Source of the DNA: a virus
DNA: 64,000 bases
Virus record (IMG/VR): IMGVR_UViG_3300022602_000037
Reading direction: 5' to 3' (one strand)
Part shown: piece after piece, positions 1 to 64,000 of the stretch
How positions within the stretch are numbered: the stretch's first letter is position 1
Layout of the letters: the number at the start of each line of letters is the position of its first letter
Notes under the pieces: generated by a model
Told to the model about the DNA's origin: nothing
Databases searched by the model: none
The model's input: only the letters and a program-made list of their open reading frames with translations
Made by a program: the position numbers and the translations under genes

Positions 1-2
1 CA

Positions 3-3000
3 TCACCAGCAGGTGCCATTGACATTTATGTAGATGGAGCACCTGGCAGCAACTATGTACCAGGCGCTGTTAGAATTAAAACTACAAACAGTAAAGGTGT
101 ATTAACTTCCGCTTTAGTAATCGATAGTACACAAACTGCAACATACAGCGGCAACGTTGTGGTAAATGGCACATTAGTAGTTAATGGTCCTACTGTTACT
201 ACAAATGCCAGCACTATAAATGTAGAAGATAAACTAATGAAGTTGGGCTATCTAACTGGTTCAACTGTAAGTCCTACTGGCTATATTTCTTCTGTTACTA
301 GCGGTACAGCTGGAATGACATTTATATCTAGCGGAACTAGTGTTAGTGCGGCATCTACTTACACCAATGTAAGTCCTATAGCTACAAGTGGAACTGGTAT
401 TGGAGCAGTATTTACAGTTGCTAAAACAGGCAGTGCCACATATTACAATGTTTCAAATGTCACAATAGCTTCAGGTATTGTTGGCAACATTAAAGGTGCT
501 TTACTATCTCCTACATTAACTGCATCGGCAAATGCCGCTTCAGTAGGTGGAACTCAGACAATAGCCTATGCCTCAGGCGAGACTCTAACAGTGTCTAGCG
601 GTAGTCCATCTGGTACTTCAACATTTAGCCCAGTATTAACAACTTATGGTTCTTTCAATGCAAGTGCAATTTCATCCAGTGGTCTTATAACCCTAAATAG
701 TGGAACAATTACAGCTATTAAAGGCACTAGCATTACATTTGCCGCAGGGTTGACTGGAGTAACTGGAATAACCCCTGGCGGAACTTATTATGTATTGAAT
801 AGTGTAACATCAAGTACAAGTGTACAGATTACCAATTCCTATGCCAATGCTGTTTCAGGTACAAGCATGAGCGGTATAACTGGTACACCTGGAGGCGTGA
901 CTAGTCTCACTGTTGGTACAACCTACGCATCGGTTGCCAGTGTAACACTAGTTACTGGAGGAACATATACTGGCACTTATAGTACATCTGCACAAGTTCC
1001 TTCAACAAGTGTATCTAGTGGATCTGGATTGTTATTAACGCTAACTTATACTACAACACCAAGTGGTGGTACAACTTATAGCGTATCTGCAGGTGTAAGT
1101 ATTGCTAGCGCAGGTACATATACAGGTGTGACTCAAAGCACAACAACTGGAACAGGTACAGGTGCGGCATTTACTGTGGTTAAAACTGGAACAAGTACTA
1201 GTTATTATAGTAATGTTACTATAACTGTAACAAGTTTTGGTACTGGTTATGCCATAGGAGATACTATTGTATTGCCTGGTAGTTTGCTAGGCGGTGTAAA
1301 CATAGCTAACGATTTATCAATCATAGTACAAAGTGCGCTAGGGAGCCCATGGACTGGAACCTTAAGCTCAATGCCAAACACTACAGGTTTAATTGCTGGA
1401 GCAACAGTTACAGCAACCAATGGAGGATCTGGCGGAACACTAGGAAGTGGTACTACAGTTATCAATACTGTTGCAAGTTCTACCAGCATAACATTTACCA
1501 GCACAGGAGGAACAACTCCAGTCAATGGTAATATTATTAATCTAACACAAAGCGGAATTATCAATACTACTATAACAGTTACCACATCGGGATCAGGTTA
1601 TAGTTTAGGAGATACTGTTACATTGCCAGGAGCAAGTTTAGGCGGAACAACTCCTGCTAACAACTTAGTTCTAACTTTATTCAATAATTCTACAAGTCCA
1701 TGGACAGCTACCGTGATAGCTATGAGCGATACAGTAGATTTAATTCCTGGAAGTGTTATCACAGCGACCACTCCAGCAACAAGCACAGGAGTTATAACTG
1801 CAACAGCAACTACTCACTCTACTGCTAATAATACTAGTGCTACATTCCAAGGAACAACATTGACTCTTAGTGGAACAACTACTGGAACTTTTGTGCCTGG
1901 TATGTATTTAACTGGTGGTGTTGGTGTTCTAGCTGGCACATATATCGTGAGCGGTGGTGGAAATACTTGGATAGTCAGTCAATCAGGTAATACTTTAAGT
2001 AGTGGTACTGTATATGGTACCTTAAATGCTATAACAGTTTCTAGCACTAGCAACTTGATCGTAGGAACGGTTATCAATCCTCAAACATCGATTGGTGGAT
2101 TAAATGGTGGTGGATTCTACTATGTAGATAATATTATAAGTGGCACACAGTTTTCAGTAACCTACACACAGTTTGGAACAGGTGATCAAGCACTAACAAC
2201 CACAACCAACCAAACTGTACTATTAAACTTCCTAAATGGTAACCTAGGAGCAGGAGGCACTTACACAGTTGCAAGTATTCTAAGTGCAACCAGTATGACT
2301 GTTTACTCTACTGGTGGTACCGTTCCATTGATTGGTCCTATAACAAACATTGCCACAAACGGTTCTACAGATGCAACTGCTAATGGTGGCGGTATACAAG
2401 TATATGGTGGTACAAATAAAACTTTTACTTGGTCTAATATAACAGCGGCATGGACATCTAGTGAAAATATCAGTTTGGCTAACACAAAAGCATACGAAAT
2501 AAATGGTGTTAGTGTACTTAATTCAACTTCGCTAGGAGCCACAGTAGTAAATTCTAGTTTGACCAGTGTTGGCACATTGACTAGTTTAAGTGTAACTGGT
2601 ACTATAACTAACGGTGGTACGCTATCAACCGCCGCAACTACTGCTACTTTGTACAATACAGCGGCATTAACAGTAAATGCATTTGGTGCGGCAACTACTG
2701 TTAATCTAGCATCGGGTTCGGCTTCGGCTACTACATTGTATTTGGGTGCAAATACAAACAATAACCTTTTAAGTATTTTAGGAAATGGTACAAGTGGTAC
2801 AGCAACCATAACATCAAATGTAACTACCGGCACTGCTAACTTGTTTGCAGGTGTAACTGGTTCTATAAACTTTGGAGGAATTACCTGGGCAGGTGCTAAT
2901 AATAGTGCATTAATAGTTAATAATGGCGGACTACAATTTAGTAGTGCAAGTGCAGTAGCGGCTGCTGGTACAAATCAAGGTACTGCTACACAATTATATG

Positions 3001-3656
3001 CTGACAACAACTTTATAACCAGTGGTACTGGTGGTGTTATATTGCCTGCGGCTACTACAGGTCGTGAAGTTTCAGTTACTAACAATACTGGCGCATCAAT
3101 TAATGTATATCCACAAGGCACACATACTATTGAAAGTGGATCAGCTGGTGTACCTACCGTGTTGCCTAACTTGGCTACAATTAGTTTAATGGCTAAATCA
3201 GGTAACAACTGGTGGACTATTCAACCAGTTTATAATGGTGGAACTGGTGTTTCTATTACTCAAAGTGCTAACGGTACTGTTACTTGGAATATTGGACAAG
3301 CAGTTAGTACAACCAGTAACGTAACATTTGCCAATGTACAGACAACCGGATTGACACTACGTAACGTGAACTTTATTGCAGTTGCTAGTACAGCAACTTA
3401 TGCCTTAAGTACTACAACAAGCTACAACGTACTAGTAGTAAGTAATACAGGTTTAACTGTAACTGTAACAATGCCTCCGAGCCCAGTTGATCAACAGCTA
3501 TGTAGTTTTACTATTGCATCTAATACTGTATCAACACTTAACATGACTGCTGGACCAACAGTTATACCTCCATTTACAGGCACTAGCAACGTAACATCAG
3601 GAACAGTATATCAATATGTATATCGTGCAAGCACAACCACTTGGTATAGAAATTAA
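3..3656 (+). CDS. Long Ser/Thr/Gly-rich tail fibre-like virion protein (5'-partial)
   Basis: Frame is open from position 3, so the start lies upstream of the window. Beta-rich T/S/G composition. Tail-fibre-type motifs INVEDKLMKLG and TDATANGGGIQV...KTFTW. Internal duplicated modules. Confidence 0.75.
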   Translation, partial: SPAGAIDIYVDGAPGSNYVPGAVRIKTTNSKGVLTSALVIDSTQTATYSGNVVVNGTLVVNGPTVTTNASTINVEDKLMKLGYLTGSTVSPTGYISSVTSGTAGMTFISSGTSVSAASTYTNVSPIATSGTGIGAVFTVAKTGSATYYNVSNVTIASGIVGNIKGALLSPTLTASANAASVGGTQTIAYASGETLTVSSGSPSGTSTFSPVLTTYGSFNASAISSSGLITLNSGTITAIKGTSITFAAGLTGVTGITPGGTYYVLNSVTSSTSVQITNSYANAVSGTSMSGITGTPGGVTSLTVGTTYASVASVTLVTGGTYTGTYSTSAQVPSTSVSSGSGLLLTLTYTTTPSGGTTYSVSAGVSIASAGTYTGVTQSTTTGTGTGAAFTVVKTGTSTSYYSNVTITVTSFGTGYAIGDTIVLPGSLLGGVNIANDLSIIVQSALGSPWTGTLSSMPNTTGLIAGATVTATNGGSGGTLGSGTTVINTVASSTSITFTSTGGTTPVNGNIINLTQSGIINTTITVTTSGSGYSLGDTVTLPGASLGGTTPANNLVLTLFNNSTSPWTATVIAMSDTVDLIPGSVITATTPATSTGVITATATTHSTANNTSATFQGTTLTLSGTTTGTFVPGMYLTGGVGVLAGTYIVSGGGNTWIVSQSGNTLSSGTVYGTLNAITVSSTSNLIVGTVINPQTSIGGLNGGGFYYVDNIISGTQFSVTYTQFGTGDQALTTTTNQTVLLNFLNGNLGAGGTYTVASILSATSMTVYSTGGTVPLIGPITNIATNGSTDATANGGGIQVYGGTNKTFTWSNITAAWTSSENISLANTKAYEINGVSVLNSTSLGATVVNSSLTSVGTLTSLSVTGTITNGGTLSTAATTATLYNTAALTVNAFGAATTVNLASGSASATTLYLGANTNNNLLSILGNGTSGTATITSNVTTGTANLFAGVTGSINFGGITWAGANNSALIVNNGGLQFSSASAVAAAGTNQGTATQLYADNNFITSGTGGVILPAATTGREVSVTNNTGASINVYPQGTHTIESGSAGVPTVLPNLATISLMAKSGNNWWTIQPVYNGGTGVSITQSANGTVTWNIGQAVSTTSNVTFANVQTTGLTLRNVNFIAVASTATYALSTTTSYNVLVVSNTGLTVTVTMPPSPVDQQLCSFTIASNTVSTLNMTAGPTVIPPFTGTSNVTSGTVYQYVYRASTTTWYRN

Positions 3657-3675
3657 TCCTAATGGAGAATAGTCG

Positions 3676-6468
3676 ATGGCACTAAATGTCTGGACACAAA
3701 ACAGCGGATATAGTTTTGGTAGCTTTCCAGAAAGCATTGCTATCAATCAACAACTGCCTGTACAAAATGATACAAACGTTACTTACTCAGTAATCAGTGG
3801 TAGCTTGCCGGGTGGGTTGATCATCGAAGGCAATCATATTGTAGGCAATCCCTATATTGTTGCTAATAATACAACTTATAGCTTTTGTATCCGTGCTAGC
3901 CTAAACGGTCAAATAAGTGATAGAGCGTTTTTTATTACAATTACAGGCAATAATCAACCAACTTTTGTAGATTTGCCTGGATCTTTACCAGTAGGTCCTG
4001 CCAAACAATTTTATGTATTAGACAGCACCCATATTAACTATCAGATAGAAGCATTTGATCTAAATGTGGAGGCCGGACAAACTCTTACATATTTTATCGC
4101 ATCAGACGACGGTGCATTGCCAAAAGGTGTTACACTTAGCCCTAGCGGATTATTAAGCGGTTTTATTGAACCCACTATTAAACTTACACCTGCAGATGGT
4201 GACGGCACATATGATGCTACATTTTATGATAAAGTAGTTTACGATTTTGCCAAATTACCTACAGACGGTTTTGATAGTTATCAATATGATGACGTATTCT
4301 ATGACTTTAATTTAGCAACTGCACCTCCTACCAGCTTAAATGTTAACTATCAATTTAGAGTTACATTAACAGACGGTGTTAATTATGCACAGCAAATTTT
4401 CAAAATATTTGTTGTTGGTACAGATCAATTCCGTGCAGACAATACAGCATTTAATGGAGTAGCTGACGGTTTTAGTAGTGATGCTACCTATTTGCGAGCT
4501 CCTGTATGGATTACTAATTCAAATTTAGGGACTTACAGAGCAAATAATTATCTTACAGTTCCAATTGCTTTATACGATAATTTAGATGTAATTTTTAGAT
4601 TAGAAACAACTAACGAAGAAGTATATGCTGTTACATATCAAGTTTCCAATTCAGACAATAATCCAGGTTTTACTTTCTTTGGTACACTAACACAAGGTAG
4701 TGCTATTGTTACAAATGTTACAAATGTCACAAGTCTAATTGTAGGTCAACTAGTATCTGGTCGTAATATTGCCAGCGGAACTGTTATTAGTAGTATTAAC
4801 AGTATTAATTCTATTACATTATCTATACCTGCTGTGGGAAATAGTGTATCAGAAACACTAACTGCCGGCGGTAATCAACTTACTGTAACAAATGTTAATG
4901 GAACTATTCAAGTTGGGCATTTTTTAACTTTTGATAATTATTATCCTACTGCAACAGGAACTGTGTACGAAGTTGCAAGTGTAACACCTTTAGTTAATGG
5001 CAACTATAGAATAGGTCTTTATAATTTATTAGATAGCATTATTCCAAATGGAGTTCCATTTTATATTGGTACTCTTAGCAAATTGCCTACAGGAATAAAT
5101 TTTGACATAGCAACTGGGGATATTTACGGTTTATTACCTTATCAGCCAGCAATCACCAGCACTTATGAATTTACAATTACTGCCACCCGACTAGGTGATA
5201 ATATAAATGAAACCTTAAATGCTAGTAAAAAATTTACTATCAGTATTTTAGGAAATGTTGATAGTGTTATTAGTTGGAATACTCCAAGTAATTTAGGTTC
5301 TATACCAGCTAACTATATCAGCACGTTAGCTGTTAATGCTACGACAACTGTGCCAAATGCTGTAGTAATATACCAACTAGTAGGAGGAAAATTGCCTCCC
5401 GGATTAACACTACAATTGGATGGAGAAATTACTGGAACCACTAATCAGTATTACAATACATTTACAGGTGCATTAGGGTTAACTGTGTTTGATCATGGAA
5501 ATTTAACATTTGATAAAAATACCACTACTACTGACCGAGTATTTGTTGCCGAGATTGAAGCTAGAGATCAATTTAATTATAGTGCTATTACTCAAAATTT
5601 TACAATAACAGTAACTACACCTAATTCTGTATCATACAGTAATATTGTTACTAGACCTTATTTGAAATCTAATCAAAGAACTATATGGAAATCTTTTATA
5701 AACGATAGTAGTATCTTTACTCCTAGCAGTATCTACAGAACGAATGATAAAAACTTTGGAGTACAAACAGATTTAACTATGCTTGTTTATGCTGGAATAC
5801 AAACACAGGTCGCGGCAGCTTATGTTGGAGCAATGGGGTTAAATTTCAAACGCAAACGTTTTCAATTTGGTAGTGTACAAAAAGCGGTAGCTATAGATCC
5901 TAATACTTATGCTAGCGTATACGAAGTAGTTTATGTACAGATGATAGATCCGAGAGAATTCAACGGACAGCATTTGCCTCTTAAAATATTAGATAAATTA
6001 GGTACAGAGTCAGATACTATTACTGCTGATAACAGCACAGGATTTTTCCAACAAACCTTATCAGCTCTTAGTGCTAATGCACCATTTGGTGGTCCAGATA
6101 TCCCTAATGTAACAGTCGACAGTACCGGGTATGAAGTTAGTAATCCCAATCCTGATACTTTTTTCCCAAACAGTATCAGTAATTGGCAAGCTAGGCTGTC
6201 AGGTGTTGGACTGAGCGAAAGGAACTATCTACCATTATGGATGCGTAGCGTACCTGCCGGACAAAAGCAACAGTTAGGCTATACTCTTAGTGTTCCGTTG
6301 TGTTTTTGTAAACCAGGAACAGCAGACACCATTATTACCAATATAGAATTTAGTGGATTTGATTTTAAGGTAATTGATTACGAAATAGACAGATTCATAA
6401 TAGATATGATCACCGGATATCAAGGCGATAAATACCTTGTATTCAGAAACGATAGGATAACTGTATGA
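3676..6468 (+). CDS. Baseplate wedge-like virion protein with putative Ig-like (He_PIG-type) repeats
   Basis: Repeated motifs YSVISGSLPGGL, GALPKGVTLSPSGLLSG, KLPTGINFDIATGDIYG, GGKLPPGLTLQLDGEITG. C-terminal LPLWMRS...YEIDRFIID. Structural gene context. SD GGAG upstream. Confidence 0.6.
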   Translation: MALNVWTQNSGYSFGSFPESIAINQQLPVQNDTNVTYSVISGSLPGGLIIEGNHIVGNPYIVANNTTYSFCIRASLNGQISDRAFFITITGNNQPTFVDLPGSLPVGPAKQFYVLDSTHINYQIEAFDLNVEAGQTLTYFIASDDGALPKGVTLSPSGLLSGFIEPTIKLTPADGDGTYDATFYDKVVYDFAKLPTDGFDSYQYDDVFYDFNLATAPPTSLNVNYQFRVTLTDGVNYAQQIFKIFVVGTDQFRADNTAFNGVADGFSSDATYLRAPVWITNSNLGTYRANNYLTVPIALYDNLDVIFRLETTNEEVYAVTYQVSNSDNNPGFTFFGTLTQGSAIVTNVTNVTSLIVGQLVSGRNIASGTVISSINSINSITLSIPAVGNSVSETLTAGGNQLTVTNVNGTIQVGHFLTFDNYYPTATGTVYEVASVTPLVNGNYRIGLYNLLDSIIPNGVPFYIGTLSKLPTGINFDIATGDIYGLLPYQPAITSTYEFTITATRLGDNINETLNASKKFTISILGNVDSVISWNTPSNLGSIPANYISTLAVNATTTVPNAVVIYQLVGGKLPPGLTLQLDGEITGTTNQYYNTFTGALGLTVFDHGNLTFDKNTTTTDRVFVAEIEARDQFNYSAITQNFTITVTTPNSVSYSNIVTRPYLKSNQRTIWKSFINDSSIFTPSSIYRTNDKNFGVQTDLTMLVYAGIQTQVAAAYVGAMGLNFKRKRFQFGSVQKAVAIDPNTYASVYEVVYVQMIDPREFNGQHLPLKILDKLGTESDTITADNSTGFFQQTLSALSANAPFGGPDIPNVTVDSTGYEVSNPNPDTFFPNSISNWQARLSGVGLSERNYLPLWMRSVPAGQKQQLGYTLSVPLCFCKPGTADTIITNIEFSGFDFKVIDYEIDRFIIDMITGYQGDKYLVFRNDRITV

Positions 6469-7061
6469 GTAATATAAACTATGCCGCAATTAGCACCACT
6501 TACCCTGTAGCAGGGCAAGATAACGATAGCCAAGGATTCCGTGACAATTTCACAGCAATTTCGGCGGGACTTGCCACAGCTGAAACAGAAATAACAGCAT
6601 TGCAAACTAATTCATTATTAGCTGTCGACCTAGCTACTAGTTCTACTCCTGTAGTAAACAACATGTTAGGTAGCACTCTTACAAATGGTTTATATTTGCA
6701 ATTCAATGGTGTATTTTTCAATGGAGGAACTGTTAGTACAAGTGCTCCAGTTAATATCAATAATGGCCCTATTCAACAATTTACTGCTAGCGGAAATATT
6801 ACATTAACATTTACTAACTGGCCGGTAAATGGTCAATATAGCGTGGTACGTCTTATGTTAATTGGCGATCAACAAAGTACACGAACAGTTACATTATCGA
6901 CTAGCAATGCTGGATTGATAAAACTAGCCACCGGCTGGGCAAATGGAACAAGTTTACCTGCTACAGTTACACTTGGCACTACTGGAAAATACGAAGTTAT
7001 CGAAGCATGGACAGTTGATGCCGGAGCTCATGTATTTGTTAAAGCAACAGGTGAATACTAA
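6465..7061 (+). CDS. Virion structural/tail-associated protein
   Basis: 198 aa, overlaps upstream stop. N-terminal YPVAGQDNDSQGFRDNF followed by a coiled coil and a beta-rich C-terminus. Confidence 0.55.
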   Translation: MSNINYAAISTTYPVAGQDNDSQGFRDNFTAISAGLATAETEITALQTNSLLAVDLATSSTPVVNNMLGSTLTNGLYLQFNGVFFNGGTVSTSAPVNINNGPIQQFTASGNITLTFTNWPVNGQYSVVRLMLIGDQQSTRTVTLSTSNAGLIKLATGWANGTSLPATVTLGTTGKYEVIEAWTVDAGAHVFVKATGEY

Positions 7062-7291
7062 TGCATCCATTATCAGGTGAATTGTACACACTTAAAGATT
7101 CTGAGATAGAAGAAAAAATTCAAAGTCTCACTAAAAAATATTTCATGACACCTAATATTGATTTGAAAACTCAAATTTCTGCGTTATTAGATGATTATAA
7201 TCAAGAATTGAACAAACGTAGGCAGGAATCATTGAAAAAATTGATGGATAGTCGAGATAAAAGGCTTGACAATCTAGTTAAAGTCAACTAA
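7061..7291 (+). CDS. Hypothetical helical protein
   Basis: 76-aa ORF translationally coupled by TAATG. Confidence 0.6.
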   Translation: MHPLSGELYTLKDSEIEEKIQSLTKKYFMTPNIDLKTQISALLDDYNQELNKRRQESLKKLMDSRDKRLDNLVKVN

Positions 7292-7294
7292 ACT
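7266..7294 (+). promoter_or_regulatory. Sigma70-type promoter (TTGACA-17-TAAACT); transcript possibly leaderless
   Basis: TTGACA 7266-7271, TAAACT 7289-7294. ATG at 7302 sits about where +1 is expected. TTGAC...GTCAA inverted repeat overlaps the -35. Confidence 0.55.
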
Positions 7295-7301
7295 ATAGGC
7301 T

Positions 7302-7811
7302 ATGCGCCTAGATAAATTCGGTAATCCCATTTTTAATACACAAGATATATTCAAATTCCTTTATCAAGGAAAACTTACCAACCTCAAAGATCTTACAGTA
7401 GATTATACCGAAGATATTGAACAGTTGGAGCAAACTGCTGGATTTACATTCCAAAGATTCAACGAACAGTTGGATCAATTAAGCATCGAAGACTTTGATT
7501 CAGCATTACAATCTGATTGGTTCATGCCAGAAGAGTATAAAGAATTTGATGTAGCAAAATGGTGTTTAAGTCGATGTACCACTAGCGAACAAGAAAAACG
7601 TGTAATTGCAGAACTACAAGCATATGAAGAACGTGGAATGATTCCACTATTGCAATGGACTAAACATTTTGTAGATACATGCCACGAAAACGGTATTGTT
7701 TGGGGAGTAGGACGTGGATCGAGTGTGGCTAGTTTTGTATTATATTTGTTAGGAGTTCATCAAATAGATTCAGTCAAATATAATTTAGACTGGCAGGAAT
7801 TCCTGAGATAA
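7302..7811 (+). CDS. DNA polymerase III alpha (DnaE)-like fragment / split subunit
   Basis: GIVWGVGRGSSVASFVLYLLGVHQIDSVKYNLDWQEFLR matches the DnaE GxGRGSxxxSLVxYxLGITxxDPxxxxLxFERFL motif. Only 169 aa; ends before the catalytic PDxDxD motif. Confidence 0.75.
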   Translation: MRLDKFGNPIFNTQDIFKFLYQGKLTNLKDLTVDYTEDIEQLEQTAGFTFQRFNEQLDQLSIEDFDSALQSDWFMPEEYKEFDVAKWCLSRCTTSEQEKRVIAELQAYEERGMIPLLQWTKHFVDTCHENGIVWGVGRGSSVASFVLYLLGVHQIDSVKYNLDWQEFLR

Positions 7812-7838
7812 GTAATAATATAATTAAGGAGAGTTAAT

Positions 7839-8090
7839 ATGGCTCAAAAAGAAATACAACGTGCGGTTTATCGAAGTGCTAAAGGCAAAGAAATCGATTT
7901 GAATAAATTGGTTGCTAAAAACGAACTCACTATTGCTGTAGGCAATATGAAAGTTAATGCCCGAGGTGATAAACTAGGCCCAGGCGGACAAATTATTGCT
8001 AAAAAAGAACAGATACAGGCTAGTCCACAACCTGTTCCTAACCAATCAGCTAAAAATATAGATGGAATGGATCCGGAAGGAAACGAATGA
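7839..8090 (+). CDS. Hypothetical protein
   Basis: 83 aa, strong SD AAGGAG upstream. Confidence 0.65.
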   Translation: MAQKEIQRAVYRSAKGKEIDLNKLVAKNELTIAVGNMKVNARGDKLGPGGQIIAKKEQIQASPQPVPNQSAKNIDGMDPEGNE

Positions 8091-8464
8091 GTAAAGTAGC
8101 ATTAAGTAAACTAAGACCAATCCGCGACAATATTGTTATCGTAGATATGGAATTTGGCGAAACTGTTACCAAAGGCGGCCTTGTCCTACCAAGTGATGAT
8201 GGCAAGGCAGAAGGTGTAAAAAGTCGTTGGGGTCGGGTATATGCTGTGGGGCCAGAACAACAGGATGTAAAACCTGGAGAATGGGTATTATTTGAACATG
8301 GTCGTTGGAGTCGAGGGTTTACTGTCCTAGACGACAATGGTAATGACATTGTCATTCGTCGAGGAGATCCTAAAGGTATTTTAGCTGTAGCAGATGAAAA
8401 GCCAAACGAAACTATCTACGGTGCTCATACAACTGTAACACACCCAACATTCAATTTTGGTTAA
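8087..8464 (+). CDS. groES: GroES-like co-chaperonin
   Basis: LRPIRDNIVI...ETVTKGGLVLP...GRVYAVGP...VKPGEWVLF is the Cpn10 signature. Confidence 0.85.
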   Translation: MSKVALSKLRPIRDNIVIVDMEFGETVTKGGLVLPSDDGKAEGVKSRWGRVYAVGPEQQDVKPGEWVLFEHGRWSRGFTVLDDNGNDIVIRRGDPKGILAVADEKPNETIYGAHTTVTHPTFNFG

Positions 8465-8479
8465 TATTTTCTTGTTATG

Positions 8480-8510
8480 AAAAACAGGCCTCTTGACTAG
8501 GCCTGTTTTT
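8480..8510 (+). terminator. Intrinsic terminator hairpin overlapping a promoter
   Basis: AAAAACAGGCCT-cttgact-AGGCCTGTTTTT is a perfect inverted repeat downstream of groES. Confidence 0.7.
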
Positions 8511-8521
8511 ACCTGTACAAT
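8493..8521 (+). promoter_or_regulatory. Sigma70-type promoter (TTGACT-17-TACAAT)
   Basis: -35 TTGACT at 8493-8498 lies in the hairpin loop. -10 TACAAT at 8516-8521. SD AGGAG before 8540. Confidence 0.6.
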
Positions 8522-8539
8522 TTACAAAAGGAGATAATC

Positions 8540-8728
8540 ATGTACGATTGCAAATTAGTTAAAGAAGAAACAAATGAAATAGTTTTTTTTAGATTGTTAG
8601 AAAATTCTGCCATACTAGTAGAACATTTTGTAAGTAATGCAGTAGCAGAAACAACTGCTACAGATGACCACGAATGGGCTGATAATCGAAAACAAGAATT
8701 GCTAGCTAATGGATTTAAGGAAATATAA
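8540..8728 (+). CDS. Hypothetical protein
   Basis: 62 aa, SD AGGAG, coupled to next gene. Confidence 0.55.
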   Translation: MYDCKLVKEETNEIVFFRLLENSAILVEHFVSNAVAETTATDDHEWADNRKQELLANGFKEI

Positions 8729-9642
8729 TGAAAGAATTATGGGTAGAAAAATACAGACCAGCTGAGTTAGATGGGTATGTATTCAAAGACGACCAACAGA
8801 AAAGTCAAATTGAAAATTGGATTAAGGACGGTATAATTCCTCATCTATTATTCAGTGGCAATGCCGGCGTAGGTAAGACTACCTTAGCAAAGATCCTAAT
8901 TAATAAATTAGGTGTACAAGACACAGATGTAATGTATGCAAACGGATCTAAGGAAGCTCGCAGAGTTGAATGGGTTGACAAGTTGATTGGTTTTTGTCAA
9001 ACTATGCCTTTTGGCGATTTTAAGGTAGTGTTGATTGATGAAGCAGATTATATGAATGTGAATTCGGTTCAACCTGCGCTTCGTAACCTAATGGAAGAAT
9101 ATAGCAATAGTGTTAGATTTATTTTAACTTGTAACTATCCCAACAAACTAATTCCAGCTATTCATAGTCGTTGCCAACGTCTGCACATCGAAAAAACTGA
9201 TTTTACAGAATTTACTGCTCGTGCGGCTACAGTTTTAGTCAGCGAGAATATTGAATTTGAACTAGAAACATTGGATACTTATGTCAAAGACACTTATCCA
9301 GACTTGCGTAAATGTCTTAATAACTTACAAATGAATAGCATCGACGGCAAATTAACTAATCCTGAAACTACAGATTCTAGCTCGGATTATCGTATAGATA
9401 TGATAGAGTTATTCAAGAAAGGCGAAATCAGCAAGGCACGTAAGCTGGTATGCAGTCAGGCACTTCCAGAAGAAATGGAGGAAATCTATCGTTGGTTATA
9501 TGACAATATTGAAATATTTGGCAACGAAGAAAAACAAGATAAGGCTATACTAATTATCAAAGCTGGTCTAGTTGATCATACACTAGTAAGCGATCCAGAA
9601 ATTAATCTAGCCGCAACATTAATTAGATTATCGCATCTCTAA
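8728..9642 (+). CDS. Clamp loader AAA+ subunit (T4 gp44 / RFC small subunit-like)
   Basis: LWVEKYRP, Walker A GNAGVGKT, Walker B LIDEAD, FILTCN, and SRC motif (IHSRCQ). Confidence 0.92.
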   Translation: MKELWVEKYRPAELDGYVFKDDQQKSQIENWIKDGIIPHLLFSGNAGVGKTTLAKILINKLGVQDTDVMYANGSKEARRVEWVDKLIGFCQTMPFGDFKVVLIDEADYMNVNSVQPALRNLMEEYSNSVRFILTCNYPNKLIPAIHSRCQRLHIEKTDFTEFTARAATVLVSENIEFELETLDTYVKDTYPDLRKCLNNLQMNSIDGKLTNPETTDSSSDYRIDMIELFKKGEISKARKLVCSQALPEEMEEIYRWLYDNIEIFGNEEKQDKAILIIKAGLVDHTLVSDPEINLAATLIRLSHL

Positions 9643-10242
9643 ATGATACTGCCTCCTTTTGAATTTCCATTGGTAATTGTTTCTTCGCCACGTTGTGGAA
9701 GCGGAGCCTTAGGATTCCACATACAAAAATTATATGATCGGAATTTTTTTAATGAGCCAGATGCAAATCCAGATAAATTAAAGAAATTTTTAGATTTTAC
9801 AAAAACTAGCAACGAATATATTGTAAAATTTTTAGGTAATTCAATAAAAAATTATCCTGGGGGTTTTCAAGAAAAGTTGTTCAGTGGAAAATTCAATACT
9901 ATTAAGTTGAGGAGAGAAAATGTTGTCGAACAAATAGCTAGTTATTATGTTGCATGGATTCGAGATAAATGGGCTTATAGAGCAGATGAACTAGACAATT
10001 ATGACCCTACTGCTCCTATTCAAATAGATAAACAAATTATAGACCTTGCAATCAATCATATACGATTTGAAAATAATATTGTAAAAAATTTTAAGGCAGA
10101 TATCTCTCTAACTTACGAACAAATAACAGAAAATATAGATGCAGGTATTATTGTAAAAACACCAATACCTGCAAACTACGATGAAGTAATAGACTTAGTT
10201 CTTAAAAGGTACGATTTATGGAAAAGCCGATACGCATCTTAA
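9643..10242 (+). CDS. Sulfotransferase-like protein (Stf0/NodH-like)
   Basis: PAPS-binding-loop-like SSPRCGSG, FFNEP, LRRENVVEQIASYYVA and LTYEQI motifs. Adjacent to an APS kinase. Confidence 0.6.
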   Translation: MILPPFEFPLVIVSSPRCGSGALGFHIQKLYDRNFFNEPDANPDKLKKFLDFTKTSNEYIVKFLGNSIKNYPGGFQEKLFSGKFNTIKLRRENVVEQIASYYVAWIRDKWAYRADELDNYDPTAPIQIDKQIIDLAINHIRFENNIVKNFKADISLTYEQITENIDAGIIVKTPIPANYDEVIDLVLKRYDLWKSRYAS

Positions 10243-11000
10243 TAATGGGTTTACCTGGTTCAGGTAAGACTACACTAGCAAAAGCCCTGGCCTCTCGAAT
10301 AACTGCTTCTTGGTTTAATGCTGACGAAGTACGTAAACAATATAACGACTGGGACTTTAGTCACGAAGGACGCATCCGACAAAGCCATCGTATGCGAGAA
10401 CTAGCAGATGACAGCCATGCTAAATTTGTTATCTGCGATTTTGTAGCACCGCTGGTTGAAATGCGTAATAACTTCAAAGCAGATTGGACCATCTGGATAG
10501 ACACCATTCGAGAAGGACGTTATGCAGATACTAATGCAATGTTCCAAGAACCAGAATATTATGATTTTCGTATCACGGAACAGGATGCTGAAAAATGGGC
10601 AGACTTTATAGCTGATCACATCTTAGACAATCGCAGACGACCTACATTTGATTGGAAAAAAGAAACTGTGCAAATGTTAGGACGTTGGCAACCCTGGCAC
10701 GATGGTCATAGAGCTTTATTTGAAAGATTACTCGCCCGCACAGGACAAGTTGTTATTCAAGTGCGCGATGTACAAGGGTGGCAAGGATCTAATCCATTTG
10801 CCATAGACCAAGTTAAAAGTTTTATTTGTCGAGATTTAGATCCGCTGTATCAAGGACAATACGAAATACAAGTAGTACCCAATATCGTACATATCGGTTG
10901 GGGCCGAGGAGTAGGGTATACTAGCGGTGAAGAAGTATTCGATGATACGGTAACTGATATTAGTGCTACAAAAATTCGTAAAGAATTAGGATTAAAGTGA
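10218..11000 (+). CDS. Adenylylsulfate (APS) kinase-like domain fused to an HxGH nucleotidyltransferase domain
   Basis: N-terminal GLPGSGKTT, NADEVR, DFSHEGRIRQ, DFVAP, FQEPE (CysC-like). C-terminal GRWQPWHDGH and ISATKIR (cytidylyltransferase-like/HIGH superfamily). Confidence 0.75.
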   Translation: MEKPIRILIMGLPGSGKTTLAKALASRITASWFNADEVRKQYNDWDFSHEGRIRQSHRMRELADDSHAKFVICDFVAPLVEMRNNFKADWTIWIDTIREGRYADTNAMFQEPEYYDFRITEQDAEKWADFIADHILDNRRRPTFDWKKETVQMLGRWQPWHDGHRALFERLLARTGQVVIQVRDVQGWQGSNPFAIDQVKSFICRDLDPLYQGQYEIQVVPNIVHIGWGRGVGYTSGEEVFDDTVTDISATKIRKELGLK

Positions 11001-11182
11001 TTGTAATATTGAAAACGTTAACTTGGAGAATTATTGGCTCCACTTCGACGTTTCTAATAAGTTATATAATAACAGGTCAAGCATTTATTGCCACTAGTAT
11101 TGCAATTATGCAGATGGTAGTAAATACTATACTATATTACATACACGAACTAGTTTGGAACAAAGTAAAAAAGGGCCTATGA
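10997..11182 (+). CDS. DUF2061-like small membrane protein
   Basis: KTLTWRIIGS...LYYIHELVW pattern with two hydrophobic segments. Confidence 0.7.
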   Translation: MIVILKTLTWRIIGSTSTFLISYIITGQAFIATSIAIMQMVVNTILYYIHELVWNKVKKGL

Positions 11183-11193
11183 AGGCCCTTTTT
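11168..11193. terminator. Bidirectional intrinsic terminator
   Basis: AAAAAGGGCCT-atga-AGGCCCTTTTT between convergent DUF2061 and phoH. Confidence 0.75.
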
Positions 11194-11221
11194 AATGACA
11201 ATCTAAAATAGCTAGGCTATT

Positions 11222-11941
11222 TTATTCTCCATAAACCGCTAACACCTCCTTCACGGCATTATGGCGTTCGATGTCCTTGGCTTCAAATCGAATGATATCG
11301 ATATGTTCCAAATATTCCTTTTGTTCTAGTAGATTGCAAAAATCAATCAAACCGTTATCGCTCAAACGGTCTGCTTGTGCCAAGTCTCCTGTAACAACCA
11401 TCTTACTGCCCTCTCCTAGACGAGTCAGTAACATCTTCATTTGATTAATTGTGGCATTTTGCATTTCGTCTGCTACTATATATGCATTTTTGAATGTGCG
11501 GCCTCGCATATAGGCCAACGGACTTATTTCAATAACACCTTCCTCTAGCATTTTTGCTATTTCTTTAGTTTGATAATATTCGCCCAAGACGTCAAATATA
11601 GGACGAGTCCATGGTGCCATTTTTTCATTTAAGTCACCTGGCAAAAATCCTAAATCTTCATCTACGGACACGGCGGGTCTTGTTACCACGATCTTGTCAA
11701 CCTTGCCTTCCTGGAATAACTTAATCCCGTATTGTACGGCTAGCATGGTTTTACCCGTGCCAGCAGGGCCAATAGCAAGTACTATGCTAGTGGATTCTGC
11801 GTACAGTTTGCTGAGATAAAGTTTTTGATTAGAGTTTCGTGCGTTGATACTGACACGAGTTTTCTTCTGAGGAAGATATGGTTGGAAATCAATGATATTA
11901 ACTTCTGATGTAAAACGCTTTTTCACTCGTTGTTTACTCAT
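11222..11941 (-). CDS. phoH: PhoH-family ATPase
   Basis: GPAGTGKT, TRPAV, LGFLPGDL.EKM.PW, PLAYMRGRTF, DEMQN, LTRLGEGSK, GDLAQAD, RH motif. Confidence 0.95.
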   Translation of the reverse strand: MSKQRVKKRFTSEVNIIDFQPYLPQKKTRVSINARNSNQKLYLSKLYAESTSIVLAIGPAGTGKTMLAVQYGIKLFQEGKVDKIVVTRPAVSVDEDLGFLPGDLNEKMAPWTRPIFDVLGEYYQTKEIAKMLEEGVIEISPLAYMRGRTFKNAYIVADEMQNATINQMKMLLTRLGEGSKMVVTGDLAQADRLSDNGLIDFCNLLEQKEYLEHIDIIRFEAKDIERHNAVKEVLAVYGE

Positions 11942-12068
11942 TAAAGTTGCTCCTACTTTATTGTTAAAGTAAGACTTGTAGTGACCGCCCTGATAACTAC
12001 AGAGGTCCTACACTATTATTTAACGAATACTACAAATAATAAACTGTTATGTTATGATTTGAAACCAG

Positions 12069-12075
12069 CTAAATA
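12069..12075 (+). promoter_or_regulatory. T4-late-like promoter motif (NTAAATA), representative copy
   Basis: Same core upstream of genes at 14769-14775, 19971-19977, 22264-22270, 25239-25245, 48232-48238, 49001-49007, 53651-53658, and on the minus strand at 12017-12023 and 61042-61048. Resembles T4 late TATAAATA. Confidence 0.55.
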
Positions 12076-12101
12076 AGTATAGAGGAACCTGGGATAACAA
12101 T

Positions 12102-12665
12102 ATGCATCATGACATTTTAGACGTTATTAAAAATATAGAAGATCTTTATGAAAATAACAGCAGTTTAGCTGTTCTTAAAGACTTTGAACGTGTTCTAGAC
12201 GAAATGGACATGTATGTGTACGAAAACTGGGAAGACGGTGAGTTAGCCTACGGTCCTAAAGTAGATCGTCACTGGATCACAGCAGGTTTCATGTGGGATA
12301 AAGATAAAATGCCTAATCCTGTGGCAGCCAAACGATTAACAGAATTAGGCTGTAAAGTTACATATCAGAAGAGCCATTTGCTAGAACCACGCAAGATACG
12401 CACTCCAGAAGATATTAGACCGAATAGTAAAAAAGGTCGGTTAGATCGTAAACCCATTTGGATTGTAGAAATTACAATGCCTAAAAAAGTAGCCTTTGAT
12501 ATGTATAAGGGCTATATGGACAAGATGAAAAATGAAAACAGACAGCCTGGATCAGGTCCTGGAGAAGCACAAGCGCCGGGAGCCGCACCTGCACCGGCAG
12601 CGCCAGCGGCACCAGGAGGAGCGCCAGCAGGTGGTGGAGCAAATCCAGCAGCCGCACCAGCATAA
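12102..12665 (+). CDS. Hypothetical protein with Ala/Pro/Gly-rich C-terminal tail
   Basis: 187 aa downstream of a late-type promoter. Confidence 0.7.
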   Translation: MHHDILDVIKNIEDLYENNSSLAVLKDFERVLDEMDMYVYENWEDGELAYGPKVDRHWITAGFMWDKDKMPNPVAAKRLTELGCKVTYQKSHLLEPRKIRTPEDIRPNSKKGRLDRKPIWIVEITMPKKVAFDMYKGYMDKMKNENRQPGSGPGEAQAPGAAPAPAAPAAPGGAPAGGGANPAAAPA

Positions 12666-12675
12666 GGAATATAGC

Positions 12676-13407
12676 ATGAGCTTAAATGAAAGTTTACGTG
12701 CGGATGATTTAAGAGATCTTGTTAAAAAAGTTTTCGAGATCGATAGTTTCAAAAGTAAATTAGGAAACGATGAGGATGTTTGTGTACTAAGTTTTACTGT
12801 GGAACATGAAGATCCTGCTAAAGATTTAGAAAATTTTATTGAGATGGGCTACGATTTTGTATTAGATGCAGATTGTACACCCGGCGAACTAGACAGTGGA
12901 AAATATCGTGTATATGTAGAGTTAGAACGTACACGCAATGTTGCAGATCAGATATTTGAAATTATCGAAGGTATTAAAAAATTAACTGGATTATCTGAAA
13001 TGAGATTTCGTTATTTCAAAAGTTTCAAGAGTATGACTGCTACTGAAGAAAATCTAAAACTACTAGTACCAAAAGATAAAAACGAATACAGAACTGTTAC
13101 AGAAAAAAATAAATTAGATAATTTTAGTAATTTCTTTAGTAATAGTTACGCAGATAGTTTAGATGTAATGGAAGAAAGCATTACTTTCAAAAGACCTTTT
13201 AGCGGAAATGTAACATTTAATATATTAAATAGTGGTAGTAAACAAGAAATATATGAAAGTATCAAAGGACCAATTGTATTACAAACAAAAGATATGTCAG
13301 AAGTCATGTTCTTAACTAAAGTAATAGGAAATTATAATATTACTAAAATTGGTACTACCTTTATATTTGAAAATAAAAACTGGGCTGTTGCCCTTGAAAG
13401 GAAATAA
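12676..13407 (+). CDS. Hypothetical protein (probably head/virion related)
   Basis: Start reassigned to ATG 12676 (SD AAGGA). N-terminus MSLNESL. Confidence 0.65.
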   Translation: MSLNESLRADDLRDLVKKVFEIDSFKSKLGNDEDVCVLSFTVEHEDPAKDLENFIEMGYDFVLDADCTPGELDSGKYRVYVELERTRNVADQIFEIIEGIKKLTGLSEMRFRYFKSFKSMTATEENLKLLVPKDKNEYRTVTEKNKLDNFSNFFSNSYADSLDVMEESITFKRPFSGNVTFNILNSGSKQEIYESIKGPIVLQTKDMSEVMFLTKVIGNYNITKIGTTFIFENKNWAVALERK

Positions 13408-13409
13408 TA

Positions 13410-14039
13410 ATGGCAGATTTTACGTTTGATTTTAGTTTAGATAAGTGTAGAGCAATTCTACAAAATAATCAATATAGCGAACACTGGCACGAAGCATTGT
13501 GTAAAATTCTACCCGACTACGATATTAATACACCAGAACGTGTGGCTTGTTTCTTAGGTCAAACCATGGTAGAATCAGCTGGTTATACAGCTATTATTGA
13601 AAATCTAAACTATCGTCCAGAAACCCTTATGAAGGTATGGCCACACTATTTTCCAACAATGGAAATAGCACAGCAATATGGTCATCATCCAGAACAAATT
13701 GCTAACCGTGCTTATGCTAATCGTATGGGAAACGGTCCGGAAGAATCTGGAGATGGTTGGAAATTCTGCGGTCGTGGATTGATTCAAATTACAGGTAAAG
13801 ACAATTATAGCCGTTTTGCCGAAAGTATAGACACTCCATTAGAAGATATTCCAGAATTCCTAACAACATTTGAAGGTTGTGTACAATCGGCTTGCTGGTT
13901 CTGGGAAGCTAATAATCTAAATGATCTAGCAGACAAAGGCGATGTACTAGGACTTACTAAGAAAATCAATGGCGGTACCTTAGGACTGGCCGAACGTCAA
14001 CAACATACAGCTAATGCACATCAAGTGCTACAAGGTTAA
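13410..14039 (+). CDS. Endolysin, glycoside hydrolase family 19
   Basis: FLGQTMVES, ENLNY, YANRMGNG, GDGWKFCGRGLIQITGKDNY, SACWFW, TKKINGG. Confidence 0.9.
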   Translation: MADFTFDFSLDKCRAILQNNQYSEHWHEALCKILPDYDINTPERVACFLGQTMVESAGYTAIIENLNYRPETLMKVWPHYFPTMEIAQQYGHHPEQIANRAYANRMGNGPEESGDGWKFCGRGLIQITGKDNYSRFAESIDTPLEDIPEFLTTFEGCVQSACWFWEANNLNDLADKGDVLGLTKKINGGTLGLAERQQHTANAHQVLQG

Positions 14040-14041
14040 TT

Positions 14042-14500
14042 ATGTTTAGTTGGCTAATAGAACAAGCATTAGGTCATTTGCCAGTATGGCTATGGCCAGC
14101 TGTAGCAGGTGCAGGAACTGCTGTTTATTTTCTTGCTCATTTGTTATCAAATTTTCCTAATTTCAAACCTTATGCGTTGTTTATTAAACCTGTAGCATTT
14201 ATAATAATACTTGTAGGTGTTTTTATGTACGGGGGTGCTGGTGTTACAGAAATACTGCAAGCACAGATTAAAGAACAAGAAGCTAAGATAGCAGTTGCTC
14301 AACAAGCTAGTTCGGATGCCAACACAGCAGTACAAACAAAAATTGTAACACATACTAAAGTTATACATGATACACAAGTAGTTTATCAAGAAAAAATTAA
14401 AGAAGTTGAAAAGAAAATAGATGCAGATTGCAAAATAGATACAGAAGCTATAAGCATTCTAAATGGTGCCGCTAAAAATCCATTAGGAGCAACAAAATGA
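14042..14500 (+). CDS. Inner-membrane spanin (Rz-like)
   Basis: N-terminal TM helices, periplasmic coiled coil, C-terminal Cys. Lies between endolysin and a lipoprotein. Confidence 0.65.
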   Translation: MFSWLIEQALGHLPVWLWPAVAGAGTAVYFLAHLLSNFPNFKPYALFIKPVAFIIILVGVFMYGGAGVTEILQAQIKEQEAKIAVAQQASSDANTAVQTKIVTHTKVIHDTQVVYQEKIKEVEKKIDADCKIDTEAISILNGAAKNPLGATK

Positions 14501-14772
14501 AACAATTAATAGTTGCCTCCCTAATTGTATTATTAACCGGTTGTTCAAGTGTAACTGGGCCTAAAATGTCAATGACTTGGCCAGATACGCCTCCAGATCT
14601 TAAAACTTCATGTGCAGATCTAGCACAGGTTGATCCTAACACAACTAAATTGAGCGATGCATTAAATGTAATTACTTCAAATTATAGCCAATACTATCTT
14701 TGTAAAGACAAAGTAGATAACTGGTTAGATTGGTATAGTACACAGCAGAAAATATATAATAGTATTAAATAA
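14497..14772 (+). CDS. Outer-membrane spanin lipoprotein (Rz1-like)
   Basis: Signal peptide with lipobox LLTGC, Pro-rich WPDTPPDL, two further Cys. Confidence 0.7.
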   Translation: MKQLIVASLIVLLTGCSSVTGPKMSMTWPDTPPDLKTSCADLAQVDPNTTKLSDALNVITSNYSQYYLCKDKVDNWLDWYSTQQKIYNSIK

Positions 14773-14801
14773 ATACGTATATAAAGACAAAGGAGCGAGC
14801 A

Positions 14802-15467
14802 ATGTCAGAAAAAAGAGATAACGCAGAATGGATGCAAAGATTGTGGCGTCCGGCAATGGGGTGGATGTATATGCTAATCTGTTTATTAGATATGGCAGTA
14901 TTTCCAGTTCTTTGGGCCTTATGGCAAGGTATTAATCATACACCAATCACACAGTGGAATCCTCTAACACTACAAGGTGCTGGCTTATTCCATATTGCTA
15001 TGGGTGCCGTTTTAGGTATCAGTGCATTTGGTCGTACACAAGAAAAACTAGCAGGTACAGCCGCAAATCCAACTGCTACAAGTCAAACTATCACTAACAA
15101 TCAAAATATGTCAGGCAATGTCGCTGGAGGGTTTGGAAGTGGCCAAGGTAGTATGGGCGGAGGATTTGGCGGATCATCAGGAGGATTTGGCGGTGGAAAC
15201 TCATCATTTGGCGGGGCTCCAGCATTTGGCGCACCTGCGGCAGGAGGATTCGGTTCCTCAACCGGTGGCTTTGGTTCATCAACACCAAACAGTAGCTTCG
15301 GCGGAGGCGGCTTTGGAAGCACACCTTCAACAACAACACCCCCAGCATCAACAGGAGGTTTTGGATCGGGTTTTAACAGCGGGTCAGGAGCAACACCCGC
15401 TACAACGCCAGCAGTAACAGCTAGCGGTAAGAAAGTTGTTCCAACAGCAGATCAACCTGCTTTATAA
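14802..15467 (+). CDS. Holin (3TM/GTA-holin-like) with long FG-repeat C-terminal tail
   Basis: WRPAMGWMY...LFHIAMGAVLGISAFGRTQEK membrane domain, located in the lysis cassette. C-terminal half is low-complexity with 10 FG dipeptides. Confidence 0.7.
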   Translation: MSEKRDNAEWMQRLWRPAMGWMYMLICLLDMAVFPVLWALWQGINHTPITQWNPLTLQGAGLFHIAMGAVLGISAFGRTQEKLAGTAANPTATSQTITNNQNMSGNVAGGFGSGQGSMGGGFGGSSGGFGGGNSSFGGAPAFGAPAAGGFGSSTGGFGSSTPNSSFGGGGFGSTPSTTTPPASTGGFGSGFNSGSGATPATTPAVTASGKKVVPTADQPAL

Positions 15468-15477
15468 GGAAAATATT

Positions 15478-15645
15478 ATGAAAAAATTATTAGCATTTTT
15501 AATAGCTAGTTGTGTATTAGCTAGTCCAGTATTAGCAACTGAAAAAGCTAAGGCTCCTGTAAAAAAAGAAGTTAAGCACCACAAAAAAGCAGAAGGCACA
15601 GAAATTGCTGGTACAAAACCAGATACAGCAAAAAAGAAAAAGTAA
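15478..15645 (+). CDS. Small secreted Lys-rich protein
   Basis: ATG 15478 after AAGGA. Signal peptide MKKLLAFLIASCVLASPVLA. Confidence 0.6.
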   Translation: MKKLLAFLIASCVLASPVLATEKAKAPVKKEVKHHKKAEGTEIAGTKPDTAKKKK

Positions 15646-15654
15646 ACCAAAAAC

Positions 15655-15706
15655 TTGACAGGCTCCATTAATGATAGTATAATTACTGTTATTAATGGAG
15701 TTTTTT
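15655..15706 (+). promoter_or_regulatory. Consensus sigma70 promoter (TTGACA-17-TATAAT) overlapped by a terminator-like hairpin
   Basis: TTGACA 15655-15660, TATAAT 15678-15683. CTCCATTAAT...ATTAATGGAG stem followed by a T tract. Confidence 0.75.
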
Positions 15707-15713
15707 TACGACT

Positions 15714-16598
15714 ATGACTGATTATTACCAAACATTAGGTGTTAGCGAAAATGCTAGCCCGGAAGAAATAAAAAAAGCATACCGAACTTTGGCTAATAAA
15801 CACCACCCAGACAAGGGCGGAGATCAAGCCAAATTCAAAGATATTAGTGTTGCCTACGATAATCTAGGCGATCCACAAAAACGTGCAGAATACGACCAAC
15901 AACGACAATTTGGTCATGGGCAACAATTCCATTTCCATACAGGCAATCCTTTTGGCGGTGCAGATCCTTTTGGAGCTATGTTCGGAGCTGGCGGTAGTCC
16001 GTTTCCACAAGGTCATCCATTTAATGATTTATTTGGCAGAGCACGTGGTGGCGGTACAATGCGTAAGAACAGAGATCTAAATATACAATGTACTGTTAGT
16101 TTTGTAGATTCTTATCTAGGAAAACAATTAGAAGCAAACTATAGATTGCCTAGTGGTAAAAATCAAAATGTGGTAATTAATGTTCCGGCCGGTATCACTC
16201 ATGGGGACACTATACGATACCAAGGCCTAGGTGATGATAGTATTCCTAATATCCAGCGAGGGGATTTGAATGTAACTATTTTGGTGCAACCCGATCCTAT
16301 GTTTAGTCGAAATGGGGATGACCTATATACCACATTGTTTATAAATCCTATCGAAGCTATGATTGGTTGTAAGAAATCAATTACCACTATTTCTGGAGGA
16401 TCGATGGATTTAGAAATTCGGCCAGGTGTTGAACATGGTACAGAATTTGCCGCTGGAGGCAATGGATTTACCAATGTAAATACCGGAAGAAAAGGCAGAT
16501 TTGTCACCGTGATCAATATTAGAACACCAGCTATTATCGATCCAGCACTAGTAGCAAGATTGCGAGACATTAATGCTGACATTAATAACATCTCCTAA
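15714..16598 (+). CDS. dnaJ: DnaJ-class co-chaperone (type II/CbpA-like, no Zn finger)
   Basis: DYYQTLGV, HPD motif, G/F-rich linker, DnaJ C-terminal domain. Confidence 0.9.
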   Translation: MTDYYQTLGVSENASPEEIKKAYRTLANKHHPDKGGDQAKFKDISVAYDNLGDPQKRAEYDQQRQFGHGQQFHFHTGNPFGGADPFGAMFGAGGSPFPQGHPFNDLFGRARGGGTMRKNRDLNIQCTVSFVDSYLGKQLEANYRLPSGKNQNVVINVPAGITHGDTIRYQGLGDDSIPNIQRGDLNVTILVQPDPMFSRNGDDLYTTLFINPIEAMIGCKKSITTISGGSMDLEIRPGVEHGTEFAAGGNGFTNVNTGRKGRFVTVINIRTPAIIDPALVARLRDINADINNIS

Positions 16599-17070
16599 TC
16601 CAATATTAAAAACTCCTGCTGTTGATTGGGACTTCAGTCAACTGAACGATGCGGCATGGGTTGAAAAAGAAATGATCGAAATTATGAAGAAGTCAAACGG
16701 TCGCGGACTTGCGGCTAATCAAGTTGGACTACTTAAACGTGTATTCATAATTCAGTTAGAAGGGCATCCTACTCCTACTGCCATGTTTAATCCTGTTGTT
16801 AAATTTTCAAGTGAAGTTACAGAGAAGGGAGAGGAAGGGTGTTTAAGTTTTCCCGATCTTTGGTTAAATATTGAACGTCCTGTAGCACTTGATGCCGAAT
16901 ACCTTGACAACACTGGAAAAAAGTGTACAATATCACTTGTAGGCATTGATGCTAGATGTTTTTTACACGAATTAGATCACTTAAATGGAGTTTGTTTTAC
17001 AGATAAAATGAGTCCATTAAAATTAGCATTAGCAATTAAAAAACAAAAGAAAAGGAAACGTAATGGTTGA
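16573..17070 (+). CDS. def: Peptide deformylase
   Basis: GRGLAANQVG, EGCLS, HELDHLNG motifs. Confidence 0.93.
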   Translation: MLTLITSPNPILKTPAVDWDFSQLNDAAWVEKEMIEIMKKSNGRGLAANQVGLLKRVFIIQLEGHPTPTAMFNPVVKFSSEVTEKGEEGCLSFPDLWLNIERPVALDAEYLDNTGKKCTISLVGIDARCFLHELDHLNGVCFTDKMSPLKLALAIKKQKKRKRNG

Positions 17071-19342
17071 ACCAAGCGATAATTTACAAGCAGTATTTGA
17101 ACAAGCAATAGATACTGCTAAAAAATTACATCATGAATATTTAACAATAGAGCATCTTTTATTTGCCATGTTAAATGACAGCGATTTCACATCTACTGTT
17201 TCTAAATTTGGCGGGAACCCCGACGAACTAAAAAAGGATTTAACAGATTATTTGCAAAATAAATGTGCAGAAATAACTATTACTGATGTTGTAATAAAAC
17301 CTAAAAAAACACAAGCAGTAGAACGTGTGCTCAATAGAGCGTTTACTCAGACATTGTTTAACGGTCGTCAGCGCATCGAACCCACAGATATTTTTATGGC
17401 TATGATGGTGGAAAAACGTAGCTGGGCACAATATTATATTAACAAAGCACAAATTGATAAAGATAAATTTGCCGATTATTTGAATAATAGTGTCGAAGAA
17501 CAGGAAGAAGAAGGACCCGGGGATCAGCAAGGAGAACGTGCATTAAAAGCATTTACTACTGATCTCAATGATATGGTTACCAAGAAAAAGGTTGATCCAG
17601 TTATCGGTCGTGTGGATGAACTTGAAAATATTGCATTAGCTCTCGGCCGACGTAGTAAAAACAATGTAATCCTTGTGGGCGATCCAGGCGTAGGAAAAAC
17701 TGCCATAGCAGAAGGTCTTGCGTTTAATATAGTTAATGGTGCGGTTCCAGATTTCCTTAAGGATTATAAAGTCTACAGTTTAGATATTTCAGCTATGCTG
17801 GCCGGTAGTAAGTATCGCGGTGACTTTGAAGAACGATTCAAGCATGTTATCAAAGCATTGCAAAAGAAAGGCAAAACTGTCTTGTTTATCGATGAAGCAC
17901 ACATGATTTCAGGTGCAGGATCTGCCAGCAACTCTGCTAACGATCTTGCCAACATGATGAAACCTGCGCTGAGTAAAGGTAATATTAAAGTTGTAGCATC
18001 GACTACTTGGGAAGAATATCGTAAACACTTTGAAAAGGATCGTGCGTTAATGCGTCGTTTCCAACGTATTACTGTCGACGAGCCTACTCAAGAAATGACT
18101 TATAGCATATTACAGGGTATTAAAAAGTATTACGAAGGTTTTCATAACGTTAAAATTCGTAATGATGCTATCCATGCGGCCATCAAGTTAAGCGTCAAAT
18201 ATCAAGCAGATAAAAAATTACCAGATAAGGCTATCGATTTGATTGATGTAGCTTGCAGTCGTTTTAATTTGAAACTTGCTGACGAACGTGTTATTGGTGA
18301 ACACGAAATTCAATATGAACTTGCTAAAATGATTCAAATGCCTGAAGAAAAAATTATGGAAACCGAATCAAGCAATCTTGCTAGCCTACAGGATAATTTA
18401 CAATCCGAAGTTTATGGACAAGATATTGCAATTACAGAAATTGTAGATAAGATCATGGTGGCACAAGCTGGCCTTAAATCCGAAAACAAACCAATCGGTA
18501 GTTTTGTATTCATGGGCCCAACTGGCACTGGTAAAACTGAAACAGCTAAATCTTTAGCTAAGAATTTAGGTGTTAAGTTGTTGCGATATGATATGAGTGA
18601 ATATCAAGAAAAGCACAGCATCAGTAAGTTGATTGGTAGTCCTCCAGGTTATGTTGGCTTTGAAGAGAACGCTGGCCTATTGATAACTCAAATTCAAGAA
18701 TCTCCTAATGCTGTTTTATTACTTGATGAAATTGAAAAAGCACATCCCGATGTTATGACTGTGCTATTACAAGTTATGGATAACGGTTTCATCACTGGGT
18801 CAAACGGCAAACAAGCTGATTGTCGTAATTTGATTCTTATCCTAACTACTAATGCTGGTGCTCAAGATGCTGAAAAGAATGCCATTGGGTTTGGCGGACA
18901 AGAAAAAACCTACAGCGATGCCGATTTGAAGAAATTCTTGACTCCTGAATTCCGTAATCGTTTAGATGGTATTGTTACATTTAGCAAACTAACTAAAGAT
19001 ACAATGATTCGTATTGTTATTAAATTTATTGACGAATTACGTGCTCAAGTTAAAGAAAAAGGTATTAAAGTCAAGATAGATAAGGAAAGTACTAATTGGC
19101 TTATTACCAAAGGGTTTGATAGCAAGATGGGTGCTCGTCCGTTACAACGTGTTATTGATAAAGAAATCAAACGTCCGTTGGCAAAACTTATGTTGTTTGG
19201 CGAGCTAAAGAATGGCGGAGTATTATCTATTAACGTTAACAATGATCAATTAGTGTTAGTACCAACTCCTAAAGAAAATAAAATAGCACTACTTACTGTT
19301 GACTCTACTAATGTTATTACAGAAGGCCAGGATGTTTTATAA
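17063..19342 (+). CDS. clpA: ClpA-like AAA+ unfoldase
   Basis: Clp N-domain (HEYLTIEHLL), two AAA modules (GDPGVGKT; GPTGTGKT), KYRGDFEER, GSPPGYVG, ClpP-docking IGF loop. No ClpB middle domain. Confidence 0.92.
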   Translation: MVEPSDNLQAVFEQAIDTAKKLHHEYLTIEHLLFAMLNDSDFTSTVSKFGGNPDELKKDLTDYLQNKCAEITITDVVIKPKKTQAVERVLNRAFTQTLFNGRQRIEPTDIFMAMMVEKRSWAQYYINKAQIDKDKFADYLNNSVEEQEEEGPGDQQGERALKAFTTDLNDMVTKKKVDPVIGRVDELENIALALGRRSKNNVILVGDPGVGKTAIAEGLAFNIVNGAVPDFLKDYKVYSLDISAMLAGSKYRGDFEERFKHVIKALQKKGKTVLFIDEAHMISGAGSASNSANDLANMMKPALSKGNIKVVASTTWEEYRKHFEKDRALMRRFQRITVDEPTQEMTYSILQGIKKYYEGFHNVKIRNDAIHAAIKLSVKYQADKKLPDKAIDLIDVACSRFNLKLADERVIGEHEIQYELAKMIQMPEEKIMETESSNLASLQDNLQSEVYGQDIAITEIVDKIMVAQAGLKSENKPIGSFVFMGPTGTGKTETAKSLAKNLGVKLLRYDMSEYQEKHSISKLIGSPPGYVGFEENAGLLITQIQESPNAVLLLDEIEKAHPDVMTVLLQVMDNGFITGSNGKQADCRNLILILTTNAGAQDAEKNAIGFGGQEKTYSDADLKKFLTPEFRNRLDGIVTFSKLTKDTMIRIVIKFIDELRAQVKEKGIKVKIDKESTNWLITKGFDSKMGARPLQRVIDKEIKRPLAKLMLFGELKNGGVLSINVNNDQLVLVPTPKENKIALLTVDSTNVITEGQDVL

Positions 19343-19955
19343 GACTACAAGACGTTTATTCTTAGGCACATATCAGTACAAAATTGTGCTGACATGTGCT
19401 GGATCGTCTTCTTTTCGTAGCGGAGACATCACTAAAACTCTAGAAGAACTTAAAAAAATTGACTTAAAAAGCCATTCTAAATATCATACTACCGTTATCA
19501 AATCTCAAGAAGATTTAGATTATGCTTTTCAATTAGCCAATACTTTGATGCAATTTGACAAATATGATGTGCGTGTAGAAGCTCCATGGATCAGTTTGTA
19601 TACTAACAGTAAAAATCATATCGATACTCTAGTCAAACTTGATAAAGATAGGGTAAAATACATTAGTCAACCTGATCCTAATTCTTGTCTATCCACCGGT
19701 ACTATCATTATGCCCAAGATGGATTTTGATTATCGCATTACGCTAGGTAAAACAATTCAAGAACATAGTGCCTTTATTTCATGGGCAGATTCAAATAAAA
19801 AGTGTAAATTAACTAAAAGCTGTATTAGAGACTTAGGAAAATCACGCAGTTGGGGCGGTACACACTTTTATATCTCCGGCGATAACAATTTACTGCTGGC
19901 AAAAATGCATCTTGGCGGGTCTATAGCCAAGGTCGAGCGCATAGTTAAAAACTAA
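19332..19955 (+). CDS. Hypothetical protein
   Basis: Likely start ATG 19332 overlapping the clpA end. Confidence 0.65.
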   Translation: MFYKTTRRLFLGTYQYKIVLTCAGSSSFRSGDITKTLEELKKIDLKSHSKYHTTVIKSQEDLDYAFQLANTLMQFDKYDVRVEAPWISLYTNSKNHIDTLVKLDKDRVKYISQPDPNSCLSTGTIIMPKMDFDYRITLGKTIQEHSAFISWADSNKKCKLTKSCIRDLGKSRSWGGTHFYISGDNNLLLAKMHLGGSIAKVERIVKN

Positions 19956-20023
19956 AGACTGTTAAAAGCGATAAATACTCTAACCGCAGAGTTTTCTGCT
20001 GAACTATTAAAACGGGCTTAAAA

Positions 20024-20395
20024 ATGCGCATACATGAACTATTAGAAGGTAAAGATTTCGATGACGAAAAGTTTGTCAAAAAAACCGGTGACAAACGAGA
20101 AATCGATTTTGATTTACCCGACGATCTTATACATTTTATGCATAACGATGACGATGTATATCGACGTCATCTTTATCCTAGTATAGCAGATTGTATTGAT
20201 CGATATAAAGATAAAAAACCCACTCATCTTAAAATTTTCAAACCTGCTGTAGAACGCAGTTATGAAGTATATGTCAAGAAGTTCCCAATAAGAGAATTAT
20301 CTGACAAATTAGATGAAAAAATGCTTGAACGTATCTGTAACAAACTTCATTCTGACACAATTCAAGATATCAAAGATGGTGCTTACAAGGATTAA
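20024..20395 (+). CDS. Putative head-internal protein
   Basis: N-terminus MRIHELLE resembles a capsid-targeting sequence. Follows late-type promoter at 19971. Confidence 0.6.
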   Translation: MRIHELLEGKDFDDEKFVKKTGDKREIDFDLPDDLIHFMHNDDDVYRRHLYPSIADCIDRYKDKKPTHLKIFKPAVERSYEVYVKKFPIRELSDKLDEKMLERICNKLHSDTIQDIKDGAYKD

Positions 20396-20397
20396 TT

Positions 20398-21639
20398 GTG
20401 TTATTAAGAGAATTGTTTATCCGTGAAACTACTAAACCTGCTGAAACAAAAAAGAAACAAGTAGGCAGAGCTTTCAATCATCCTGAAGATTTAACTTTTA
20501 TGAATGGAAGTAAAGGTGCAATAACCGCGCTTGAACATATTAAAAAAATTGCCAATGATTCCGGAGCAGTTAGATTAAAATGGGACGGTGCTCCTCAGGT
20601 ATACTGGGGGTGGCATTGGAATGACCAAACTGGGCAACATGAATTTGTAACTGCTAATCACAACGGTTGGTTGCGCGGCGGCGGCGGCACTAGTGATGTA
20701 AGTGAATTCACTAATCAACACGGTATCTATAATTTTATTGCTAATCGCAGTGGCAATGCAAAAACTCCAGAAGAACAACAACAAAGAGAAATATTTGCCA
20801 AAGAATTTAGTTTTTTACATCCTGTATTAGAAAAAGCAACTAAAAGGCCTAAAAAAGGCAAAAGTTTATTTTTCTATGCCGACGGATTATTTTTACAACC
20901 TCCAAGAGTAGATACCAACGGTGTTTATAATCTGCATCCTAATCCAAAAGGCAATACAGTTTATCATATAGCACAAGATACCGAACTAGGACAACGTATA
21001 AGTCGCGCAAGAGCTATGATGGTTGGACACGGAATGTTTACACAGTTTGGTGCGCCAGATGAGGCACAACAGGCCGTAGAAGATTTTAGTCCTTATATAG
21101 ACGATTCAATTACTGATATAATTATTCTTGGACCATATTATACACAAATACAACCACAGGTAGATACCGACGCTATTGATCAAGTTGAACAAAGTATTAA
21201 AGCTCATGGTCACGAAATCGATAGCTTCTTAGCACCAATATCCGGTGTAAGTGGATTTAAGAATATAGTATATCGTTATGTAAACACCATGGCCAAAGAA
21301 GGAAATTTAGCAAACGTAGCAAATAATTTTATGTCGTGGGCACAAACAAATACTAATGTAGTAAGTGCTAATCAATATGAAAAAATTGCAGAGCGTCTAA
21401 AACAATTCCCTGGCGGATTAACTGCTATGTTTAATTTGTTTTCAGATATTATGCAATTAAAAAATCAGATACTTGCACAGTTAGATGCAGATCCTGGAGA
21501 AATAAAAGTAAGTAATCCAGAAGGATGGGTACACTATGACAAAAAAGGTGACGACCATATTAAGCTGGTGCCACGTCATGCTATCGAAACACCTCACGGA
21601 ACAACTATTCCAGCATGGGTGCCTGGGGGCGCAAAATGA
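20398..21639 (+). CDS. KxDG-motif (ligase/nucleotidyltransferase-like) protein, putative head-internal
   Basis: N-terminus MLLRELFIRE. Motifs HPED, LKWDGAP, PEGWV, IKLVPR resemble covalent nucleotidyltransferase motifs I, IV and V. Confidence 0.5.
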   Translation: MLLRELFIRETTKPAETKKKQVGRAFNHPEDLTFMNGSKGAITALEHIKKIANDSGAVRLKWDGAPQVYWGWHWNDQTGQHEFVTANHNGWLRGGGGTSDVSEFTNQHGIYNFIANRSGNAKTPEEQQQREIFAKEFSFLHPVLEKATKRPKKGKSLFFYADGLFLQPPRVDTNGVYNLHPNPKGNTVYHIAQDTELGQRISRARAMMVGHGMFTQFGAPDEAQQAVEDFSPYIDDSITDIIILGPYYTQIQPQVDTDAIDQVEQSIKAHGHEIDSFLAPISGVSGFKNIVYRYVNTMAKEGNLANVANNFMSWAQTNTNVVSANQYEKIAERLKQFPGGLTAMFNLFSDIMQLKNQILAQLDADPGEIKVSNPEGWVHYDKKGDDHIKLVPRHAIETPHGTTIPAWVPGGAK

Positions 21640-22694
21640 GATTAAGACAGATATTTGAAACTCAGAATCGTAAAGTTGACGCGGCATTTTGTTTTGGACG
21701 TTTTAATCCAGCACATCAAGGTCATATGAAAGTATGGGAAGCTGTTAAGCATGCTGGACGTCATTGGTATATTGGAACCAATCCAACTACTATAGGGCCT
21801 AACGATCCATTACCTTTTGATATTAAAACAGCATGGATGACCGCTATTGATCCTAGTATTAAGGGTCACGTACTAGGAGAACAAAGTATTGTAACACTTG
21901 CTTCTAAAATTTATCAAGATGTAGGCGAAGGTGCCGTTATAGCCTATGTAACAGATAGTCAAGATTGGGCGTGGAGTGGAAAACTATTACATCAGTATAA
22001 TGGCAAAGAAAGTAATCATGGCTATTACAATTTTTCAAATATAATTCATATAGAAAGTCCTCGTGTAACAAGTGCTACAGAATTACGAAATGCCGCCCGA
22101 TCAGGCAATGAAGATTTATTTTATCAACTGGCCGGAGTTGATCCTAGTTTAACTATTGCTGGAAAAACTTATTTTGAAACTGTAGTAGAGGCATTAGGAC
22201 AACATCCTGAAAAGGTTAAACGTGCCAAGAAAGCAAAAGCTGTAGCAGAAGAATCAAATTCAATTAAATATGCTAATAAGGTAATAAGAGAGATGAGAGC
22301 ACAAGAATTTATGCGCAAGCAACTAGCAGAAGGCGATGTTCCGTATGCTGGTAAGGGTTCTGAAAAATTGCACCATGTTCATATTCAAGCACTTAAAAAT
22401 GCTATGAGTATTCCTAATATTAGCATGAACAAAGCTAATGGAAGTCCATATATGCAATATCGTTTTGGTATTGCATTAGCAAATCCTACACAAACTCCAA
22501 GAGCTGGGGCTATGAGTGGTGATCCTTTAATTACTGCATATACAGAAGAAGAATTAGAAAAAGTAAAACTTACAGCTAAAATGATGGGTGCAGGTTCTAT
22601 TACACATTTAAGCGATGGCCGTAGTAATGAAGCAGAAGGCGGTAACAAAGTTAGCCCTGTAAGAAAACAAAAGAAAAACAAGTACGGTATATAA
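21636..22694 (+). CDS. Cytidylyltransferase-like (HxGH) protein fused to a KKNKYGI-family module
   Basis: Start ATG 21636 (MRLRQIFE). FGRFNPAHQGH and SATELR motifs. Internal MRAQEF...KKNKYGI module from 22293. Confidence 0.7.
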   Translation: MRLRQIFETQNRKVDAAFCFGRFNPAHQGHMKVWEAVKHAGRHWYIGTNPTTIGPNDPLPFDIKTAWMTAIDPSIKGHVLGEQSIVTLASKIYQDVGEGAVIAYVTDSQDWAWSGKLLHQYNGKESNHGYYNFSNIIHIESPRVTSATELRNAARSGNEDLFYQLAGVDPSLTIAGKTYFETVVEALGQHPEKVKRAKKAKAVAEESNSIKYANKVIREMRAQEFMRKQLAEGDVPYAGKGSEKLHHVHIQALKNAMSIPNISMNKANGSPYMQYRFGIALANPTQTPRAGAMSGDPLITAYTEEELEKVKLTAKMMGAGSITHLSDGRSNEAEGGNKVSPVRKQKKNKYGI

Positions 22695-23074
22695 TGCGAG
22701 CAAAAGAATTTATCACTGAACATACTGGCAAACATCACGAGCACCATGCGACGGCGGCGCAGGGTACACGCAAGGCAAGAGATCCAGGAGGATTTTATCC
22801 TAGCTATCATCAGATGCGTACAGGTATAGTGCTCGGTATGATGGACGGATCTGGTAAAACACCTAAACCACAACCTCCGCATGAAAGCTGGATGGGACCG
22901 TTTTGGACACAGCATCCTTATACTGAAGTAGAACATAATATGTTTAGAGATGCTCGTAAAATTATTCCTACAGATGATCACGAAGTTTTACCTTGGCATA
23001 AAAGCAAAGAACCAGATGATACGCATAAAGTAAGTCCAGTAGCAGGCAAAAAGAAAAACAAGTACGGTATATAA
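22694..23074 (+). CDS. MRAKEF...KKNKYGI family protein (paralog 2)
   Basis: Starts MRAKEFITE, ends VSPVAGKKKNKYGI. Confidence 0.7.
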   Translation: MRAKEFITEHTGKHHEHHATAAQGTRKARDPGGFYPSYHQMRTGIVLGMMDGSGKTPKPQPPHESWMGPFWTQHPYTEVEHNMFRDARKIIPTDDHEVLPWHKSKEPDDTHKVSPVAGKKKNKYGI

Positions 23075-23075
23075 C

Positions 23076-23603
23076 ATGCGAGCCAAAGAATTTTTATCCG
23101 AACAACACAGAGTAGAAGTTAACCCACGTTCTAAATCTGATGTTAGACAGTTGGGTCAAAAACAGTTATCTAAGGAATATCATCCTAAAAAATTTAAGTA
23201 CGGCGAACGAGGTGTTCCTATAGGCGTTGATCCTCACGATCCGCATAATCAAACTTTAAGCAATACAGAATACGGTAGCAAGCGTGGAGATATGGCTGTA
23301 GAATTCCAAGCTAGTTTGCCAGGAGCATTCAGTGTTGAAAATTTAGCTAGTGATTTCTACGGAGTATACAGATTAGGCATGGGGTTAGCTGCCGGCGATC
23401 GTAATATTGCCGCTGCCGATAATATAGGCAAGCATCCATTTTTTGTGCCTTTTGCTCCTGAAGAGCATGATAAGTTTGACAAAGAAATCAAACGTCAAGG
23501 TCATAAAACTAAATTAAGAACAACTCAACAGAGTTTGGAAATATCAACAGTGAATACAGTAACACCTGTAGCAAAAATTAAAAAGAACAAATACGGTATC
23601 TAA
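23076..23603 (+). CDS. MRAKEF...KKNKYGI family protein (paralog 3)
   Basis: Starts MRAKEFLSE, ends VTPVAKIKKNKYGI. Confidence 0.7.
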   Translation: MRAKEFLSEQHRVEVNPRSKSDVRQLGQKQLSKEYHPKKFKYGERGVPIGVDPHDPHNQTLSNTEYGSKRGDMAVEFQASLPGAFSVENLASDFYGVYRLGMGLAAGDRNIAAADNIGKHPFFVPFAPEEHDKFDKEIKRQGHKTKLRTTQQSLEISTVNTVTPVAKIKKNKYGI

Positions 23604-24044
23604 ATGGAACACAATAAATATCATCTAGCATTAAAGACAGCATTTGCATCGGAGTTCAGCTTTTATCTTAAAAGTCATAACTTCCATTGGAATGTTGAAG
23701 GACCATTATTTGGTCAACTACATGAATTATTTGAGCGTATCTATACCGAAGTCTATGGTAGTATAGATACATTTGCCGAACATTTACGTGCTTTACAAAT
23801 ATATACACCAGCTAGTTTGCACAAATTCAGTATGCTTACCGCAGTAAGTGATGAAGATAGTGTTCCCCAATGGAGTGAAATGTTACAAGAATTACTAGCA
23901 GACAGCGATAAAATGGCCGAGATATTTCGTATTACATTTGATATGGCCGAACATCATGGAGATCACGGTCTAAGTAACTTCCTAGCAGATCGTCAAGATG
24001 CACATAAAAAGCATAGTTGGATGTTAAGAGCGAGTTTGAAATAA
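23604..24044 (+). CDS. dps: Dps (ferritin-like DNA-protecting protein)
   Basis: HNFHWNVEG, LHELFERIY, DTFAEHLRAL ferroxidase motifs and terminal HKKHSWML. Confidence 0.9.
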   Translation: MEHNKYHLALKTAFASEFSFYLKSHNFHWNVEGPLFGQLHELFERIYTEVYGSIDTFAEHLRALQIYTPASLHKFSMLTAVSDEDSVPQWSEMLQELLADSDKMAEIFRITFDMAEHHGDHGLSNFLADRQDAHKKHSWMLRASLK

Positions 24045-24274
24045 TGGATGAACTAGCACGTCTTAAGAAGTTAGCAGGCATTAATGAGTTTAAGGGCCTA
24101 CAACCTTATGGCGGAAGCAATATCAGTATAACTGGTACAGAGAAAGCAAAGATTATGCGTGAACAAAACATACAACCAGGAACTGAAGAATGGTTTAAGT
24201 TATGGTTTAGCTTACCTAAATTTATGAATGGCGAACGTGCTGTAGGCACTGGATACAGAGGAATTAAAAAATGA
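24044..24274 (+). CDS. Hypothetical protein (putative head-internal)
   Basis: Start ATG 24044 by TAATG coupling. MDELARLKKLAGINE. Confidence 0.65.
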   Translation: MDELARLKKLAGINEFKGLQPYGGSNISITGTEKAKIMREQNIQPGTEEWFKLWFSLPKFMNGERAVGTGYRGIKK

Positions 24275-25242
24275 AAATTAATGATCTTTTAACTGAAGAA
24301 GAATACGACTATTACAGAGATTACAAAAACGGACTTATTTCTTATGAAGAGTATCAAGATCTTGTTAAACAGTTCAAAGAAAGAGAACGAGCTCACCACC
24401 ATGCATCTGCTAATCACGACCGCGGTCCTTGGTACATCCGTGTAGATGGTAAAATTTACAAACAAAAAGGTCAAGCCAAAGTATTTGATTGGAAAAAAGG
24501 TGCTAATAATTACGCTCTTGCTATGATTAAAAATAGACCCGATCTAGATGGCAAAATTAAACTTACTAAAAATCCTGTAGACAATCAAGAACAAATAACA
24601 CCTCCTAACACACTAGAAGAAAAATGGAGTCAAAAATACAAGAGTAGTATCAATTGTAGTCACCCTAAAGGTTTCAGTCAACGAGCTCACTGTGCAGGCA
24701 AGAAAAAACATAACGAAAGTATGCAGGTAATAGAAATGACCTGCCCAGATTGCGGTATGTGCGAAGCACACAGTAATATGACACTTCAAGAAATTAAAAA
24801 AGGTCAAAAGGATAGCAATGGGTTTACCAAGTGCTGGCCAGGACATCATGCGGCTGGTACTAAGAAGGGTAAGAACGGAGGCATAGTTCGTAACTGTGTA
24901 CCTAACGAAAATGTGGCGGAAGGCGGTGGAGCTCAACAGGCAGCGATTGCGATTGCTAAGAAAAAATCCGGAAAATATGACAAAGAAGGAAAACGCATTA
25001 AGGAATCGGCCACAGTAGGTGCTACAAGCAGTGCCAATATAGGTACAGTAGTAAGCCCTCATTTAGCTATAGGAAAGAAAAAGGGCAAAAAATCCTATAC
25101 AGGAACACCCGGACATAGTGGAACAACAGCACCTAAACCCCCTAAAATTATCCAGAAAAAGAAAAAAGACGGCACTGCTGTCAACGCATTAGATATGAAA
25201 GGCACCAGTTTATTTGGTGGGCCTAGTATTAAAAGACGCTAA
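24271..25242 (+). CDS. Modular basic putative head-internal protein
   Basis: MKINDLLTEE start. Series of small Cys/Lys-rich modules separated by Glu sites. Confidence 0.6.
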   Translation: MKINDLLTEEEYDYYRDYKNGLISYEEYQDLVKQFKERERAHHHASANHDRGPWYIRVDGKIYKQKGQAKVFDWKKGANNYALAMIKNRPDLDGKIKLTKNPVDNQEQITPPNTLEEKWSQKYKSSINCSHPKGFSQRAHCAGKKKHNESMQVIEMTCPDCGMCEAHSNMTLQEIKKGQKDSNGFTKCWPGHHAAGTKKGKNGGIVRNCVPNENVAEGGGAQQAAIAIAKKKSGKYDKEGKRIKESATVGATSSANIGTVVSPHLAIGKKKGKKSYTGTPGHSGTTAPKPPKIIQKKKKDGTAVNALDMKGTSLFGGPSIKRR

Positions 25243-25268
25243 ATACATAAAGACAACGGAGTATACTC

Positions 25269-26804
25269 ATGCCAGCAGAATTAGACAATCAAGAACCAGA
25301 ATTAGATGCACAATCACCTGAAATGAATGAACCAGAAATGGATCAAGACATGGGTCCAGAACCAATGGACAATGATAATGCAGTTATTGGTTTACACGGT
25401 GACGAGGGTGATCGTGAAGGTGCTATGGCCAAAGCTGATTTATTCAAATTAGCAAACTATTCACACAAATTATATCAACAATTGAACGACGAAGATCAGT
25501 TAGAATCATGGGTTCAAGCAAAGATTACCAAAGCCGCAGACTATATTGCTAGCGTATATCACTATTTAGAATATGAAATGAAGTTCAGTGAGTATGGCCA
25601 TCATTTAGACAACAGCGACACATTAAGCGAAGGACAAAAAATGCGATTAAAAGAAATGTTAGCTGAAGCTAAAGATAAGATGAAAGATTTGAAAAAATCA
25701 CAAGCCGAAAAGATGAAAGAAAAGAAAGTATCAGAAGGTATTATGAGTGGCGGTGAACACGAATGTGCTGAATGTGGCGGAACTGGTGTTGTTTATCATC
25801 CAGGTGTTCAGCCTAGTGAACGTGCAAAAAAATTAGCCGCTAAACACAATCGAGAAACTCGTGCGCATTATGCCGCTCACAAGCGTTTGCAAGCTGAAGA
25901 AGGTGCAGTAGACGAAAACTTTGATGGCGAGCGTGGTGCAGATCAAGATACACCAAGTAAGTTTAACAAACAAAAAACTTCAACTGGTACACGTTATACA
26001 CGTAAGTCTAGTACATTCAGCGATGAGCATGATGGCGGATCTGGTATTAAGAGCCATGCCAAAGCTAAATCAAGCGATGAAAAGAAAGCTGACAAATCAA
26101 ACGATATCAAACTACCTAAGCACAGTGGAAACACATGGGGCATGAAAGGTGGCGAGAAGTTTGGTAAGAAAATGGAAGAAGGTAAGAAAGCTGATAAAGA
26201 TTATGACGGCGACGGCAAAATCGAATCAGGCAAAGATGAATATTTAGGTAGCAAAATCCGTGCCGCTAAGAAAGCTGGCAAACTAAAAGAAGCACAAAAA
26301 TGTAACGAATGTGGTTATATTATGGAAAAGTGCAAATGCGATCAATTAGATGAAGCTAAACCAAGTGCAGGTCTAAGCAAGGCTAAAAAGTCTGCTGTAG
26401 TTAAAGATGCTAAAGCAGGCAAAGACATTGGTAAGCCAGGTAAGAGCTTTGACAAAGTAGCTAAGGCTGCTGGTGGTGGTAAGAAAGGCGAGAAGATTGC
26501 CGCTGCCGCTATGTGGAAGAACATCAAAGAAACTACTGCATATCTAGCTGAAAAGAAAAAGAAAGAAAAAATGACTGATGAGAATTTGACAGTTGTTCCA
26601 AATCCATCAGGTGCTAAGGATGCTGAAGAAGCTAAAAAGTTAGGTGCCGCAATGCCAGCACCAGCAGGTAAAAAAGATCCAATTAGTGAATCAGCACGTT
26701 TACGTGAAATAACAGGTCGTTTATTGCAAAATGAAAAACCAGTAGTTGCTGAATCACGTGAAGTTGATCAAATCCGTGCATTGACAAAACGCCTATTGGG
26801 ATAA
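25269..26804 (+). CDS. Putative prohead core/internal protein (charged, modular)
   Basis: Late-type promoter at 25239. Acidic N-terminus, CxxC motifs, DxDxDG loop (DYDGDGKIE), many (L/V/I)xE sites. Confidence 0.55.
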   Translation: MPAELDNQEPELDAQSPEMNEPEMDQDMGPEPMDNDNAVIGLHGDEGDREGAMAKADLFKLANYSHKLYQQLNDEDQLESWVQAKITKAADYIASVYHYLEYEMKFSEYGHHLDNSDTLSEGQKMRLKEMLAEAKDKMKDLKKSQAEKMKEKKVSEGIMSGGEHECAECGGTGVVYHPGVQPSERAKKLAAKHNRETRAHYAAHKRLQAEEGAVDENFDGERGADQDTPSKFNKQKTSTGTRYTRKSSTFSDEHDGGSGIKSHAKAKSSDEKKADKSNDIKLPKHSGNTWGMKGGEKFGKKMEEGKKADKDYDGDGKIESGKDEYLGSKIRAAKKAGKLKEAQKCNECGYIMEKCKCDQLDEAKPSAGLSKAKKSAVVKDAKAGKDIGKPGKSFDKVAKAAGGGKKGEKIAAAAMWKNIKETTAYLAEKKKKEKMTDENLTVVPNPSGAKDAEEAKKLGAAMPAPAGKKDPISESARLREITGRLLQNEKPVVAESREVDQIRALTKRLLG

Positions 26805-26808
26805 TCCA

Positions 26809-27687
26809 ATGGACATGAAGCGCATACTACAGGCGATAGACGGTGTTGCTACAAAGCCTGTAGCAGGTGCTAATGACATGGCTAAATTTTTATCTATAGT
26901 AGATAAAAATGCCAGCATACAGTTATTACAAGAAGCTAAAAGTCCACACAAAGTAACATTGCCAGTACAAATGGCAATGCAACACTATCAAAAAGAAGAA
27001 ACTATTCAAAAACCAGTAGGGCGTGATAGCGTTATTAAAAAATACTTTCACGAAGCTGAACAAGAACTCCAAGAGTATCAAGTAGAACGTAAGCAATTAA
27101 TGAACCAATATGCATCAATTATTGCCGAACGTGTATTAATGAAAGAATCTGTTACTACTAACGAAAATGAAATACCCGGACATAGTATGGGATTCACTGG
27201 CGGAGTAGGACCAGGCATGGGAGATTATGAAGTGGATGAAATGTCTGTAATATTAGACAAAGACAATCCTATCAAGAGTAAAATAAATCACAAGAGCAAT
27301 CCAGGAAGTATAGAATATCGCATTATGCGAGCACGTGGGCAATTAAAAGATCTTGCGCAACAAGCAGAAAGCAATGAATTAATTGTATGGGAAAGTATTG
27401 CTAGACATTTTCCCGAATTAGCTATGAATATCGAGGAAATTAGACACGGCATCGAAGAACTAGCTAAGATACGCAAAGGCGGTGGACGTAGAGTTCACAA
27501 TATTCCAAAAGAGATAGGCGAAAATGCGATAAACACAGTCAAACAAGCCAATGCTCAAAAACGTGCAATCAAGCCAAAAAAAACAACAACAGCCTGTAAA
27601 AGTAATCAAAGACAAGTTGGAGTGCAAAATAAAAACGGCCAAGTAGTACCTAAATGTGCTGTGGTTAAAGGACCCATAGGAAAATAA
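26809..27687 (+). CDS. Putative head-internal protein
   Basis: MDMKRILQAID start, repeated M..IL..ID motif, C-terminal Cys-pair module. Confidence 0.55.
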   Translation: MDMKRILQAIDGVATKPVAGANDMAKFLSIVDKNASIQLLQEAKSPHKVTLPVQMAMQHYQKEETIQKPVGRDSVIKKYFHEAEQELQEYQVERKQLMNQYASIIAERVLMKESVTTNENEIPGHSMGFTGGVGPGMGDYEVDEMSVILDKDNPIKSKINHKSNPGSIEYRIMRARGQLKDLAQQAESNELIVWESIARHFPELAMNIEEIRHGIEELAKIRKGGGRRVHNIPKEIGENAINTVKQANAQKRAIKPKKTTTACKSNQRQVGVQNKNGQVVPKCAVVKGPIGK

Positions 27688-27688
27688 T

Positions 27689-30184
27689 ATGAACTTAAGA
27701 GACTTAATGAACAAACTGGATACTATTGCAGAAGCAGATGATGCTAGAGCACAGTATGATAAATTCAAAGCAGATGATGCTAAGGCAGGAGCCATTGCAC
27801 AAGTTAAAAAAATGCTGTCACCTAACGGTATGCAAAACTTCATCGATCCTAAAGATGGTATTGTTAAATGGCAGGAACAAATGAACGGAGAATCCGGAGG
27901 TCCTGGTAGTATTAGAGAATTTCCATTTGACTGGTATAAGAAAGGACAAAATGCTGATTTTTTCAATATTCTAAAAACAGCAGGGTTGGAACTAGTTCCG
28001 GTTGATAGAAAAAATTTGTTTGGTACAAGTCAAGTAGTAGGTATTAAAGGTGGTCCACAAGCATTAGCTGATTTAGGTAAACCAAAACCACCAACAGACG
28101 GCGGTGGCGGTAAACCTACAGCAGGTGCATCTACACTTACCGCAGATGCCGCGGCACTAGAAGCATTGACAAATCAATTAGATGCATTGCTAGGCGCAGG
28201 GGGCGGTGGTAAACCAGACGTTAAACCTCCTGTAACACATTTACCTCCAAATCCTCCACCAAATTGGAATCCTCCAATCAATCCTAAAACTAAAAAGCCG
28301 TTCAGTTGGGGTGAGTTTGCGGCCGCAGTAGCTGCCGGAGCTATGCCAGGTGCAATGGTAGGTGGACTACCAGGTGCTGCCATAACCGGTACTGCCGGTG
28401 GAGCAGTTGATGCATATCATCAGCTACATAACGAAAGTATTGCTAAGACACTAGCAGAGAGTTTTGGGTATCAACTAGACGACAAACAATTGAATGAAGC
28501 AGACATTAACCCATTCAATGGATTGAGTGGAATAGGAGGCCTAGGAGGTTCTCGTCCTACATCAACCATGCGAGTAGGAGGAACAAACTGGACTGCTACA
28601 GCTCATGATCCTAACTTATTCAGCAACGGACAAGGCGCTACCAAGACCTATCAAGATCTAGCTAAAGGCGGAGATGTCGCAACCCATACAGCAGGCGATG
28701 TAGAAAAAATTGCCGCTAAAACAGCAATACCAATTGAAAAAGATATCGGAACAGCTACAGCTAAAACTGTTGCTAAAACAGGCGCTAAAGATGTTATTAA
28801 GAAATTAATCCCCGGTGTTGGTCTAGTAGTTGGTACTATCGATGCTATCAAACGTGCTCAAGAAGGTGACTGGAAAGGTGCCGCAATGGCTGGTGCAAGT
28901 GGTCTATTAAGTTTAGTACCCGGTGTTGGAACAGCCGCTAGTTTAGGACTAGATGCCGCTAACATATATCGTGACTACAAAGCTGGAAAGTTTGGTGGTG
29001 GCGATGCCGGTGGATCTGGTGGTGCTCCTGGAGGTACAACCGGCGGTGATCAAAAGCTACAACAGCTACAAAAAATTATCGGTGCTAAACCAGATGGCCT
29101 AATGGGCCCAGAAACTAAAGCCAAGTTACAAGCATGGCAACAAAAGAATGGTCTAACACCAGATGGAATGCCTGGTCCACAAACTTATGGCAAAGCTGGA
29201 ATCAAAGAGACAACACAAACAGTTGCAGAAGGTATTCGCAATTTACAAGAACGTTTAGCATTAATTGAAACTAAAGCTACAATCAAAGAAAGTATTGCTG
29301 GTCGCCGTTATTTCCTAGATGAAAATTGTTTTATGTTTGACGAAAATGGTGAACAGGTTACAGATCTAGTTACTATTGCCGCTATTAACGAAGCCTACGT
29401 AAACGGTGAGGTTGAAGTAGACGAAGGTATTTGGAGTGACATAGCTTCAGGTGCCGCAAAATACGGCAAAGGTGCATATGATGCCGCTAAAGATTTTGGC
29501 GGTGCATTATTAAAGGGCGGTCGTAATCCAGAAGCGGCTGAACGTTTGGCCAAGTGGTCTGGAGTATCCGGTGCTAAGAAAGCAGGATTAAAAACTGCGG
29601 CAACTATTGCTAAAAATCCAATTAAGTCAGCGGCAGCCGCTACAGCATTAGGTGTAGGCGGTGCGGCCGCATTGGGTGGTAACAGTGGCAATACTCCAGA
29701 TACAACTAATACAGGCAATGGTGGCGGTGGTGTCGGTGGTGGCGGTGGCGGTGGTTCACCAGCCGATGCAACAGATGCAGTAACTCCAAATGCAGGTGCT
29801 GTAGATCCAAAAATTGCAGATTTAGAAAAACAAATCAAAGCATTGATGGCAAAACATGGCGATGACGATCAAGAAGCGCAAAACAGCCCTATTTGGCAAC
29901 AAGCAACATCTCATGCACAAGCTGTAATAGACAAAGCCGATAAAGTTAATCCAGCTCAAACTACAGCAGATCAACAGGCAGCTCAAACAGTTAAACCTGG
30001 ATCAGAAACACCAACAGCATCTACTACAACAGGCGCTGGAGGTGCTGGTAGTCCATCCGGTACTACTGGAGTAGTTCCTAAAAAAGGACCACCAGATTTA
30101 GATGGTAAATCACAGATTCCCGGTGTCAAAAACGAAGACTCTAGTGCAGAATTAGCTCGTTGGTTACAAATCGCTCGCGGTTAA
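27689..30184 (+). CDS. Large putative ejection/internal protein with peptidoglycan-binding domain and Gly/Ala-rich hydrophobic segments
   Basis: MNLRDLMNKLDTIAE start. PG_binding_1-like LQKIIGAKPDGLMGPETKAKLQAWQQKNGLTPDGMPGPQT. Glycine-zipper-like segments (LIPGVGLVVG, SLVPGVGTAASLG). Confidence 0.6.
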   Translation: MNLRDLMNKLDTIAEADDARAQYDKFKADDAKAGAIAQVKKMLSPNGMQNFIDPKDGIVKWQEQMNGESGGPGSIREFPFDWYKKGQNADFFNILKTAGLELVPVDRKNLFGTSQVVGIKGGPQALADLGKPKPPTDGGGGKPTAGASTLTADAAALEALTNQLDALLGAGGGGKPDVKPPVTHLPPNPPPNWNPPINPKTKKPFSWGEFAAAVAAGAMPGAMVGGLPGAAITGTAGGAVDAYHQLHNESIAKTLAESFGYQLDDKQLNEADINPFNGLSGIGGLGGSRPTSTMRVGGTNWTATAHDPNLFSNGQGATKTYQDLAKGGDVATHTAGDVEKIAAKTAIPIEKDIGTATAKTVAKTGAKDVIKKLIPGVGLVVGTIDAIKRAQEGDWKGAAMAGASGLLSLVPGVGTAASLGLDAANIYRDYKAGKFGGGDAGGSGGAPGGTTGGDQKLQQLQKIIGAKPDGLMGPETKAKLQAWQQKNGLTPDGMPGPQTYGKAGIKETTQTVAEGIRNLQERLALIETKATIKESIAGRRYFLDENCFMFDENGEQVTDLVTIAAINEAYVNGEVEVDEGIWSDIASGAAKYGKGAYDAAKDFGGALLKGGRNPEAAERLAKWSGVSGAKKAGLKTAATIAKNPIKSAAAATALGVGGAAALGGNSGNTPDTTNTGNGGGGVGGGGGGGSPADATDAVTPNAGAVDPKIADLEKQIKALMAKHGDDDQEAQNSPIWQQATSHAQAVIDKADKVNPAQTTADQQAAQTVKPGSETPTASTTTGAGGAGSPSGTTGVVPKKGPPDLDGKSQIPGVKNEDSSAELARWLQIARG

Positions 30185-30187
30185 TTA

Positions 30188-30213
30188 AAATGGCAGATTT
30201 ATTTCTGCCATTT
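30188..30213 (+). terminator. Hairpin, probable terminator
   Basis: AAATGGCAGA-tttatt-TCTGCCATTT after the internal-protein block. Confidence 0.6.
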
Positions 30214-30226
30214 CCACCTCTAAGTG

Positions 30227-30255
30227 TTGCATTTATACGATAAGTAATATATAAT
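30227..30255 (+). promoter_or_regulatory. Sigma70-type promoter (TTGCAT-17-TATAAT)
   Basis: -35 at 30227-30232, -10 at 30250-30255, SD AGGAG before 30280. Confidence 0.6.
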
Positions 30256-30279
30256 AGGCATATACATTAGGAGATTTAC

Positions 30280-30537
30280 ATGAGCGGTCGTTCATATGGT
30301 GCAGAAGAAAAGGCAAAATTAGAAAGATTAATCAGCGAAGGCTCTACAGTACTTCGTGAAATTGAAGATTTACAAGAAGGCTTAAAAGAAACTGTTAAAG
30401 CAGTTGCAGAAGAATTACAAGTAAAACCAAGCGTTATTAACAAAGCAATTAAAATCGCACACAAAGGCGATTGGCAGGCTTATAACGAAGATTGGGAAGA
30501 AATTGAAGCAATTTTGGATATTACAAAACGTATCTAA
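30280..30537 (+). CDS. dsDNA-binding protein (T4 DsbA / GapR-like)
   Basis: 85-aa helical protein with IEDLQEGLKETVKAVAEELQVKPSVINKAIKIAHK pattern, upstream of the polymerase. Confidence 0.6.
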   Translation: MSGRSYGAEEKAKLERLISEGSTVLREIEDLQEGLKETVKAVAEELQVKPSVINKAIKIAHKGDWQAYNEDWEEIEAILDITKRI

Positions 30538-30550
30538 AGATAGTATAATA

Positions 30551-30604
30551 GAAAGGTTCGCGAGCCATAAATCGCAGAAAGGTATTTGCAAGCCCTAAAT
30601 TGCA
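30551..30604 (+). ncRNA. Candidate tandem cis-regulatory RNA element in the DNA polymerase 5' leader
   Basis: Two units: GAAAGGT-TC-GCGA-GCC-ATAAA-TCGC and GAAAGGT-ATT-TGCAA-GCC-CTAAA-TTGCA, with compensatory stems. Lies between a TATAAT (30544-30549) and the SD. Confidence 0.5.
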
Positions 30605-30619
30605 TGGAGAAAAAAATTT

Positions 30620-33289
30620 ATGTCTTATATAGACGCATGGTTTGACCGCGAGAACGATATCGTTCGAGTAGTTGAACGCAATAAAAAAGGTGATCGCGAA
30701 TTTCGCGATATACCAGTTAAGCACACATTCTATGTAAAAGACCCAAGAGGGAAATTTACGTCAATTTACGGTGATCCACTCACACGTATCGTTTGTAAAA
30801 ACACAAAAGAACTACGCAAAGAACAAGCCATTAACAGTGGCAAAGAAATGTTCGAATCAGACATTAATCCAATCTTTGTAACACTAAGCGAAAACTATCT
30901 AAATCAAGATGCTCCTAAACTAAATGTAGCATTTTTCGATATTGAGGTAGACTTTGATCCAGAGCGTGGTTATGCAAGTCCAGACGATGCGTTTATGCCA
31001 ATTACTGCGATTGCTGTTTACCTACAATGGTTGGAAACTATGGTATGTTTGGCTATTCCTCCTAAAAAACTAAAGATGGCAGAAGCTAAGGAAATGGTCA
31101 AAGACTTTCCTAATACATACTTGTTTGACAATGAAGCCGATTTACTAAACATGTTTTTGGATCTCATACAAGATGCAGATATATTAAGTGGCTGGAATTC
31201 AGAAGGCTTTGATATTCCTTACACTACAAATCGTGTTACAAAAGCATTATCAAAAGAAGATACTAGACGTTTCTGTTTATTTGATCAACTGCCAAAGAAA
31301 CGTGAATACGAAAAATATGGTCGTACTAGTACAACATATGATTATATTGGTCGTGTACACTTAGACTATCTCGAGCTGTATCGCAAATACACATACGAAG
31401 AACGTCACAGTTATCGACTGGATGCTATTGCCGAATATGAATTAGGCAAACGTAAAACACAATACGAAGGTACACTTGACCAGTTATACAACAACGACTT
31501 TAAGACATTTGTTGAATATAACATCAATGACTGCAAACTACTCGACGACCTAGATAAGAAGTTAAAGTTCATGGACTTGACCAATACGTTGGCACATGAA
31601 AACACAGTATTGCTACAGACCACAATGGGTGCTGTAGCTGTAACAGAACAAGCTATTATTAACGAAGCACATCGTAGAGGTTTCCAAGTTCCTAATCGTA
31701 CTAAGATGAGTGAACGTGAAGACAATGAAGGTGCTGCCGGTGCTTATGTTGCATATCCTAAAGAAGGTATTCAAGACTGGGTCGGGTCATTAGATATTAA
31801 TAGTCTATATCCTAGTGCAATTAGAGCACTTAACATGGGTCCAGAAACTATTGTTGGTCAGCTACGTCAAACAATGACTGAAGAATATATCGAACTACAA
31901 ATAGCCAAAGGCAAGAGCTTTGCGGCCGCTTGGGAAGGTAAGTTTGGTACTGATGAATACGAAGCAGTAATGGCACAAGAGATTGGCACAGACATTACTA
32001 TTGACTGGGAAAACGGGGATAGTGATGTACTAAGTGCGGCAGAAGTCTACAGACTTATATTTGAAAGCAATCAGCCTTGGATGCTTTCAAGTAATGGTAC
32101 TATCTTCACCTATGAAAAAGAAGGTATTATTCCAGGGCTACTTAAACGCTGGTATGCAGAACGTAAAGAGATGCAGGCCAAACTAAAGGAGGCTATAAAT
32201 GCTGGAAACAAAATTGAAGAAGAATATTGGGATAAGCGACAGCTGGTTAAGAAAATTAACCTTAACAGTTTGTATGGCGCTATTCTTAACAGCGGTTGTC
32301 GATTCTTTGATAAACGAATCGGACAATCAACAACGTTGGTCGGTCGCCAGATCGCAAAACATATGGCGAGTAAAGTAAATGAAATCATTGCCGGCGAATA
32401 TAATCACATAGGAAAGGCAGTTATATATGGTGACACTGATAGTTGTTATTTTAGTGCTTATCGCACTCTACAGAAGGACATTGAAGCCGGACGTATTCCC
32501 TGGACGAAAGAAACAGTCATCCAACTCTACGACCAAATAGGCGACGAAGTCAACGCTACATTCCCACAGTTTATGCTAGACTATTTCCACTGTCCAAAGA
32601 CACGTGGAGAAGTTATCAAAGCAGGTCGTGAAATTGTTGGATCAAAGAGCTTGTTCATTACCAAGAAACGTTATGCTGTTCTTTACTATGATAAAGAAGG
32701 CAAGCGTACAGATATAGATGGCAAGCCTGGTAAGATCAAGGCCATGGGCTTGGATCTAAAGCGTAGTGACACTCCAGAATTTATTCAAGACTTTTTAAGT
32801 GAAGTTCTTGAAATGGTTCTAATGGGTAAAGATGAACAGGATGTGCTAGATCATATCAGTGCGTTCCGTATCAAATTTAAAGCTCGTCCTGGATGGGAAA
32901 AAGGATCTCCCAAACGTGCTAATAACATTACCGACTATCAAGCTAAAGAAGCTAAAGCAGGTAAAGCTAATATGCCAGGACATGTACGTGCTAGTATTAA
33001 TTGGAACACTTTAAAACGTATGTATGGTGACAAGTATTCCATGGCTATTACAGACGGTGCTAAAGTTATTGTTTGTAAACTTAAACCTAATCCGTTAGGT
33101 TATACATCAGTCGCTTATCCAGTAGACGAACTGAGGTTACCGCAGTGGTTCAAAGATTTACCATTTGATCATGCTGAGATGGAAGCTACCATCATTGATA
33201 AGAAACTGGAGAACTTAATCGGTGTGCTTAAATGGGATATTACCAGCACCGAAGAAAAAAATACATTTAACAGTTTATTTGAGTTTTAA
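30620..33289 (+). CDS. Family B DNA polymerase (T4 gp43-like)
   Basis: Exo motifs FDIEVD, GWNSEGFDIPY, YNINDC. Pol motifs SLDINSLYPS, KINLNSLYG, YGDTDS, KKRYA. C-terminal clamp-binding-like NSLFEF. Confidence 0.96.
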   Translation: MSYIDAWFDRENDIVRVVERNKKGDREFRDIPVKHTFYVKDPRGKFTSIYGDPLTRIVCKNTKELRKEQAINSGKEMFESDINPIFVTLSENYLNQDAPKLNVAFFDIEVDFDPERGYASPDDAFMPITAIAVYLQWLETMVCLAIPPKKLKMAEAKEMVKDFPNTYLFDNEADLLNMFLDLIQDADILSGWNSEGFDIPYTTNRVTKALSKEDTRRFCLFDQLPKKREYEKYGRTSTTYDYIGRVHLDYLELYRKYTYEERHSYRLDAIAEYELGKRKTQYEGTLDQLYNNDFKTFVEYNINDCKLLDDLDKKLKFMDLTNTLAHENTVLLQTTMGAVAVTEQAIINEAHRRGFQVPNRTKMSEREDNEGAAGAYVAYPKEGIQDWVGSLDINSLYPSAIRALNMGPETIVGQLRQTMTEEYIELQIAKGKSFAAAWEGKFGTDEYEAVMAQEIGTDITIDWENGDSDVLSAAEVYRLIFESNQPWMLSSNGTIFTYEKEGIIPGLLKRWYAERKEMQAKLKEAINAGNKIEEEYWDKRQLVKKINLNSLYGAILNSGCRFFDKRIGQSTTLVGRQIAKHMASKVNEIIAGEYNHIGKAVIYGDTDSCYFSAYRTLQKDIEAGRIPWTKETVIQLYDQIGDEVNATFPQFMLDYFHCPKTRGEVIKAGREIVGSKSLFITKKRYAVLYYDKEGKRTDIDGKPGKIKAMGLDLKRSDTPEFIQDFLSEVLEMVLMGKDEQDVLDHISAFRIKFKARPGWEKGSPKRANNITDYQAKEAKAGKANMPGHVRASINWNTLKRMYGDKYSMAITDGAKVIVCKLKPNPLGYTSVAYPVDELRLPQWFKDLPFDHAEMEATIIDKKLENLIGVLKWDITSTEEKNTFNSLFEF

Positions 33290-33290
33290 T

Positions 33291-34064
33291 ATGAATATAA
33301 TAATTGCAGGTTACGGATTTGTAGGCAAAGCAGTTGCTAACTCAATAGGTTCAAAGAATATGTTGTATATTGTTGATCCTAAAGTCAGCGAACATAAAAT
33401 AAAAGATTTTCCCTATGCGGAAGCTATTATAATTTGTGTAGGTACTCCTAGTACACAATTAGGTGATTGTGACATTAGTCAAATTACCAGTGTGCTGGAT
33501 GAAACGCCGATACATTTACCAGTGTTAATTAAATCGACTGTGCCACCCGACTATTTAGAAAAGATTCTAAAACAATATCCTCAACATGATATTTGTTACA
33601 GTCCAGAATTTTTACGTGCTGTAAGTGCTAACGAAGATTTTGCCAATCAAAAATATATGGTCATTGGTGGAATAGATCCAGAAGGTATTTGGCAAACAAT
33701 GTTCCAGGAATCTTTACCTAACTGTAAAATATTCTTTAGCACTAGTATTGTAGAAGCTAGTATGATCAAATATGCTACCAATTGTTTTTTAAGCGTTAAG
33801 GTTGCATTTTTTAATCAGATATACGATTTGTGCGAAAAGAATGGTGCAGATTATGGACTAGTTAGACAAGTATTAACTCATGATACTCGTATAGGCAATA
33901 GCCATATGATGGTGCCGGGCCCGGATGGTAGTAGAGGATTTGGTGGTGCGTGTTTCCCCAAGGATACAAATGCATTTATGCACTATTCAGATCGAATGAA
34001 TCAGTCACACACTTTGGTCGAATCGGCCATAAAGTACAACAAAAAGGTTAGGAAAAATCCTTGA
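33291..34064 (+). CDS. UDP-glucose/GDP-mannose dehydrogenase family protein (lacks C-terminal domain)
   Basis: Start ATG 33291. GYGFVG, CVGTP, KSTVPP, SPEFLR, KYATNCF, GFGGACFPKD. Confidence 0.85.
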   Translation: MNIIIAGYGFVGKAVANSIGSKNMLYIVDPKVSEHKIKDFPYAEAIIICVGTPSTQLGDCDISQITSVLDETPIHLPVLIKSTVPPDYLEKILKQYPQHDICYSPEFLRAVSANEDFANQKYMVIGGIDPEGIWQTMFQESLPNCKIFFSTSIVEASMIKYATNCFLSVKVAFFNQIYDLCEKNGADYGLVRQVLTHDTRIGNSHMMVPGPDGSRGFGGACFPKDTNAFMHYSDRMNQSHTLVESAIKYNKKVRKNP

Positions 34065-34088
34065 CATTGTCTAAAAAACCTATATAAT
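34061..34088 (+). promoter_or_regulatory. Sigma70-type promoter
   Basis: TTGACA 34061-34066 and TATAAT 34083-34088 (16-nt spacer). Confidence 0.55.
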
Positions 34089-34108
34089 AACAAAACATGG
34101 AGAATCAT

Positions 34109-34840
34109 ATGAAAGACTTTTTACAAGACCTAGTAGCACATACACATAGTTTGGGCTTTTTGCCTTTGGTCAAGGTAACTGCATCAGACACTGAAACTAT
34201 TATCGAATCTATGGCAGAAGATCGTTCAGTTATCTTAAATGCCAAGACACATAATCCAGTTGAAGATTTGGAGGGTGTATTTGGTATGCCTAACTTAAAC
34301 AAACTAGACATCCATTTGAAATGTCCAGAATATAAAGAAAATGCCACCATTCGTGTAATTAAACAAGAACGTAACGATGAAACAATCGTCACAGGTTTAC
34401 ATTTTGCCAACAACACAGGTGACTTCGAAAACGACTATCGTTTTATGAGTGTAGAAATTATCAATGACAAACTTAAAACAGTCAAATTCAAAGGTGCTAA
34501 ATGGGATATTGAATTTGTTCCTACAATAGCATCTATTCAAAGATTAAAATTCCAGTCAGCGGCACATACAGAAGAGCCGACATTTCAAGTTACTACAGAC
34601 AACAGTAATTTAGTGTTTAGCTTTGGTGATGCTAGTACACATGCTGGATCGTTTACATTTGCAAGCGGTATTACTGGCAAACTAAAACAAGCATGGTCGT
34701 GGCCTGTTGCTCAAGTACAGAGTATTTTGAATCTTGCAGGCGATATTACAATGAAATTTTCTGATGCAGGCGCATTGAATATTACAGTAGATAGCGGTAT
34801 TGCAGTTTACGACTACATTTTACCAGCACAAAGCAAATAA
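34109..34840 (+). CDS. Probable sliding clamp (gp45/PCNA-like)
   Basis: About 243 aa, alternating beta/helix pattern, C-terminal YDYILPA, near the polymerase, clamp loader present. Start 34109 follows GGAG. Confidence 0.6.
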   Translation: MKDFLQDLVAHTHSLGFLPLVKVTASDTETIIESMAEDRSVILNAKTHNPVEDLEGVFGMPNLNKLDIHLKCPEYKENATIRVIKQERNDETIVTGLHFANNTGDFENDYRFMSVEIINDKLKTVKFKGAKWDIEFVPTIASIQRLKFQSAAHTEEPTFQVTTDNSNLVFSFGDASTHAGSFTFASGITGKLKQAWSWPVAQVQSILNLAGDITMKFSDAGALNITVDSGIAVYDYILPAQSK

Positions 34841-35019
34841 TGACAGAACTTCATAAACGTACAATAGTCAGAGCACTGACTTATAGAATAGTAGCATTGC
34901 TAATCACAGCTATATGGACTGGATTAAGCGATGCTGTAATCATACATAGCATCTTAACTGCTGTGCATTATGTTATGGAAAGAATCTGGTTAAAAATTAA
35001 GTGGGGTCGAATTGAATAA
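34840..35019 (+). CDS. Second DUF2061-like small membrane protein (not in ORF track)
   Basis: 59 aa MTELHKRTIVRALTYRIVALLITAIWTGLSDAVIIHSILTAVHYVMERIWLKIKWGRIE, TAATG-coupled. Confidence 0.65.
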   Translation: MTELHKRTIVRALTYRIVALLITAIWTGLSDAVIIHSILTAVHYVMERIWLKIKWGRIE

Positions 35020-36565
35020 GAACTTAACAGCAACTCAGAACGATTACGCATATTTCCTGCCAGCTACGTCAGGATTTTACAGTACATACATAGGTAAACA
35101 ACGTCACGGCAACTATGTAGATCCTGCTCGCATACCTGCTAGTTTTGGTCCTATGGGTATCGAAGCTATGAACTATCTAGATCCCAATGCGGCATTTTAT
35201 TATGACCATTGTTTGTATTCAGCGGGTCATGCGAATTTAGATTTGAATAAACACGATCCTAGCGAAGACATGTTCCGTAATCGCAACCGTGCTACTAGTT
35301 GGGTGTTAGGTGATTCAGGCGGATTCCAAATTGGTAAAGGCAAGTGGGAAGGTGACTGGAAAAATCCTAACTGCCCTAAGGCACAGAAGAAACGCGAACA
35401 AGTGCTTAAATGGATGGATGCACTTATGGACTATGGCATGTGTTTAGATATACCTGCTTGGGTTGCTCGTAGTCCCGAAGGTGCAAAAGCAACAGGCATT
35501 AGCACTTATGCAGAAGCAGTACAGGCTACATTTATTAACAATGATTATTTTATTAATAATCGCAATGGTAATTGCAAATTCTTAAATGTATTACAAGGTG
35601 AAAATCATACAGATGCCGAAGGATGGTATCAACATATGAAAAAGTATTGCGACCCTAAACAATATACTAATCATTTTAATGGTTGGGCGATGGGTGGACA
35701 GAATATGTGTGACATACATTTGACCTTAAAACGTCTAGTAGCGTTACGATTTGACGGCCTGTTAGAAAAAGGCGAACAAGACTGGATGCACTTCTTGGGT
35801 ACTAGTAAACTTGAATGGGCATTGATTTTAACAGATATACAACGTGCAGTTCGTAAGCATCATAATAGCGACTTTACTATTAGTTTTGACTGTGCTAGTC
35901 CGTTTTTGGCAACTGCTAATGGACAAATTTATGTACAAACAGAAATCAAAGATCGTGAAAAATGGTTGTATCGTATGCTACCTAGTTTAGACAATAAGAA
36001 ATATAAAAATGATAATCGATTATTCCAAGACGTAGTAGTACAAGACAAACATTTTGCTAATTTTGAAACAAGTCCTATCATGGACGGAGTCAAAGTTAAT
36101 GAAATCTGTATATATGGTCCAAACGATCTAAACAAAATTGGTAAGGTGGGCAAAACATCTTGGGATAGTTTTACCTATGCTATCATGATGGGACACAATG
36201 TATGGATGCATATCAATGCCGTACAAGAAGCAAATCGTCAGTATGATGCAGGATTGTGTCCTAGTATGCTTGTACAGGAAAAATTTGATAGACTTTATGC
36301 TAAGGATGTAATTGAAGCTATATTTGCAACAAGTGATCGAGGAACAGCAGACGCTATTGTAGACGAATTTAGTCGTTTTTGGATGGCTATTCCTGGTACT
36401 AGAGGATATACCGGTAAGAAAACTGTAAATCCAACTACAAAATATTTCGAATTGTTTGACGAAGTGGATACAGATAGTGTACAATCAGAAGATGAGCCAG
36501 ACTTCAGTGACGAAGTTTCCGATAAACTAGACGAATTAGAGGCTAGTGTACATGACATTACCTGA
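35012..36565 (+). CDS. dpdA: tRNA-guanine transglycosylase-like protein, DpdA-type (7-deazaguanine DNA insertion)
   Basis: LGDSGGFQIG, CLDIP, VLQG, GWAMGG, HFLG, SFDCASP correspond to TGT/DpdA barrel motifs. folE, queD-like and queE are nearby. Confidence 0.78.
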   Translation: MNKNLTATQNDYAYFLPATSGFYSTYIGKQRHGNYVDPARIPASFGPMGIEAMNYLDPNAAFYYDHCLYSAGHANLDLNKHDPSEDMFRNRNRATSWVLGDSGGFQIGKGKWEGDWKNPNCPKAQKKREQVLKWMDALMDYGMCLDIPAWVARSPEGAKATGISTYAEAVQATFINNDYFINNRNGNCKFLNVLQGENHTDAEGWYQHMKKYCDPKQYTNHFNGWAMGGQNMCDIHLTLKRLVALRFDGLLEKGEQDWMHFLGTSKLEWALILTDIQRAVRKHHNSDFTISFDCASPFLATANGQIYVQTEIKDREKWLYRMLPSLDNKKYKNDNRLFQDVVVQDKHFANFETSPIMDGVKVNEICIYGPNDLNKIGKVGKTSWDSFTYAIMMGHNVWMHINAVQEANRQYDAGLCPSMLVQEKFDRLYAKDVIEAIFATSDRGTADAIVDEFSRFWMAIPGTRGYTGKKTVNPTTKYFELFDEVDTDSVQSEDEPDFSDEVSDKLDELEASVHDIT

Positions 36566-36812
36566 TGAACGATTTAGAAGTATACAACGCACAGAAGAAT
36601 TCTTAACGGATTTAATGAATCCTCAAAAGACTCCACGTATTCCAAAAGAAATACGTGAGCAAGCTCGCTGGTGTTTGCGTCATTACCCTAGTTATCATAA
36701 TCTAAAAGAATTAGAACGTGCGGCACCTAATGTTGTACAAGAACGTATGGAAGATGTTAACCGTATGATAAAATATTGGGAAGAAGGAAAGAAATTTACA
36801 AATGAAAACTAG
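36552..36812 (+). CDS. BPSL0761-like small protein
   Basis: MTLPDERFRS...EFLTDL...PKEIREQARWCLRHYP pattern. Confidence 0.6.
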   Translation: MTLPDERFRSIQRTEEFLTDLMNPQKTPRIPKEIREQARWCLRHYPSYHNLKELERAAPNVVQERMEDVNRMIKYWEEGKKFTNEN

Positions 36813-37689
36813 TTTAGTTATAGGTATGGGCATTGGTAATTTATATGCTAAAGTGTTATCCGAATTAGGTCACGGTGTTGTCACAGTGGATAGCGACCCC
36901 GCCAAAGGAGCAGACTTCGAAACAGTCGATGCGGCCATTGTAGCATGCCATATGTTTGATACTGTACATATTTGTACTCCTAATTTTACACATTTTGATA
37001 TTGCTACTAAAGTTGCTAAATGTTCTAATATAGTGTTCATTGAAAAACCAGGTGTTAGTACTAGTAACATATGGTATACATTAGTTAAGACATTTCCAAA
37101 TACACGCTTTATGATGGTAAAGAACAATCAATGGCGCAGTAATTTTTCAGAAATCAAACAAATGGCAGATCGGGCAAAAACTATTAATCTTCGTTGGATT
37201 AATAAAGATCGAATACCTAGTCCAGGAAGTTGGTTTACTACAAAAAAATTAGCATTTGGTGGAGTTAGTAGAGATCTAATGCCGCATTTATTAAGTTGGA
37301 TGACTAAATTAGATCCAAACTATAAAAATTCAGAAAGATTACTGCAAACACATCATCAACGTTGGAAATTAGAAGATTTGCTTACTACAGACTATGGTAC
37401 TGTAAATCCTAATGGTACATATGATGTAGACGATTTTTATTATTTAGAATATAAAACCAATAATAAACGTTGGTTATTGACTGCCGATTGGCGTAGTGTA
37501 GGCGATGAAAGGATACATATTCAATTTATATACCCTGAAGATGATTACGATATTGTTCCTTTAGGTTTATGCCCAGAAGATGCATATAAAAGTATGATCG
37601 AAGACGCTATTGCAAACCTAAATAATAATGAGTTCTGGAATAATCAATTAGAACAAGATTTGTGGATACACGAACAAATATCAATATGA
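36802..37689 (+). CDS. Gfo/Idh/MocA-family NAD(P) oxidoreductase
   Basis: VIGMGIG, ICTPNFTH, FIEKP, GGVSRDLMPH motifs. Confidence 0.85.
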   Translation: MKTSLVIGMGIGNLYAKVLSELGHGVVTVDSDPAKGADFETVDAAIVACHMFDTVHICTPNFTHFDIATKVAKCSNIVFIEKPGVSTSNIWYTLVKTFPNTRFMMVKNNQWRSNFSEIKQMADRAKTINLRWINKDRIPSPGSWFTTKKLAFGGVSRDLMPHLLSWMTKLDPNYKNSERLLQTHHQRWKLEDLLTTDYGTVNPNGTYDVDDFYYLEYKTNNKRWLLTADWRSVGDERIHIQFIYPEDDYDIVPLGLCPEDAYKSMIEDAIANLNNNEFWNNQLEQDLWIHEQISI

Positions 37690-38591
37690 AAGTAAAATGT
37701 TTACAAACTCAAGGTCGAGGCTACTTTGAAGAAGTAGATTACGAAATTGGACCATGGGCACAAGATAGTATATATGTTCGTGCTGTTATGACAGGTGTTT
37801 GCCGTAGCGACATAGATATGATGATGGGAGAATTTGGACCATTACCCTTACACATGCAGGGCCATGAAGGTATTGGGCAGGTTATGACAGTAGGAGCAAA
37901 TTGTAACGATGTTCAAGTAGGTGATTATGTTGCTACACGTGGCGAACCTGCTTATGCTGATCAATATACTGTACGCAAAGATGAATATGTAAAGATTCCA
38001 GAAGCACATCCTCGCTATATTTTAGAACCAGTAGCTTGTGGTATCAATCTTATCAATCAGGCTAAAACATATTTCCAAGACCGTCAGGGTAGAAATGAAA
38101 ACAACAGAGTACTAATCCTGGGTAGCGGATTCTTAGCATGGGTGGCTTATCATACCTTACGTCTAAATGGTTATATCTTTCATGTAGATGTATTAGGGCA
38201 TAGTAACAAAGAATTATGGAATGATCGATTGTTGCCAAGTACTATCGAAAACTATGATATTGTTATCGATCTAAGTGGCAATTACGAATTAGGCACACAG
38301 ATTAACCTAAATAACAATGCGGTCATTATCGATGGCGTTGGTAAGGCAGTATCAAAACAAGAAGCACAGCAACAACTTTGGAAGGCTGTTACTACTATTA
38401 AACCGAGTCCACGTAATCCTGAGTTCATAGATTGTATGCGCATGGCCAAGTATTGGATTGAAAACGGTTATCTCGAGGTTGATCATTTCTGGACAAGATC
38501 ATATAATCGTACTACAGAATGGCAACAAGCGTTTGCGGACGGCGCTAATCGTCCGAGTGGTTACAGCAGAGGCTATATCAAATGGGATTAA
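37686..38591 (+). CDS. Zn-dependent (MDR) alcohol/sugar dehydrogenase
   Basis: Start ATG 37686. GVCRSD, GHEG, VQVGDYV, LEPVAC, ILGSGFLA. Confidence 0.85.
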   Translation: MKVKCLQTQGRGYFEEVDYEIGPWAQDSIYVRAVMTGVCRSDIDMMMGEFGPLPLHMQGHEGIGQVMTVGANCNDVQVGDYVATRGEPAYADQYTVRKDEYVKIPEAHPRYILEPVACGINLINQAKTYFQDRQGRNENNRVLILGSGFLAWVAYHTLRLNGYIFHVDVLGHSNKELWNDRLLPSTIENYDIVIDLSGNYELGTQINLNNNAVIIDGVGKAVSKQEAQQQLWKAVTTIKPSPRNPEFIDCMRMAKYWIENGYLEVDHFWTRSYNRTTEWQQAFADGANRPSGYSRGYIKWD

Positions 38592-39121
38592 ACACTGAAG
38601 AAAGACAAGGTGTTACGTACTTTACAGGCTACGAAGTTGAACATACAGTTTGTCATGGTATGTACACACTATTTGTAGTTGGTACACCGCCAGTTGAAGA
38701 TATACTCCGTATTGCCGATGATAGTCAGGCCCTTTTAGACGAGTCTAAACGCATTAAACATATCTACTTTGGTACTAGTCAAAGTTTCAATCCTTTAAGT
38801 ATCACACACGACCAATACAAACGCTGGGATGATGTTATTATTCCATGCCTAAAGAAAGACTACTGGGTTACATTAGACTTTGATGTTGCTCATGTAGAAG
38901 GAGTACTTGAATCTTGCTATTGTGAATATCCAAGATTCGTACCAATGATTAGCTGTAAGATTCCTTACATCAATCAACTTAACTATAACGCCACACTTAA
39001 ACTAGATGATCTTACTTGGGGTAAGACTAATCCGGGTGTGTGGACACATCAACTACATGATCTAATGAGTAAGGACAAGTATACTTATTGGGATCAATAT
39101 ACACAAGATACACCAACATGA
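38582..39121 (+). CDS. Hypothetical protein inside the modification cluster
   Basis: 179 aa, overlapping-coupled on both sides. Confidence 0.7.
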   Translation: MGLNTEERQGVTYFTGYEVEHTVCHGMYTLFVVGTPPVEDILRIADDSQALLDESKRIKHIYFGTSQSFNPLSITHDQYKRWDDVIIPCLKKDYWVTLDFDVAHVEGVLESCYCEYPRFVPMISCKIPYINQLNYNATLKLDDLTWGKTNPGVWTHQLHDLMSKDKYTYWDQYTQDTPT

Positions 39122-39507
39122 TTATTAGACAAGACGTTCGACCAAACAAGATGATCTGGGTCACCTTCCAAAAAGAAGGCATCCATGCCTATCCAGCGGC
39201 CGCAACTGATCCAAACTTAGCAACAGGAGATGAATATGATGTATCGTTTTTGGCTACTCCTCATCGCCATATATTCCATTTTCGCGTTTGGCTTTCAGTT
39301 ACCCACAACGACCGTGATGTCGAATTCATCCAGTTCAAACGCTGGTTGGAAAATTTATACAAAGACAGTATACTAAAACTAGATTATAAAAGTTGCGAGA
39401 TGATGTCAGATGATTTATATGACATGATTTCACAAAAGTATCCCAACCGTGAGGTTTGGATTGAGGTCTCCGAAGACGGAGAAAATGGTTCATTTATTAA
39501 ATATTAA
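39118..39507 (+). CDS. QueD-like T-fold enzyme (6-carboxytetrahydropterin synthase family)
   Basis: Start ATG 39118. EGIH, PHRHIFH, DRDVEF, SCEM, VSEDGENG pattern of phage QueD-like proteins. Context with folE, queE and dpdA. Confidence 0.65.
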   Translation: MIIRQDVRPNKMIWVTFQKEGIHAYPAAATDPNLATGDEYDVSFLATPHRHIFHFRVWLSVTHNDRDVEFIQFKRWLENLYKDSILKLDYKSCEMMSDDLYDMISQKYPNREVWIEVSEDGENGSFIKY

Positions 39508-39518
39508 GGAAAGCTATA

Positions 39519-39776
39519 ATGGCTAAGAACTACAAGGACATTAATTATTTAGAAACCCGTCCTGATATCGTTAAGATCTTTGATGATCTAGAGGCATTCC
39601 ATAATTGGTGCCGTTTGGAACTTTGTGAGTTCAACCCAGCCCATCTTTATAATAGAGAAAGCTGGCAGTGGCGTAATTTTGATAAGACCCGCCGTCCTAA
39701 GAAACCTGGAAATGGTGAGCGCAAACCTTACTTAGGCAAGAATCCTCGTCCTTACAATGAACGTATTTCTAATTGA
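39519..39776 (+). CDS. Hypothetical protein
   Basis: 85 aa, SD AAGGA. Confidence 0.65.
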   Translation: MAKNYKDINYLETRPDIVKIFDDLEAFHNWCRLELCEFNPAHLYNRESWQWRNFDKTRRPKKPGNGERKPYLGKNPRPYNERISN

Positions 39777-40848
39777 TCTAGAAGCAGTAGAAACAAGGTA
39801 CACTGGCGAATGGAAGCGCCATGTACCTGCTCTCTTACGAAAGGCAAGACACAATGTTCAAGTTATATCTGGGCCTACGGATATTCCTACAGCCACTACT
39901 CCTGGTGCTTTTCTTAATTTTGGCGGCACCAATATCTATAAGTCTAGCCAAGTGGAACAAATGGGGCGCCTATTTTGCTCCGGATCAGTACAGCCTGGCG
40001 ATCACTTCTTGTTTACCGATGCTTGGCATCCTGGCATCATAAACTTAAAGTACATGAGTGAACTACTAGGCATCCCAGTAACAACACACGGACTATGGCA
40101 TGCCGGTAGTTATGATCCCCAAGATTTCTTAGGACGACTAGTTGGTAACAAACCCTGGGTACGTCATGCTGAGAAAAGTTTTTTTGCGGCATTTGATCAC
40201 AATTACTTTGCTACCCAATTCCATATTGATATGTTCCATCATAATTTATTAAATGATGGCATGGTTGAAAATCCTTGGGAGGAAGAAGACAAAGCAGACA
40301 TGATTGGAGATAAGAAGTATGTTCGCACAGGTTGGCCCATGGAGTATATGGACGATACATTAACCATGTATAAGAATATGCCCAAGCGTGACTTAATTCT
40401 TTTTCCGCATCGCATAGCACCCGAGAAGCAAGTTGAGATTTTTAGAGACTTAGCTACACACTTACCGCAGTATGAATTTGTAGTATGTCAGGATCAACAG
40501 CTAACAAAAAATGAATATCATAATTTGTTAGGCGAAGCAAAGATGGTGTTTAGTGCTAACTTACAAGAAACTTTAGGAATTAGTTGCTACGAAGGTGCAG
40601 TAGTTGATGCTATTCCCATGGTCCCGGATCGGTTGAGCTATACAGAAATGTATTATGATATGTTCAAGTATGACAGTAAATGGACTGAAAGCTATGATGC
40701 TTATACAGTATATCGTCCAGACTTATGTCGTGCTATCATGACACATATGGATTATTATTCTACGAGAATACCCCACATACGCAAACAAGCAAAGGATTTA
40801 CATGACAACTTCTTCAGCGCTACCGGACTACTCGATAACATCAAGTGA
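39757..40848 (+). CDS. GT-B glycosyltransferase (GT4-like; resembles GTDC1/DUF3524 type)
   Basis: LWHAG, ILFPHRIAPEKQ, ETLGISCYEG (E-x7-E), PDRLSYTEM. Confidence 0.8.
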   Translation: MNVFLIDLEAVETRYTGEWKRHVPALLRKARHNVQVISGPTDIPTATTPGAFLNFGGTNIYKSSQVEQMGRLFCSGSVQPGDHFLFTDAWHPGIINLKYMSELLGIPVTTHGLWHAGSYDPQDFLGRLVGNKPWVRHAEKSFFAAFDHNYFATQFHIDMFHHNLLNDGMVENPWEEEDKADMIGDKKYVRTGWPMEYMDDTLTMYKNMPKRDLILFPHRIAPEKQVEIFRDLATHLPQYEFVVCQDQQLTKNEYHNLLGEAKMVFSANLQETLGISCYEGAVVDAIPMVPDRLSYTEMYYDMFKYDSKWTESYDAYTVYRPDLCRAIMTHMDYYSTRIPHIRKQAKDLHDNFFSATGLLDNIK

Positions 40849-41221
40849 TACTATAACTATAAGTACATTAGATACAAGTACATTTGGTAATATCACTGTT
40901 AGTAATAATACCGGATCAAGTTATTATCACGGTGGCGGTGCTAGCACAAGTACCGTGACTATTGGTGGTATAACTGGCTATACGCTTGGCTCAGGCCTAA
41001 CTAGTAGCGGTACCATTAGCGTTGCTCCATTGACTGTAGATCAAATAACCAGTTTTACATTACCGGTAGATTGGCAAGATCGTTTTCCAGATTGGGATAA
41101 AGTTAAAAAAATGTGTGAAGAATATCCCGGATTAAAAATAGCATTTGAAAAATTCCAAACAACTTACAAACTAGTAGTAGATCATTATGATACTCCAGAA
41201 GATAAAAGACCTAAGCCTTAA
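40802..41221 (+). CDS. Hypothetical protein, Ser/Thr-rich N-terminus
   Basis: 139 aa with helical C-terminal CEEYPGLKIAFEKF. Confidence 0.6.
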   Translation: MTTSSALPDYSITSSDTITISTLDTSTFGNITVSNNTGSSYYHGGGASTSTVTIGGITGYTLGSGLTSSGTISVAPLTVDQITSFTLPVDWQDRFPDWDKVKKMCEEYPGLKIAFEKFQTTYKLVVDHYDTPEDKRPKP

Positions 41222-41681
41222 TTGGTTAGAACAACATGATCGCAAACGTGTTATCATGGATCGTATATGCAACGAGCCATACCTTGAACGCTACTACATC
41301 TTTCTAAAAGATCGTAAACGTTTTCCCTTTAATATATTTTTACATAAATTCTTAAAAGGTGATCCAGACGATGTACATGATCATCCATGGCCATACGCTA
41401 CTTTAATTCTTAAAGGCGGCTACTATGAATGGATTCCGCAATTCAATGCCGACGGAACAAAATCGTGCGAAGTTAGGAAATGGCGAGGTCCGGGACACTT
41501 CCGTATTTGCAAACCAACAAGTTATCATCGTATTGAATTAAAAGAAGGTGTTACTGCATGGACATTGTTTATGCCAGGGCCACAACGCCGTGAATGGGGA
41601 TTCCTTGTTAATAACAAGTGGATCCACAATGATGAATATTTAACAGATAGAAAGAATGGCTTACTTCCCAACACCAATTAA
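41187..41681 (+). CDS. Cupin-fold protein
   Basis: LHKF..GDPDDVHDHPW, ILKGGYYE, YHRIEL, WTLF, REWGF metal-binding cupin motifs. Confidence 0.7.
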   Translation: MILQKIKDLSLNWLEQHDRKRVIMDRICNEPYLERYYIFLKDRKRFPFNIFLHKFLKGDPDDVHDHPWPYATLILKGGYYEWIPQFNADGTKSCEVRKWRGPGHFRICKPTSYHRIELKEGVTAWTLFMPGPQRREWGFLVNNKWIHNDEYLTDRKNGLLPNTN

Positions 41682-42051
41682 CACATCAACAGCTAATCAC
41701 GCTGTTCCTGTTCCGACTAATACTACCGTACCAAATGGTGGTTACATAACATCGACTGGAACTAATACTGTCTGGACTACTGGTACTAGTGTCGCCAATC
41801 CTTATGACGCGGTAATGGTTTTCAACCAAGGTGACCCTCCTCAATTAGACGTTAAAGGTCGAATGGTTATTAATGGACGCGATTTAGAAGAACGGTTGAA
41901 TACAATAGAAAAAGTCTTGAATATTCCAGAAAGAGATGTTATACTAGAACATAAACATCCAAAGCTCAAAGAACTGTACGATGCGTACATAAATGCTTTG
42001 GGCAAATATAGAACATTTGAAGCAATTAAAGGAGATGAAGATGCAAGTTGA
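41656..42051 (+). CDS. Hypothetical protein, Thr-rich N-terminus
   Basis: 131 aa with C-terminal KHPKLKELYDAY. Confidence 0.6.
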   Translation: MAYFPTPINTSTANHAVPVPTNTTVPNGGYITSTGTNTVWTTGTSVANPYDAVMVFNQGDPPQLDVKGRMVINGRDLEERLNTIEKVLNIPERDVILEHKHPKLKELYDAYINALGKYRTFEAIKGDEDAS

Positions 42052-42280
42052 ACAATTACACGAATCAGTTAAAGATACTTATAAAGAGATGGTTATTAAA
42101 GAACATGAAGGATTTCGCCTTGTGTTGAAAAAGCATGAAGTAATCAGTCCTAAAGGCCTATTTGCTCTCGATTTAGAACAACAACATTTGAAAGATGGCG
42201 AAATAGTTAACTCTTGTACTTACAATTTCTTTATGGATAAAGAAGAATTGCAAGTATTAGCCTCGGGTTTGACTGCATGA
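42041..42280 (+). CDS. Hypothetical protein
   Basis: Probable start ATG 42041 after GGAG. Confidence 0.55.
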   Translation: MQVEQLHESVKDTYKEMVIKEHEGFRLVLKKHEVISPKGLFALDLEQQHLKDGEIVNSCTYNFFMDKEELQVLASGLTA

Positions 42281-42777
42281 AGAAACTATATTATAGTTGG
42301 GCAGACATTGAAGGTGCTTGTTTAGATCTTGCTAGACAAATTAGACAAGATAACTGGCAACCCGATTATATTGTAGGGATTGGACGCGGTGGATTGATCC
42401 CTGCCACATTGTTAAGCCATTATATGGATGTACCTATGCAAACTTTAGATGTAAGTTTGCGTGATGGTGGTACTACTATCAGTAATGCCGGTATGGCAGA
42501 TGATGCTTACGAAGGTAAAAACATTCTTATTGTAGATGATATTAATGATCAAGGCAGTACCATTGCATGGATTAAAAAAGATTGGCGTAAAATGTCTTTA
42601 CCTAGTGCTATACGTTGGGATAATGATATCTGGGGTAAGACTGTTCGATTTGCTGTATTAACAGATAACTTTGCTAGTAATAGCGAATCGGATTATCATG
42701 TTTGGGAAGTTAATAAAATAGAAGAAGATTGCTGGTTGGTTTATCCTTGGGAGGAGTATTGGAAATGGCGTCGTTAA
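42277..42777 (+). CDS. Type I purine phosphoribosyltransferase (Gpt-like)
   Basis: IVGIGRGGLIPA, PRPP loop ILIVDDINDQGST, C-terminal WLVYPWE. Confidence 0.85.
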   Translation: MKKLYYSWADIEGACLDLARQIRQDNWQPDYIVGIGRGGLIPATLLSHYMDVPMQTLDVSLRDGGTTISNAGMADDAYEGKNILIVDDINDQGSTIAWIKKDWRKMSLPSAIRWDNDIWGKTVRFAVLTDNFASNSESDYHVWEVNKIEEDCWLVYPWEEYWKWRR

Positions 42778-42965
42778 CAGGAAGTATCGTTAAACTTATC
42801 TTTGGTATTGCATTAATATTAATTGCAGTTATATTTGGTCCAATAGTGGGTATTTGGAGTTTGAACACTTTGTTCCCAGTGTTAAATATTCCATTTACTT
42901 GGCAGACTTGGTTAGCCTTTAATTGTTTATTTGGTGGCACTATTGCTAGTAGGTTAAAAAAATGA
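42765..42965 (+). CDS. Small membrane protein
   Basis: Two hydrophobic segments, GGAGGAG SD. Confidence 0.6.
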   Translation: MASLTGSIVKLIFGIALILIAVIFGPIVGIWSLNTLFPVLNIPFTWQTWLAFNCLFGGTIASRLKK

Positions 42966-43141
42966 GTTTGACTGTACAAGAAATCAAAGAAAAAATCGAT
43001 ATGGTTAATAAAGATATTGAAAACCTTCGATCCGATGTAGGTAATGATCGTAAAATATCTATACTAGTCGACTATATCGATTACTTAAAAGACGAATTGA
43101 AAGAGGCTCAAATTGCAGAACGATCTCATAAAGGCACTTGA
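42962..43141 (+). CDS. Small coiled-coil protein (not in ORF track)
   Basis: 59 aa MSLTVQEIKEKIDMVNKDIENL..., ATGA-coupled, fills the gap. Confidence 0.55.
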   Translation: MSLTVQEIKEKIDMVNKDIENLRSDVGNDRKISILVDYIDYLKDELKEAQIAERSHKGT

Positions 43142-43487
43142 TGAAAAAAGAGCACCATGGACAGAAATTGAATACAGAACTAAAGAGTTCTGGGTCTTCC
43201 GAGATGCATTTCCGGTTACCCAAGGGCATTTGTTATTTGTGCCTACCTACGAAAAATCTGAAAACTTATACGAGTGCTACAAGGCCGCATACAAATTTGG
43301 CTATGAAGGAGTTGAAACAGAAAAATGGGATGGGTTCAACATCGGACAAAATGTTGGGCAGACTGCTGGCCAAACAGTAATGTATCCTCATGTACATATG
43401 ATTCCAAGACGAAAAGGAGATATGGAAGATCCACGCGGTGGAGTTCGGCATGTTATTCCGTCAAAAGGAAATTATGAAAGAACTTAA
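43113..43487 (+). CDS. HIT-family nucleotide hydrolase
   Basis: FPVTQGHLLFVP, GFNIGQNVGQTAGQTVMYPHVHMIPR. Confidence 0.88.
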   Translation: MQNDLIKALDEKRAPWTEIEYRTKEFWVFRDAFPVTQGHLLFVPTYEKSENLYECYKAAYKFGYEGVETEKWDGFNIGQNVGQTAGQTVMYPHVHMIPRRKGDMEDPRGGVRHVIPSKGNYERT

Positions 43488-43686
43488 TTCTGTTTGGGAA
43501 ATTAGATTAAACTGGTATAATCAAGACAAGTATTGGTGGAACCAAGTTTGTGCAGATGTAGTTGAAGTATTTGGCCTTCCTGGAGACAGATTCACTAGTC
43601 ATCCACATGAAGACTGTATGTTGTTTCGATTCAGATCAAAAAAAGATTATAATTTATGCAAAATTCTACTATCAGACAAAATTTAG
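43474..43686 (+). CDS. Hypothetical protein
   Basis: Probable start ATG 43474 after AAGGA. Confidence 0.55.
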   Translation: MKELNSVWEIRLNWYNQDKYWWNQVCADVVEVFGLPGDRFTSHPHEDCMLFRFRSKKDYNLCKILLSDKI

Positions 43687-43874
43687 ATTTTATATTTGTT
43701 ATATTGGCAAGCCTAGCATTTATAGGATTTGTCCTGTATATGGCTATACACTATCCACATGTAACAGTTCGATATGATTGTTCAATATCTGAGATTTCAC
43801 CCGATTATCCTATTCAAGTTAAAGAAGCATGTAGACAACTTCGAGCAGGAAATATCTTGCTATCGCCTAAATAA
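43656..43874 (+). CDS. Small membrane protein
   Basis: One TM helix, then YDC...ISPDYP...ACR. Confidence 0.55.
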   Translation: MQNSTIRQNLDFIFVILASLAFIGFVLYMAIHYPHVTVRYDCSISEISPDYPIQVKEACRQLRAGNILLSPK

Positions 43875-43885
43875 ACCTATATAAT
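43857..43885 (+). promoter_or_regulatory. Sigma70-type promoter for folE
   Basis: TTGCTA 43857-43862, 17 nt, TATAAT 43880-43885. A CTAAATA late-like core lies in the spacer. Confidence 0.55.
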
Positions 43886-43903
43886 ACTAACATAGGAGTA
43901 ATA

Positions 43904-44674
43904 ATGACTGAATCTAGAACATACGAACACGAAAATATTCTTGCTGGCGCAGAACAGCAAGACGATGATGACAAAAATTATAAAGAATGTAATCTAGCGG
44001 ATGTTATCCGCTTTCAAATGAAACGACGAGGCAAGCGTTTTTGGGCCGGTGACAACATTAGCGAGTTTGTCGACGAAGAACAAAAAGAAGTCTTAATCGA
44101 AGAAGCTACTAAGGCTTTTGAAAAAGTTTTAGATGCATTGCTGATTGATCGCGAAACAGATCCTAATAGCAAAGGCACTGCCAGACGTCTTGCTAAAATG
44201 TATTTTAATGAAATAATGAGTGGTAGATATGACCCAGCACCAGACGCAACAGCATTTCCAAATGATTCGGCGGACCGCTACGAAGGTATGTTGGTTGTCC
44301 GCAGTGAGCTTCGCAGTATGTGTAGCCATCATCACCAACCCGTTACTGGCGTTGCTTATATTGGTATTATTGCGGCTGAGAAACTTATCGGCTTATCAAA
44401 GTACACAAGAATCGCACAGTGGTGTGCCCGACGTGGTACTCTCCAGGAGGAACTTTGTAATGACATTGCTAGGGAAATCCAAAAAGCAACAGAAGCAAGA
44501 GATTTAGGTGTGTATATTCAAATGACACACGGATGCTGTGAGAATCGTGGTATTATGGCCAAGAGTAGTTTGACACAAACTACAGTACTCAAAGGTGCGT
44601 TCAAAGACGACCACGGTACAAAGAAAGAATTTTTTGATAACATTAAAATGCAACAGGAATACGCTTCCAAATGA
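43904..44674 (+). CDS. folE: GTP cyclohydrolase I
   Basis: TARRLAKMY, SMCSHHHQP, IGLSKYTR, LQEE, HGCCENRG, TTVLKGAF. Confidence 0.93.
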   Translation: MTESRTYEHENILAGAEQQDDDDKNYKECNLADVIRFQMKRRGKRFWAGDNISEFVDEEQKEVLIEEATKAFEKVLDALLIDRETDPNSKGTARRLAKMYFNEIMSGRYDPAPDATAFPNDSADRYEGMLVVRSELRSMCSHHHQPVTGVAYIGIIAAEKLIGLSKYTRIAQWCARRGTLQEELCNDIAREIQKATEARDLGVYIQMTHGCCENRGIMAKSSLTQTTVLKGAFKDDHGTKKEFFDNIKMQQEYASK

Positions 44675-44877
44675 TCAAAAAAGTATTTGCGAGAATACTA
44701 AGTGAAGCGTTATACTACTTAGGACATTGGATTAGTTTTCCAATGCACTACTGCGATTGGGCATGGTTGTACCCTACTTATAGTAGAATAATGTGCTGGA
44801 GCAGTGATGTCCAGGAGTGGGCGGGGAATGAATTACCTTGGAGGAAAATTGATGACGAAGACAGCACAGCAAATTAG
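44671..44877 (+). CDS. Hypothetical protein
   Basis: 68 aa, coupled to folE. Confidence 0.5.
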   Translation: MIKKVFARILSEALYYLGHWISFPMHYCDWAWLYPTYSRIMCWSSDVQEWAGNELPWRKIDDEDSTAN

Positions 44878-45085
44878 TGATGAACTAATTTATCGTATGA
44901 AAACTACAAGCCTAAATAAGTTTGAGATTAAAAGAGAAGTTGGCCCTAACTGGTTGCCTGACGGAACTATTCCGTTTGATATTCGTGCTACTAAAGGCAT
45001 TGCTATTTTTACAGTATGGGCAGAAAGTGTTCAAGACGCAGAAGATCAAGTATCACAATTTTTAGAAAAAGACGAAGATGAGTAA
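44852..45085 (+). CDS. Hypothetical protein
   Basis: Probable start ATG 44852 after GGAGG. Confidence 0.55.
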   Translation: MTKTAQQISDELIYRMKTTSLNKFEIKREVGPNWLPDGTIPFDIRATKGIAIFTVWAESVQDAEDQVSQFLEKDEDE

Positions 45086-45935
45086 AATTAAAATCGCAGA
45101 ATTATTTTATAGTATACAAGGCGAAGGACGGTACATGGGCGTTCCTAGCGTGTTCCTTAGAACTTTCGGCTGTAATTTCCGCTGTGCGGGCTTTGGTATG
45201 CCACGCGGTGAACTGAGTACAGAAGCTGAAGACATTGCTACAGTAGTACATCTATATAACAAATATGAAGAACTTCCTTTGGTTAGTACAGGGTGTGATA
45301 GTTATGCTAGCTGGCATCCTAGTTTTAAAGATCTTAGTCCAATGCTTACTACAGGTGCCATAGCAGATCGTATTATGGAAATTCTTCCATATCATCAATG
45401 GCAAGACGAACATTTAGTTATTACAGGCGGAGAACCGTTGTTAGGTTGGCAACGTGCTTATCCTGACTTGTTAGATCATCCTAATATGCAGTCATTGAAA
45501 GAATTGACATTTGAAACAAACGGAACTCAAACGTTAACCGATGATTTTCAAAGGTATTTGTTAAACTGGCAAAAAAGCGAAGGACAGTTATATGCCAGAG
45601 ATGTTACATTTAGTGTTAGTGCTAAGTTAAGTAATAGTGGCGAAAAACGTGAAGATGCTATTCGCCCAGATGTATTGCTACAATATCAAGATGTAGGTTA
45701 TACATATCTTAAATTTGTAGTAGCAACAGAAGATGATGCATATGAAGCTATCGAAGTTATGGACATTTACAGACTTGCAGGATTTACAGGCGCAGTTTAT
45801 CTAATGCCAGTCGGCGGTGTCGAAAGTGTCTATGCATTAAACAATCGTCGTGTAGCAGAATTGGCTATGAAGGCAGGCTTACGCTACAGTGATCGACTAC
45901 AAGTGCCTTTATTTAAAAACGAATGGGGTACTTAA
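45078..45935 (+). CDS. queE: 7-carboxy-7-deazaguanine synthase (radical SAM)
   Basis: ELFYSIQGEG, VFLRTFGCNFRC...CDS, VITGGEP, FETNGT, SVSAKL, YLKFVV, YSDRLQ. Confidence 0.92.
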   Translation: MSKIKIAELFYSIQGEGRYMGVPSVFLRTFGCNFRCAGFGMPRGELSTEAEDIATVVHLYNKYEELPLVSTGCDSYASWHPSFKDLSPMLTTGAIADRIMEILPYHQWQDEHLVITGGEPLLGWQRAYPDLLDHPNMQSLKELTFETNGTQTLTDDFQRYLLNWQKSEGQLYARDVTFSVSAKLSNSGEKREDAIRPDVLLQYQDVGYTYLKFVVATEDDAYEAIEVMDIYRLAGFTGAVYLMPVGGVESVYALNNRRVAELAMKAGLRYSDRLQVPLFKNEWGT

Positions 45936-45936
45936 C

Positions 45937-46098
45937 ATGTTCTTTTATGCTTGCATTATTATTGGTTGGATACTATTAGTATTACTAGTTTTACTTTTTT
46001 TAAAAGGCGCTAGTTTTACCAATAGTGCTTGCACTGGTAATTGTAGGCAAGGAAGAGACTGTACTTGTATGGAACCAAAAAATGAAAAAATTGATTAA
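45937..46098 (+). CDS. Small membrane protein with Cys-rich tail
   Basis: TM helix followed by CTGNCRQGRDCTC. Confidence 0.5.
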   Translation: MFFYACIIIGWILLVLLVLLFLKGASFTNSACTGNCRQGRDCTCMEPKNEKID

Positions 46099-46534
46099 AC
46101 GACTTTTAGGTATTGATAAGTTAGAAGAAAACTTAGCATTACTTAAACAAATGGAAGCAGATGCACTAGCACGTACCGCAGAAGCTCAAAATGCTGAAAA
46201 AGATGCAGTAGAATCTGAACGCATTGCCAAATTAACTCCCAAAGAACGTGCAACAATACGTGGCGAACCTTGGGTTAGTGTGTTGGATACACATGTAAAC
46301 AAGGAAAACATTCGTAATGGATTCTTTGAGCTTGACTGGAACCCAGAGTTTATAGTACAATTAAAGGCAGCTGGTTATGGTTTTGAAGGCGATCCTGAAG
46401 AAGAAATTGTTGATCGTTGGTTTAGAGATTTGGCCGCAAACATGCTAGCAGAGGCAGGACAGGATCCTAGTAGATCAAGTGCTGGTTTTATTAATGTAAG
46501 TAAATTAGGCGGCGGAAGAGCCGAGGTTCAATGA
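46082..46534 (+). CDS. Hypothetical protein
   Basis: Probable start ATG 46082. GEPWVSV...FELDWN motif. Confidence 0.65.
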   Translation: MKKLIKRLLGIDKLEENLALLKQMEADALARTAEAQNAEKDAVESERIAKLTPKERATIRGEPWVSVLDTHVNKENIRNGFFELDWNPEFIVQLKAAGYGFEGDPEEEIVDRWFRDLAANMLAEAGQDPSRSSAGFINVSKLGGGRAEVQ

Positions 46535-47523
46535 CATATATTGTAGTCGATACTGCTAATACGTTTTTTCGTGCTAGACATGTAGTACAAGGTAGTGCTG
46601 ATATTAAACTTGGCATGGCATTTCATATTACTTTTAACAGTATTAAGAAAGCATGGCAAGACTTTGGAGGCACACATGTAGTATTCTGTCTCGAAGGTCG
46701 TAGCTGGCGTAAAGATGTTTATAAGCCATACAAAGCTAATAGGCAAGAAACTCGTGCGGCTATGACACAAAAAGAACAAGATGAAGATAAATTGTTCTGG
46801 GAAGCATTTGACGAATTTAAAAATTTCATTACAGAAAAGACTAACTGTACTGTAATGCGTCATGAAAACTTAGAAGCAGATGACTTGATTGCAGGTTGGA
46901 TACAAGCACATCCAGATGCAAAACATGTTATTATTTCGACAGATGGCGATTTTGCACAGCTAATCGGCCCTAATGTAAGTCAATATAACGGTGTAGGTGA
47001 CTTACATATTACACACGAAGGAATATTTGATGCGAAAGGTAAACCAGTTAAAGACAAAAAGACGGGAGAGCCTAAGCCTGCACAAGATCCAGAATGGATG
47101 CTATTCGAAAAATGTATGCGAGGCGACACATCCGACAATGTGTTTTCGGCTTACCCGGGAGTTCGTACGAAAGGGTCAAAGAATAAAGTTGGTCTCATGG
47201 AGGCATTTCAAGATCGTAAGACTCGCGGATATAATTGGAACAATCTAATGTTGCAACGTTGGGTCGACCATAATGGCGTCGAACACAGAGTCCTAGAAGA
47301 TTATCAACGCAATGTACAGTTGTGCGACTTAACAGCACAGCCTGAAGACATTAAGAATAAAATTAAAGAAACAATCAAAACTAACGCGGTGCCAAAAGAA
47401 GTTAGTCAAGTAGGTATTCGTATGCTCAAGTTCTGCAATGCTTGGGATATGAAAAAGATTGCTGATAACATTCAGCAGTATGCAGAGCCATTTCAGGCAA
47501 AATATCAAGGAGAAATTAAATGA
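46531..47523 (+). CDS. rnh: 5'-3' exonuclease / RNase H (T4 rnh, FEN family)
   Basis: VDTAN, SWRK..Y.PYKANR, EADDLI, STDGDFAQL, GDTSDNV. Confidence 0.9.
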   Translation: MTYIVVDTANTFFRARHVVQGSADIKLGMAFHITFNSIKKAWQDFGGTHVVFCLEGRSWRKDVYKPYKANRQETRAAMTQKEQDEDKLFWEAFDEFKNFITEKTNCTVMRHENLEADDLIAGWIQAHPDAKHVIISTDGDFAQLIGPNVSQYNGVGDLHITHEGIFDAKGKPVKDKKTGEPKPAQDPEWMLFEKCMRGDTSDNVFSAYPGVRTKGSKNKVGLMEAFQDRKTRGYNWNNLMLQRWVDHNGVEHRVLEDYQRNVQLCDLTAQPEDIKNKIKETIKTNAVPKEVSQVGIRMLKFCNAWDMKKIADNIQQYAEPFQAKYQGEIK

Positions 47524-47714
47524 GTGCAATTACAGATAAACTAGTTAAGGCTAACGAGTCATTTACAATCAATCGTTACGACAATGGATTTATGATTGAA
47601 GTCGGCGGACGTGATGACAACGACGATTGGAAAAATGCTAAAGTTATTGTTGGTACAGAAGAAGAACTGATTGACGCTATCAAAGAAGCATTGTCTTTAC
47701 CATTAGCAGAATAA
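47520..47714 (+). CDS. Small acidic hypothetical protein
   Basis: 64 aa, SD AAGGAG. Confidence 0.6.
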   Translation: MSAITDKLVKANESFTINRYDNGFMIEVGGRDDNDDWKNAKVIVGTEEELIDAIKEALSLPLAE

Positions 47715-47724
47715 GGGGATAAAC

Positions 47725-48228
47725 ATGGCAACATGGACCGTTAGCACACATTATAAAAAATCTTGTCAAGAAGTTGAATTTTGGGTTCGACGTGAAGGCG
47801 AAGGTAAAATTATCACTACTAACGGTTTCCGTTATGGTGAATGGACTGTAGAAACTACAGACGACAATCCTCCAGAGTTTGAGTTTACTTTTGTTCCCGG
47901 AGGCGATGGCAAGAAAGACAGCATCAATATGCTAGACTGTGAAGTTAATAATATTGAAAGTGTTGAACTTGTTGAAATGTTTGACGGCGGTTGCTGGTAT
48001 GATACTGAGTTTGTAGATCTTACTGAAGAAGAGGAAGATGAGCTTCAAGAGTTCATTGATGAAAACAGCATCTACGATTTAGAGGATCGTGACGAAGACG
48101 GTTGGTATCAAGATGAAACTGAATGGTGGATCTGGGGACCAATTGAAATTAAAAACGAAGCTGGTGAAACAGTACGCATTATCTGTGCAGATGCCGAGGG
48201 TAATGTAGTAGATTTTGTCGAAGAATGA
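47725..48228 (+). CDS. Highly acidic hypothetical protein
   Basis: 167 aa, strongly D/E-rich. Confidence 0.65.
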   Translation: MATWTVSTHYKKSCQEVEFWVRREGEGKIITTNGFRYGEWTVETTDDNPPEFEFTFVPGGDGKKDSINMLDCEVNNIESVELVEMFDGGCWYDTEFVDLTEEEEDELQEFIDENSIYDLEDRDEDGWYQDETEWWIWGPIEIKNEAGETVRIICADAEGNVVDFVEE

Positions 48229-48289
48229 GAGATAAATACATACATTACTCGGGTGCCGCCAGGGCCTTTGTAATACTAAGGAGAAAAAT

Positions 48290-48769
48290 ATGACCGAAAT
48301 ATATGCCAAGCCTATTGTGGATGGTAAGTTTTGGATTGTAGAGCAAGATGGCTCTAAAATCGCAACGCTACACAAAAAAGAAAATAACAAATTTGTACTT
48401 TCTAGTACACAAGGTGAAGTTATGTTTAATCGAAAACAAGACCTCACAAAACAATTTGGTGAAGGGTTCTTCCTCAATAGCAACAAAGTAAAAATCACAC
48501 AATCGGACCCTTACGAATGCCACGGTTTTGCCACTAGTGTCAAACCTTATAATAGTATGTATGATGTAAGACGTCGTTTGCCATTGTTTACAAAAAGTAA
48601 TCAAAGTAAAAGTCTATACTGTGCAGGTTACTATATTATAAAATTTAACAAAGGATGGGTTAAAAGTTTTTGCCCTAAGGTTATTACATTAGAACGTAAT
48701 CCCTATCGAGGGCCTTTTAAGACCGAAATCGAAATGAAACAGGTACTTGCCAATGCAAAATCCGATTAA
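48290..48769 (+). CDS. Hypothetical protein
   Basis: 159 aa, SD AAGGAG, late-type promoter at 48232. Confidence 0.7.
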   Translation: MTEIYAKPIVDGKFWIVEQDGSKIATLHKKENNKFVLSSTQGEVMFNRKQDLTKQFGEGFFLNSNKVKITQSDPYECHGFATSVKPYNSMYDVRRRLPLFTKSNQSKSLYCAGYYIIKFNKGWVKSFCPKVITLERNPYRGPFKTEIEMKQVLANAKSD

Positions 48770-48998
48770 TTTATCACCTATCACACAATTTGCTCAACTG
48801 GTACGTGCCGCTGAACTTAGCCAAAGTAAAGAAGTCAAAATACCCATTCAACAGGCTAGGCTTATGAATCTAGCCTTTGTTGAGCTAATGGAACAGGTAA
48901 AACAAGACTACGAAAGTATGTTTAATCAATTAAAACAAAGCATTACAACTGAAGTAGTTAATGTAGAAATGGATGGCGGTGGTTTTGAAGACAAATAA
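48753..48998 (+). CDS. Hypothetical protein
   Basis: Coupled ORF ending MDGGGF. Confidence 0.6.
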   Translation: MQNPINLSPITQFAQLVRAAELSQSKEVKIPIQQARLMNLAFVELMEQVKQDYESMFNQLKQSITTEVVNVEMDGGGFEDK

Positions 48999-49034
48999 TG
49001 ATAAATATATGCGTACATTATCGGGGCGCATATT

Positions 49035-49319
49035 ATGTCAAGACCAAAGCCAAAAATTCTATTAGAGAGCATTAATAAAAAAACCTATAAAGCCGAACAA
49101 ATATTAGAAGCTGAAGCTATATGGGCAGTATTTTATAAAAACGAGCCTTTTAATCTAAAGAGCTTTAACAGCCTCACGAGTTATCCCGGACCAAAATATA
49201 AAAAAGTTTCTTTTTCAAATCCTGGCCATGCACATAATTTGGCAAAGAAATTAAATCAGACTTTCAATACAGAGGATTTCCAGGTTGTTATGCTTACACA
49301 AGGCACTATTATAAAATGA
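49035..49319 (+). CDS. Hypothetical protein
   Basis: 94 aa. Late-type promoter at 49001 and hairpin over the ribosome-binding region. Confidence 0.7.
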   Translation: MSRPKPKILLESINKKTYKAEQILEAEAIWAVFYKNEPFNLKSFNSLTSYPGPKYKKVSFSNPGHAHNLAKKLNQTFNTEDFQVVMLTQGTIIK

Positions 49320-49723
49320 TCACACGAGATGCCCTAACCAAAATATTTTTACAGCAATGGGGCAAGACTACAGACGAAGCTAATCTAAAATTGTTTAGTC
49401 GTAAATGGTGGCAAAGTACTCGTGCAGGTAAACAAACTAATTTTCGTCTTAGTGACGAAGGTTATGAATTTTTGGTTAAAGAATTGGATCTAAAAGAATA
49501 TGAAATTCCTTTTACCGAACCAATCGAATTAAGTCCCCAAACAATTATATTTTTGGAAAGATATGTAGATTGTCCATATTACCTAACTCCAATGTCAATC
49601 ACTGTCTTTTCAGAACGCAAGGGTTTCGAGCTAATGTTGTTTAGTGACGACATTAGAAAATTTGGCATAATAAAAGCCATGAATGAGCGAGAAAAAGAAC
49701 TAGCAAGTCAAAATAATAGTTGA
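49316..49723 (+). CDS. Hypothetical protein
   Basis: 135 aa, ATGA-coupled. Confidence 0.65.
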   Translation: MITRDALTKIFLQQWGKTTDEANLKLFSRKWWQSTRAGKQTNFRLSDEGYEFLVKELDLKEYEIPFTEPIELSPQTIIFLERYVDCPYYLTPMSITVFSERKGFELMLFSDDIRKFGIIKAMNEREKELASQNNS

Positions 49724-49748
49724 CAGAGATCATAGTTTCCCATATAAT
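49720..49748 (+). promoter_or_regulatory. Consensus sigma70 promoter
   Basis: TTGACA 49720-49725, 17 nt, TATAAT 49743-49748. Confidence 0.75.
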
Positions 49749-49805
49749 ACATACATAGACAGCGTTATTCGTAACAACACTTTTTTAACTAAGATAGGAA
49801 ACAAC

Positions 49806-50894
49806 ATGCCAGAAATTGCTAGTCGTACCGTTGGCCCAAGCGGCGCCAAAAAGTCTTTGCGCAAGGCTTTCAAAAATCAGCGTCCAATCTTCCTTTGGGG
49901 TCCTCCAGGTATTGGCAAGTCGGACATTATTAAACAATTAGGCACAGAACTCGATGCTCATGTTATCGATGTACGTTTGAGTTTGTGGGAACCTACCGAT
50001 ATTAAAGGTATTCCATACTTTGATAGTAACGATAGTACTATGCGTTGGGCACCACCTAGCGAATTGCCTAGCCAAGAATTGGCTAATCAGCATAAACAAA
50101 TCATTTTGTTCTTAGACGAAATGAACTCTGCGGCTCCTGCTGTACAAGCCGCGGCATACCAATTGATTTTGAATCGTCGTGTAGGCACCTATCACCTACC
50201 TGACAATGTTGTACTAGTTGCGGCTGGTAACCGTGAAACTGACAAAGGTGTTACATTCCGTATGCCTGCTCCGTTGGCTAACCGTTTTGTGCATTTGGAA
50301 ATGACTGTTGATTGGGATGACTATTTTGAATGGGCAGTTGAAAACAAAATCCATCAAGATGTAGTTGGTTTTTTGAGCTTCAGTAAAAAGAGCTTGTACG
50401 ATTTCGATCCAAAATCTAGCTCACGTGCTTTTGCTACACCTCGTTCTTGGAGCTTTGTAAGTGAATTGTTAACAGATGACGATGTAGACGTAGATACATT
50501 GACAGATTTGGTATCAGGTTCGGTCGGTGAAGGATTAGCTGTCAGTTTTATGGCCCATCGTAAAATTGCTAGCAAAATGCCTAACCCTACTGACATTTTG
50601 AACGGCAAAGTCAAAAAGATGGATTCAAAAGAAATTTCAGCTATGTATAGTTTGACTGTATCTTTGTGCTATGAATTGAAAGATTCTTGCGAAAAGAAAG
50701 TTAAAAACTGGAATGAGCAAGTCAATAACTTTTTCGAATTTATGATGAATAACTTTGAAACAGAATTGGTTATTATGGGTACTAAATTGGCTTTGAGCAC
50801 TTACAAATTGCCGTTGGATCCAGATGAAATCAAATGCTTTGACGATTTCCATGCCAAATACGGTAAGTATATTAGTGCCGCAACTGAGAAATAA
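49806..50894 (+). CDS. MoxR-like AAA+ ATPase
   Basis: GPPGIGKS, LFLDEMN, AAGNR, PLANRF, TPRSW. Confidence 0.88.
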   Translation: MPEIASRTVGPSGAKKSLRKAFKNQRPIFLWGPPGIGKSDIIKQLGTELDAHVIDVRLSLWEPTDIKGIPYFDSNDSTMRWAPPSELPSQELANQHKQIILFLDEMNSAAPAVQAAAYQLILNRRVGTYHLPDNVVLVAAGNRETDKGVTFRMPAPLANRFVHLEMTVDWDDYFEWAVENKIHQDVVGFLSFSKKSLYDFDPKSSSRAFATPRSWSFVSELLTDDDVDVDTLTDLVSGSVGEGLAVSFMAHRKIASKMPNPTDILNGKVKKMDSKEISAMYSLTVSLCYELKDSCEKKVKNWNEQVNNFFEFMMNNFETELVIMGTKLALSTYKLPLDPDEIKCFDDFHAKYGKYISAATEK

Positions 50895-50910
50895 ATTGGT
50901 TTAAGGATAT

Positions 50911-50939
50911 TTGACACCTCCTGCGGGAGGTGTTATAAT
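50911..50939 (+). promoter_or_regulatory. Consensus sigma70 promoter with palindromic spacer
   Basis: TTGACA 50911-50916, 17 nt, TATAAT 50934-50939. ACACCTCC-tgcg-GGAGGTGT at 50914-50933. Confidence 0.75.
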
Positions 50940-50963
50940 ATATACATACAGTAAAGGAGCATT

Positions 50964-52148
50964 ATGTCACATACAGATCCAATTATCGACAAAATTATTG
51001 TAGCCCGTGTAGGTCTATTACTTCGCCATCCTTTCTTTGGTAATATGGCTACTCGCTTAAAAATTGAAGAAGGCTCCGAATGGATGGGCACTGCCGCTAC
51101 AGACGGTCGCACAATTTACTTTAATCGCGAATTTTTTGAACCTCTTACAGTTAAGCAAGTTGAGTTTGTGATTGCCCACGAAATTCTACATAATGTGTTT
51201 GATCACATGAGTCGTAGAGAAAGTCGTAATCCACGCATTTTTAATATTGCCGCAGACTATTGTGTAAACGGACAATTAGTCCGAGATCGAATTGGTGATC
51301 ATAATATTGAAGGTATCAAAATCTTCCATGACCAAAAGTACTACGGTATGGGTGCAGAAGAAGTATACGATAAAATCTTCGACGAAATGGACGAAGAAGA
51401 ACTAAATGCTCTTGGCCAGTTACTTGACGATCATATTGATTGGGGAGAAGATGGCAAAGATGGCAAGCCAAAATATTCTAAAGAAGAATTAAAACAGATT
51501 CGTGATGAAATCCGCGAAGCTACAATGCAGGCCGCACAAGCCGCAGGCGCTGGTAATACTCCTGCTAGTGTACAACGCATGATTAAAGAATTAACTGAGC
51601 CTAAGATGAATTGGCGTGAAATCTTACGTCAACAAATCCAAAGCACTATTAAGAATGATTTTAGTTTTATGCGTCCTAATCGTAAAGGTTGGCACATGAA
51701 TGCCATTCTTCCAGGTCAACAGTTTCAAGAAACTATTGATATTTGTGTTGCAATTGATATGTCAGGTTCTATTGGTGACGAACAGGCAAAAGACTTCTTA
51801 ACAGAGATTAAAGGTATTATGCAAGAGTATAAAGACTTTAAGATTAAAGTATGGTGCTTTGATACTAAAGTCTACAACGAAGCTGACTTTGATGGATATA
51901 ACATTGACGAGTTCGACAGCTATGAACCAATGGGCGGTGGCGGAACTGAGTTTGATGCCAACTGGGAATACATGAAAGAGAATGACATTCAACCTAAAAA
52001 GTTTATCATGTTTACTGATGGATATCCTTGGGGTAGTTGGGGTGATGAAAATTACTGTGATACAGTATTCATTATCCACGGTAATAACACTATTGTTCCA
52101 CCATTTGGAGAATATGCTTATTACGAATTTGCTAAAGAGGCGGCATAA
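50964..52148 (+). CDS. Metallopeptidase-like + vWA domain protein (DUF2201-type), MoxR partner
   Basis: TAATDG, HEILH (HExxH), NIAADY, MIDAS DMSGS, GGGGTEF, FTDGY. Confidence 0.85.
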   Translation: MSHTDPIIDKIIVARVGLLLRHPFFGNMATRLKIEEGSEWMGTAATDGRTIYFNREFFEPLTVKQVEFVIAHEILHNVFDHMSRRESRNPRIFNIAADYCVNGQLVRDRIGDHNIEGIKIFHDQKYYGMGAEEVYDKIFDEMDEEELNALGQLLDDHIDWGEDGKDGKPKYSKEELKQIRDEIREATMQAAQAAGAGNTPASVQRMIKELTEPKMNWREILRQQIQSTIKNDFSFMRPNRKGWHMNAILPGQQFQETIDICVAIDMSGSIGDEQAKDFLTEIKGIMQEYKDFKIKVWCFDTKVYNEADFDGYNIDEFDSYEPMGGGGTEFDANWEYMKENDIQPKKFIMFTDGYPWGSWGDENYCDTVFIIHGNNTIVPPFGEYAYYEFAKEAA

Positions 52149-52435
52149 TGGCATTAAAGAATGGCAAACCTAATCCGTTAGATTATTATAATCTTAGAAG
52201 GGTTGAGTTTGCCTGTCCTCATTTTAAGTATACAACTATAGATAGGTACACTCCTACTATAGTCAAATCTATGGATGCATGGATCCACAAGAATCTAAAT
52301 AATAGGTATTATGTAGGACAAGGCATAACCTTGGATAATACCAATACCATAGTATATAACACCCGTATTGGTTTTGAGTCAGAAAAAGAACTCAGTTTTT
52401 TCACGATTGCCTGTCCTTTACTACAAACAAGATAA
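52148..52435 (+). CDS. Hypothetical protein
   Basis: 95 aa, TAATG-coupled. Confidence 0.65.
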   Translation: MALKNGKPNPLDYYNLRRVEFACPHFKYTTIDRYTPTIVKSMDAWIHKNLNNRYYVGQGITLDNTNTIVYNTRIGFESEKELSFFTIACPLLQTR

Positions 52436-52461
52436 TTAAGTTAGTACTTTAAGGAGACAAT

Positions 52462-52710
52462 ATGACTGACGACGTACAACAAAATACAACAGATAATGCT
52501 ACATCTGATACTCAAAACAGCAATGATTTAACTATTAACGATCTACAATCAATGAAAGTTATTATTGATATTGCTAGTTCACGCGGTGCGTTCAAACCAA
52601 ATGAAATGGTAGCAGTAGGTCAAACTTACAACAAGTTAGAAGCATTTTTGAACAATGTAGCAAAACAAGCAGAAGCACAAAAAGCCGCTCAAGCGACTGC
52701 GGGAGTCTAA
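52462..52710 (+). CDS. Hypothetical protein
   Basis: 82 aa, SD AAGGAG. IIDIASSRGAFKPNEM. Confidence 0.65.
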   Translation: MTDDVQQNTTDNATSDTQNSNDLTINDLQSMKVIIDIASSRGAFKPNEMVAVGQTYNKLEAFLNNVAKQAEAQKAAQATAGV

Positions 52711-52711
52711 T

Positions 52712-53332
52712 ATGGCCGAACTCAAACACGTGGCACGTGTCAAGGCTACTAACAAAAAATGTCTAGTAGTTTATCGCACACTGCCCGGCGATGCGTATCA
52801 TTGCCTAATTGTTCCAACTGAAAACATGCCCGATATCTATCATGATGCTATCATCAATTTGGTAGAAAGTGGAGCAGGACAGGATGCGTACGAATTTGCC
52901 GATGTGTTAGCACGTACACAATTCCCAGATGGTAGTACTATGCTTCCATGGTTACATGTAAATGGCCGATTGATCAAAGCACAAACCAGTGAAATTGAAA
53001 TGATGCCAGCACCCAATTTTGGTATCCTTCTATCTGAGTTGAATCAACTGATTGCCGAGCAAAGAGGTGTTGCTGTTGACGATTTATCTATCAAATCGGA
53101 TACTCCTGAAAAAACAGAAGCTCGTCCAATAAGTGAAATTGACAATATGCCTAAAGTAACTGCTACTGTTGAACAAACAGTACAAGCTACTGTACAAACT
53201 ACCCAACCAACTTCTTTTGATTCACCAGAATCTGAAGCAAAGTTCTATCGTAGTCAAGCCGATAAACTAAGCAAAGAAGCCGCACAGATGCGTCGTAAAG
53301 CAGAGGAATTGGTTCCGACCAAGAAGAAATAA
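52712..53332 (+). CDS. Hypothetical protein
   Basis: 206 aa with C-terminal coiled coil. Confidence 0.7.
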   Translation: MAELKHVARVKATNKKCLVVYRTLPGDAYHCLIVPTENMPDIYHDAIINLVESGAGQDAYEFADVLARTQFPDGSTMLPWLHVNGRLIKAQTSEIEMMPAPNFGILLSELNQLIAEQRGVAVDDLSIKSDTPEKTEARPISEIDNMPKVTATVEQTVQATVQTTQPTSFDSPESEAKFYRSQADKLSKEAAQMRRKAEELVPTKKK

Positions 53333-53334
53333 CA

Positions 53335-53655
53335 GTGACTAACTCGGGAAGATATCTTCCCAAGGAGGTCGTTAAACATTGGCCGGAAGTATTTGAAGAC
53401 ATACGATTAAATGTGGTACCTATGGAGTACCTACATACCGTATTGGTTAATTTCAAAGACGGAAAAACTTGGGAAATTAAAATAACACATAAAGCCAAAC
53501 GGGAAGGATGGACTGCCTTTGAAAGAAGTTTGGCCGAGCTTTGCAGAAACTATGAAACAAAAATAAACGATATCGACTTTAAGCTAGATACACAAAAAGT
53601 TAAAAAAGATATTGAAAAAAGCACTCAAAAATTCCTTAAGAAAAAGAAGCTATAA
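53335..53655 (+). CDS. Hypothetical protein
   Basis: 106 aa, GTG start. Confidence 0.6.
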   Translation: MTNSGRYLPKEVVKHWPEVFEDIRLNVVPMEYLHTVLVNFKDGKTWEIKITHKAKREGWTAFERSLAELCRNYETKINDIDFKLDTQKVKKDIEKSTQKFLKKKKL

Positions 53656-53659
53656 ATAT

Positions 53660-54340
53660 ATGAATGTCCGACTACTTAGTTACAGCCAACCAACTACAGA
53701 ATTTGCTAGCATGGGAATTGATGACGCCCAAGAGCTCATTGCCTACTGTGCCAGAGTCAGTAACCCAAGCAATCAACTCAACACAGAAACTAGTGAACGG
53801 CTTATCAGGTACCTCATCCGACACCAGCATTGGAGCCCACTTGAAATGGTCTCAGCTTGCATCGAAATTACAACAACTCGAGACATTGCCCGTCAGATCC
53901 TTAGACACAGAAGTTTTAGTTTCCAAGAGTTTAGCCAACGCTATGCTGACCCGACAAAGGATCTCAACTTTATACTTAGAGATGCCAGAAGGCAGGACCT
54001 ACAGAATAGACAGAATAGTGTAGAACTAGATGTTCATAATAACGATGAAGATCGTTTCCTTGCTTATCAGTGGGAACGTATGCAAGAGCTAGTAATTAAA
54101 CAATCACGCGAAGCGTACGAATGGGCTATTCTAAAAGGTATTGCTAAAGAGCAAGCCCGTGCTGTATTACCGGAAGGTTTAATCGAAAGTCGGTTGTATA
54201 TGAATGGCACACTACGCAGTTGGATTCATTTTATCGAATTACGTAGTGCCAACGGCACACAAAAAGAACATCAGGAAGTTGCTATTGCTTGTGCAAAAGT
54301 TATTTCTGAAATTTTTCCTTTAGCAAAAGATCTTACTTAA
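53660..54340 (+). CDS. thyX: FAD-dependent thymidylate synthase
   Basis: ARVS, HWSPLE, RQILRHRSFSFQEFSQRY (ThyX motif), EQARAVLP, LRSWIHFIELR. Confidence 0.93.
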   Translation: MNVRLLSYSQPTTEFASMGIDDAQELIAYCARVSNPSNQLNTETSERLIRYLIRHQHWSPLEMVSACIEITTTRDIARQILRHRSFSFQEFSQRYADPTKDLNFILRDARRQDLQNRQNSVELDVHNNDEDRFLAYQWERMQELVIKQSREAYEWAILKGIAKEQARAVLPEGLIESRLYMNGTLRSWIHFIELRSANGTQKEHQEVAIACAKVISEIFPLAKDLT

Positions 54341-55049
54341 AAGTTTCTGGTGGAAACATTTTAATGTGTTGCTCAAATTCTGCTTCAAGCCAATCATAAT
54401 CATTTATTTTAGATAACATTTCGTTGTCATCTTTATAGGTTTTTCCAAACCATTCTCCAGCACTTGCTCCGCCTCGTGCATATTCAGAAAATGGAGCTGA
54501 ACTATTGTTATAACACCACGTGTTTAATCTTTCGGTAGTTTCTTTATCCAACTGTCCTGGAATTATTCTACTACTTAATTTAACACATTCTCTAAAAGCA
54601 GTGCGCCACGTGCTCAATGCATCGGTATTAAATTTGTTTATATTACTAACTTCTTTTATAACTTTGAATCTTTTAGATATGCTAGTAGTCATATCTGGGG
54701 CAGATATGTCCATATGCAATGTTAGGTTAGTTGGTAGCAATTTTATGCCGCCGTGTCCATATTCCAATCCATTTATTGGATTTCTACTATGCCAAACATG
54801 CACGATATCCTCTTCGTTGGTATTTAATTGGTTCGTAAACTTAAAAGTATGTAAAATTTCAGCATCCGCATCAATTACATAAAACATCGGAGTTTTAACC
54901 TTTTTGGCTGCTTCTATGTGTGCTTCCTTAATACCTTTGACACCATGTACTCTGTGTAACCTATTAAACCCAGTAAATGTTGTAACAAATTGAAAATAAT
55001 TTGTATTAGCATAGGGCTCGTTATAAGATATAAAAACAATATCATACAT
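54333..55049 (-). CDS. Glycosyltransferase-like protein (GT-A, DxD)
   Basis: VFISYNEP, RVHGVKG, FYVIDAD. Paralog of 55042-55941. Confidence 0.6.
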   Translation of the reverse strand: MYDIVFISYNEPYANTNYFQFVTTFTGFNRLHRVHGVKGIKEAHIEAAKKVKTPMFYVIDADAEILHTFKFTNQLNTNEEDIVHVWHSRNPINGLEYGHGGIKLLPTNLTLHMDISAPDMTTSISKRFKVIKEVSNINKFNTDALSTWRTAFRECVKLSSRIIPGQLDKETTERLNTWCYNNSSAPFSEYARGGASAGEWFGKTYKDDNEMLSKINDYDWLEAEFEQHIKMFPPETFK

Positions 55050-55941
55050 AGCGTTTTACTCTCCGGGGTGCATTATGATATACCGTTTTGAAAAATTTAC
55101 TGCCAGCAGGATCTAAGTTAGCAATTTCTAAACCACATTTTGATTTCAATTCACTTGCTAAAAAATTAACATAATCAGAATTTGTAGTGGTACTGGCATT
55201 TGCATGTCTAGTATTCCAATAATCTAATAACCAATCAAAATCTCTAACATTGCTATAGTCCCAATCAGTACAATTGGTCATATAAGTGCCTTCCCGTGCG
55301 CCTAAAATACTCCAAATGCCATTTTCAACATCGGTTCCTACACTACACCAAATCAATAATCTATTGTAGTTTTGCCAATGAGATTTTTTGAGGTCAGGAA
55401 CTTTGGCACCTTGGTCTAATGACATTTTTACACCTTCCCTGAATCCTGCTCGCCATGCTTGAAAAGGACTTCCGTTTGTAAAACTTTCACTGTAGTTTTC
55501 AGAGAATTGAAAATAGTATTCATCAAAACAAAATTCAACTAATCCTTTAGTATCATTAGGATCACTGTTTTCATGAGTGCGCATATTGTTGACAAAATCA
55601 GGAGTCCACATTTTAAGTCCACCGTTGCCATACATTAGTCCATTCACATGAACATTGCCGCACCAACTGAATACGTGTTTAGATGTTAAACCCAATGCAT
55701 CTAGATCTATCTCAACTTCTAAAAATTTAGGATCAACAATATTATCTCCGTCCACAGTTACAAAGTATTCGGTTTCGCACTGAGCGGCGCAGGCCTTGTG
55801 TGCCGCATCACTGCCTTTAACACCATGTACACGTTTGGCCCAAGGAATTTTAGTCAATAAATCTGCATAGTGTTTTTCAGCATTAGGTTCGTCATAGCTG
55901 AGAAAAATAACATCTTGCTCAATTACTTTTATCTTAGTCAT
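55042..55941 (-). CDS. Glycosyltransferase-like protein (GT-A, DxD)
   Basis: IFLSYDEP, RVHGVKG, FVTVDGD, NGLMYGNGG, AWRAGFREGVK. Confidence 0.6.
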   Translation of the reverse strand: MTKIKVIEQDVIFLSYDEPNAEKHYADLLTKIPWAKRVHGVKGSDAAHKACAAQCETEYFVTVDGDNIVDPKFLEVEIDLDALGLTSKHVFSWCGNVHVNGLMYGNGGLKMWTPDFVNNMRTHENSDPNDTKGLVEFCFDEYYFQFSENYSESFTNGSPFQAWRAGFREGVKMSLDQGAKVPDLKKSHWQNYNRLLIWCSVGTDVENGIWSILGAREGTYMTNCTDWDYSNVRDFDWLLDYWNTRHANASTTTNSDYVNFLASELKSKCGLEIANLDPAGSKFFKTVYHNAPRRVKRYV

Positions 55942-56509
55942 TTGTTGCTTCGCTTATAGTTAGTTTATATTCTAAAGTTGAATCAGTAAACAAAGAAATA
56001 TCATTTATAGATTTTTCATAATTAGATTCAAAAGGTATAACAAGTTTATCTAGTATGAGATCTTTGAAAATTAAATTAAAACTTCTAATTAGATAATTTT
56101 TTTCATTTTCAAGAGTTAGATATAACTGAACAGAATCTCCGATAAGTTTTTTATCGTAAAATTTTTGTCTTGTTGTTTCGGTCAATAAAAATGTCCAATG
56201 TTCACCCCAAAAAATTTCTATGTCTGGTGTTTTAGAGTCATTTATTAATTTTAATTTTTTAACTTTTATTGATATTTTATCAGCAGTGATATAAATCAAT
56301 TCACCATTTTCAACTTTAATATCTGCAAGTTTATTTTTACCTGTGACTATATTTTCGTAGTCTGTATAAGTAATTTCGATAGAATTAATTGTATTAGATT
56401 TTTCATTAGAAACAGAAATTACATTACCTAATTCGTCATAATGCGCATGAAAAGAAGGATTCCAAACTTGTGGAGGATCGGCAAATTTTATTTTTTTCTT
56501 TTTAGGCAT
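55934..56509 (-). CDS. Hypothetical protein within the GT cassette
   Basis: 191 aa, overlapping both neighbours. Confidence 0.6.
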   Translation of the reverse strand: MPKKKKIKFADPPQVWNPSFHAHYDELGNVISVSNEKSNTINSIEITYTDYENIVTGKNKLADIKVENGELIYITADKISIKVKKLKLINDSKTPDIEIFWGEHWTFLLTETTRQKFYDKKLIGDSVQLYLTLENEKNYLIRSFNLIFKDLILDKLVIPFESNYEKSINDISLFTDSTLEYKLTISEATND

Positions 56510-57344
56510 TTGGTAATGACTCCAACTTTTTTAACAGGTCAGGTGTTACAAAATTCTTTTCAACATAATGAAATACTTTAGGTTGCTTAATGTTGTTTAT
56601 TAATAATTCACCTTTAGAATTAAAAGTTGCCGATGCAACATCTTGCCAGCTATCAGGAATGAGGTTCCATCCTTGTATAGGCGCTTTCATATGAACAAAT
56701 TCCATAGGATTATTAATATCTAGGACTTGTTCTTGGGCCCCCATCATTTCAATTGTAATAGCTACTGCTAAATCCATACTTGGCCAATCTTGATATTTTT
56801 CTGGTGCAAAAATAGTCCAACATTTTTGCCAGTTGGAACATACAAATTCTAGCATCTTATAAAAATTATCTGCAAATTTTGATTTCTTAAAATAATGTAG
56901 AGCGTAGTATGGATTAGTTAAGTTGTTTGTTAAAAAAGTTTCTCTATGAAATGTATCTTTTATAACAGGTTCTAATTTGTAATTCATAATTCTATTACAA
57001 AATTTAACATCAAAATTACTACAATACTTCCACCATTGATCTATATCGCCTAATATCAACATATCGGAATCTAAAACCATAGTTTCATCATATGGCGATG
57101 CACTATATAACTGATATCTATGTTCTGTTTTAAGAGCGCTATTTTGATCTTGATTAAAATAGGGAATAGGAATTACTTGATCAAATAATTTTTTATATTT
57201 TTTTGGAACAAAGTCATCGGTAACAATAGAAATATTTTTAACCGTTATTTGACTAGATTTTATACTCAAAGCAAGAGCATAGGCCTGTTGAACATAATCC
57301 ACTGTATCTGTATTTTGAGCAAATACTAAAAATCCTTTAGACAC
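56502..57344 (-). CDS. Nucleotide-diphospho-sugar transferase (GT8/mannosyltransferase-like)
   Basis: YVQQAYALALSIK, FDQVIPI, SPYDETMVLDSD, C-terminal FVHMK/FHY. Confidence 0.7.
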   Translation of the reverse strand: MSKGFLVFAQNTDTVDYVQQAYALALSIKSSQITVKNISIVTDDFVPKKYKKLFDQVIPIPYFNQDQNSALKTEHRYQLYSASPYDETMVLDSDMLILGDIDQWWKYCSNFDVKFCNRIMNYKLEPVIKDTFHRETFLTNNLTNPYYALHYFKKSKFADNFYKMLEFVCSNWQKCWTIFAPEKYQDWPSMDLAVAITIEMMGAQEQVLDINNPMEFVHMKAPIQGWNLIPDSWQDVASATFNSKGELLINNIKQPKVFHYVEKNFVTPDLLKKLESLPNA

Positions 57345-58185
57345 CTAAACCTCCATCAATATATCTTCCTAAACTAGCTTTATTCATAATATGTACATCT
57401 AGACCACTAGTTTTAACTAAAGTATATTCGCCTAGGTATTTTTCTTTTTCTACTAAAAATTTCATCTTATCATCTTTAGATTCAATTAAAATATCTCGGT
57501 CCATTATATAAGTCATTTTACCTGGAAGTTCTACTGCAAATACGCCTTCGGTTTTTCCGTTCATAATATGTATAGCAATACTAAATGCTATATCATTTCT
57601 ATATGTTGGTGAATCGATAGAATATAGCAATTTGTAATAATTCCAATTTGTTTTAATATAATCTAACAGATCAAAAAAACATCCTACAATATAATTTTTT
57701 TGAAATACAAATGCTGTGGCCCAGTAGAAAGGAATACTGTATTGATTTATTCTTGTAAACTCTGCATTAGACCTCCATCCTGCAAGATCAAAGCTATTTC
57801 GATAAATTTGAAAATCGTGTTCCATTTCTAGTGCAGGTGCAAGTACACTAGAATTTAATATATAATCGCTGTCAATGACTAGAGTAGTTTCGTATGGAGT
57901 TAACTTATATACATTAGTTCTGGATTCATTTTTCCATTCTAAAGTTCTATTTGAAATTGATCCATCGTAAAATTTTTTAACTTGTGCTGTTGTAGAAAAA
58001 TCTAAATCAATAATTTGATCAAAAGGATGATCTGGATGACTTTTTTCTAACCATCCTCTGCTATCTGTAATAATACTTACAGGAATATTCAAATATTGTT
58101 TTATTCTTTTAGCTGAAAAAATTGCCAGTTTAACATAATCAACACCTGAATTATTTTGAGCAAAAATTATGGCGCCAGTTGTCAT
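57337..58185 (-). CDS. Nucleotide-diphospho-sugar transferase (paralog)
   Basis: DYVKLAIFSAKRIK, FDQII, TPYETTLVIDSD, YRNDIAFS, VHIMNK. Confidence 0.7.
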   Translation of the reverse strand: MTTGAIIFAQNNSGVDYVKLAIFSAKRIKQYLNIPVSIITDSRGWLEKSHPDHPFDQIIDLDFSTTAQVKKFYDGSISNRTLEWKNESRTNVYKLTPYETTLVIDSDYILNSSVLAPALEMEHDFQIYRNSFDLAGWRSNAEFTRINQYSIPFYWATAFVFQKNYIVGCFFDLLDYIKTNWNYYKLLYSIDSPTYRNDIAFSIAIHIMNGKTEGVFAVELPGKMTYIMDRDILIESKDDKMKFLVEKEKYLGEYTLVKTSGLDVHIMNKASLGRYIDGGLGV

Positions 58186-58532
58186 AGTTCAATAATATCA
58201 GTAATTCTTCGTTTGGTTCTAATATTATGATATTTGAGTGCATAATCATCACAGGCTTTGAAATAAAACTCAGTGATATCATTAAAAAATTTCTGCACAT
58301 CTGAAATAACAACAGGCAATGAATTTGAATCAACAAATACCGTATCTGTTGTTCTTCCAATATTAATTGCTATTTGAACAAGACTAATTAGTTCAGGAGT
58401 TATTTTGAAAGTCGAACCGTTGGTGTAGTATAGTAGACTTTGATTAAATTCTTCTAGTATTATTCTGCGCTGATTTGATAGCGTAGCCATAAAATTGGCT
58501 GTAGCAAATGCTTTTTCAATTCTTTCGTCCAT
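58182..58532 (-). CDS. Hypothetical protein (possibly tail-fibre assembly/DUF4376-like)
   Basis: 116 aa directly downstream of tail genes. SD GGAG. Confidence 0.5.
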   Translation of the reverse strand: MDERIEKAFATANFMATLSNQRRIILEEFNQSLLYYTNGSTFKITPELISLVQIAINIGRTTDTVFVDSNSLPVVISDVQKFFNDITEFYFKACDDYALKYHNIRTKRRITDIIEL

Positions 58533-58551
58533 AGATAACTCCGTAGTCTAT

Positions 58552-58580
58552 ATAATATACTACTTTAATTATCTTGTCAA
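58552..58580 (-). promoter_or_regulatory. Sigma70-type promoter for the GT cassette
   Basis: Minus strand TTGACA (58580-58575), 17 nt, TATTAT. Confidence 0.55.
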
Positions 58581-58598
58581 TGAATTAAGAGTGGTTAA

Positions 58599-59501
58599 TT
58601 ACGGCCCAGTACTGGTAACACTTGGTAAGTAGTTTGTAACAGATACATTTGAACCCGAAGCATAGTATCCTTGTACATTGCTTACTAATGTACCTTCGAC
58701 GTTTTCGTCTACACCCCAAGGAGGATTTGGTTGCCCTGATTGATCTTGGAATTGTATGCTATAAGTAATAATAGATCCAGTACCATCTACTTTAGCATAT
58801 ATATCGTATTGGTTTGGACTATATGTTGGACTAGTAGTTGCTCTAGTAAACAAAGTTTGGAAATTAGTATTTAATTGATAAAATCCAATACTACCTGCGG
58901 CTGTTCCTGAACCCGAAGTAACTGTACTATTTAGGTTCATAGTAATTGTTCCCATGTTGGTCAACAATGTAGCCCAGTCATTACTTTTTTGATAACTGCC
59001 GTCTTGAGGATAGTTTGTCAAACTTGCACTAAATTGAACATTGCCACCAGAATTAAAATACCATCTTGCGGCATTATAGTTAGGAAATTGTAAAGTTACT
59101 GTATGTGTAACTGTTCCGTTCCATGCTGTTGTTCGAGTACTACTGCTAAATGTAGTCAATGTTGCTTGTCCAGCAGGAGGAGTTGCATTAACACTAGATA
59201 AGATAGCTTGTGCATAGTTATAATAAGTTGCACGGTCGGCTTCACGTACTAGAGTATTAGTTGTTAATACTGGTAAATTTCCACTTTCATTTACACCAGT
59301 TTGATGCTGACGAGCGGCTAATAAATCGTTACGTAAATTGATCCAGTCGCTTGCTTGAATTTTTCCGCCGACTGAAACTGAATTACTAGTAACTGTTTGG
59401 CCGTATCCAACATTGCTTGAGCCAGCACCTAACACATTAGATATAGTTGTCTGTATTGCGTTATAGTCACTAGCTCGAATTGGGGTTCCTACACCAGCCA
59501 T
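58599..59501 (-). CDS. Virion structural protein (tail/baseplate)
   Basis: T/S/N-rich. IRASDYNAI...YGQT...DWINL and ARWYFNSGG motifs. Tail gene context. Confidence 0.6.
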   Translation of the reverse strand: MAGVGTPIRASDYNAIQTTISNVLGAGSSNVGYGQTVTSNSVSVGGKIQASDWINLRNDLLAARQHQTGVNESGNLPVLTTNTLVREADRATYYNYAQAILSSVNATPPAGQATLTTFSSSTRTTAWNGTVTHTVTLQFPNYNAARWYFNSGGNVQFSASLTNYPQDGSYQKSNDWATLLTNMGTITMNLNSTVTSGSGTAAGSIGFYQLNTNFQTLFTRATTSPTYSPNQYDIYAKVDGTGSIITYSIQFQDQSGQPNPPWGVDENVEGTLVSNVQGYYASGSNVSVTNYLPSVTSTGP

Positions 59502-59526
59502 TTTTTATCCTTTTATAACTTTTATT

Positions 59527-61017
59527 TTAGAGTATAACACATTCAACAAGTGTTTCTGTTACAGTAGAACAATCTTCAAGTGCAATAGCAAAACAAATAG
59601 GTACATTATCATCTGCACTGAACATTACACTCATACTTACAGCTACTCCATTTCCATAAGAAGCCATTTGATCGCCTTTACTGCAACCTCCAACAACTCT
59701 AACTGGAATACGTCCTTTAAGTGCTACATATTGTCCGCCTTCTAAAGCAGAATTCATCATATATGCTGGATTAGTACTAATAGCGCCGATTGGTCTGCTG
59801 CCATAAGTTGCGGCAACAACTTCAGCTGAACCACCTACACATACTACTGTTCCTGGTGGATATTCTTCTTGTGTTAAATATTTTTCTGCCAAGTCAGCAT
59901 AATAACTTGTTGTACTTGCACCATTAAAAATTGTTGCATTAACATTACCGTTACCGTCACGAACTACTACTGTATTTGGACTTGAATTTGCACTCGGTGT
60001 AATAACTGTACTGTTATATGCTAGACCAGATGCACTTGTAGCGTTTCCATTAAACGTTGTTGCCCAAACATTTGACCATTGATAATTTTGATTACCTAAA
60101 TTGCTAGTTGCAGTTTGTCCTGGCAATACGTCTGCTCCAACTAGTTGCATTGGAGTAACAGTACTCGAACTTACTGTTGTTTGGAAAACAATAGTGTTGT
60201 TTGATTGATTTTGAATAGTAGGAGTACTACTATTATTGTTAAACACACGTAGACGAGCAACTGGATTACCAACTGTATATCCAACGTCCGCAAAATTTAC
60301 AACAGTACTAAATGCCGCAGATCCAGCTTGAACAAAATTACTTGCGGCAAGGCCACCTAATTTATCTGAGTTAGTAGCTGTTCCCCAGAATCTATGAGCA
60401 CTTGTTGTAACTCCTGGTGTACTATTGTTATTGGTATAACATAGTGTTACACCTTGTTGTATCTGTGTAAACCCTGTAATAGGATTTACTGTATTATCTA
60501 GAGTAAATGCGCTGTCTGGACTAATTATAAAAATAACTTGACCATTATCTACAGCTTCAATTACTGTATGACTTGTGCCAAATGTATCTTTAACACTGGT
60601 ACTTAACATTTCTGTAGTTCCAGATCCTGCAACTGCTTGTGGACCAACTAGAGTAAATGTAGTACCATTCCATGCAAACAACTGGCTAGTTGTTGTATCA
60701 AACCAAAAATCGCCCACTGTTAACCCGCTCGGAGCAATAGCTCCAATTTCAGCACCACCAGTTGTACGGAATTGTGTACCGTCCCAGAATTTTAGCTTGC
60801 TTGTACCGCTGTCGAACCAGATCTGGCCAGTTTGTGGACTAGATGGCGGTGTTGAATTTGCAAAATTTTCAAGCAAATAAACGAAATTTTCGTTCTGAAT
60901 CGCACCGTAGCCGGCGTAATTTTTACCTACTAGTTTGAGATTTGTAGTTGCATCAACTGTGCCATCGGCAATTGTTGCTAGTAATGTTCCATTATAATGA
61001 TTGATAGTATATGCCAT
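59527..61017 (-). CDS. Tail fibre/baseplate protein (LLENFA family) with C-terminal chaperone-like domain
   Basis: N-terminal LVGKNYAGYG...NENFVYLLENFA...GQIWFD. C-terminal YADLAEKY...PGTVV...VALKGRIPV. Confidence 0.7.
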   Translation of the reverse strand: MAYTINHYNGTLLATIADGTVDATTNLKLVGKNYAGYGAIQNENFVYLLENFANSTPPSSPQTGQIWFDSGTSKLKFWDGTQFRTTGGAEIGAIAPSGLTVGDFWFDTTTSQLFAWNGTTFTLVGPQAVAGSGTTEMLSTSVKDTFGTSHTVIEAVDNGQVIFIISPDSAFTLDNTVNPITGFTQIQQGVTLCYTNNNSTPGVTTSAHRFWGTATNSDKLGGLAASNFVQAGSAAFSTVVNFADVGYTVGNPVARLRVFNNNSSTPTIQNQSNNTIVFQTTVSSSTVTPMQLVGADVLPGQTATSNLGNQNYQWSNVWATTFNGNATSASGLAYNSTVITPSANSSPNTVVVRDGNGNVNATIFNGASTTSYYADLAEKYLTQEEYPPGTVVCVGGSAEVVAATYGSRPIGAISTNPAYMMNSALEGGQYVALKGRIPVRVVGGCSKGDQMASYGNGVAVSMSVMFSADDNVPICFAIALEDCSTVTETLVECVIL

Positions 61018-61065
61018 CTCATCCTATTCCTTTTGCTTGAGTATTTATCATTGTTTTGTTCCTTA

Positions 61066-62238
61066 TTACCACGTGCTAAGAGCCGCTCTTTTCCAAGTAT
61101 TTGTGGCAATACAGATATAAACATATGAATTATCCCATGTAATCTGACCTTTTACACCTGTACTTGAACTTGTAGCTGGTGTATAGGAAGTTGTTACATT
61201 TAATGCTGTTCCTGTTAGGGCCGCTCCCGAAGTGATTGCTCCTGTTGCTTGAATTGTAGTTCCAGCAGTAATTGAAGTTGTTGCTATTAATGAAGTTGTG
61301 CTACGAATTGAACCAACAACATCTAAAGAATACTGAGGATTATTTGTAAAAATGCCAACTGATTGGGCACTAGAGTTTACAAATATTGCCGGACTTGTTC
61401 CAGACTGACTTAAAGTAGCTATTTCAAAGTTTTGATTAGCTATGTTTGATTTAATCTGAAATAATGAAGTGCTAATATCAATTTCATTATTAGAAAATGG
61501 TCCTAATACCAGCGGAGTTCCTGCTTGTATTGTCAAAGATCCAGTAATTGTTTGTGTAGTTGCTACTGTTTGTATAAAATTATCTGCTGTATGAGATACT
61601 CCGGCAGCATCTAATAATTTAGTTGCAGTAAGTACTGGTACATTAAATTGTAATCCATTCAAGGTTGAAGCATTAAACCCTACACCTATGCTTCCCGAAA
61701 ACCCTGTTATTGCTTCCTTAGGAGTAAATGCTGTTGAACTAAAAATTCCAAGTAACGATTTTCCTACATATAGATACACAATAGTATGACTTAAATTATT
61801 TGAATCTACAATATCATCGACAAAAAATCCATTTTGCCCTTGGGTAGAAGTGTATATTGGTCCACATAATATATTAGACACGCCATCATTAAAATATAAT
61901 TGACTAGTTCCACTATCTATCCATATATCGCCTGTTGTTAAACTACTAGGAACTGTAGCACCTATAAGCGTACCGCCGGTTACTTTGAATTGCACACCAT
62001 CGTATACTTTTAATCTGTTTTGTGTAGTATCAAACCATAATTGTCCTATGATAGGGTTGTTAGGTTGACTAGTATTAGCAAAATTTTCTAATATGTGTAC
62101 AAAATTATCATTGATGAATACACCGTACCCTGTAGAATTTTTACCTATCAAGGTCAAATCAGTAGTAGTTTGGTCTATTGTACCATCTACAATTTCAGTT
62201 AGTGTGCTTCCATCAGTTTTAAGAATTGAATAACTCAT
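61066..62238 (-). CDS. Tail fibre/baseplate protein (LLENFA-family paralog)
   Basis: LIGKNSTGYG...NDNFVHILENFA...GQLWFD. C-terminal GQITWDNSYVYICIATNTWKR. Confidence 0.7.
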   Translation of the reverse strand: MSYSILKTDGSTLTEIVDGTIDQTTTDLTLIGKNSTGYGVFINDNFVHILENFANTSQPNNPIIGQLWFDTTQNRLKVYDGVQFKVTGGTLIGATVPSSLTTGDIWIDSGTSQLYFNDGVSNILCGPIYTSTQGQNGFFVDDIVDSNNLSHTIVYLYVGKSLLGIFSSTAFTPKEAITGFSGSIGVGFNASTLNGLQFNVPVLTATKLLDAAGVSHTADNFIQTVATTQTITGSLTIQAGTPLVLGPFSNNEIDISTSLFQIKSNIANQNFEIATLSQSGTSPAIFVNSSAQSVGIFTNNPQYSLDVVGSIRSTTSLIATTSITAGTTIQATGAITSGAALTGTALNVTTSYTPATSSSTGVKGQITWDNSYVYICIATNTWKRAALSTW

Positions 62239-64000
62239 TATATGGCACCAGTAAAGATTATGTAATTAATAGTAGTATAAGGCTGAAGTACAGTAAATGG
62301 AGTGGCAAGCGAAGGACTTATCACGCTACCACTATCCTGTAATCCGTAACCTTGACCGTCTTGCGATTGAACTGTTAAACCACGACCGGTAGCTACATTA
62401 CTATATGGGTCTGTTGACGGATTTGGGCCGCCTACAGCAAAATACTGTGCGTTACCATCATTTAGACTGTGTTTGTGATCTGGCAAGTTACTTAATTGTA
62501 AGGTAACAGTTTGACTACCGCCCGATGCTCCTATGGTATCTGCTGTAACATCGCTAATTCTGTTAGCAATACCTCCGCCGGCATTAATTTGTATTCCAGA
62601 ACCGTCGGCAGCAGGAACAGTTAATCCGTTGTTCATGTTATCTGCACCAAGTGGAATACGTCCTCTTAAATCTGGTAAAGCAAATGTACTCAAACCAGTT
62701 AATAAAATTGCCGCTTTGTATGTATAACCTATTACTGCAAACAATTGAGGATATGCACTTATTTGTATTTCGCTACCATCACACAACAAATAACCTGTTG
62801 GAAGATTTGTAACAGATCCTGCATAGACAAACATGGATCCAACTGGAACTGTTGCTACGTGTTTTAATAAATTTTGTTTTTGCATCTTAACTAGCTGACT
62901 AGTTGATGCTTGGAATACTAATAGTTGATCGTTGAGTGCTGAATCAGTAGCTTCATTTTTACTGGTAATAATACCCGAGTTAATACTTGTATTAAATACC
63001 ACAGTTCCTGTAGCAGTTTGTCCGTCAAATGTAATACCAGGACTTGTAACGTCACCAGTTAATGAAAATACAGTAGAAGATTGCAATTTTGCGGCGGCAC
63101 CTGTGATGCTTCCGGTCAAACTACCTGTGAATGTTCCGCTAAAATTACCTTGGAAAGCCTGAGCATAAATGTTTCTAAATGGTCTAGCTACCGTTCCAAT
63201 ATCATACAGATTGGCAGCACTGTCAGTCCCTGGCTGAATTACACTGGCAGCTACTGGATTACCGTTGACATCGAGATAATTAATATAATATTGCCCATAA
63301 CTAGTAACATCGTCACCTAGAGAAGTTTTTTTACCTACACTTAATCCGCCTGCTGTTTGAATACTTGCTCCGCCTGGATCAAACGGGCTTGTGCTAGCTG
63401 TTCCTACATCACTAGTTCCAGTAATAACTAATCTTCCTGGTACTACACTTGCCGGAACTGATCCTATAAAACTCAATGTAGCTGTACCGTCTGTGCCAGT
63501 ACCTGAAGTAAACACAGGGCCACTAGTTCCACTTATACCTGCTACAATAACTTGATAGTAATAATTGTTGTAAACGATATATGTATTAATACTAAATGGA
63601 GTATTAGCTGTCCATGTTACTGCATGACTACTTGGATCATCTTTAATTGTTAATCCGCCAATAATATCTAATGTACTTTGAGGATTGGCGTTGTTTGTAC
63701 CAATACCTAACTTAGCATCTGCTGTCAAATGCATTGCTGTAATAACTGTTCCTGCATTATTTGTAGCAAATTCTATAGCGTTTCCACTATTTTTTGAATA
63801 CAAAACTGTAGTATTACCAGTAATACCAAGGTTAAAACCTAAACTAGCACCAATTGTAATACCGCCATCATTACGAACGTTAATTGGATAATTGGCAATA
63901 GTTGTAGTATCACCTCTTAAAAAGTTTGCCGCGGCAACTGTTGTTGTTCCAACTAGCAAAGCATCAGCTTGTTGAGCGGTTCCCCATATTCTAGACAAGC
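62238..64000 (-). CDS. Tail fibre with tail-collar domain (5'-partial)
   Basis: VPVGSMFVYAG...PTGYLLCDGSE...YPQLFAVIG...FALPDLRGR collar motif and terminal QPYTTINYII. Frame runs off the window end. Confidence 0.85.
   Translation of the reverse strand, partial: LSRIWGTAQQADALLVGTTTVAAANFLRGDTTTIANYPINVRNDGGITIGASLGFNLGITGNTTVLYSKNSGNAIEFATNNAGTVITAMHLTADAKLGIGTNNANPQSTLDIIGGLTIKDDPSSHAVTWTANTPFSINTYIVYNNYYYQVIVAGISGTSGPVFTSGTGTDGTATLSFIGSVPASVVPGRLVITGTSDVGTASTSPFDPGGASIQTAGGLSVGKKTSLGDDVTSYGQYYINYLDVNGNPVAASVIQPGTDSAANLYDIGTVARPFRNIYAQAFQGNFSGTFTGSLTGSITGAAAKLQSSTVFSLTGDVTSPGITFDGQTATGTVVFNTSINSGIITSKNEATDSALNDQLLVFQASTSQLVKMQKQNLLKHVATVPVGSMFVYAGSVTNLPTGYLLCDGSEIQISAYPQLFAVIGYTYKAAILLTGLSTFALPDLRGRIPLGADNMNNGLTVPAADGSGIQINAGGGIANRISDVTADTIGASGGSQTVTLQLSNLPDHKHSLNDGNAQYFAVGGPNPSTDPYSNVATGRGLTVQSQDGQGYGLQDSGSVISPSLATPFTVLQPYTTINYIIFTGAI

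Follow-up and report, generated by a model that had tools for sequence, protein, structure and literature searches.

A phage locus joining a DpdA-type transglycosylase and DpdL to a GT4 glycosyltransferase: a candidate system for sugar-bearing 7-deazaguanine in DNA

The analysed window is a stretch of 64,000 nucleotides from the IMG/VR virus record IMGVR_UViG_3300022602_000037, the genome of a giant, aquatic, uncultured phage. The gene cluster (Table 1) is flanked by a family B DNA polymerase, 50% identical to the polymerase of PA5oct, on one side and by RNase H on the other. Every gene named in the first-pass annotation was recovered as an intact, co-directional open reading frame, several of them confirmed by Pfam and NCBIfam, with tight overlaps running from 35012 to 42777; no tRNA gene was found in the window. 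The clamp-like gene adjoins polymerase and DpdA in a conserved arrangement and is preceded by a sigma-70-like promoter (12/12, positions 34061-34088). The designation as a clamp finds its support in the sliding clamp beta annotation of a Phosso homologue (32% identity) and is softened here to clamp-like. Among the small genes, the 85-aa basic protein, found in 32 relatives, and the 139-aa protein gave no matches in Pfam, PHROG and NCBIfam searches, nor did the 131-aa and 95-aa ORFs in Pfam and NCBIfam searches.

Table 1. Features of the cluster and of the adjacent polymerase, in window coordinates.
Feature	Position	Strand	Basis or remark
Family B DNA polymerase	30620..33289	+	PF00136 1.2e-37, PF03104 1.8e-20; context gene, cluster directly behind
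NDP-sugar dehydrogenase-family protein, accessory	33291..34064	+	TIGR03026 150 bits, profile positions 73-297 of 413
Clamp-like protein	34097..34840	+	phrog_12062 at 5e-37, family without assigned function
Divergent DpdA-type guanine transglycosylase, 517 aa	35012..36565	+	TGT fold in model
Small BPSL0761-family protein	36546..36812	+	NF041728 59 bits (cut-off 35)
Gfo/Idh/MocA oxidoreductase, accessory	36802..37689	+	PF01408 1.2e-5
Zn-dependent medium-chain dehydrogenase, accessory	37662..38591	+	PF08240 2.6e-10 (Zn-ADH N-terminal domain)
179-aa protein	38582..39121	+	Two allelic types tracking the redox pair
DpdL, QueD-paralogous T-fold protein, predicted CDG decarboxylase	39088..39507	+	Signature motif
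85-aa basic protein	39519..39776	+	Between DpdL and GT; lineage-specific
GT-B/GT4-fold glycosyltransferase (GT), 363 aa	39757..40848	+	Obligate neighbour of DpdL
139-aa protein	40802..41221	+	Carried by 17 relatives
164-aa possible cupin	41187..41681	+	HDHPW and H114 metal-type motif
Two small ORFs, 131 aa and 95 aa	41656..42280	+	
6-oxopurine-type phosphoribosyltransferase (PRTase)	42277..42777	+	PF00156 1.1e-18
HIT-family nucleotide hydrolase or transferase, accessory	43113..43487	+	PF01230 6.6e-10; HinT-like 3.9e-12
GTP cyclohydrolase I (FolE)	43904..44674	+	131 bits; PF01227 3.3e-38; NF006824 7.9e-40
QueE-type radical SAM enzyme (CDG synthase)	45078..45935	+	Unusual cysteine spacing

The 517-aa DpdA ORF gave no match in the Pfam search. 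Structure searches bore out its reading as a DpdA-type transglycosylase: the best 50 Foldseek matches of its AlphaFold2 model (pLDDT 91) were all TGTs, and comparison with the T. maritima, Z. mobilis, human and archaeal enzymes gave Z scores of 17-18 over 300-318 aligned residues. Among the BFVD matches is a TGT-like protein from Vibrio phage nt-1, which is reported to encode a DNA-acting DpdA2 (PMC10516641). Related to ACP17 DpdA with an hhalign probability of 96%, the protein has D101-SGGFQ, D146, H260 and D293, none of which varies among 56 diverse homologues. Against this reading, the family does not conserve the Cys3His site by which TGT binds Zn.

FolE, QueD and QueE convert GTP to 7-carboxy-7-deazaguanine (CDG) by an established route. 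A deazaguanine pathway is indeed present, but the complete FolE-QueD-QueE set proposed for the cluster is not, as the T-fold gene taken for QueD-like encodes DpdL: its L55-ATP-HRHIF fits the DpdL signature LxxxHRHxF, for which decarboxylation of CDG to 7-deazaguanine has been predicted (PMC10516641). The protein is 54% identical to ACP17 DpdL and 33% to phiST DpdL, and hhalign gave 99.1% to phiST gp040 versus only 7.9% to canonical ACP17 QueD. Judged from the relatives' contigs, which are incomplete, canonical QueD lies about 50 kb from the cluster and QueC is not found. QueE matched five QueE NCBIfam models weakly (E 2e-14 to 5e-10, all under the model cut-offs); 30 homologues all share its SxQGEG, C32, C36 and C73, and its PA5oct counterpart bears the annotation CDG synthase. 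The PRTase, also with a homologue in PA5oct, is closest to XGPRT/HGPRT, its best NCBIfam matches being xanthine PRTase (PRK09177, 6.6e-13) and HGPRT.

No match to the 363-aa GT was obtained in the Pfam search, while its AlphaFold2 model (pLDDT 90.9) established a genuine GT-B/GT4 fold with Z scores of 21-25 to retaining GT4 enzymes over residues 1-363 (sucrose-phosphate synthase 25.0, BshA 24.1, MshA 23.9, GlgM 23.7). The donor-site motifs are intact, with the EX7E motif (E271-x7-E279), R219 and K224 all invariant. Two features speak against DNA as its substrate: the protein is acidic (pI 5.8), and the enzymes closest to it in structure have small-molecule acceptors. BH4 glucosyltransferases appeared among the structural matches (E 1e-6), ranked below many other GT4s; T4 AGT and BGT were absent among the matches listed. 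The proposed GTDC1/DUF3524 type (now QTMAN_N, PF12038) was not supported, the GT protein giving no match at E<=0.01 and the contigs of five relatives none at E<=10.

The association of the GT with deazaguanine genes, anticipated in the first-pass annotation, was found both in relatives and in unrelated phage lineages. A core set of polymerase, clamp-like protein, DpdA, DpdL, GT, PRTase, FolE and QueE recurs in 80 IMG/VR relatives, as far as their contigs reach, and also in PA5oct. GT homologues adjoin DpdL in cultured phages of six lineages and in ten MAG-binned contigs, at a distance of no more than 3 kb in the PA5oct group, ACP17, Xanthomonas X1/BUDD, Burkholderia BCSR5, Sinorhizobium Phosso and all ten of the MAG-binned loci, including those at only 40-41% GT identity. 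Across 50,697 phage records, which are not independent, the GT occurred in 22, DpdL in 28 and both in 17 (expected 0.012; Fisher p = 2e-54), and the pair accompanies three separate TGT-like clades. The locking of the GT to deazaguanine genes, in this phage as in several unrelated ones, predicts that the DNA holds a purine with a sugar attached. Read from the gene content, the locus thus probably, if by a modest measure of confidence, encodes a phage DNA modification system that replaces guanine with a 7-deazaguanine derivative, most likely sugar-bearing. The original interpretation is supported for DpdA, the pathway, the GT4 and the co-occurrence, and unsupported for the GTDC1 type, the clustered QueD set and a core role of the redox genes.

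In the proposed route, CDG would be supplied by FolE, QueE and the QueD encoded elsewhere in the genome; from CDG onwards the chemistry is predicted from gene identities and co-occurrence. Without QueC, the pathway would branch at CDG, on which DpdL is expected to act by decarboxylation to 7-deazaguanine. DpdA, with its TGT fold and intact catalytic Asp motifs, would then exchange guanine in DNA for the deazaguanine, and the GT4, with an NDP-sugar as donor, would glycosylate the base, whether still free or already inserted. Guanine set free by the exchange is probably recycled by the PRTase. A difficulty for this route is that unsubstituted 7-deazaguanine, if that is what DpdL yields, has no obvious hydroxyl for the sugar; this would imply N- or C-linkage, or another activity of DpdL.

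No description of such a sugar-bearing purine in DNA was found in the literature. Mannosyl- and galactosyl-queuosine of animal tRNA (made by QTMAN/GTDC1 and QTGAL) likewise carry a sugar on a nucleic-acid 7-deazaguanine, and QTMAN is a GT4-class enzyme; those enzymes, however, act on RNA and attach the sugar to the queuosine cyclopentenediol, which the present pathway cannot make. In huimycin and dapiramicin biosynthesis, too, a 7-deazaguanine-derived base from FolE, QueD and QueE is the substrate of a glycosyltransferase, and tubercidin biosynthesis, which has no QueC, starts from CDG and combines a PRTase with decarboxylation, but these are actinomycete secondary-metabolite clusters with free products and no DpdA/TGT. 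HuiG, which glycosylates a free 7-deazapurine with UDP-GlcNAc (bioRxiv 10.64898/2026.04.15.718813), offers a precedent by described function rather than by sequence comparison with the GT. Among phages, the dDG system of Cellulophaga phage phiST comprises FolE, QueD, QueE, DpdL and DpdA3 (Cui, Hutinet et al., NAR 2023, PMC10516641) and shares the lack of QueC, the branch at CDG, a DpdL with LxxxHRHxF, a TGT-related DNA transglycosylase and the location beside replication genes. It differs in its DpdA3 of only 259 aa, the DpdA here (517 aa) belonging to another clade, and in lacking a GT4 in its locus, whereas here a GT4 is fixed by DpdL and joined by a PRTase and sugar-type redox genes. When dpdA and dpdL alone were expressed in E. 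coli no dDG was formed, and further enzymes were suggested to be required (PMC10516641). The Pseudomonas jumbo phage PA5oct (Wroclawvirus; EST35_0311-0325) has the same gene order: polymerase, clamp-like protein, DpdA-like protein (32% identity), GT (43%), DpdL (56%), PRTase (36%), QueE (31%) and RNase H, with GT, DpdL and DpdA annotated as hypothetical. Its DNA is known to carry modified G; sites that contain G are resistant to restriction enzymes, and modified-G-sensing nucleases attack the DNA (PMC12191111).

A less probable, though still credible, account is that the DNA holds an unglycosylated deazaguanine (dDG or dCDG; compare phiST and STSV-2) and that the GT4 serves elsewhere, detoxifying or storing a free pathway intermediate or modifying a protein or host glycan. 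Plain dDG in phiST DNA (PMC10516641), from a locus that on inspection held DpdL but not the GT, indicates that DpdL does not need the GT; the small-molecule acceptors of the nearest GT structures and the missing hydroxyl of 7-deazaguanine point the same way. However, the GT overlaps or abuts dpdL in each GT-bearing lineage, across three DpdA clades, and is nearly absent from phages without DpdL, a poor fit to an unrelated role; the GT may have a free intermediate of the deazaguanine pathway as its substrate. It is improbable that, as for tubercidin, the PRTase makes a nucleotide from PRPP and CDG or DG, which is then converted to a dNTP and incorporated by the polymerase, leaving the TGT-like protein a minor or different part. 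The combination of CDG, PRTase and decarboxylase follows tubercidin logic, the 6-oxopurine-type PRTase is kept in PA5oct and most relatives, and the cluster sits between polymerase and RNase H, but no PRTase was detected near the DpdA, DpdL and GT genes retained by ACP17, X1, BCSR5 and Phosso, catalytic positions of the DpdA-like protein do not vary among the 56 homologues, no dedicated analogue kinase or reductase was seen in the cluster, and guanine salvage is a simpler account of the PRTase. That the genes do not serve DNA at all, with tRNA as substrate of the TGT-like protein or a pterin glycoside as the joint product of FolE, the T-fold protein and the GT, agrees with the fold matches, which are to tRNA enzymes, and with the BH4 glucosyltransferase matches, but is very improbable given the lack of tRNA genes in the window, the restriction resistance of PA5oct DNA itself, the commitment to deazapurines by QueE, the low rank of the BH4 enzymes and the nt-1 protein among the nearest viral structures.

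The most likely reading of the genes is a 7-deazaguanine that is glycosylated in DNA, its sugar being tailored differently in each lineage. It resembles the glucosyl-hmC of T-even phages and other glycosylated phage pyrimidines, in which a phage GT-B decorates a non-canonical base against restriction and the sugar varies between lineages, as proposed here; there, in contrast, the base is a pyrimidine whose hydroxymethyl or hydroxyl group serves as the handle. The three redox enzymes had been assigned the making of the sugar as a core step. This is not supported: the NDP-sugar dehydrogenase gene occurs in 25/73 relatives compared, and the MocA and Zn-ADH genes, always paired, in 25 of the 73; the pair is absent from PA5oct, ACP17 and Phosso, all of which retain the GT, so that on gene content the redox genes are accessory, not core. 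PA5oct further lacks the dehydrogenase, the 179-aa gene, the cupin-like and HIT genes and a local FolE. The assignment to the UDP-glucose/GDP-mannose dehydrogenases stands for the N-terminal and central domains, with GYGFVG Rossmann and GGACFPKD catalytic-Cys motifs, but the protein ends soon after and the C-terminal UDP-binding domain is missing. The MocA oxidoreductase matched inositol 2-dehydrogenase and glycoside 3-oxidase DgpA weakly in PDB, and the Zn-dependent dehydrogenase matched many Zn-ADH chains. In this lineage, the UDP-domain-less dehydrogenase and the pair probably alter the sugar, possibly joined by the cupin-like and HIT proteins. The cupin assignment is tentative, the profile of the 164-aa protein matching cupin_2 chains weakly (E 0.9-1.5) with H53, H64, H66 and H114 invariant. 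The 179-aa protein, with no match in Pfam, NCBIfam or PDB, shows 51-89% identity where a locus also holds the redox pair and 33-49% where it does not; in ACP17 the gene immediately before dpdA encodes a homologue. Tailoring genes vary between relatives: in one, the place of the redox genes beside the GT is taken by a full-length NDP-sugar dehydrogenase, whose gene overlaps the GT stop codon, and by a DegT aminotransferase piece nearby.

The window was assigned to an uncultured jumbo phage, of which it represents a part. Its family B polymerase shared 50% identity with the homologue of Pseudomonas phage PA5oct, the gene order polymerase to RNase H was common to both, and no phage record was hit when the 13-kb region was compared by megablast. 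Downstream of the polymerase, twelve ORFs with overlapping or almost touching ends were found on one strand (see table). Family searches bore out the polymerase, Gfo/Idh/MocA oxidoreductase, Zn-type medium-chain dehydrogenase, HIT and FolE genes named in the first-pass annotation, identified a QueE-like radical SAM protein, and showed the phosphoribosyltransferase (PRTase) to resemble most closely the xanthine and hypoxanthine-guanine enzymes. The cupin label was not borne out (E ~1 at best). The 517-aa DpdA-like protein, DpdL and the 363-aa glycosyltransferase (GT) were without a Pfam, NCBIfam or PDB-sequence match, and searches of these three and of the 179-aa protein against PDB sequences (single-sequence and profile HMM) gave nothing meaningful, fold searches alone being successful. 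Metagenomic homologues of the two key proteins numbered in the thousands (71-94% identity) and were located on aquatic contigs of up to ~379 kb. A 12/12 sigma-70 consensus (TTGACA, 16 nt, TATAAT), the sole perfect match in 18 kb, was located immediately in front of the clamp-like gene. The terminal part of dpdA overlaps an 88-aa ORF that matched the BPSL0761 family (NF041728, 59 bits), i.e., small bacterial proteins without an assigned function.

Coordinates of features discussed in the text (window, unless a relative is named)
Coordinates	Strand	Feature
15714-19342		DnaJ and ClpB/Hsp104-type chaperone genes
34061-34088		Promoter-like sigma-70 site
35012-42777	+	Run of twelve ORFs
35012-36565	+	DpdA-like protein, 517 aa
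36546-36812	+	ORF of the BPSL0761 family
36802-39121	+	Proposed exchangeable cassette
36802-37689	+	MocA oxidoreductase
37662-38591	+	Zn-dependent alcohol dehydrogenase (Zn-ADH)
38582-39121	+	179-aa protein
39088-39507	+	DpdL
39757-40848	+	GT4-fold glycosyltransferase, 363 aa
41187-41681	+	ORF first labelled as cupin
45078-45935		QueE-like protein
53612-54340		ThyX
8001-11431 of L097		Segment of a relative locus with an NDP-sugar dehydrogenase

When all 1.8 billion cluster representatives were scanned, 946 relatives of the 517-aa protein were recovered, 56 of which (26-81% identity to the window protein) were aligned. D101-S-G-G-F-Q, D146 (LDIP), H260 and D293 (SFDxxSP) were invariant in this alignment, and D101, D146 and D293 presumably correspond to D102, D156 and D280 of the Z. 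mobilis tRNA-guanine transglycosylase (TGT). The AlphaFold2 model (pLDDT 91) retrieved tRNA-guanine transglycosylases as all of its best 50 Foldseek matches (E ~3e-6), and its superposition on bacterial, human and archaeal TGTs gave Z scores of 17-18 and an rmsd of 4.3-4.8 Å over 295-318 aligned residues. By hhalign, the DpdA of phage ACP17 matched the family with a probability of 96% and all four motifs in register. Viral models matching the fold included a 259-aa phiST protein (1.6e-3), which we take to be phiST DpdA3, and the TGT-like protein of Vibrio phage nt-1 (1.8e-9), a phage reported to encode DpdA2 (PMC10516641). Neither Pfam (including PF01702) nor NCBIfam models matched the 517-aa protein, and the 56-sequence profile of the family did not find a TGT among PDB sequences, so that the relationship to TGT is visible only by fold, motifs and hhalign. 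A conserved Cys cluster of the kind that forms the Cys3His Zn site of TGT was not found in the alignment, with only C366 (71%) and H395 (84%) being partly conserved, and the protein is therefore regarded as a divergent member of the TGT superfamily. Based on the fold, the motifs and the hhalign match to ACP17 DpdA, it was classed as a DpdA-type enzyme that is divergent and falls outside the named subfamilies. It may act on DNA rather than tRNA, to which the resistance of PA5oct DNA to restriction and a gene location next to the polymerase and the clamp-like gene point indirectly.

The gene first read as QueD-like was re-assigned to DpdL by its signature, identity and profile matches. It carries L55-A-T-P-H-R-H-I-F, i.e., the LxxxHRHxF signature, which marks DpdL, a predicted 7-carboxy-7-deazaguanine (CDG) decarboxylase, and replaces the CxxxHGH of QueD (Cui, Hutinet and colleagues, PMC10516641); the decarboxylase role is a prediction of that literature (PMC10516641). 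L55, H59, R60, H61 and F63 were invariant in 25 homologues. In tblastn searches, the protein shared 54% identity with ACP17 DpdL (4e-36) and 33% with phiST DpdL (2e-8), and its profile aligned to phiST gp040 with a probability of 99.1% (hhalign, E 1e-18) compared to only 7.9% for the canonical QueD of ACP17. DpdA, FolE and QueE are encoded alongside, and no QueC was found in this context. Canonical QueD was not found in the window with three phage QueDs as queries, two close relatives encode QueD ~50 kb from the cluster, and no QueC above the cut-off was detected on the contigs of five relatives. The presence of DpdL, the location of QueD elsewhere and the lack of QueC together suggest that the pathway branches at CDG. 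The QueE-like protein was matched by five QueE models, every score being below the respective cut-off. It keeps SxQGEG, and its cysteines are arranged as C32-x3-C36 followed by C73, an insertion of ~36 residues preceding the third Cys. Each of these cysteines was invariant across 30 homologues, among them the PA5oct and Xanthomonas phage X1 proteins, and this spacing is, to our knowledge, unlike known QueE motifs.

Structural modelling (AlphaFold2, pLDDT 90.9) assigns the 363-aa protein to the glycosyltransferases of GT4 fold. A GT-B fold with two Rossmann domains extended over the full length of the model (Z 21-25, rmsd 3.2-3.6 Å, ~300-316 residues against SPS, BshA, MshA, GlgM and PimA), and the retaining GT4 enzymes matched included sucrose-phosphate synthase (Z 25.0), BshA (24.1), MshA (23.9) and GlgM (23.7). 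E271-x7-E279 (EX7E), R219 and K224 were invariant in 34 sequences; we take these to be the GT4 donor-site residues, with R219 and K224 presumably binding the donor diphosphate. Glycos_transf_1 and Glyco_transf_4 matched neither the GT (E<=0.01) nor the relatives (E<=10), and PF00534 was found on 29% of the members of one Atlas cluster. The suggested GTDC1/DUF3524 type was not recovered, as QTMAN_N (PF12038), the present name of DUF3524, was unmatched on the GT and, at E<=10, on the contigs of five relatives, a search whose sensitivity is low because the generic GT model also misses these proteins. Structures of T4 AGT, T4 BGT and QTMAN were not among the fold matches listed.

Across 80 IMG/VR loci, the polymerase, clamp-like gene, DpdA, DpdL, GT, PRTase, FolE and QueE recurred wherever the contig was long enough. 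In 50,697 phage records, the GT was present in 22 and DpdL in 28, and both occurred together in 17 against an expectation of 0.012. These 17 records represent five lineages (Sinorhizobium phage Phosso, the PA5oct group, ACP17, Xanthomonas X1/BUDD and Burkholderia BCSR5), and the distance between GT and DpdL was below 3 kb in all of them. DpdL was also directly upstream of the GT in all ten loci binned into metagenome-assembled genomes (MAGs), down to a GT identity of 40-41%. The expected co-occurrence of the GT with deazaguanine genes was hence upheld by the core set in the IMG/VR loci, the phage lineages and the MAG loci. The DpdL-GT pair accompanies three TGT-like clades, which do not find one another by phmmer. 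DpdL without the GT was observed in phiST and six other lineages, and GT-like matches without DpdL were distant (66% query coverage) and adjoined GlmS-like and BshB-like genes. In Phosso (L002, L084), the DpdL-GT pair, FolE and QueE lie behind the polymerase and clamp, and the DpdA-like gene lies ~170 kb from these base-synthesis genes, adjoining a primase and a DnaB-like helicase; linkage of the transglycosylase to the base-synthesis genes is therefore not required. The ten MAG relatives (L093-L102) are binned into MAGs of unrelated taxa from marine and freshwater samples, which carry the names Crocinitomicaceae, Fischerella, Neomarinimicrobiota (a 335-kb contig), Legionellales, Methanobacteriota, Nitrosarchaeum and Deltaproteobacteria. 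In all likelihood, these relatives are phage contigs that were wrongly assigned to cellular MAGs, and everything recovered by one scan of genome contigs was phage-like and had been placed in a MAG.

The redox genes, previously proposed as the core sugar-making step, turned out to be accessory, as the MocA and Zn-ADH pair was present in 25 of 73 relatives and missing from PA5oct, ACP17 and Phosso. Where the pair was present, the 179-aa protein was 51-89% identical to the window copy, compared to 33-49% where it was missing, the ranges not overlapping, whereas DpdA identity was equal in both groups and the flanking genes showed no such split. Since the 179-aa types track the redox pair and DpdA does not, MocA, Zn-ADH and the 179-aa gene are considered one exchangeable cassette. 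No Pfam match was obtained for the 179-aa family (26 members), and relaxase look-alikes (Atlas, 0.92) were treated as chance based on just 143 shared features. The UDP-glucose/GDP-mannose dehydrogenase-family gene noted behind the polymerase was placed in the NDP-sugar dehydrogenase family by family searches. It keeps the Rossmann motif, the GGACFPKD catalytic-Cys motif and the N-terminal and central domains, and it lacks the third, C-terminal UDP-binding domain. In the relative locus L097 (DpdA 54% identity), a full-length three-domain NDP-sugar dehydrogenase overlaps the GT stop codon and an aminotransferase piece of the DegT/DnrJ/EryC1 type (201 aa) comes two genes later, giving a sugar-tailoring set that differs at the same position. 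Swapping of sugar-handling genes beside one GT, as read from these gene contents, would fit a lineage-variable sugar donor.

Beyond the gene identities and linkage observed in this analysis, we favour the following inferred chemistry. GTP would be converted to CDG by FolE, QueD and QueE, DpdL would act next on CDG, the GT would add a sugar before or after base insertion, DpdA would exchange the base into DNA, and the released guanine would be recycled by the PRTase. The sugar may be reworked by the dehydrogenase lacking its UDP domain and the MocA/Zn-ADH pair in the window lineage, and elsewhere by the full NDP-sugar dehydrogenase and the DegT aminotransferase piece. A further-reaching reading, given somewhat short of an even chance, is that this represents the first sugar-bearing purine in DNA, i.e., a CDG-derived 7-deazaguanine glycosylated through DpdL and the GT4 enzyme and placed by the divergent DpdA, with lineage-specific cassettes giving rise to a family of glyco-deazaguanines. 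Such a family, as proposed, would parallel the variety of sugars carried by hmC. The eight phage 7-deazaguanines of a 2023 NAR paper are all sugar-free, and glycosylation is not mentioned (PMC10516641). Our literature search found no paper on a glycosylated deazaguanine, or any glycosylated purine, in DNA. Precedents come from secondary metabolism: HuiG puts GlcNAc from UDP-GlcNAc on a free 7-deazapurine (bioRxiv 10.64898/2026.04.15.718813), and a PRTase and a decarboxylase take part in the synthesis of tubercidin from CDG. Against the favoured route, plain 7-deazaguanine has no hydroxyl to take a sugar, phiST does without a GT, and the GT resembles enzymes acting on small molecules, these three being the weak points of this route. 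For these reasons, two alternatives were kept, namely a sugar-free deazaguanine as the outcome, which is considered unlikely, and a nucleotide-level route via the PRTase, which is considered very unlikely.

If a sugar is indeed added to the deazaguanine, the product would constitute a new class of DNA base, which may be common in nature given the thousands of metagenomic homologues. It could help explain why E. coli expressing dpdA and dpdL from phiST or ACP17 did not yield dDG, the DNA nucleoside of 7-deazaguanine; the authors of that work suggested that further enzymes may be required (PMC10516641). The glycosylated base would also help identify the modified G in PA5oct, a candidate phage for therapy, would bear on what END nucleases, which sense modified G, recognise, and would influence how such DNA is sequenced, digested by restriction enzymes and cut by Cas nucleases. 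The prediction is directly testable in the cultured carriers PA5oct, ACP17, Xanthomonas X1 and Phosso.

Outside the cluster, a flavin-dependent thymidylate synthase (ThyX; PF02511, 1.1e-44) was detected, based on which thymidine is probably made by the ordinary route. Upstream of the polymerase, a full-length DnaJ (J domain and C-terminal domain) is encoded near a 759-aa ClpB/Hsp104-type double-AAA chaperone.
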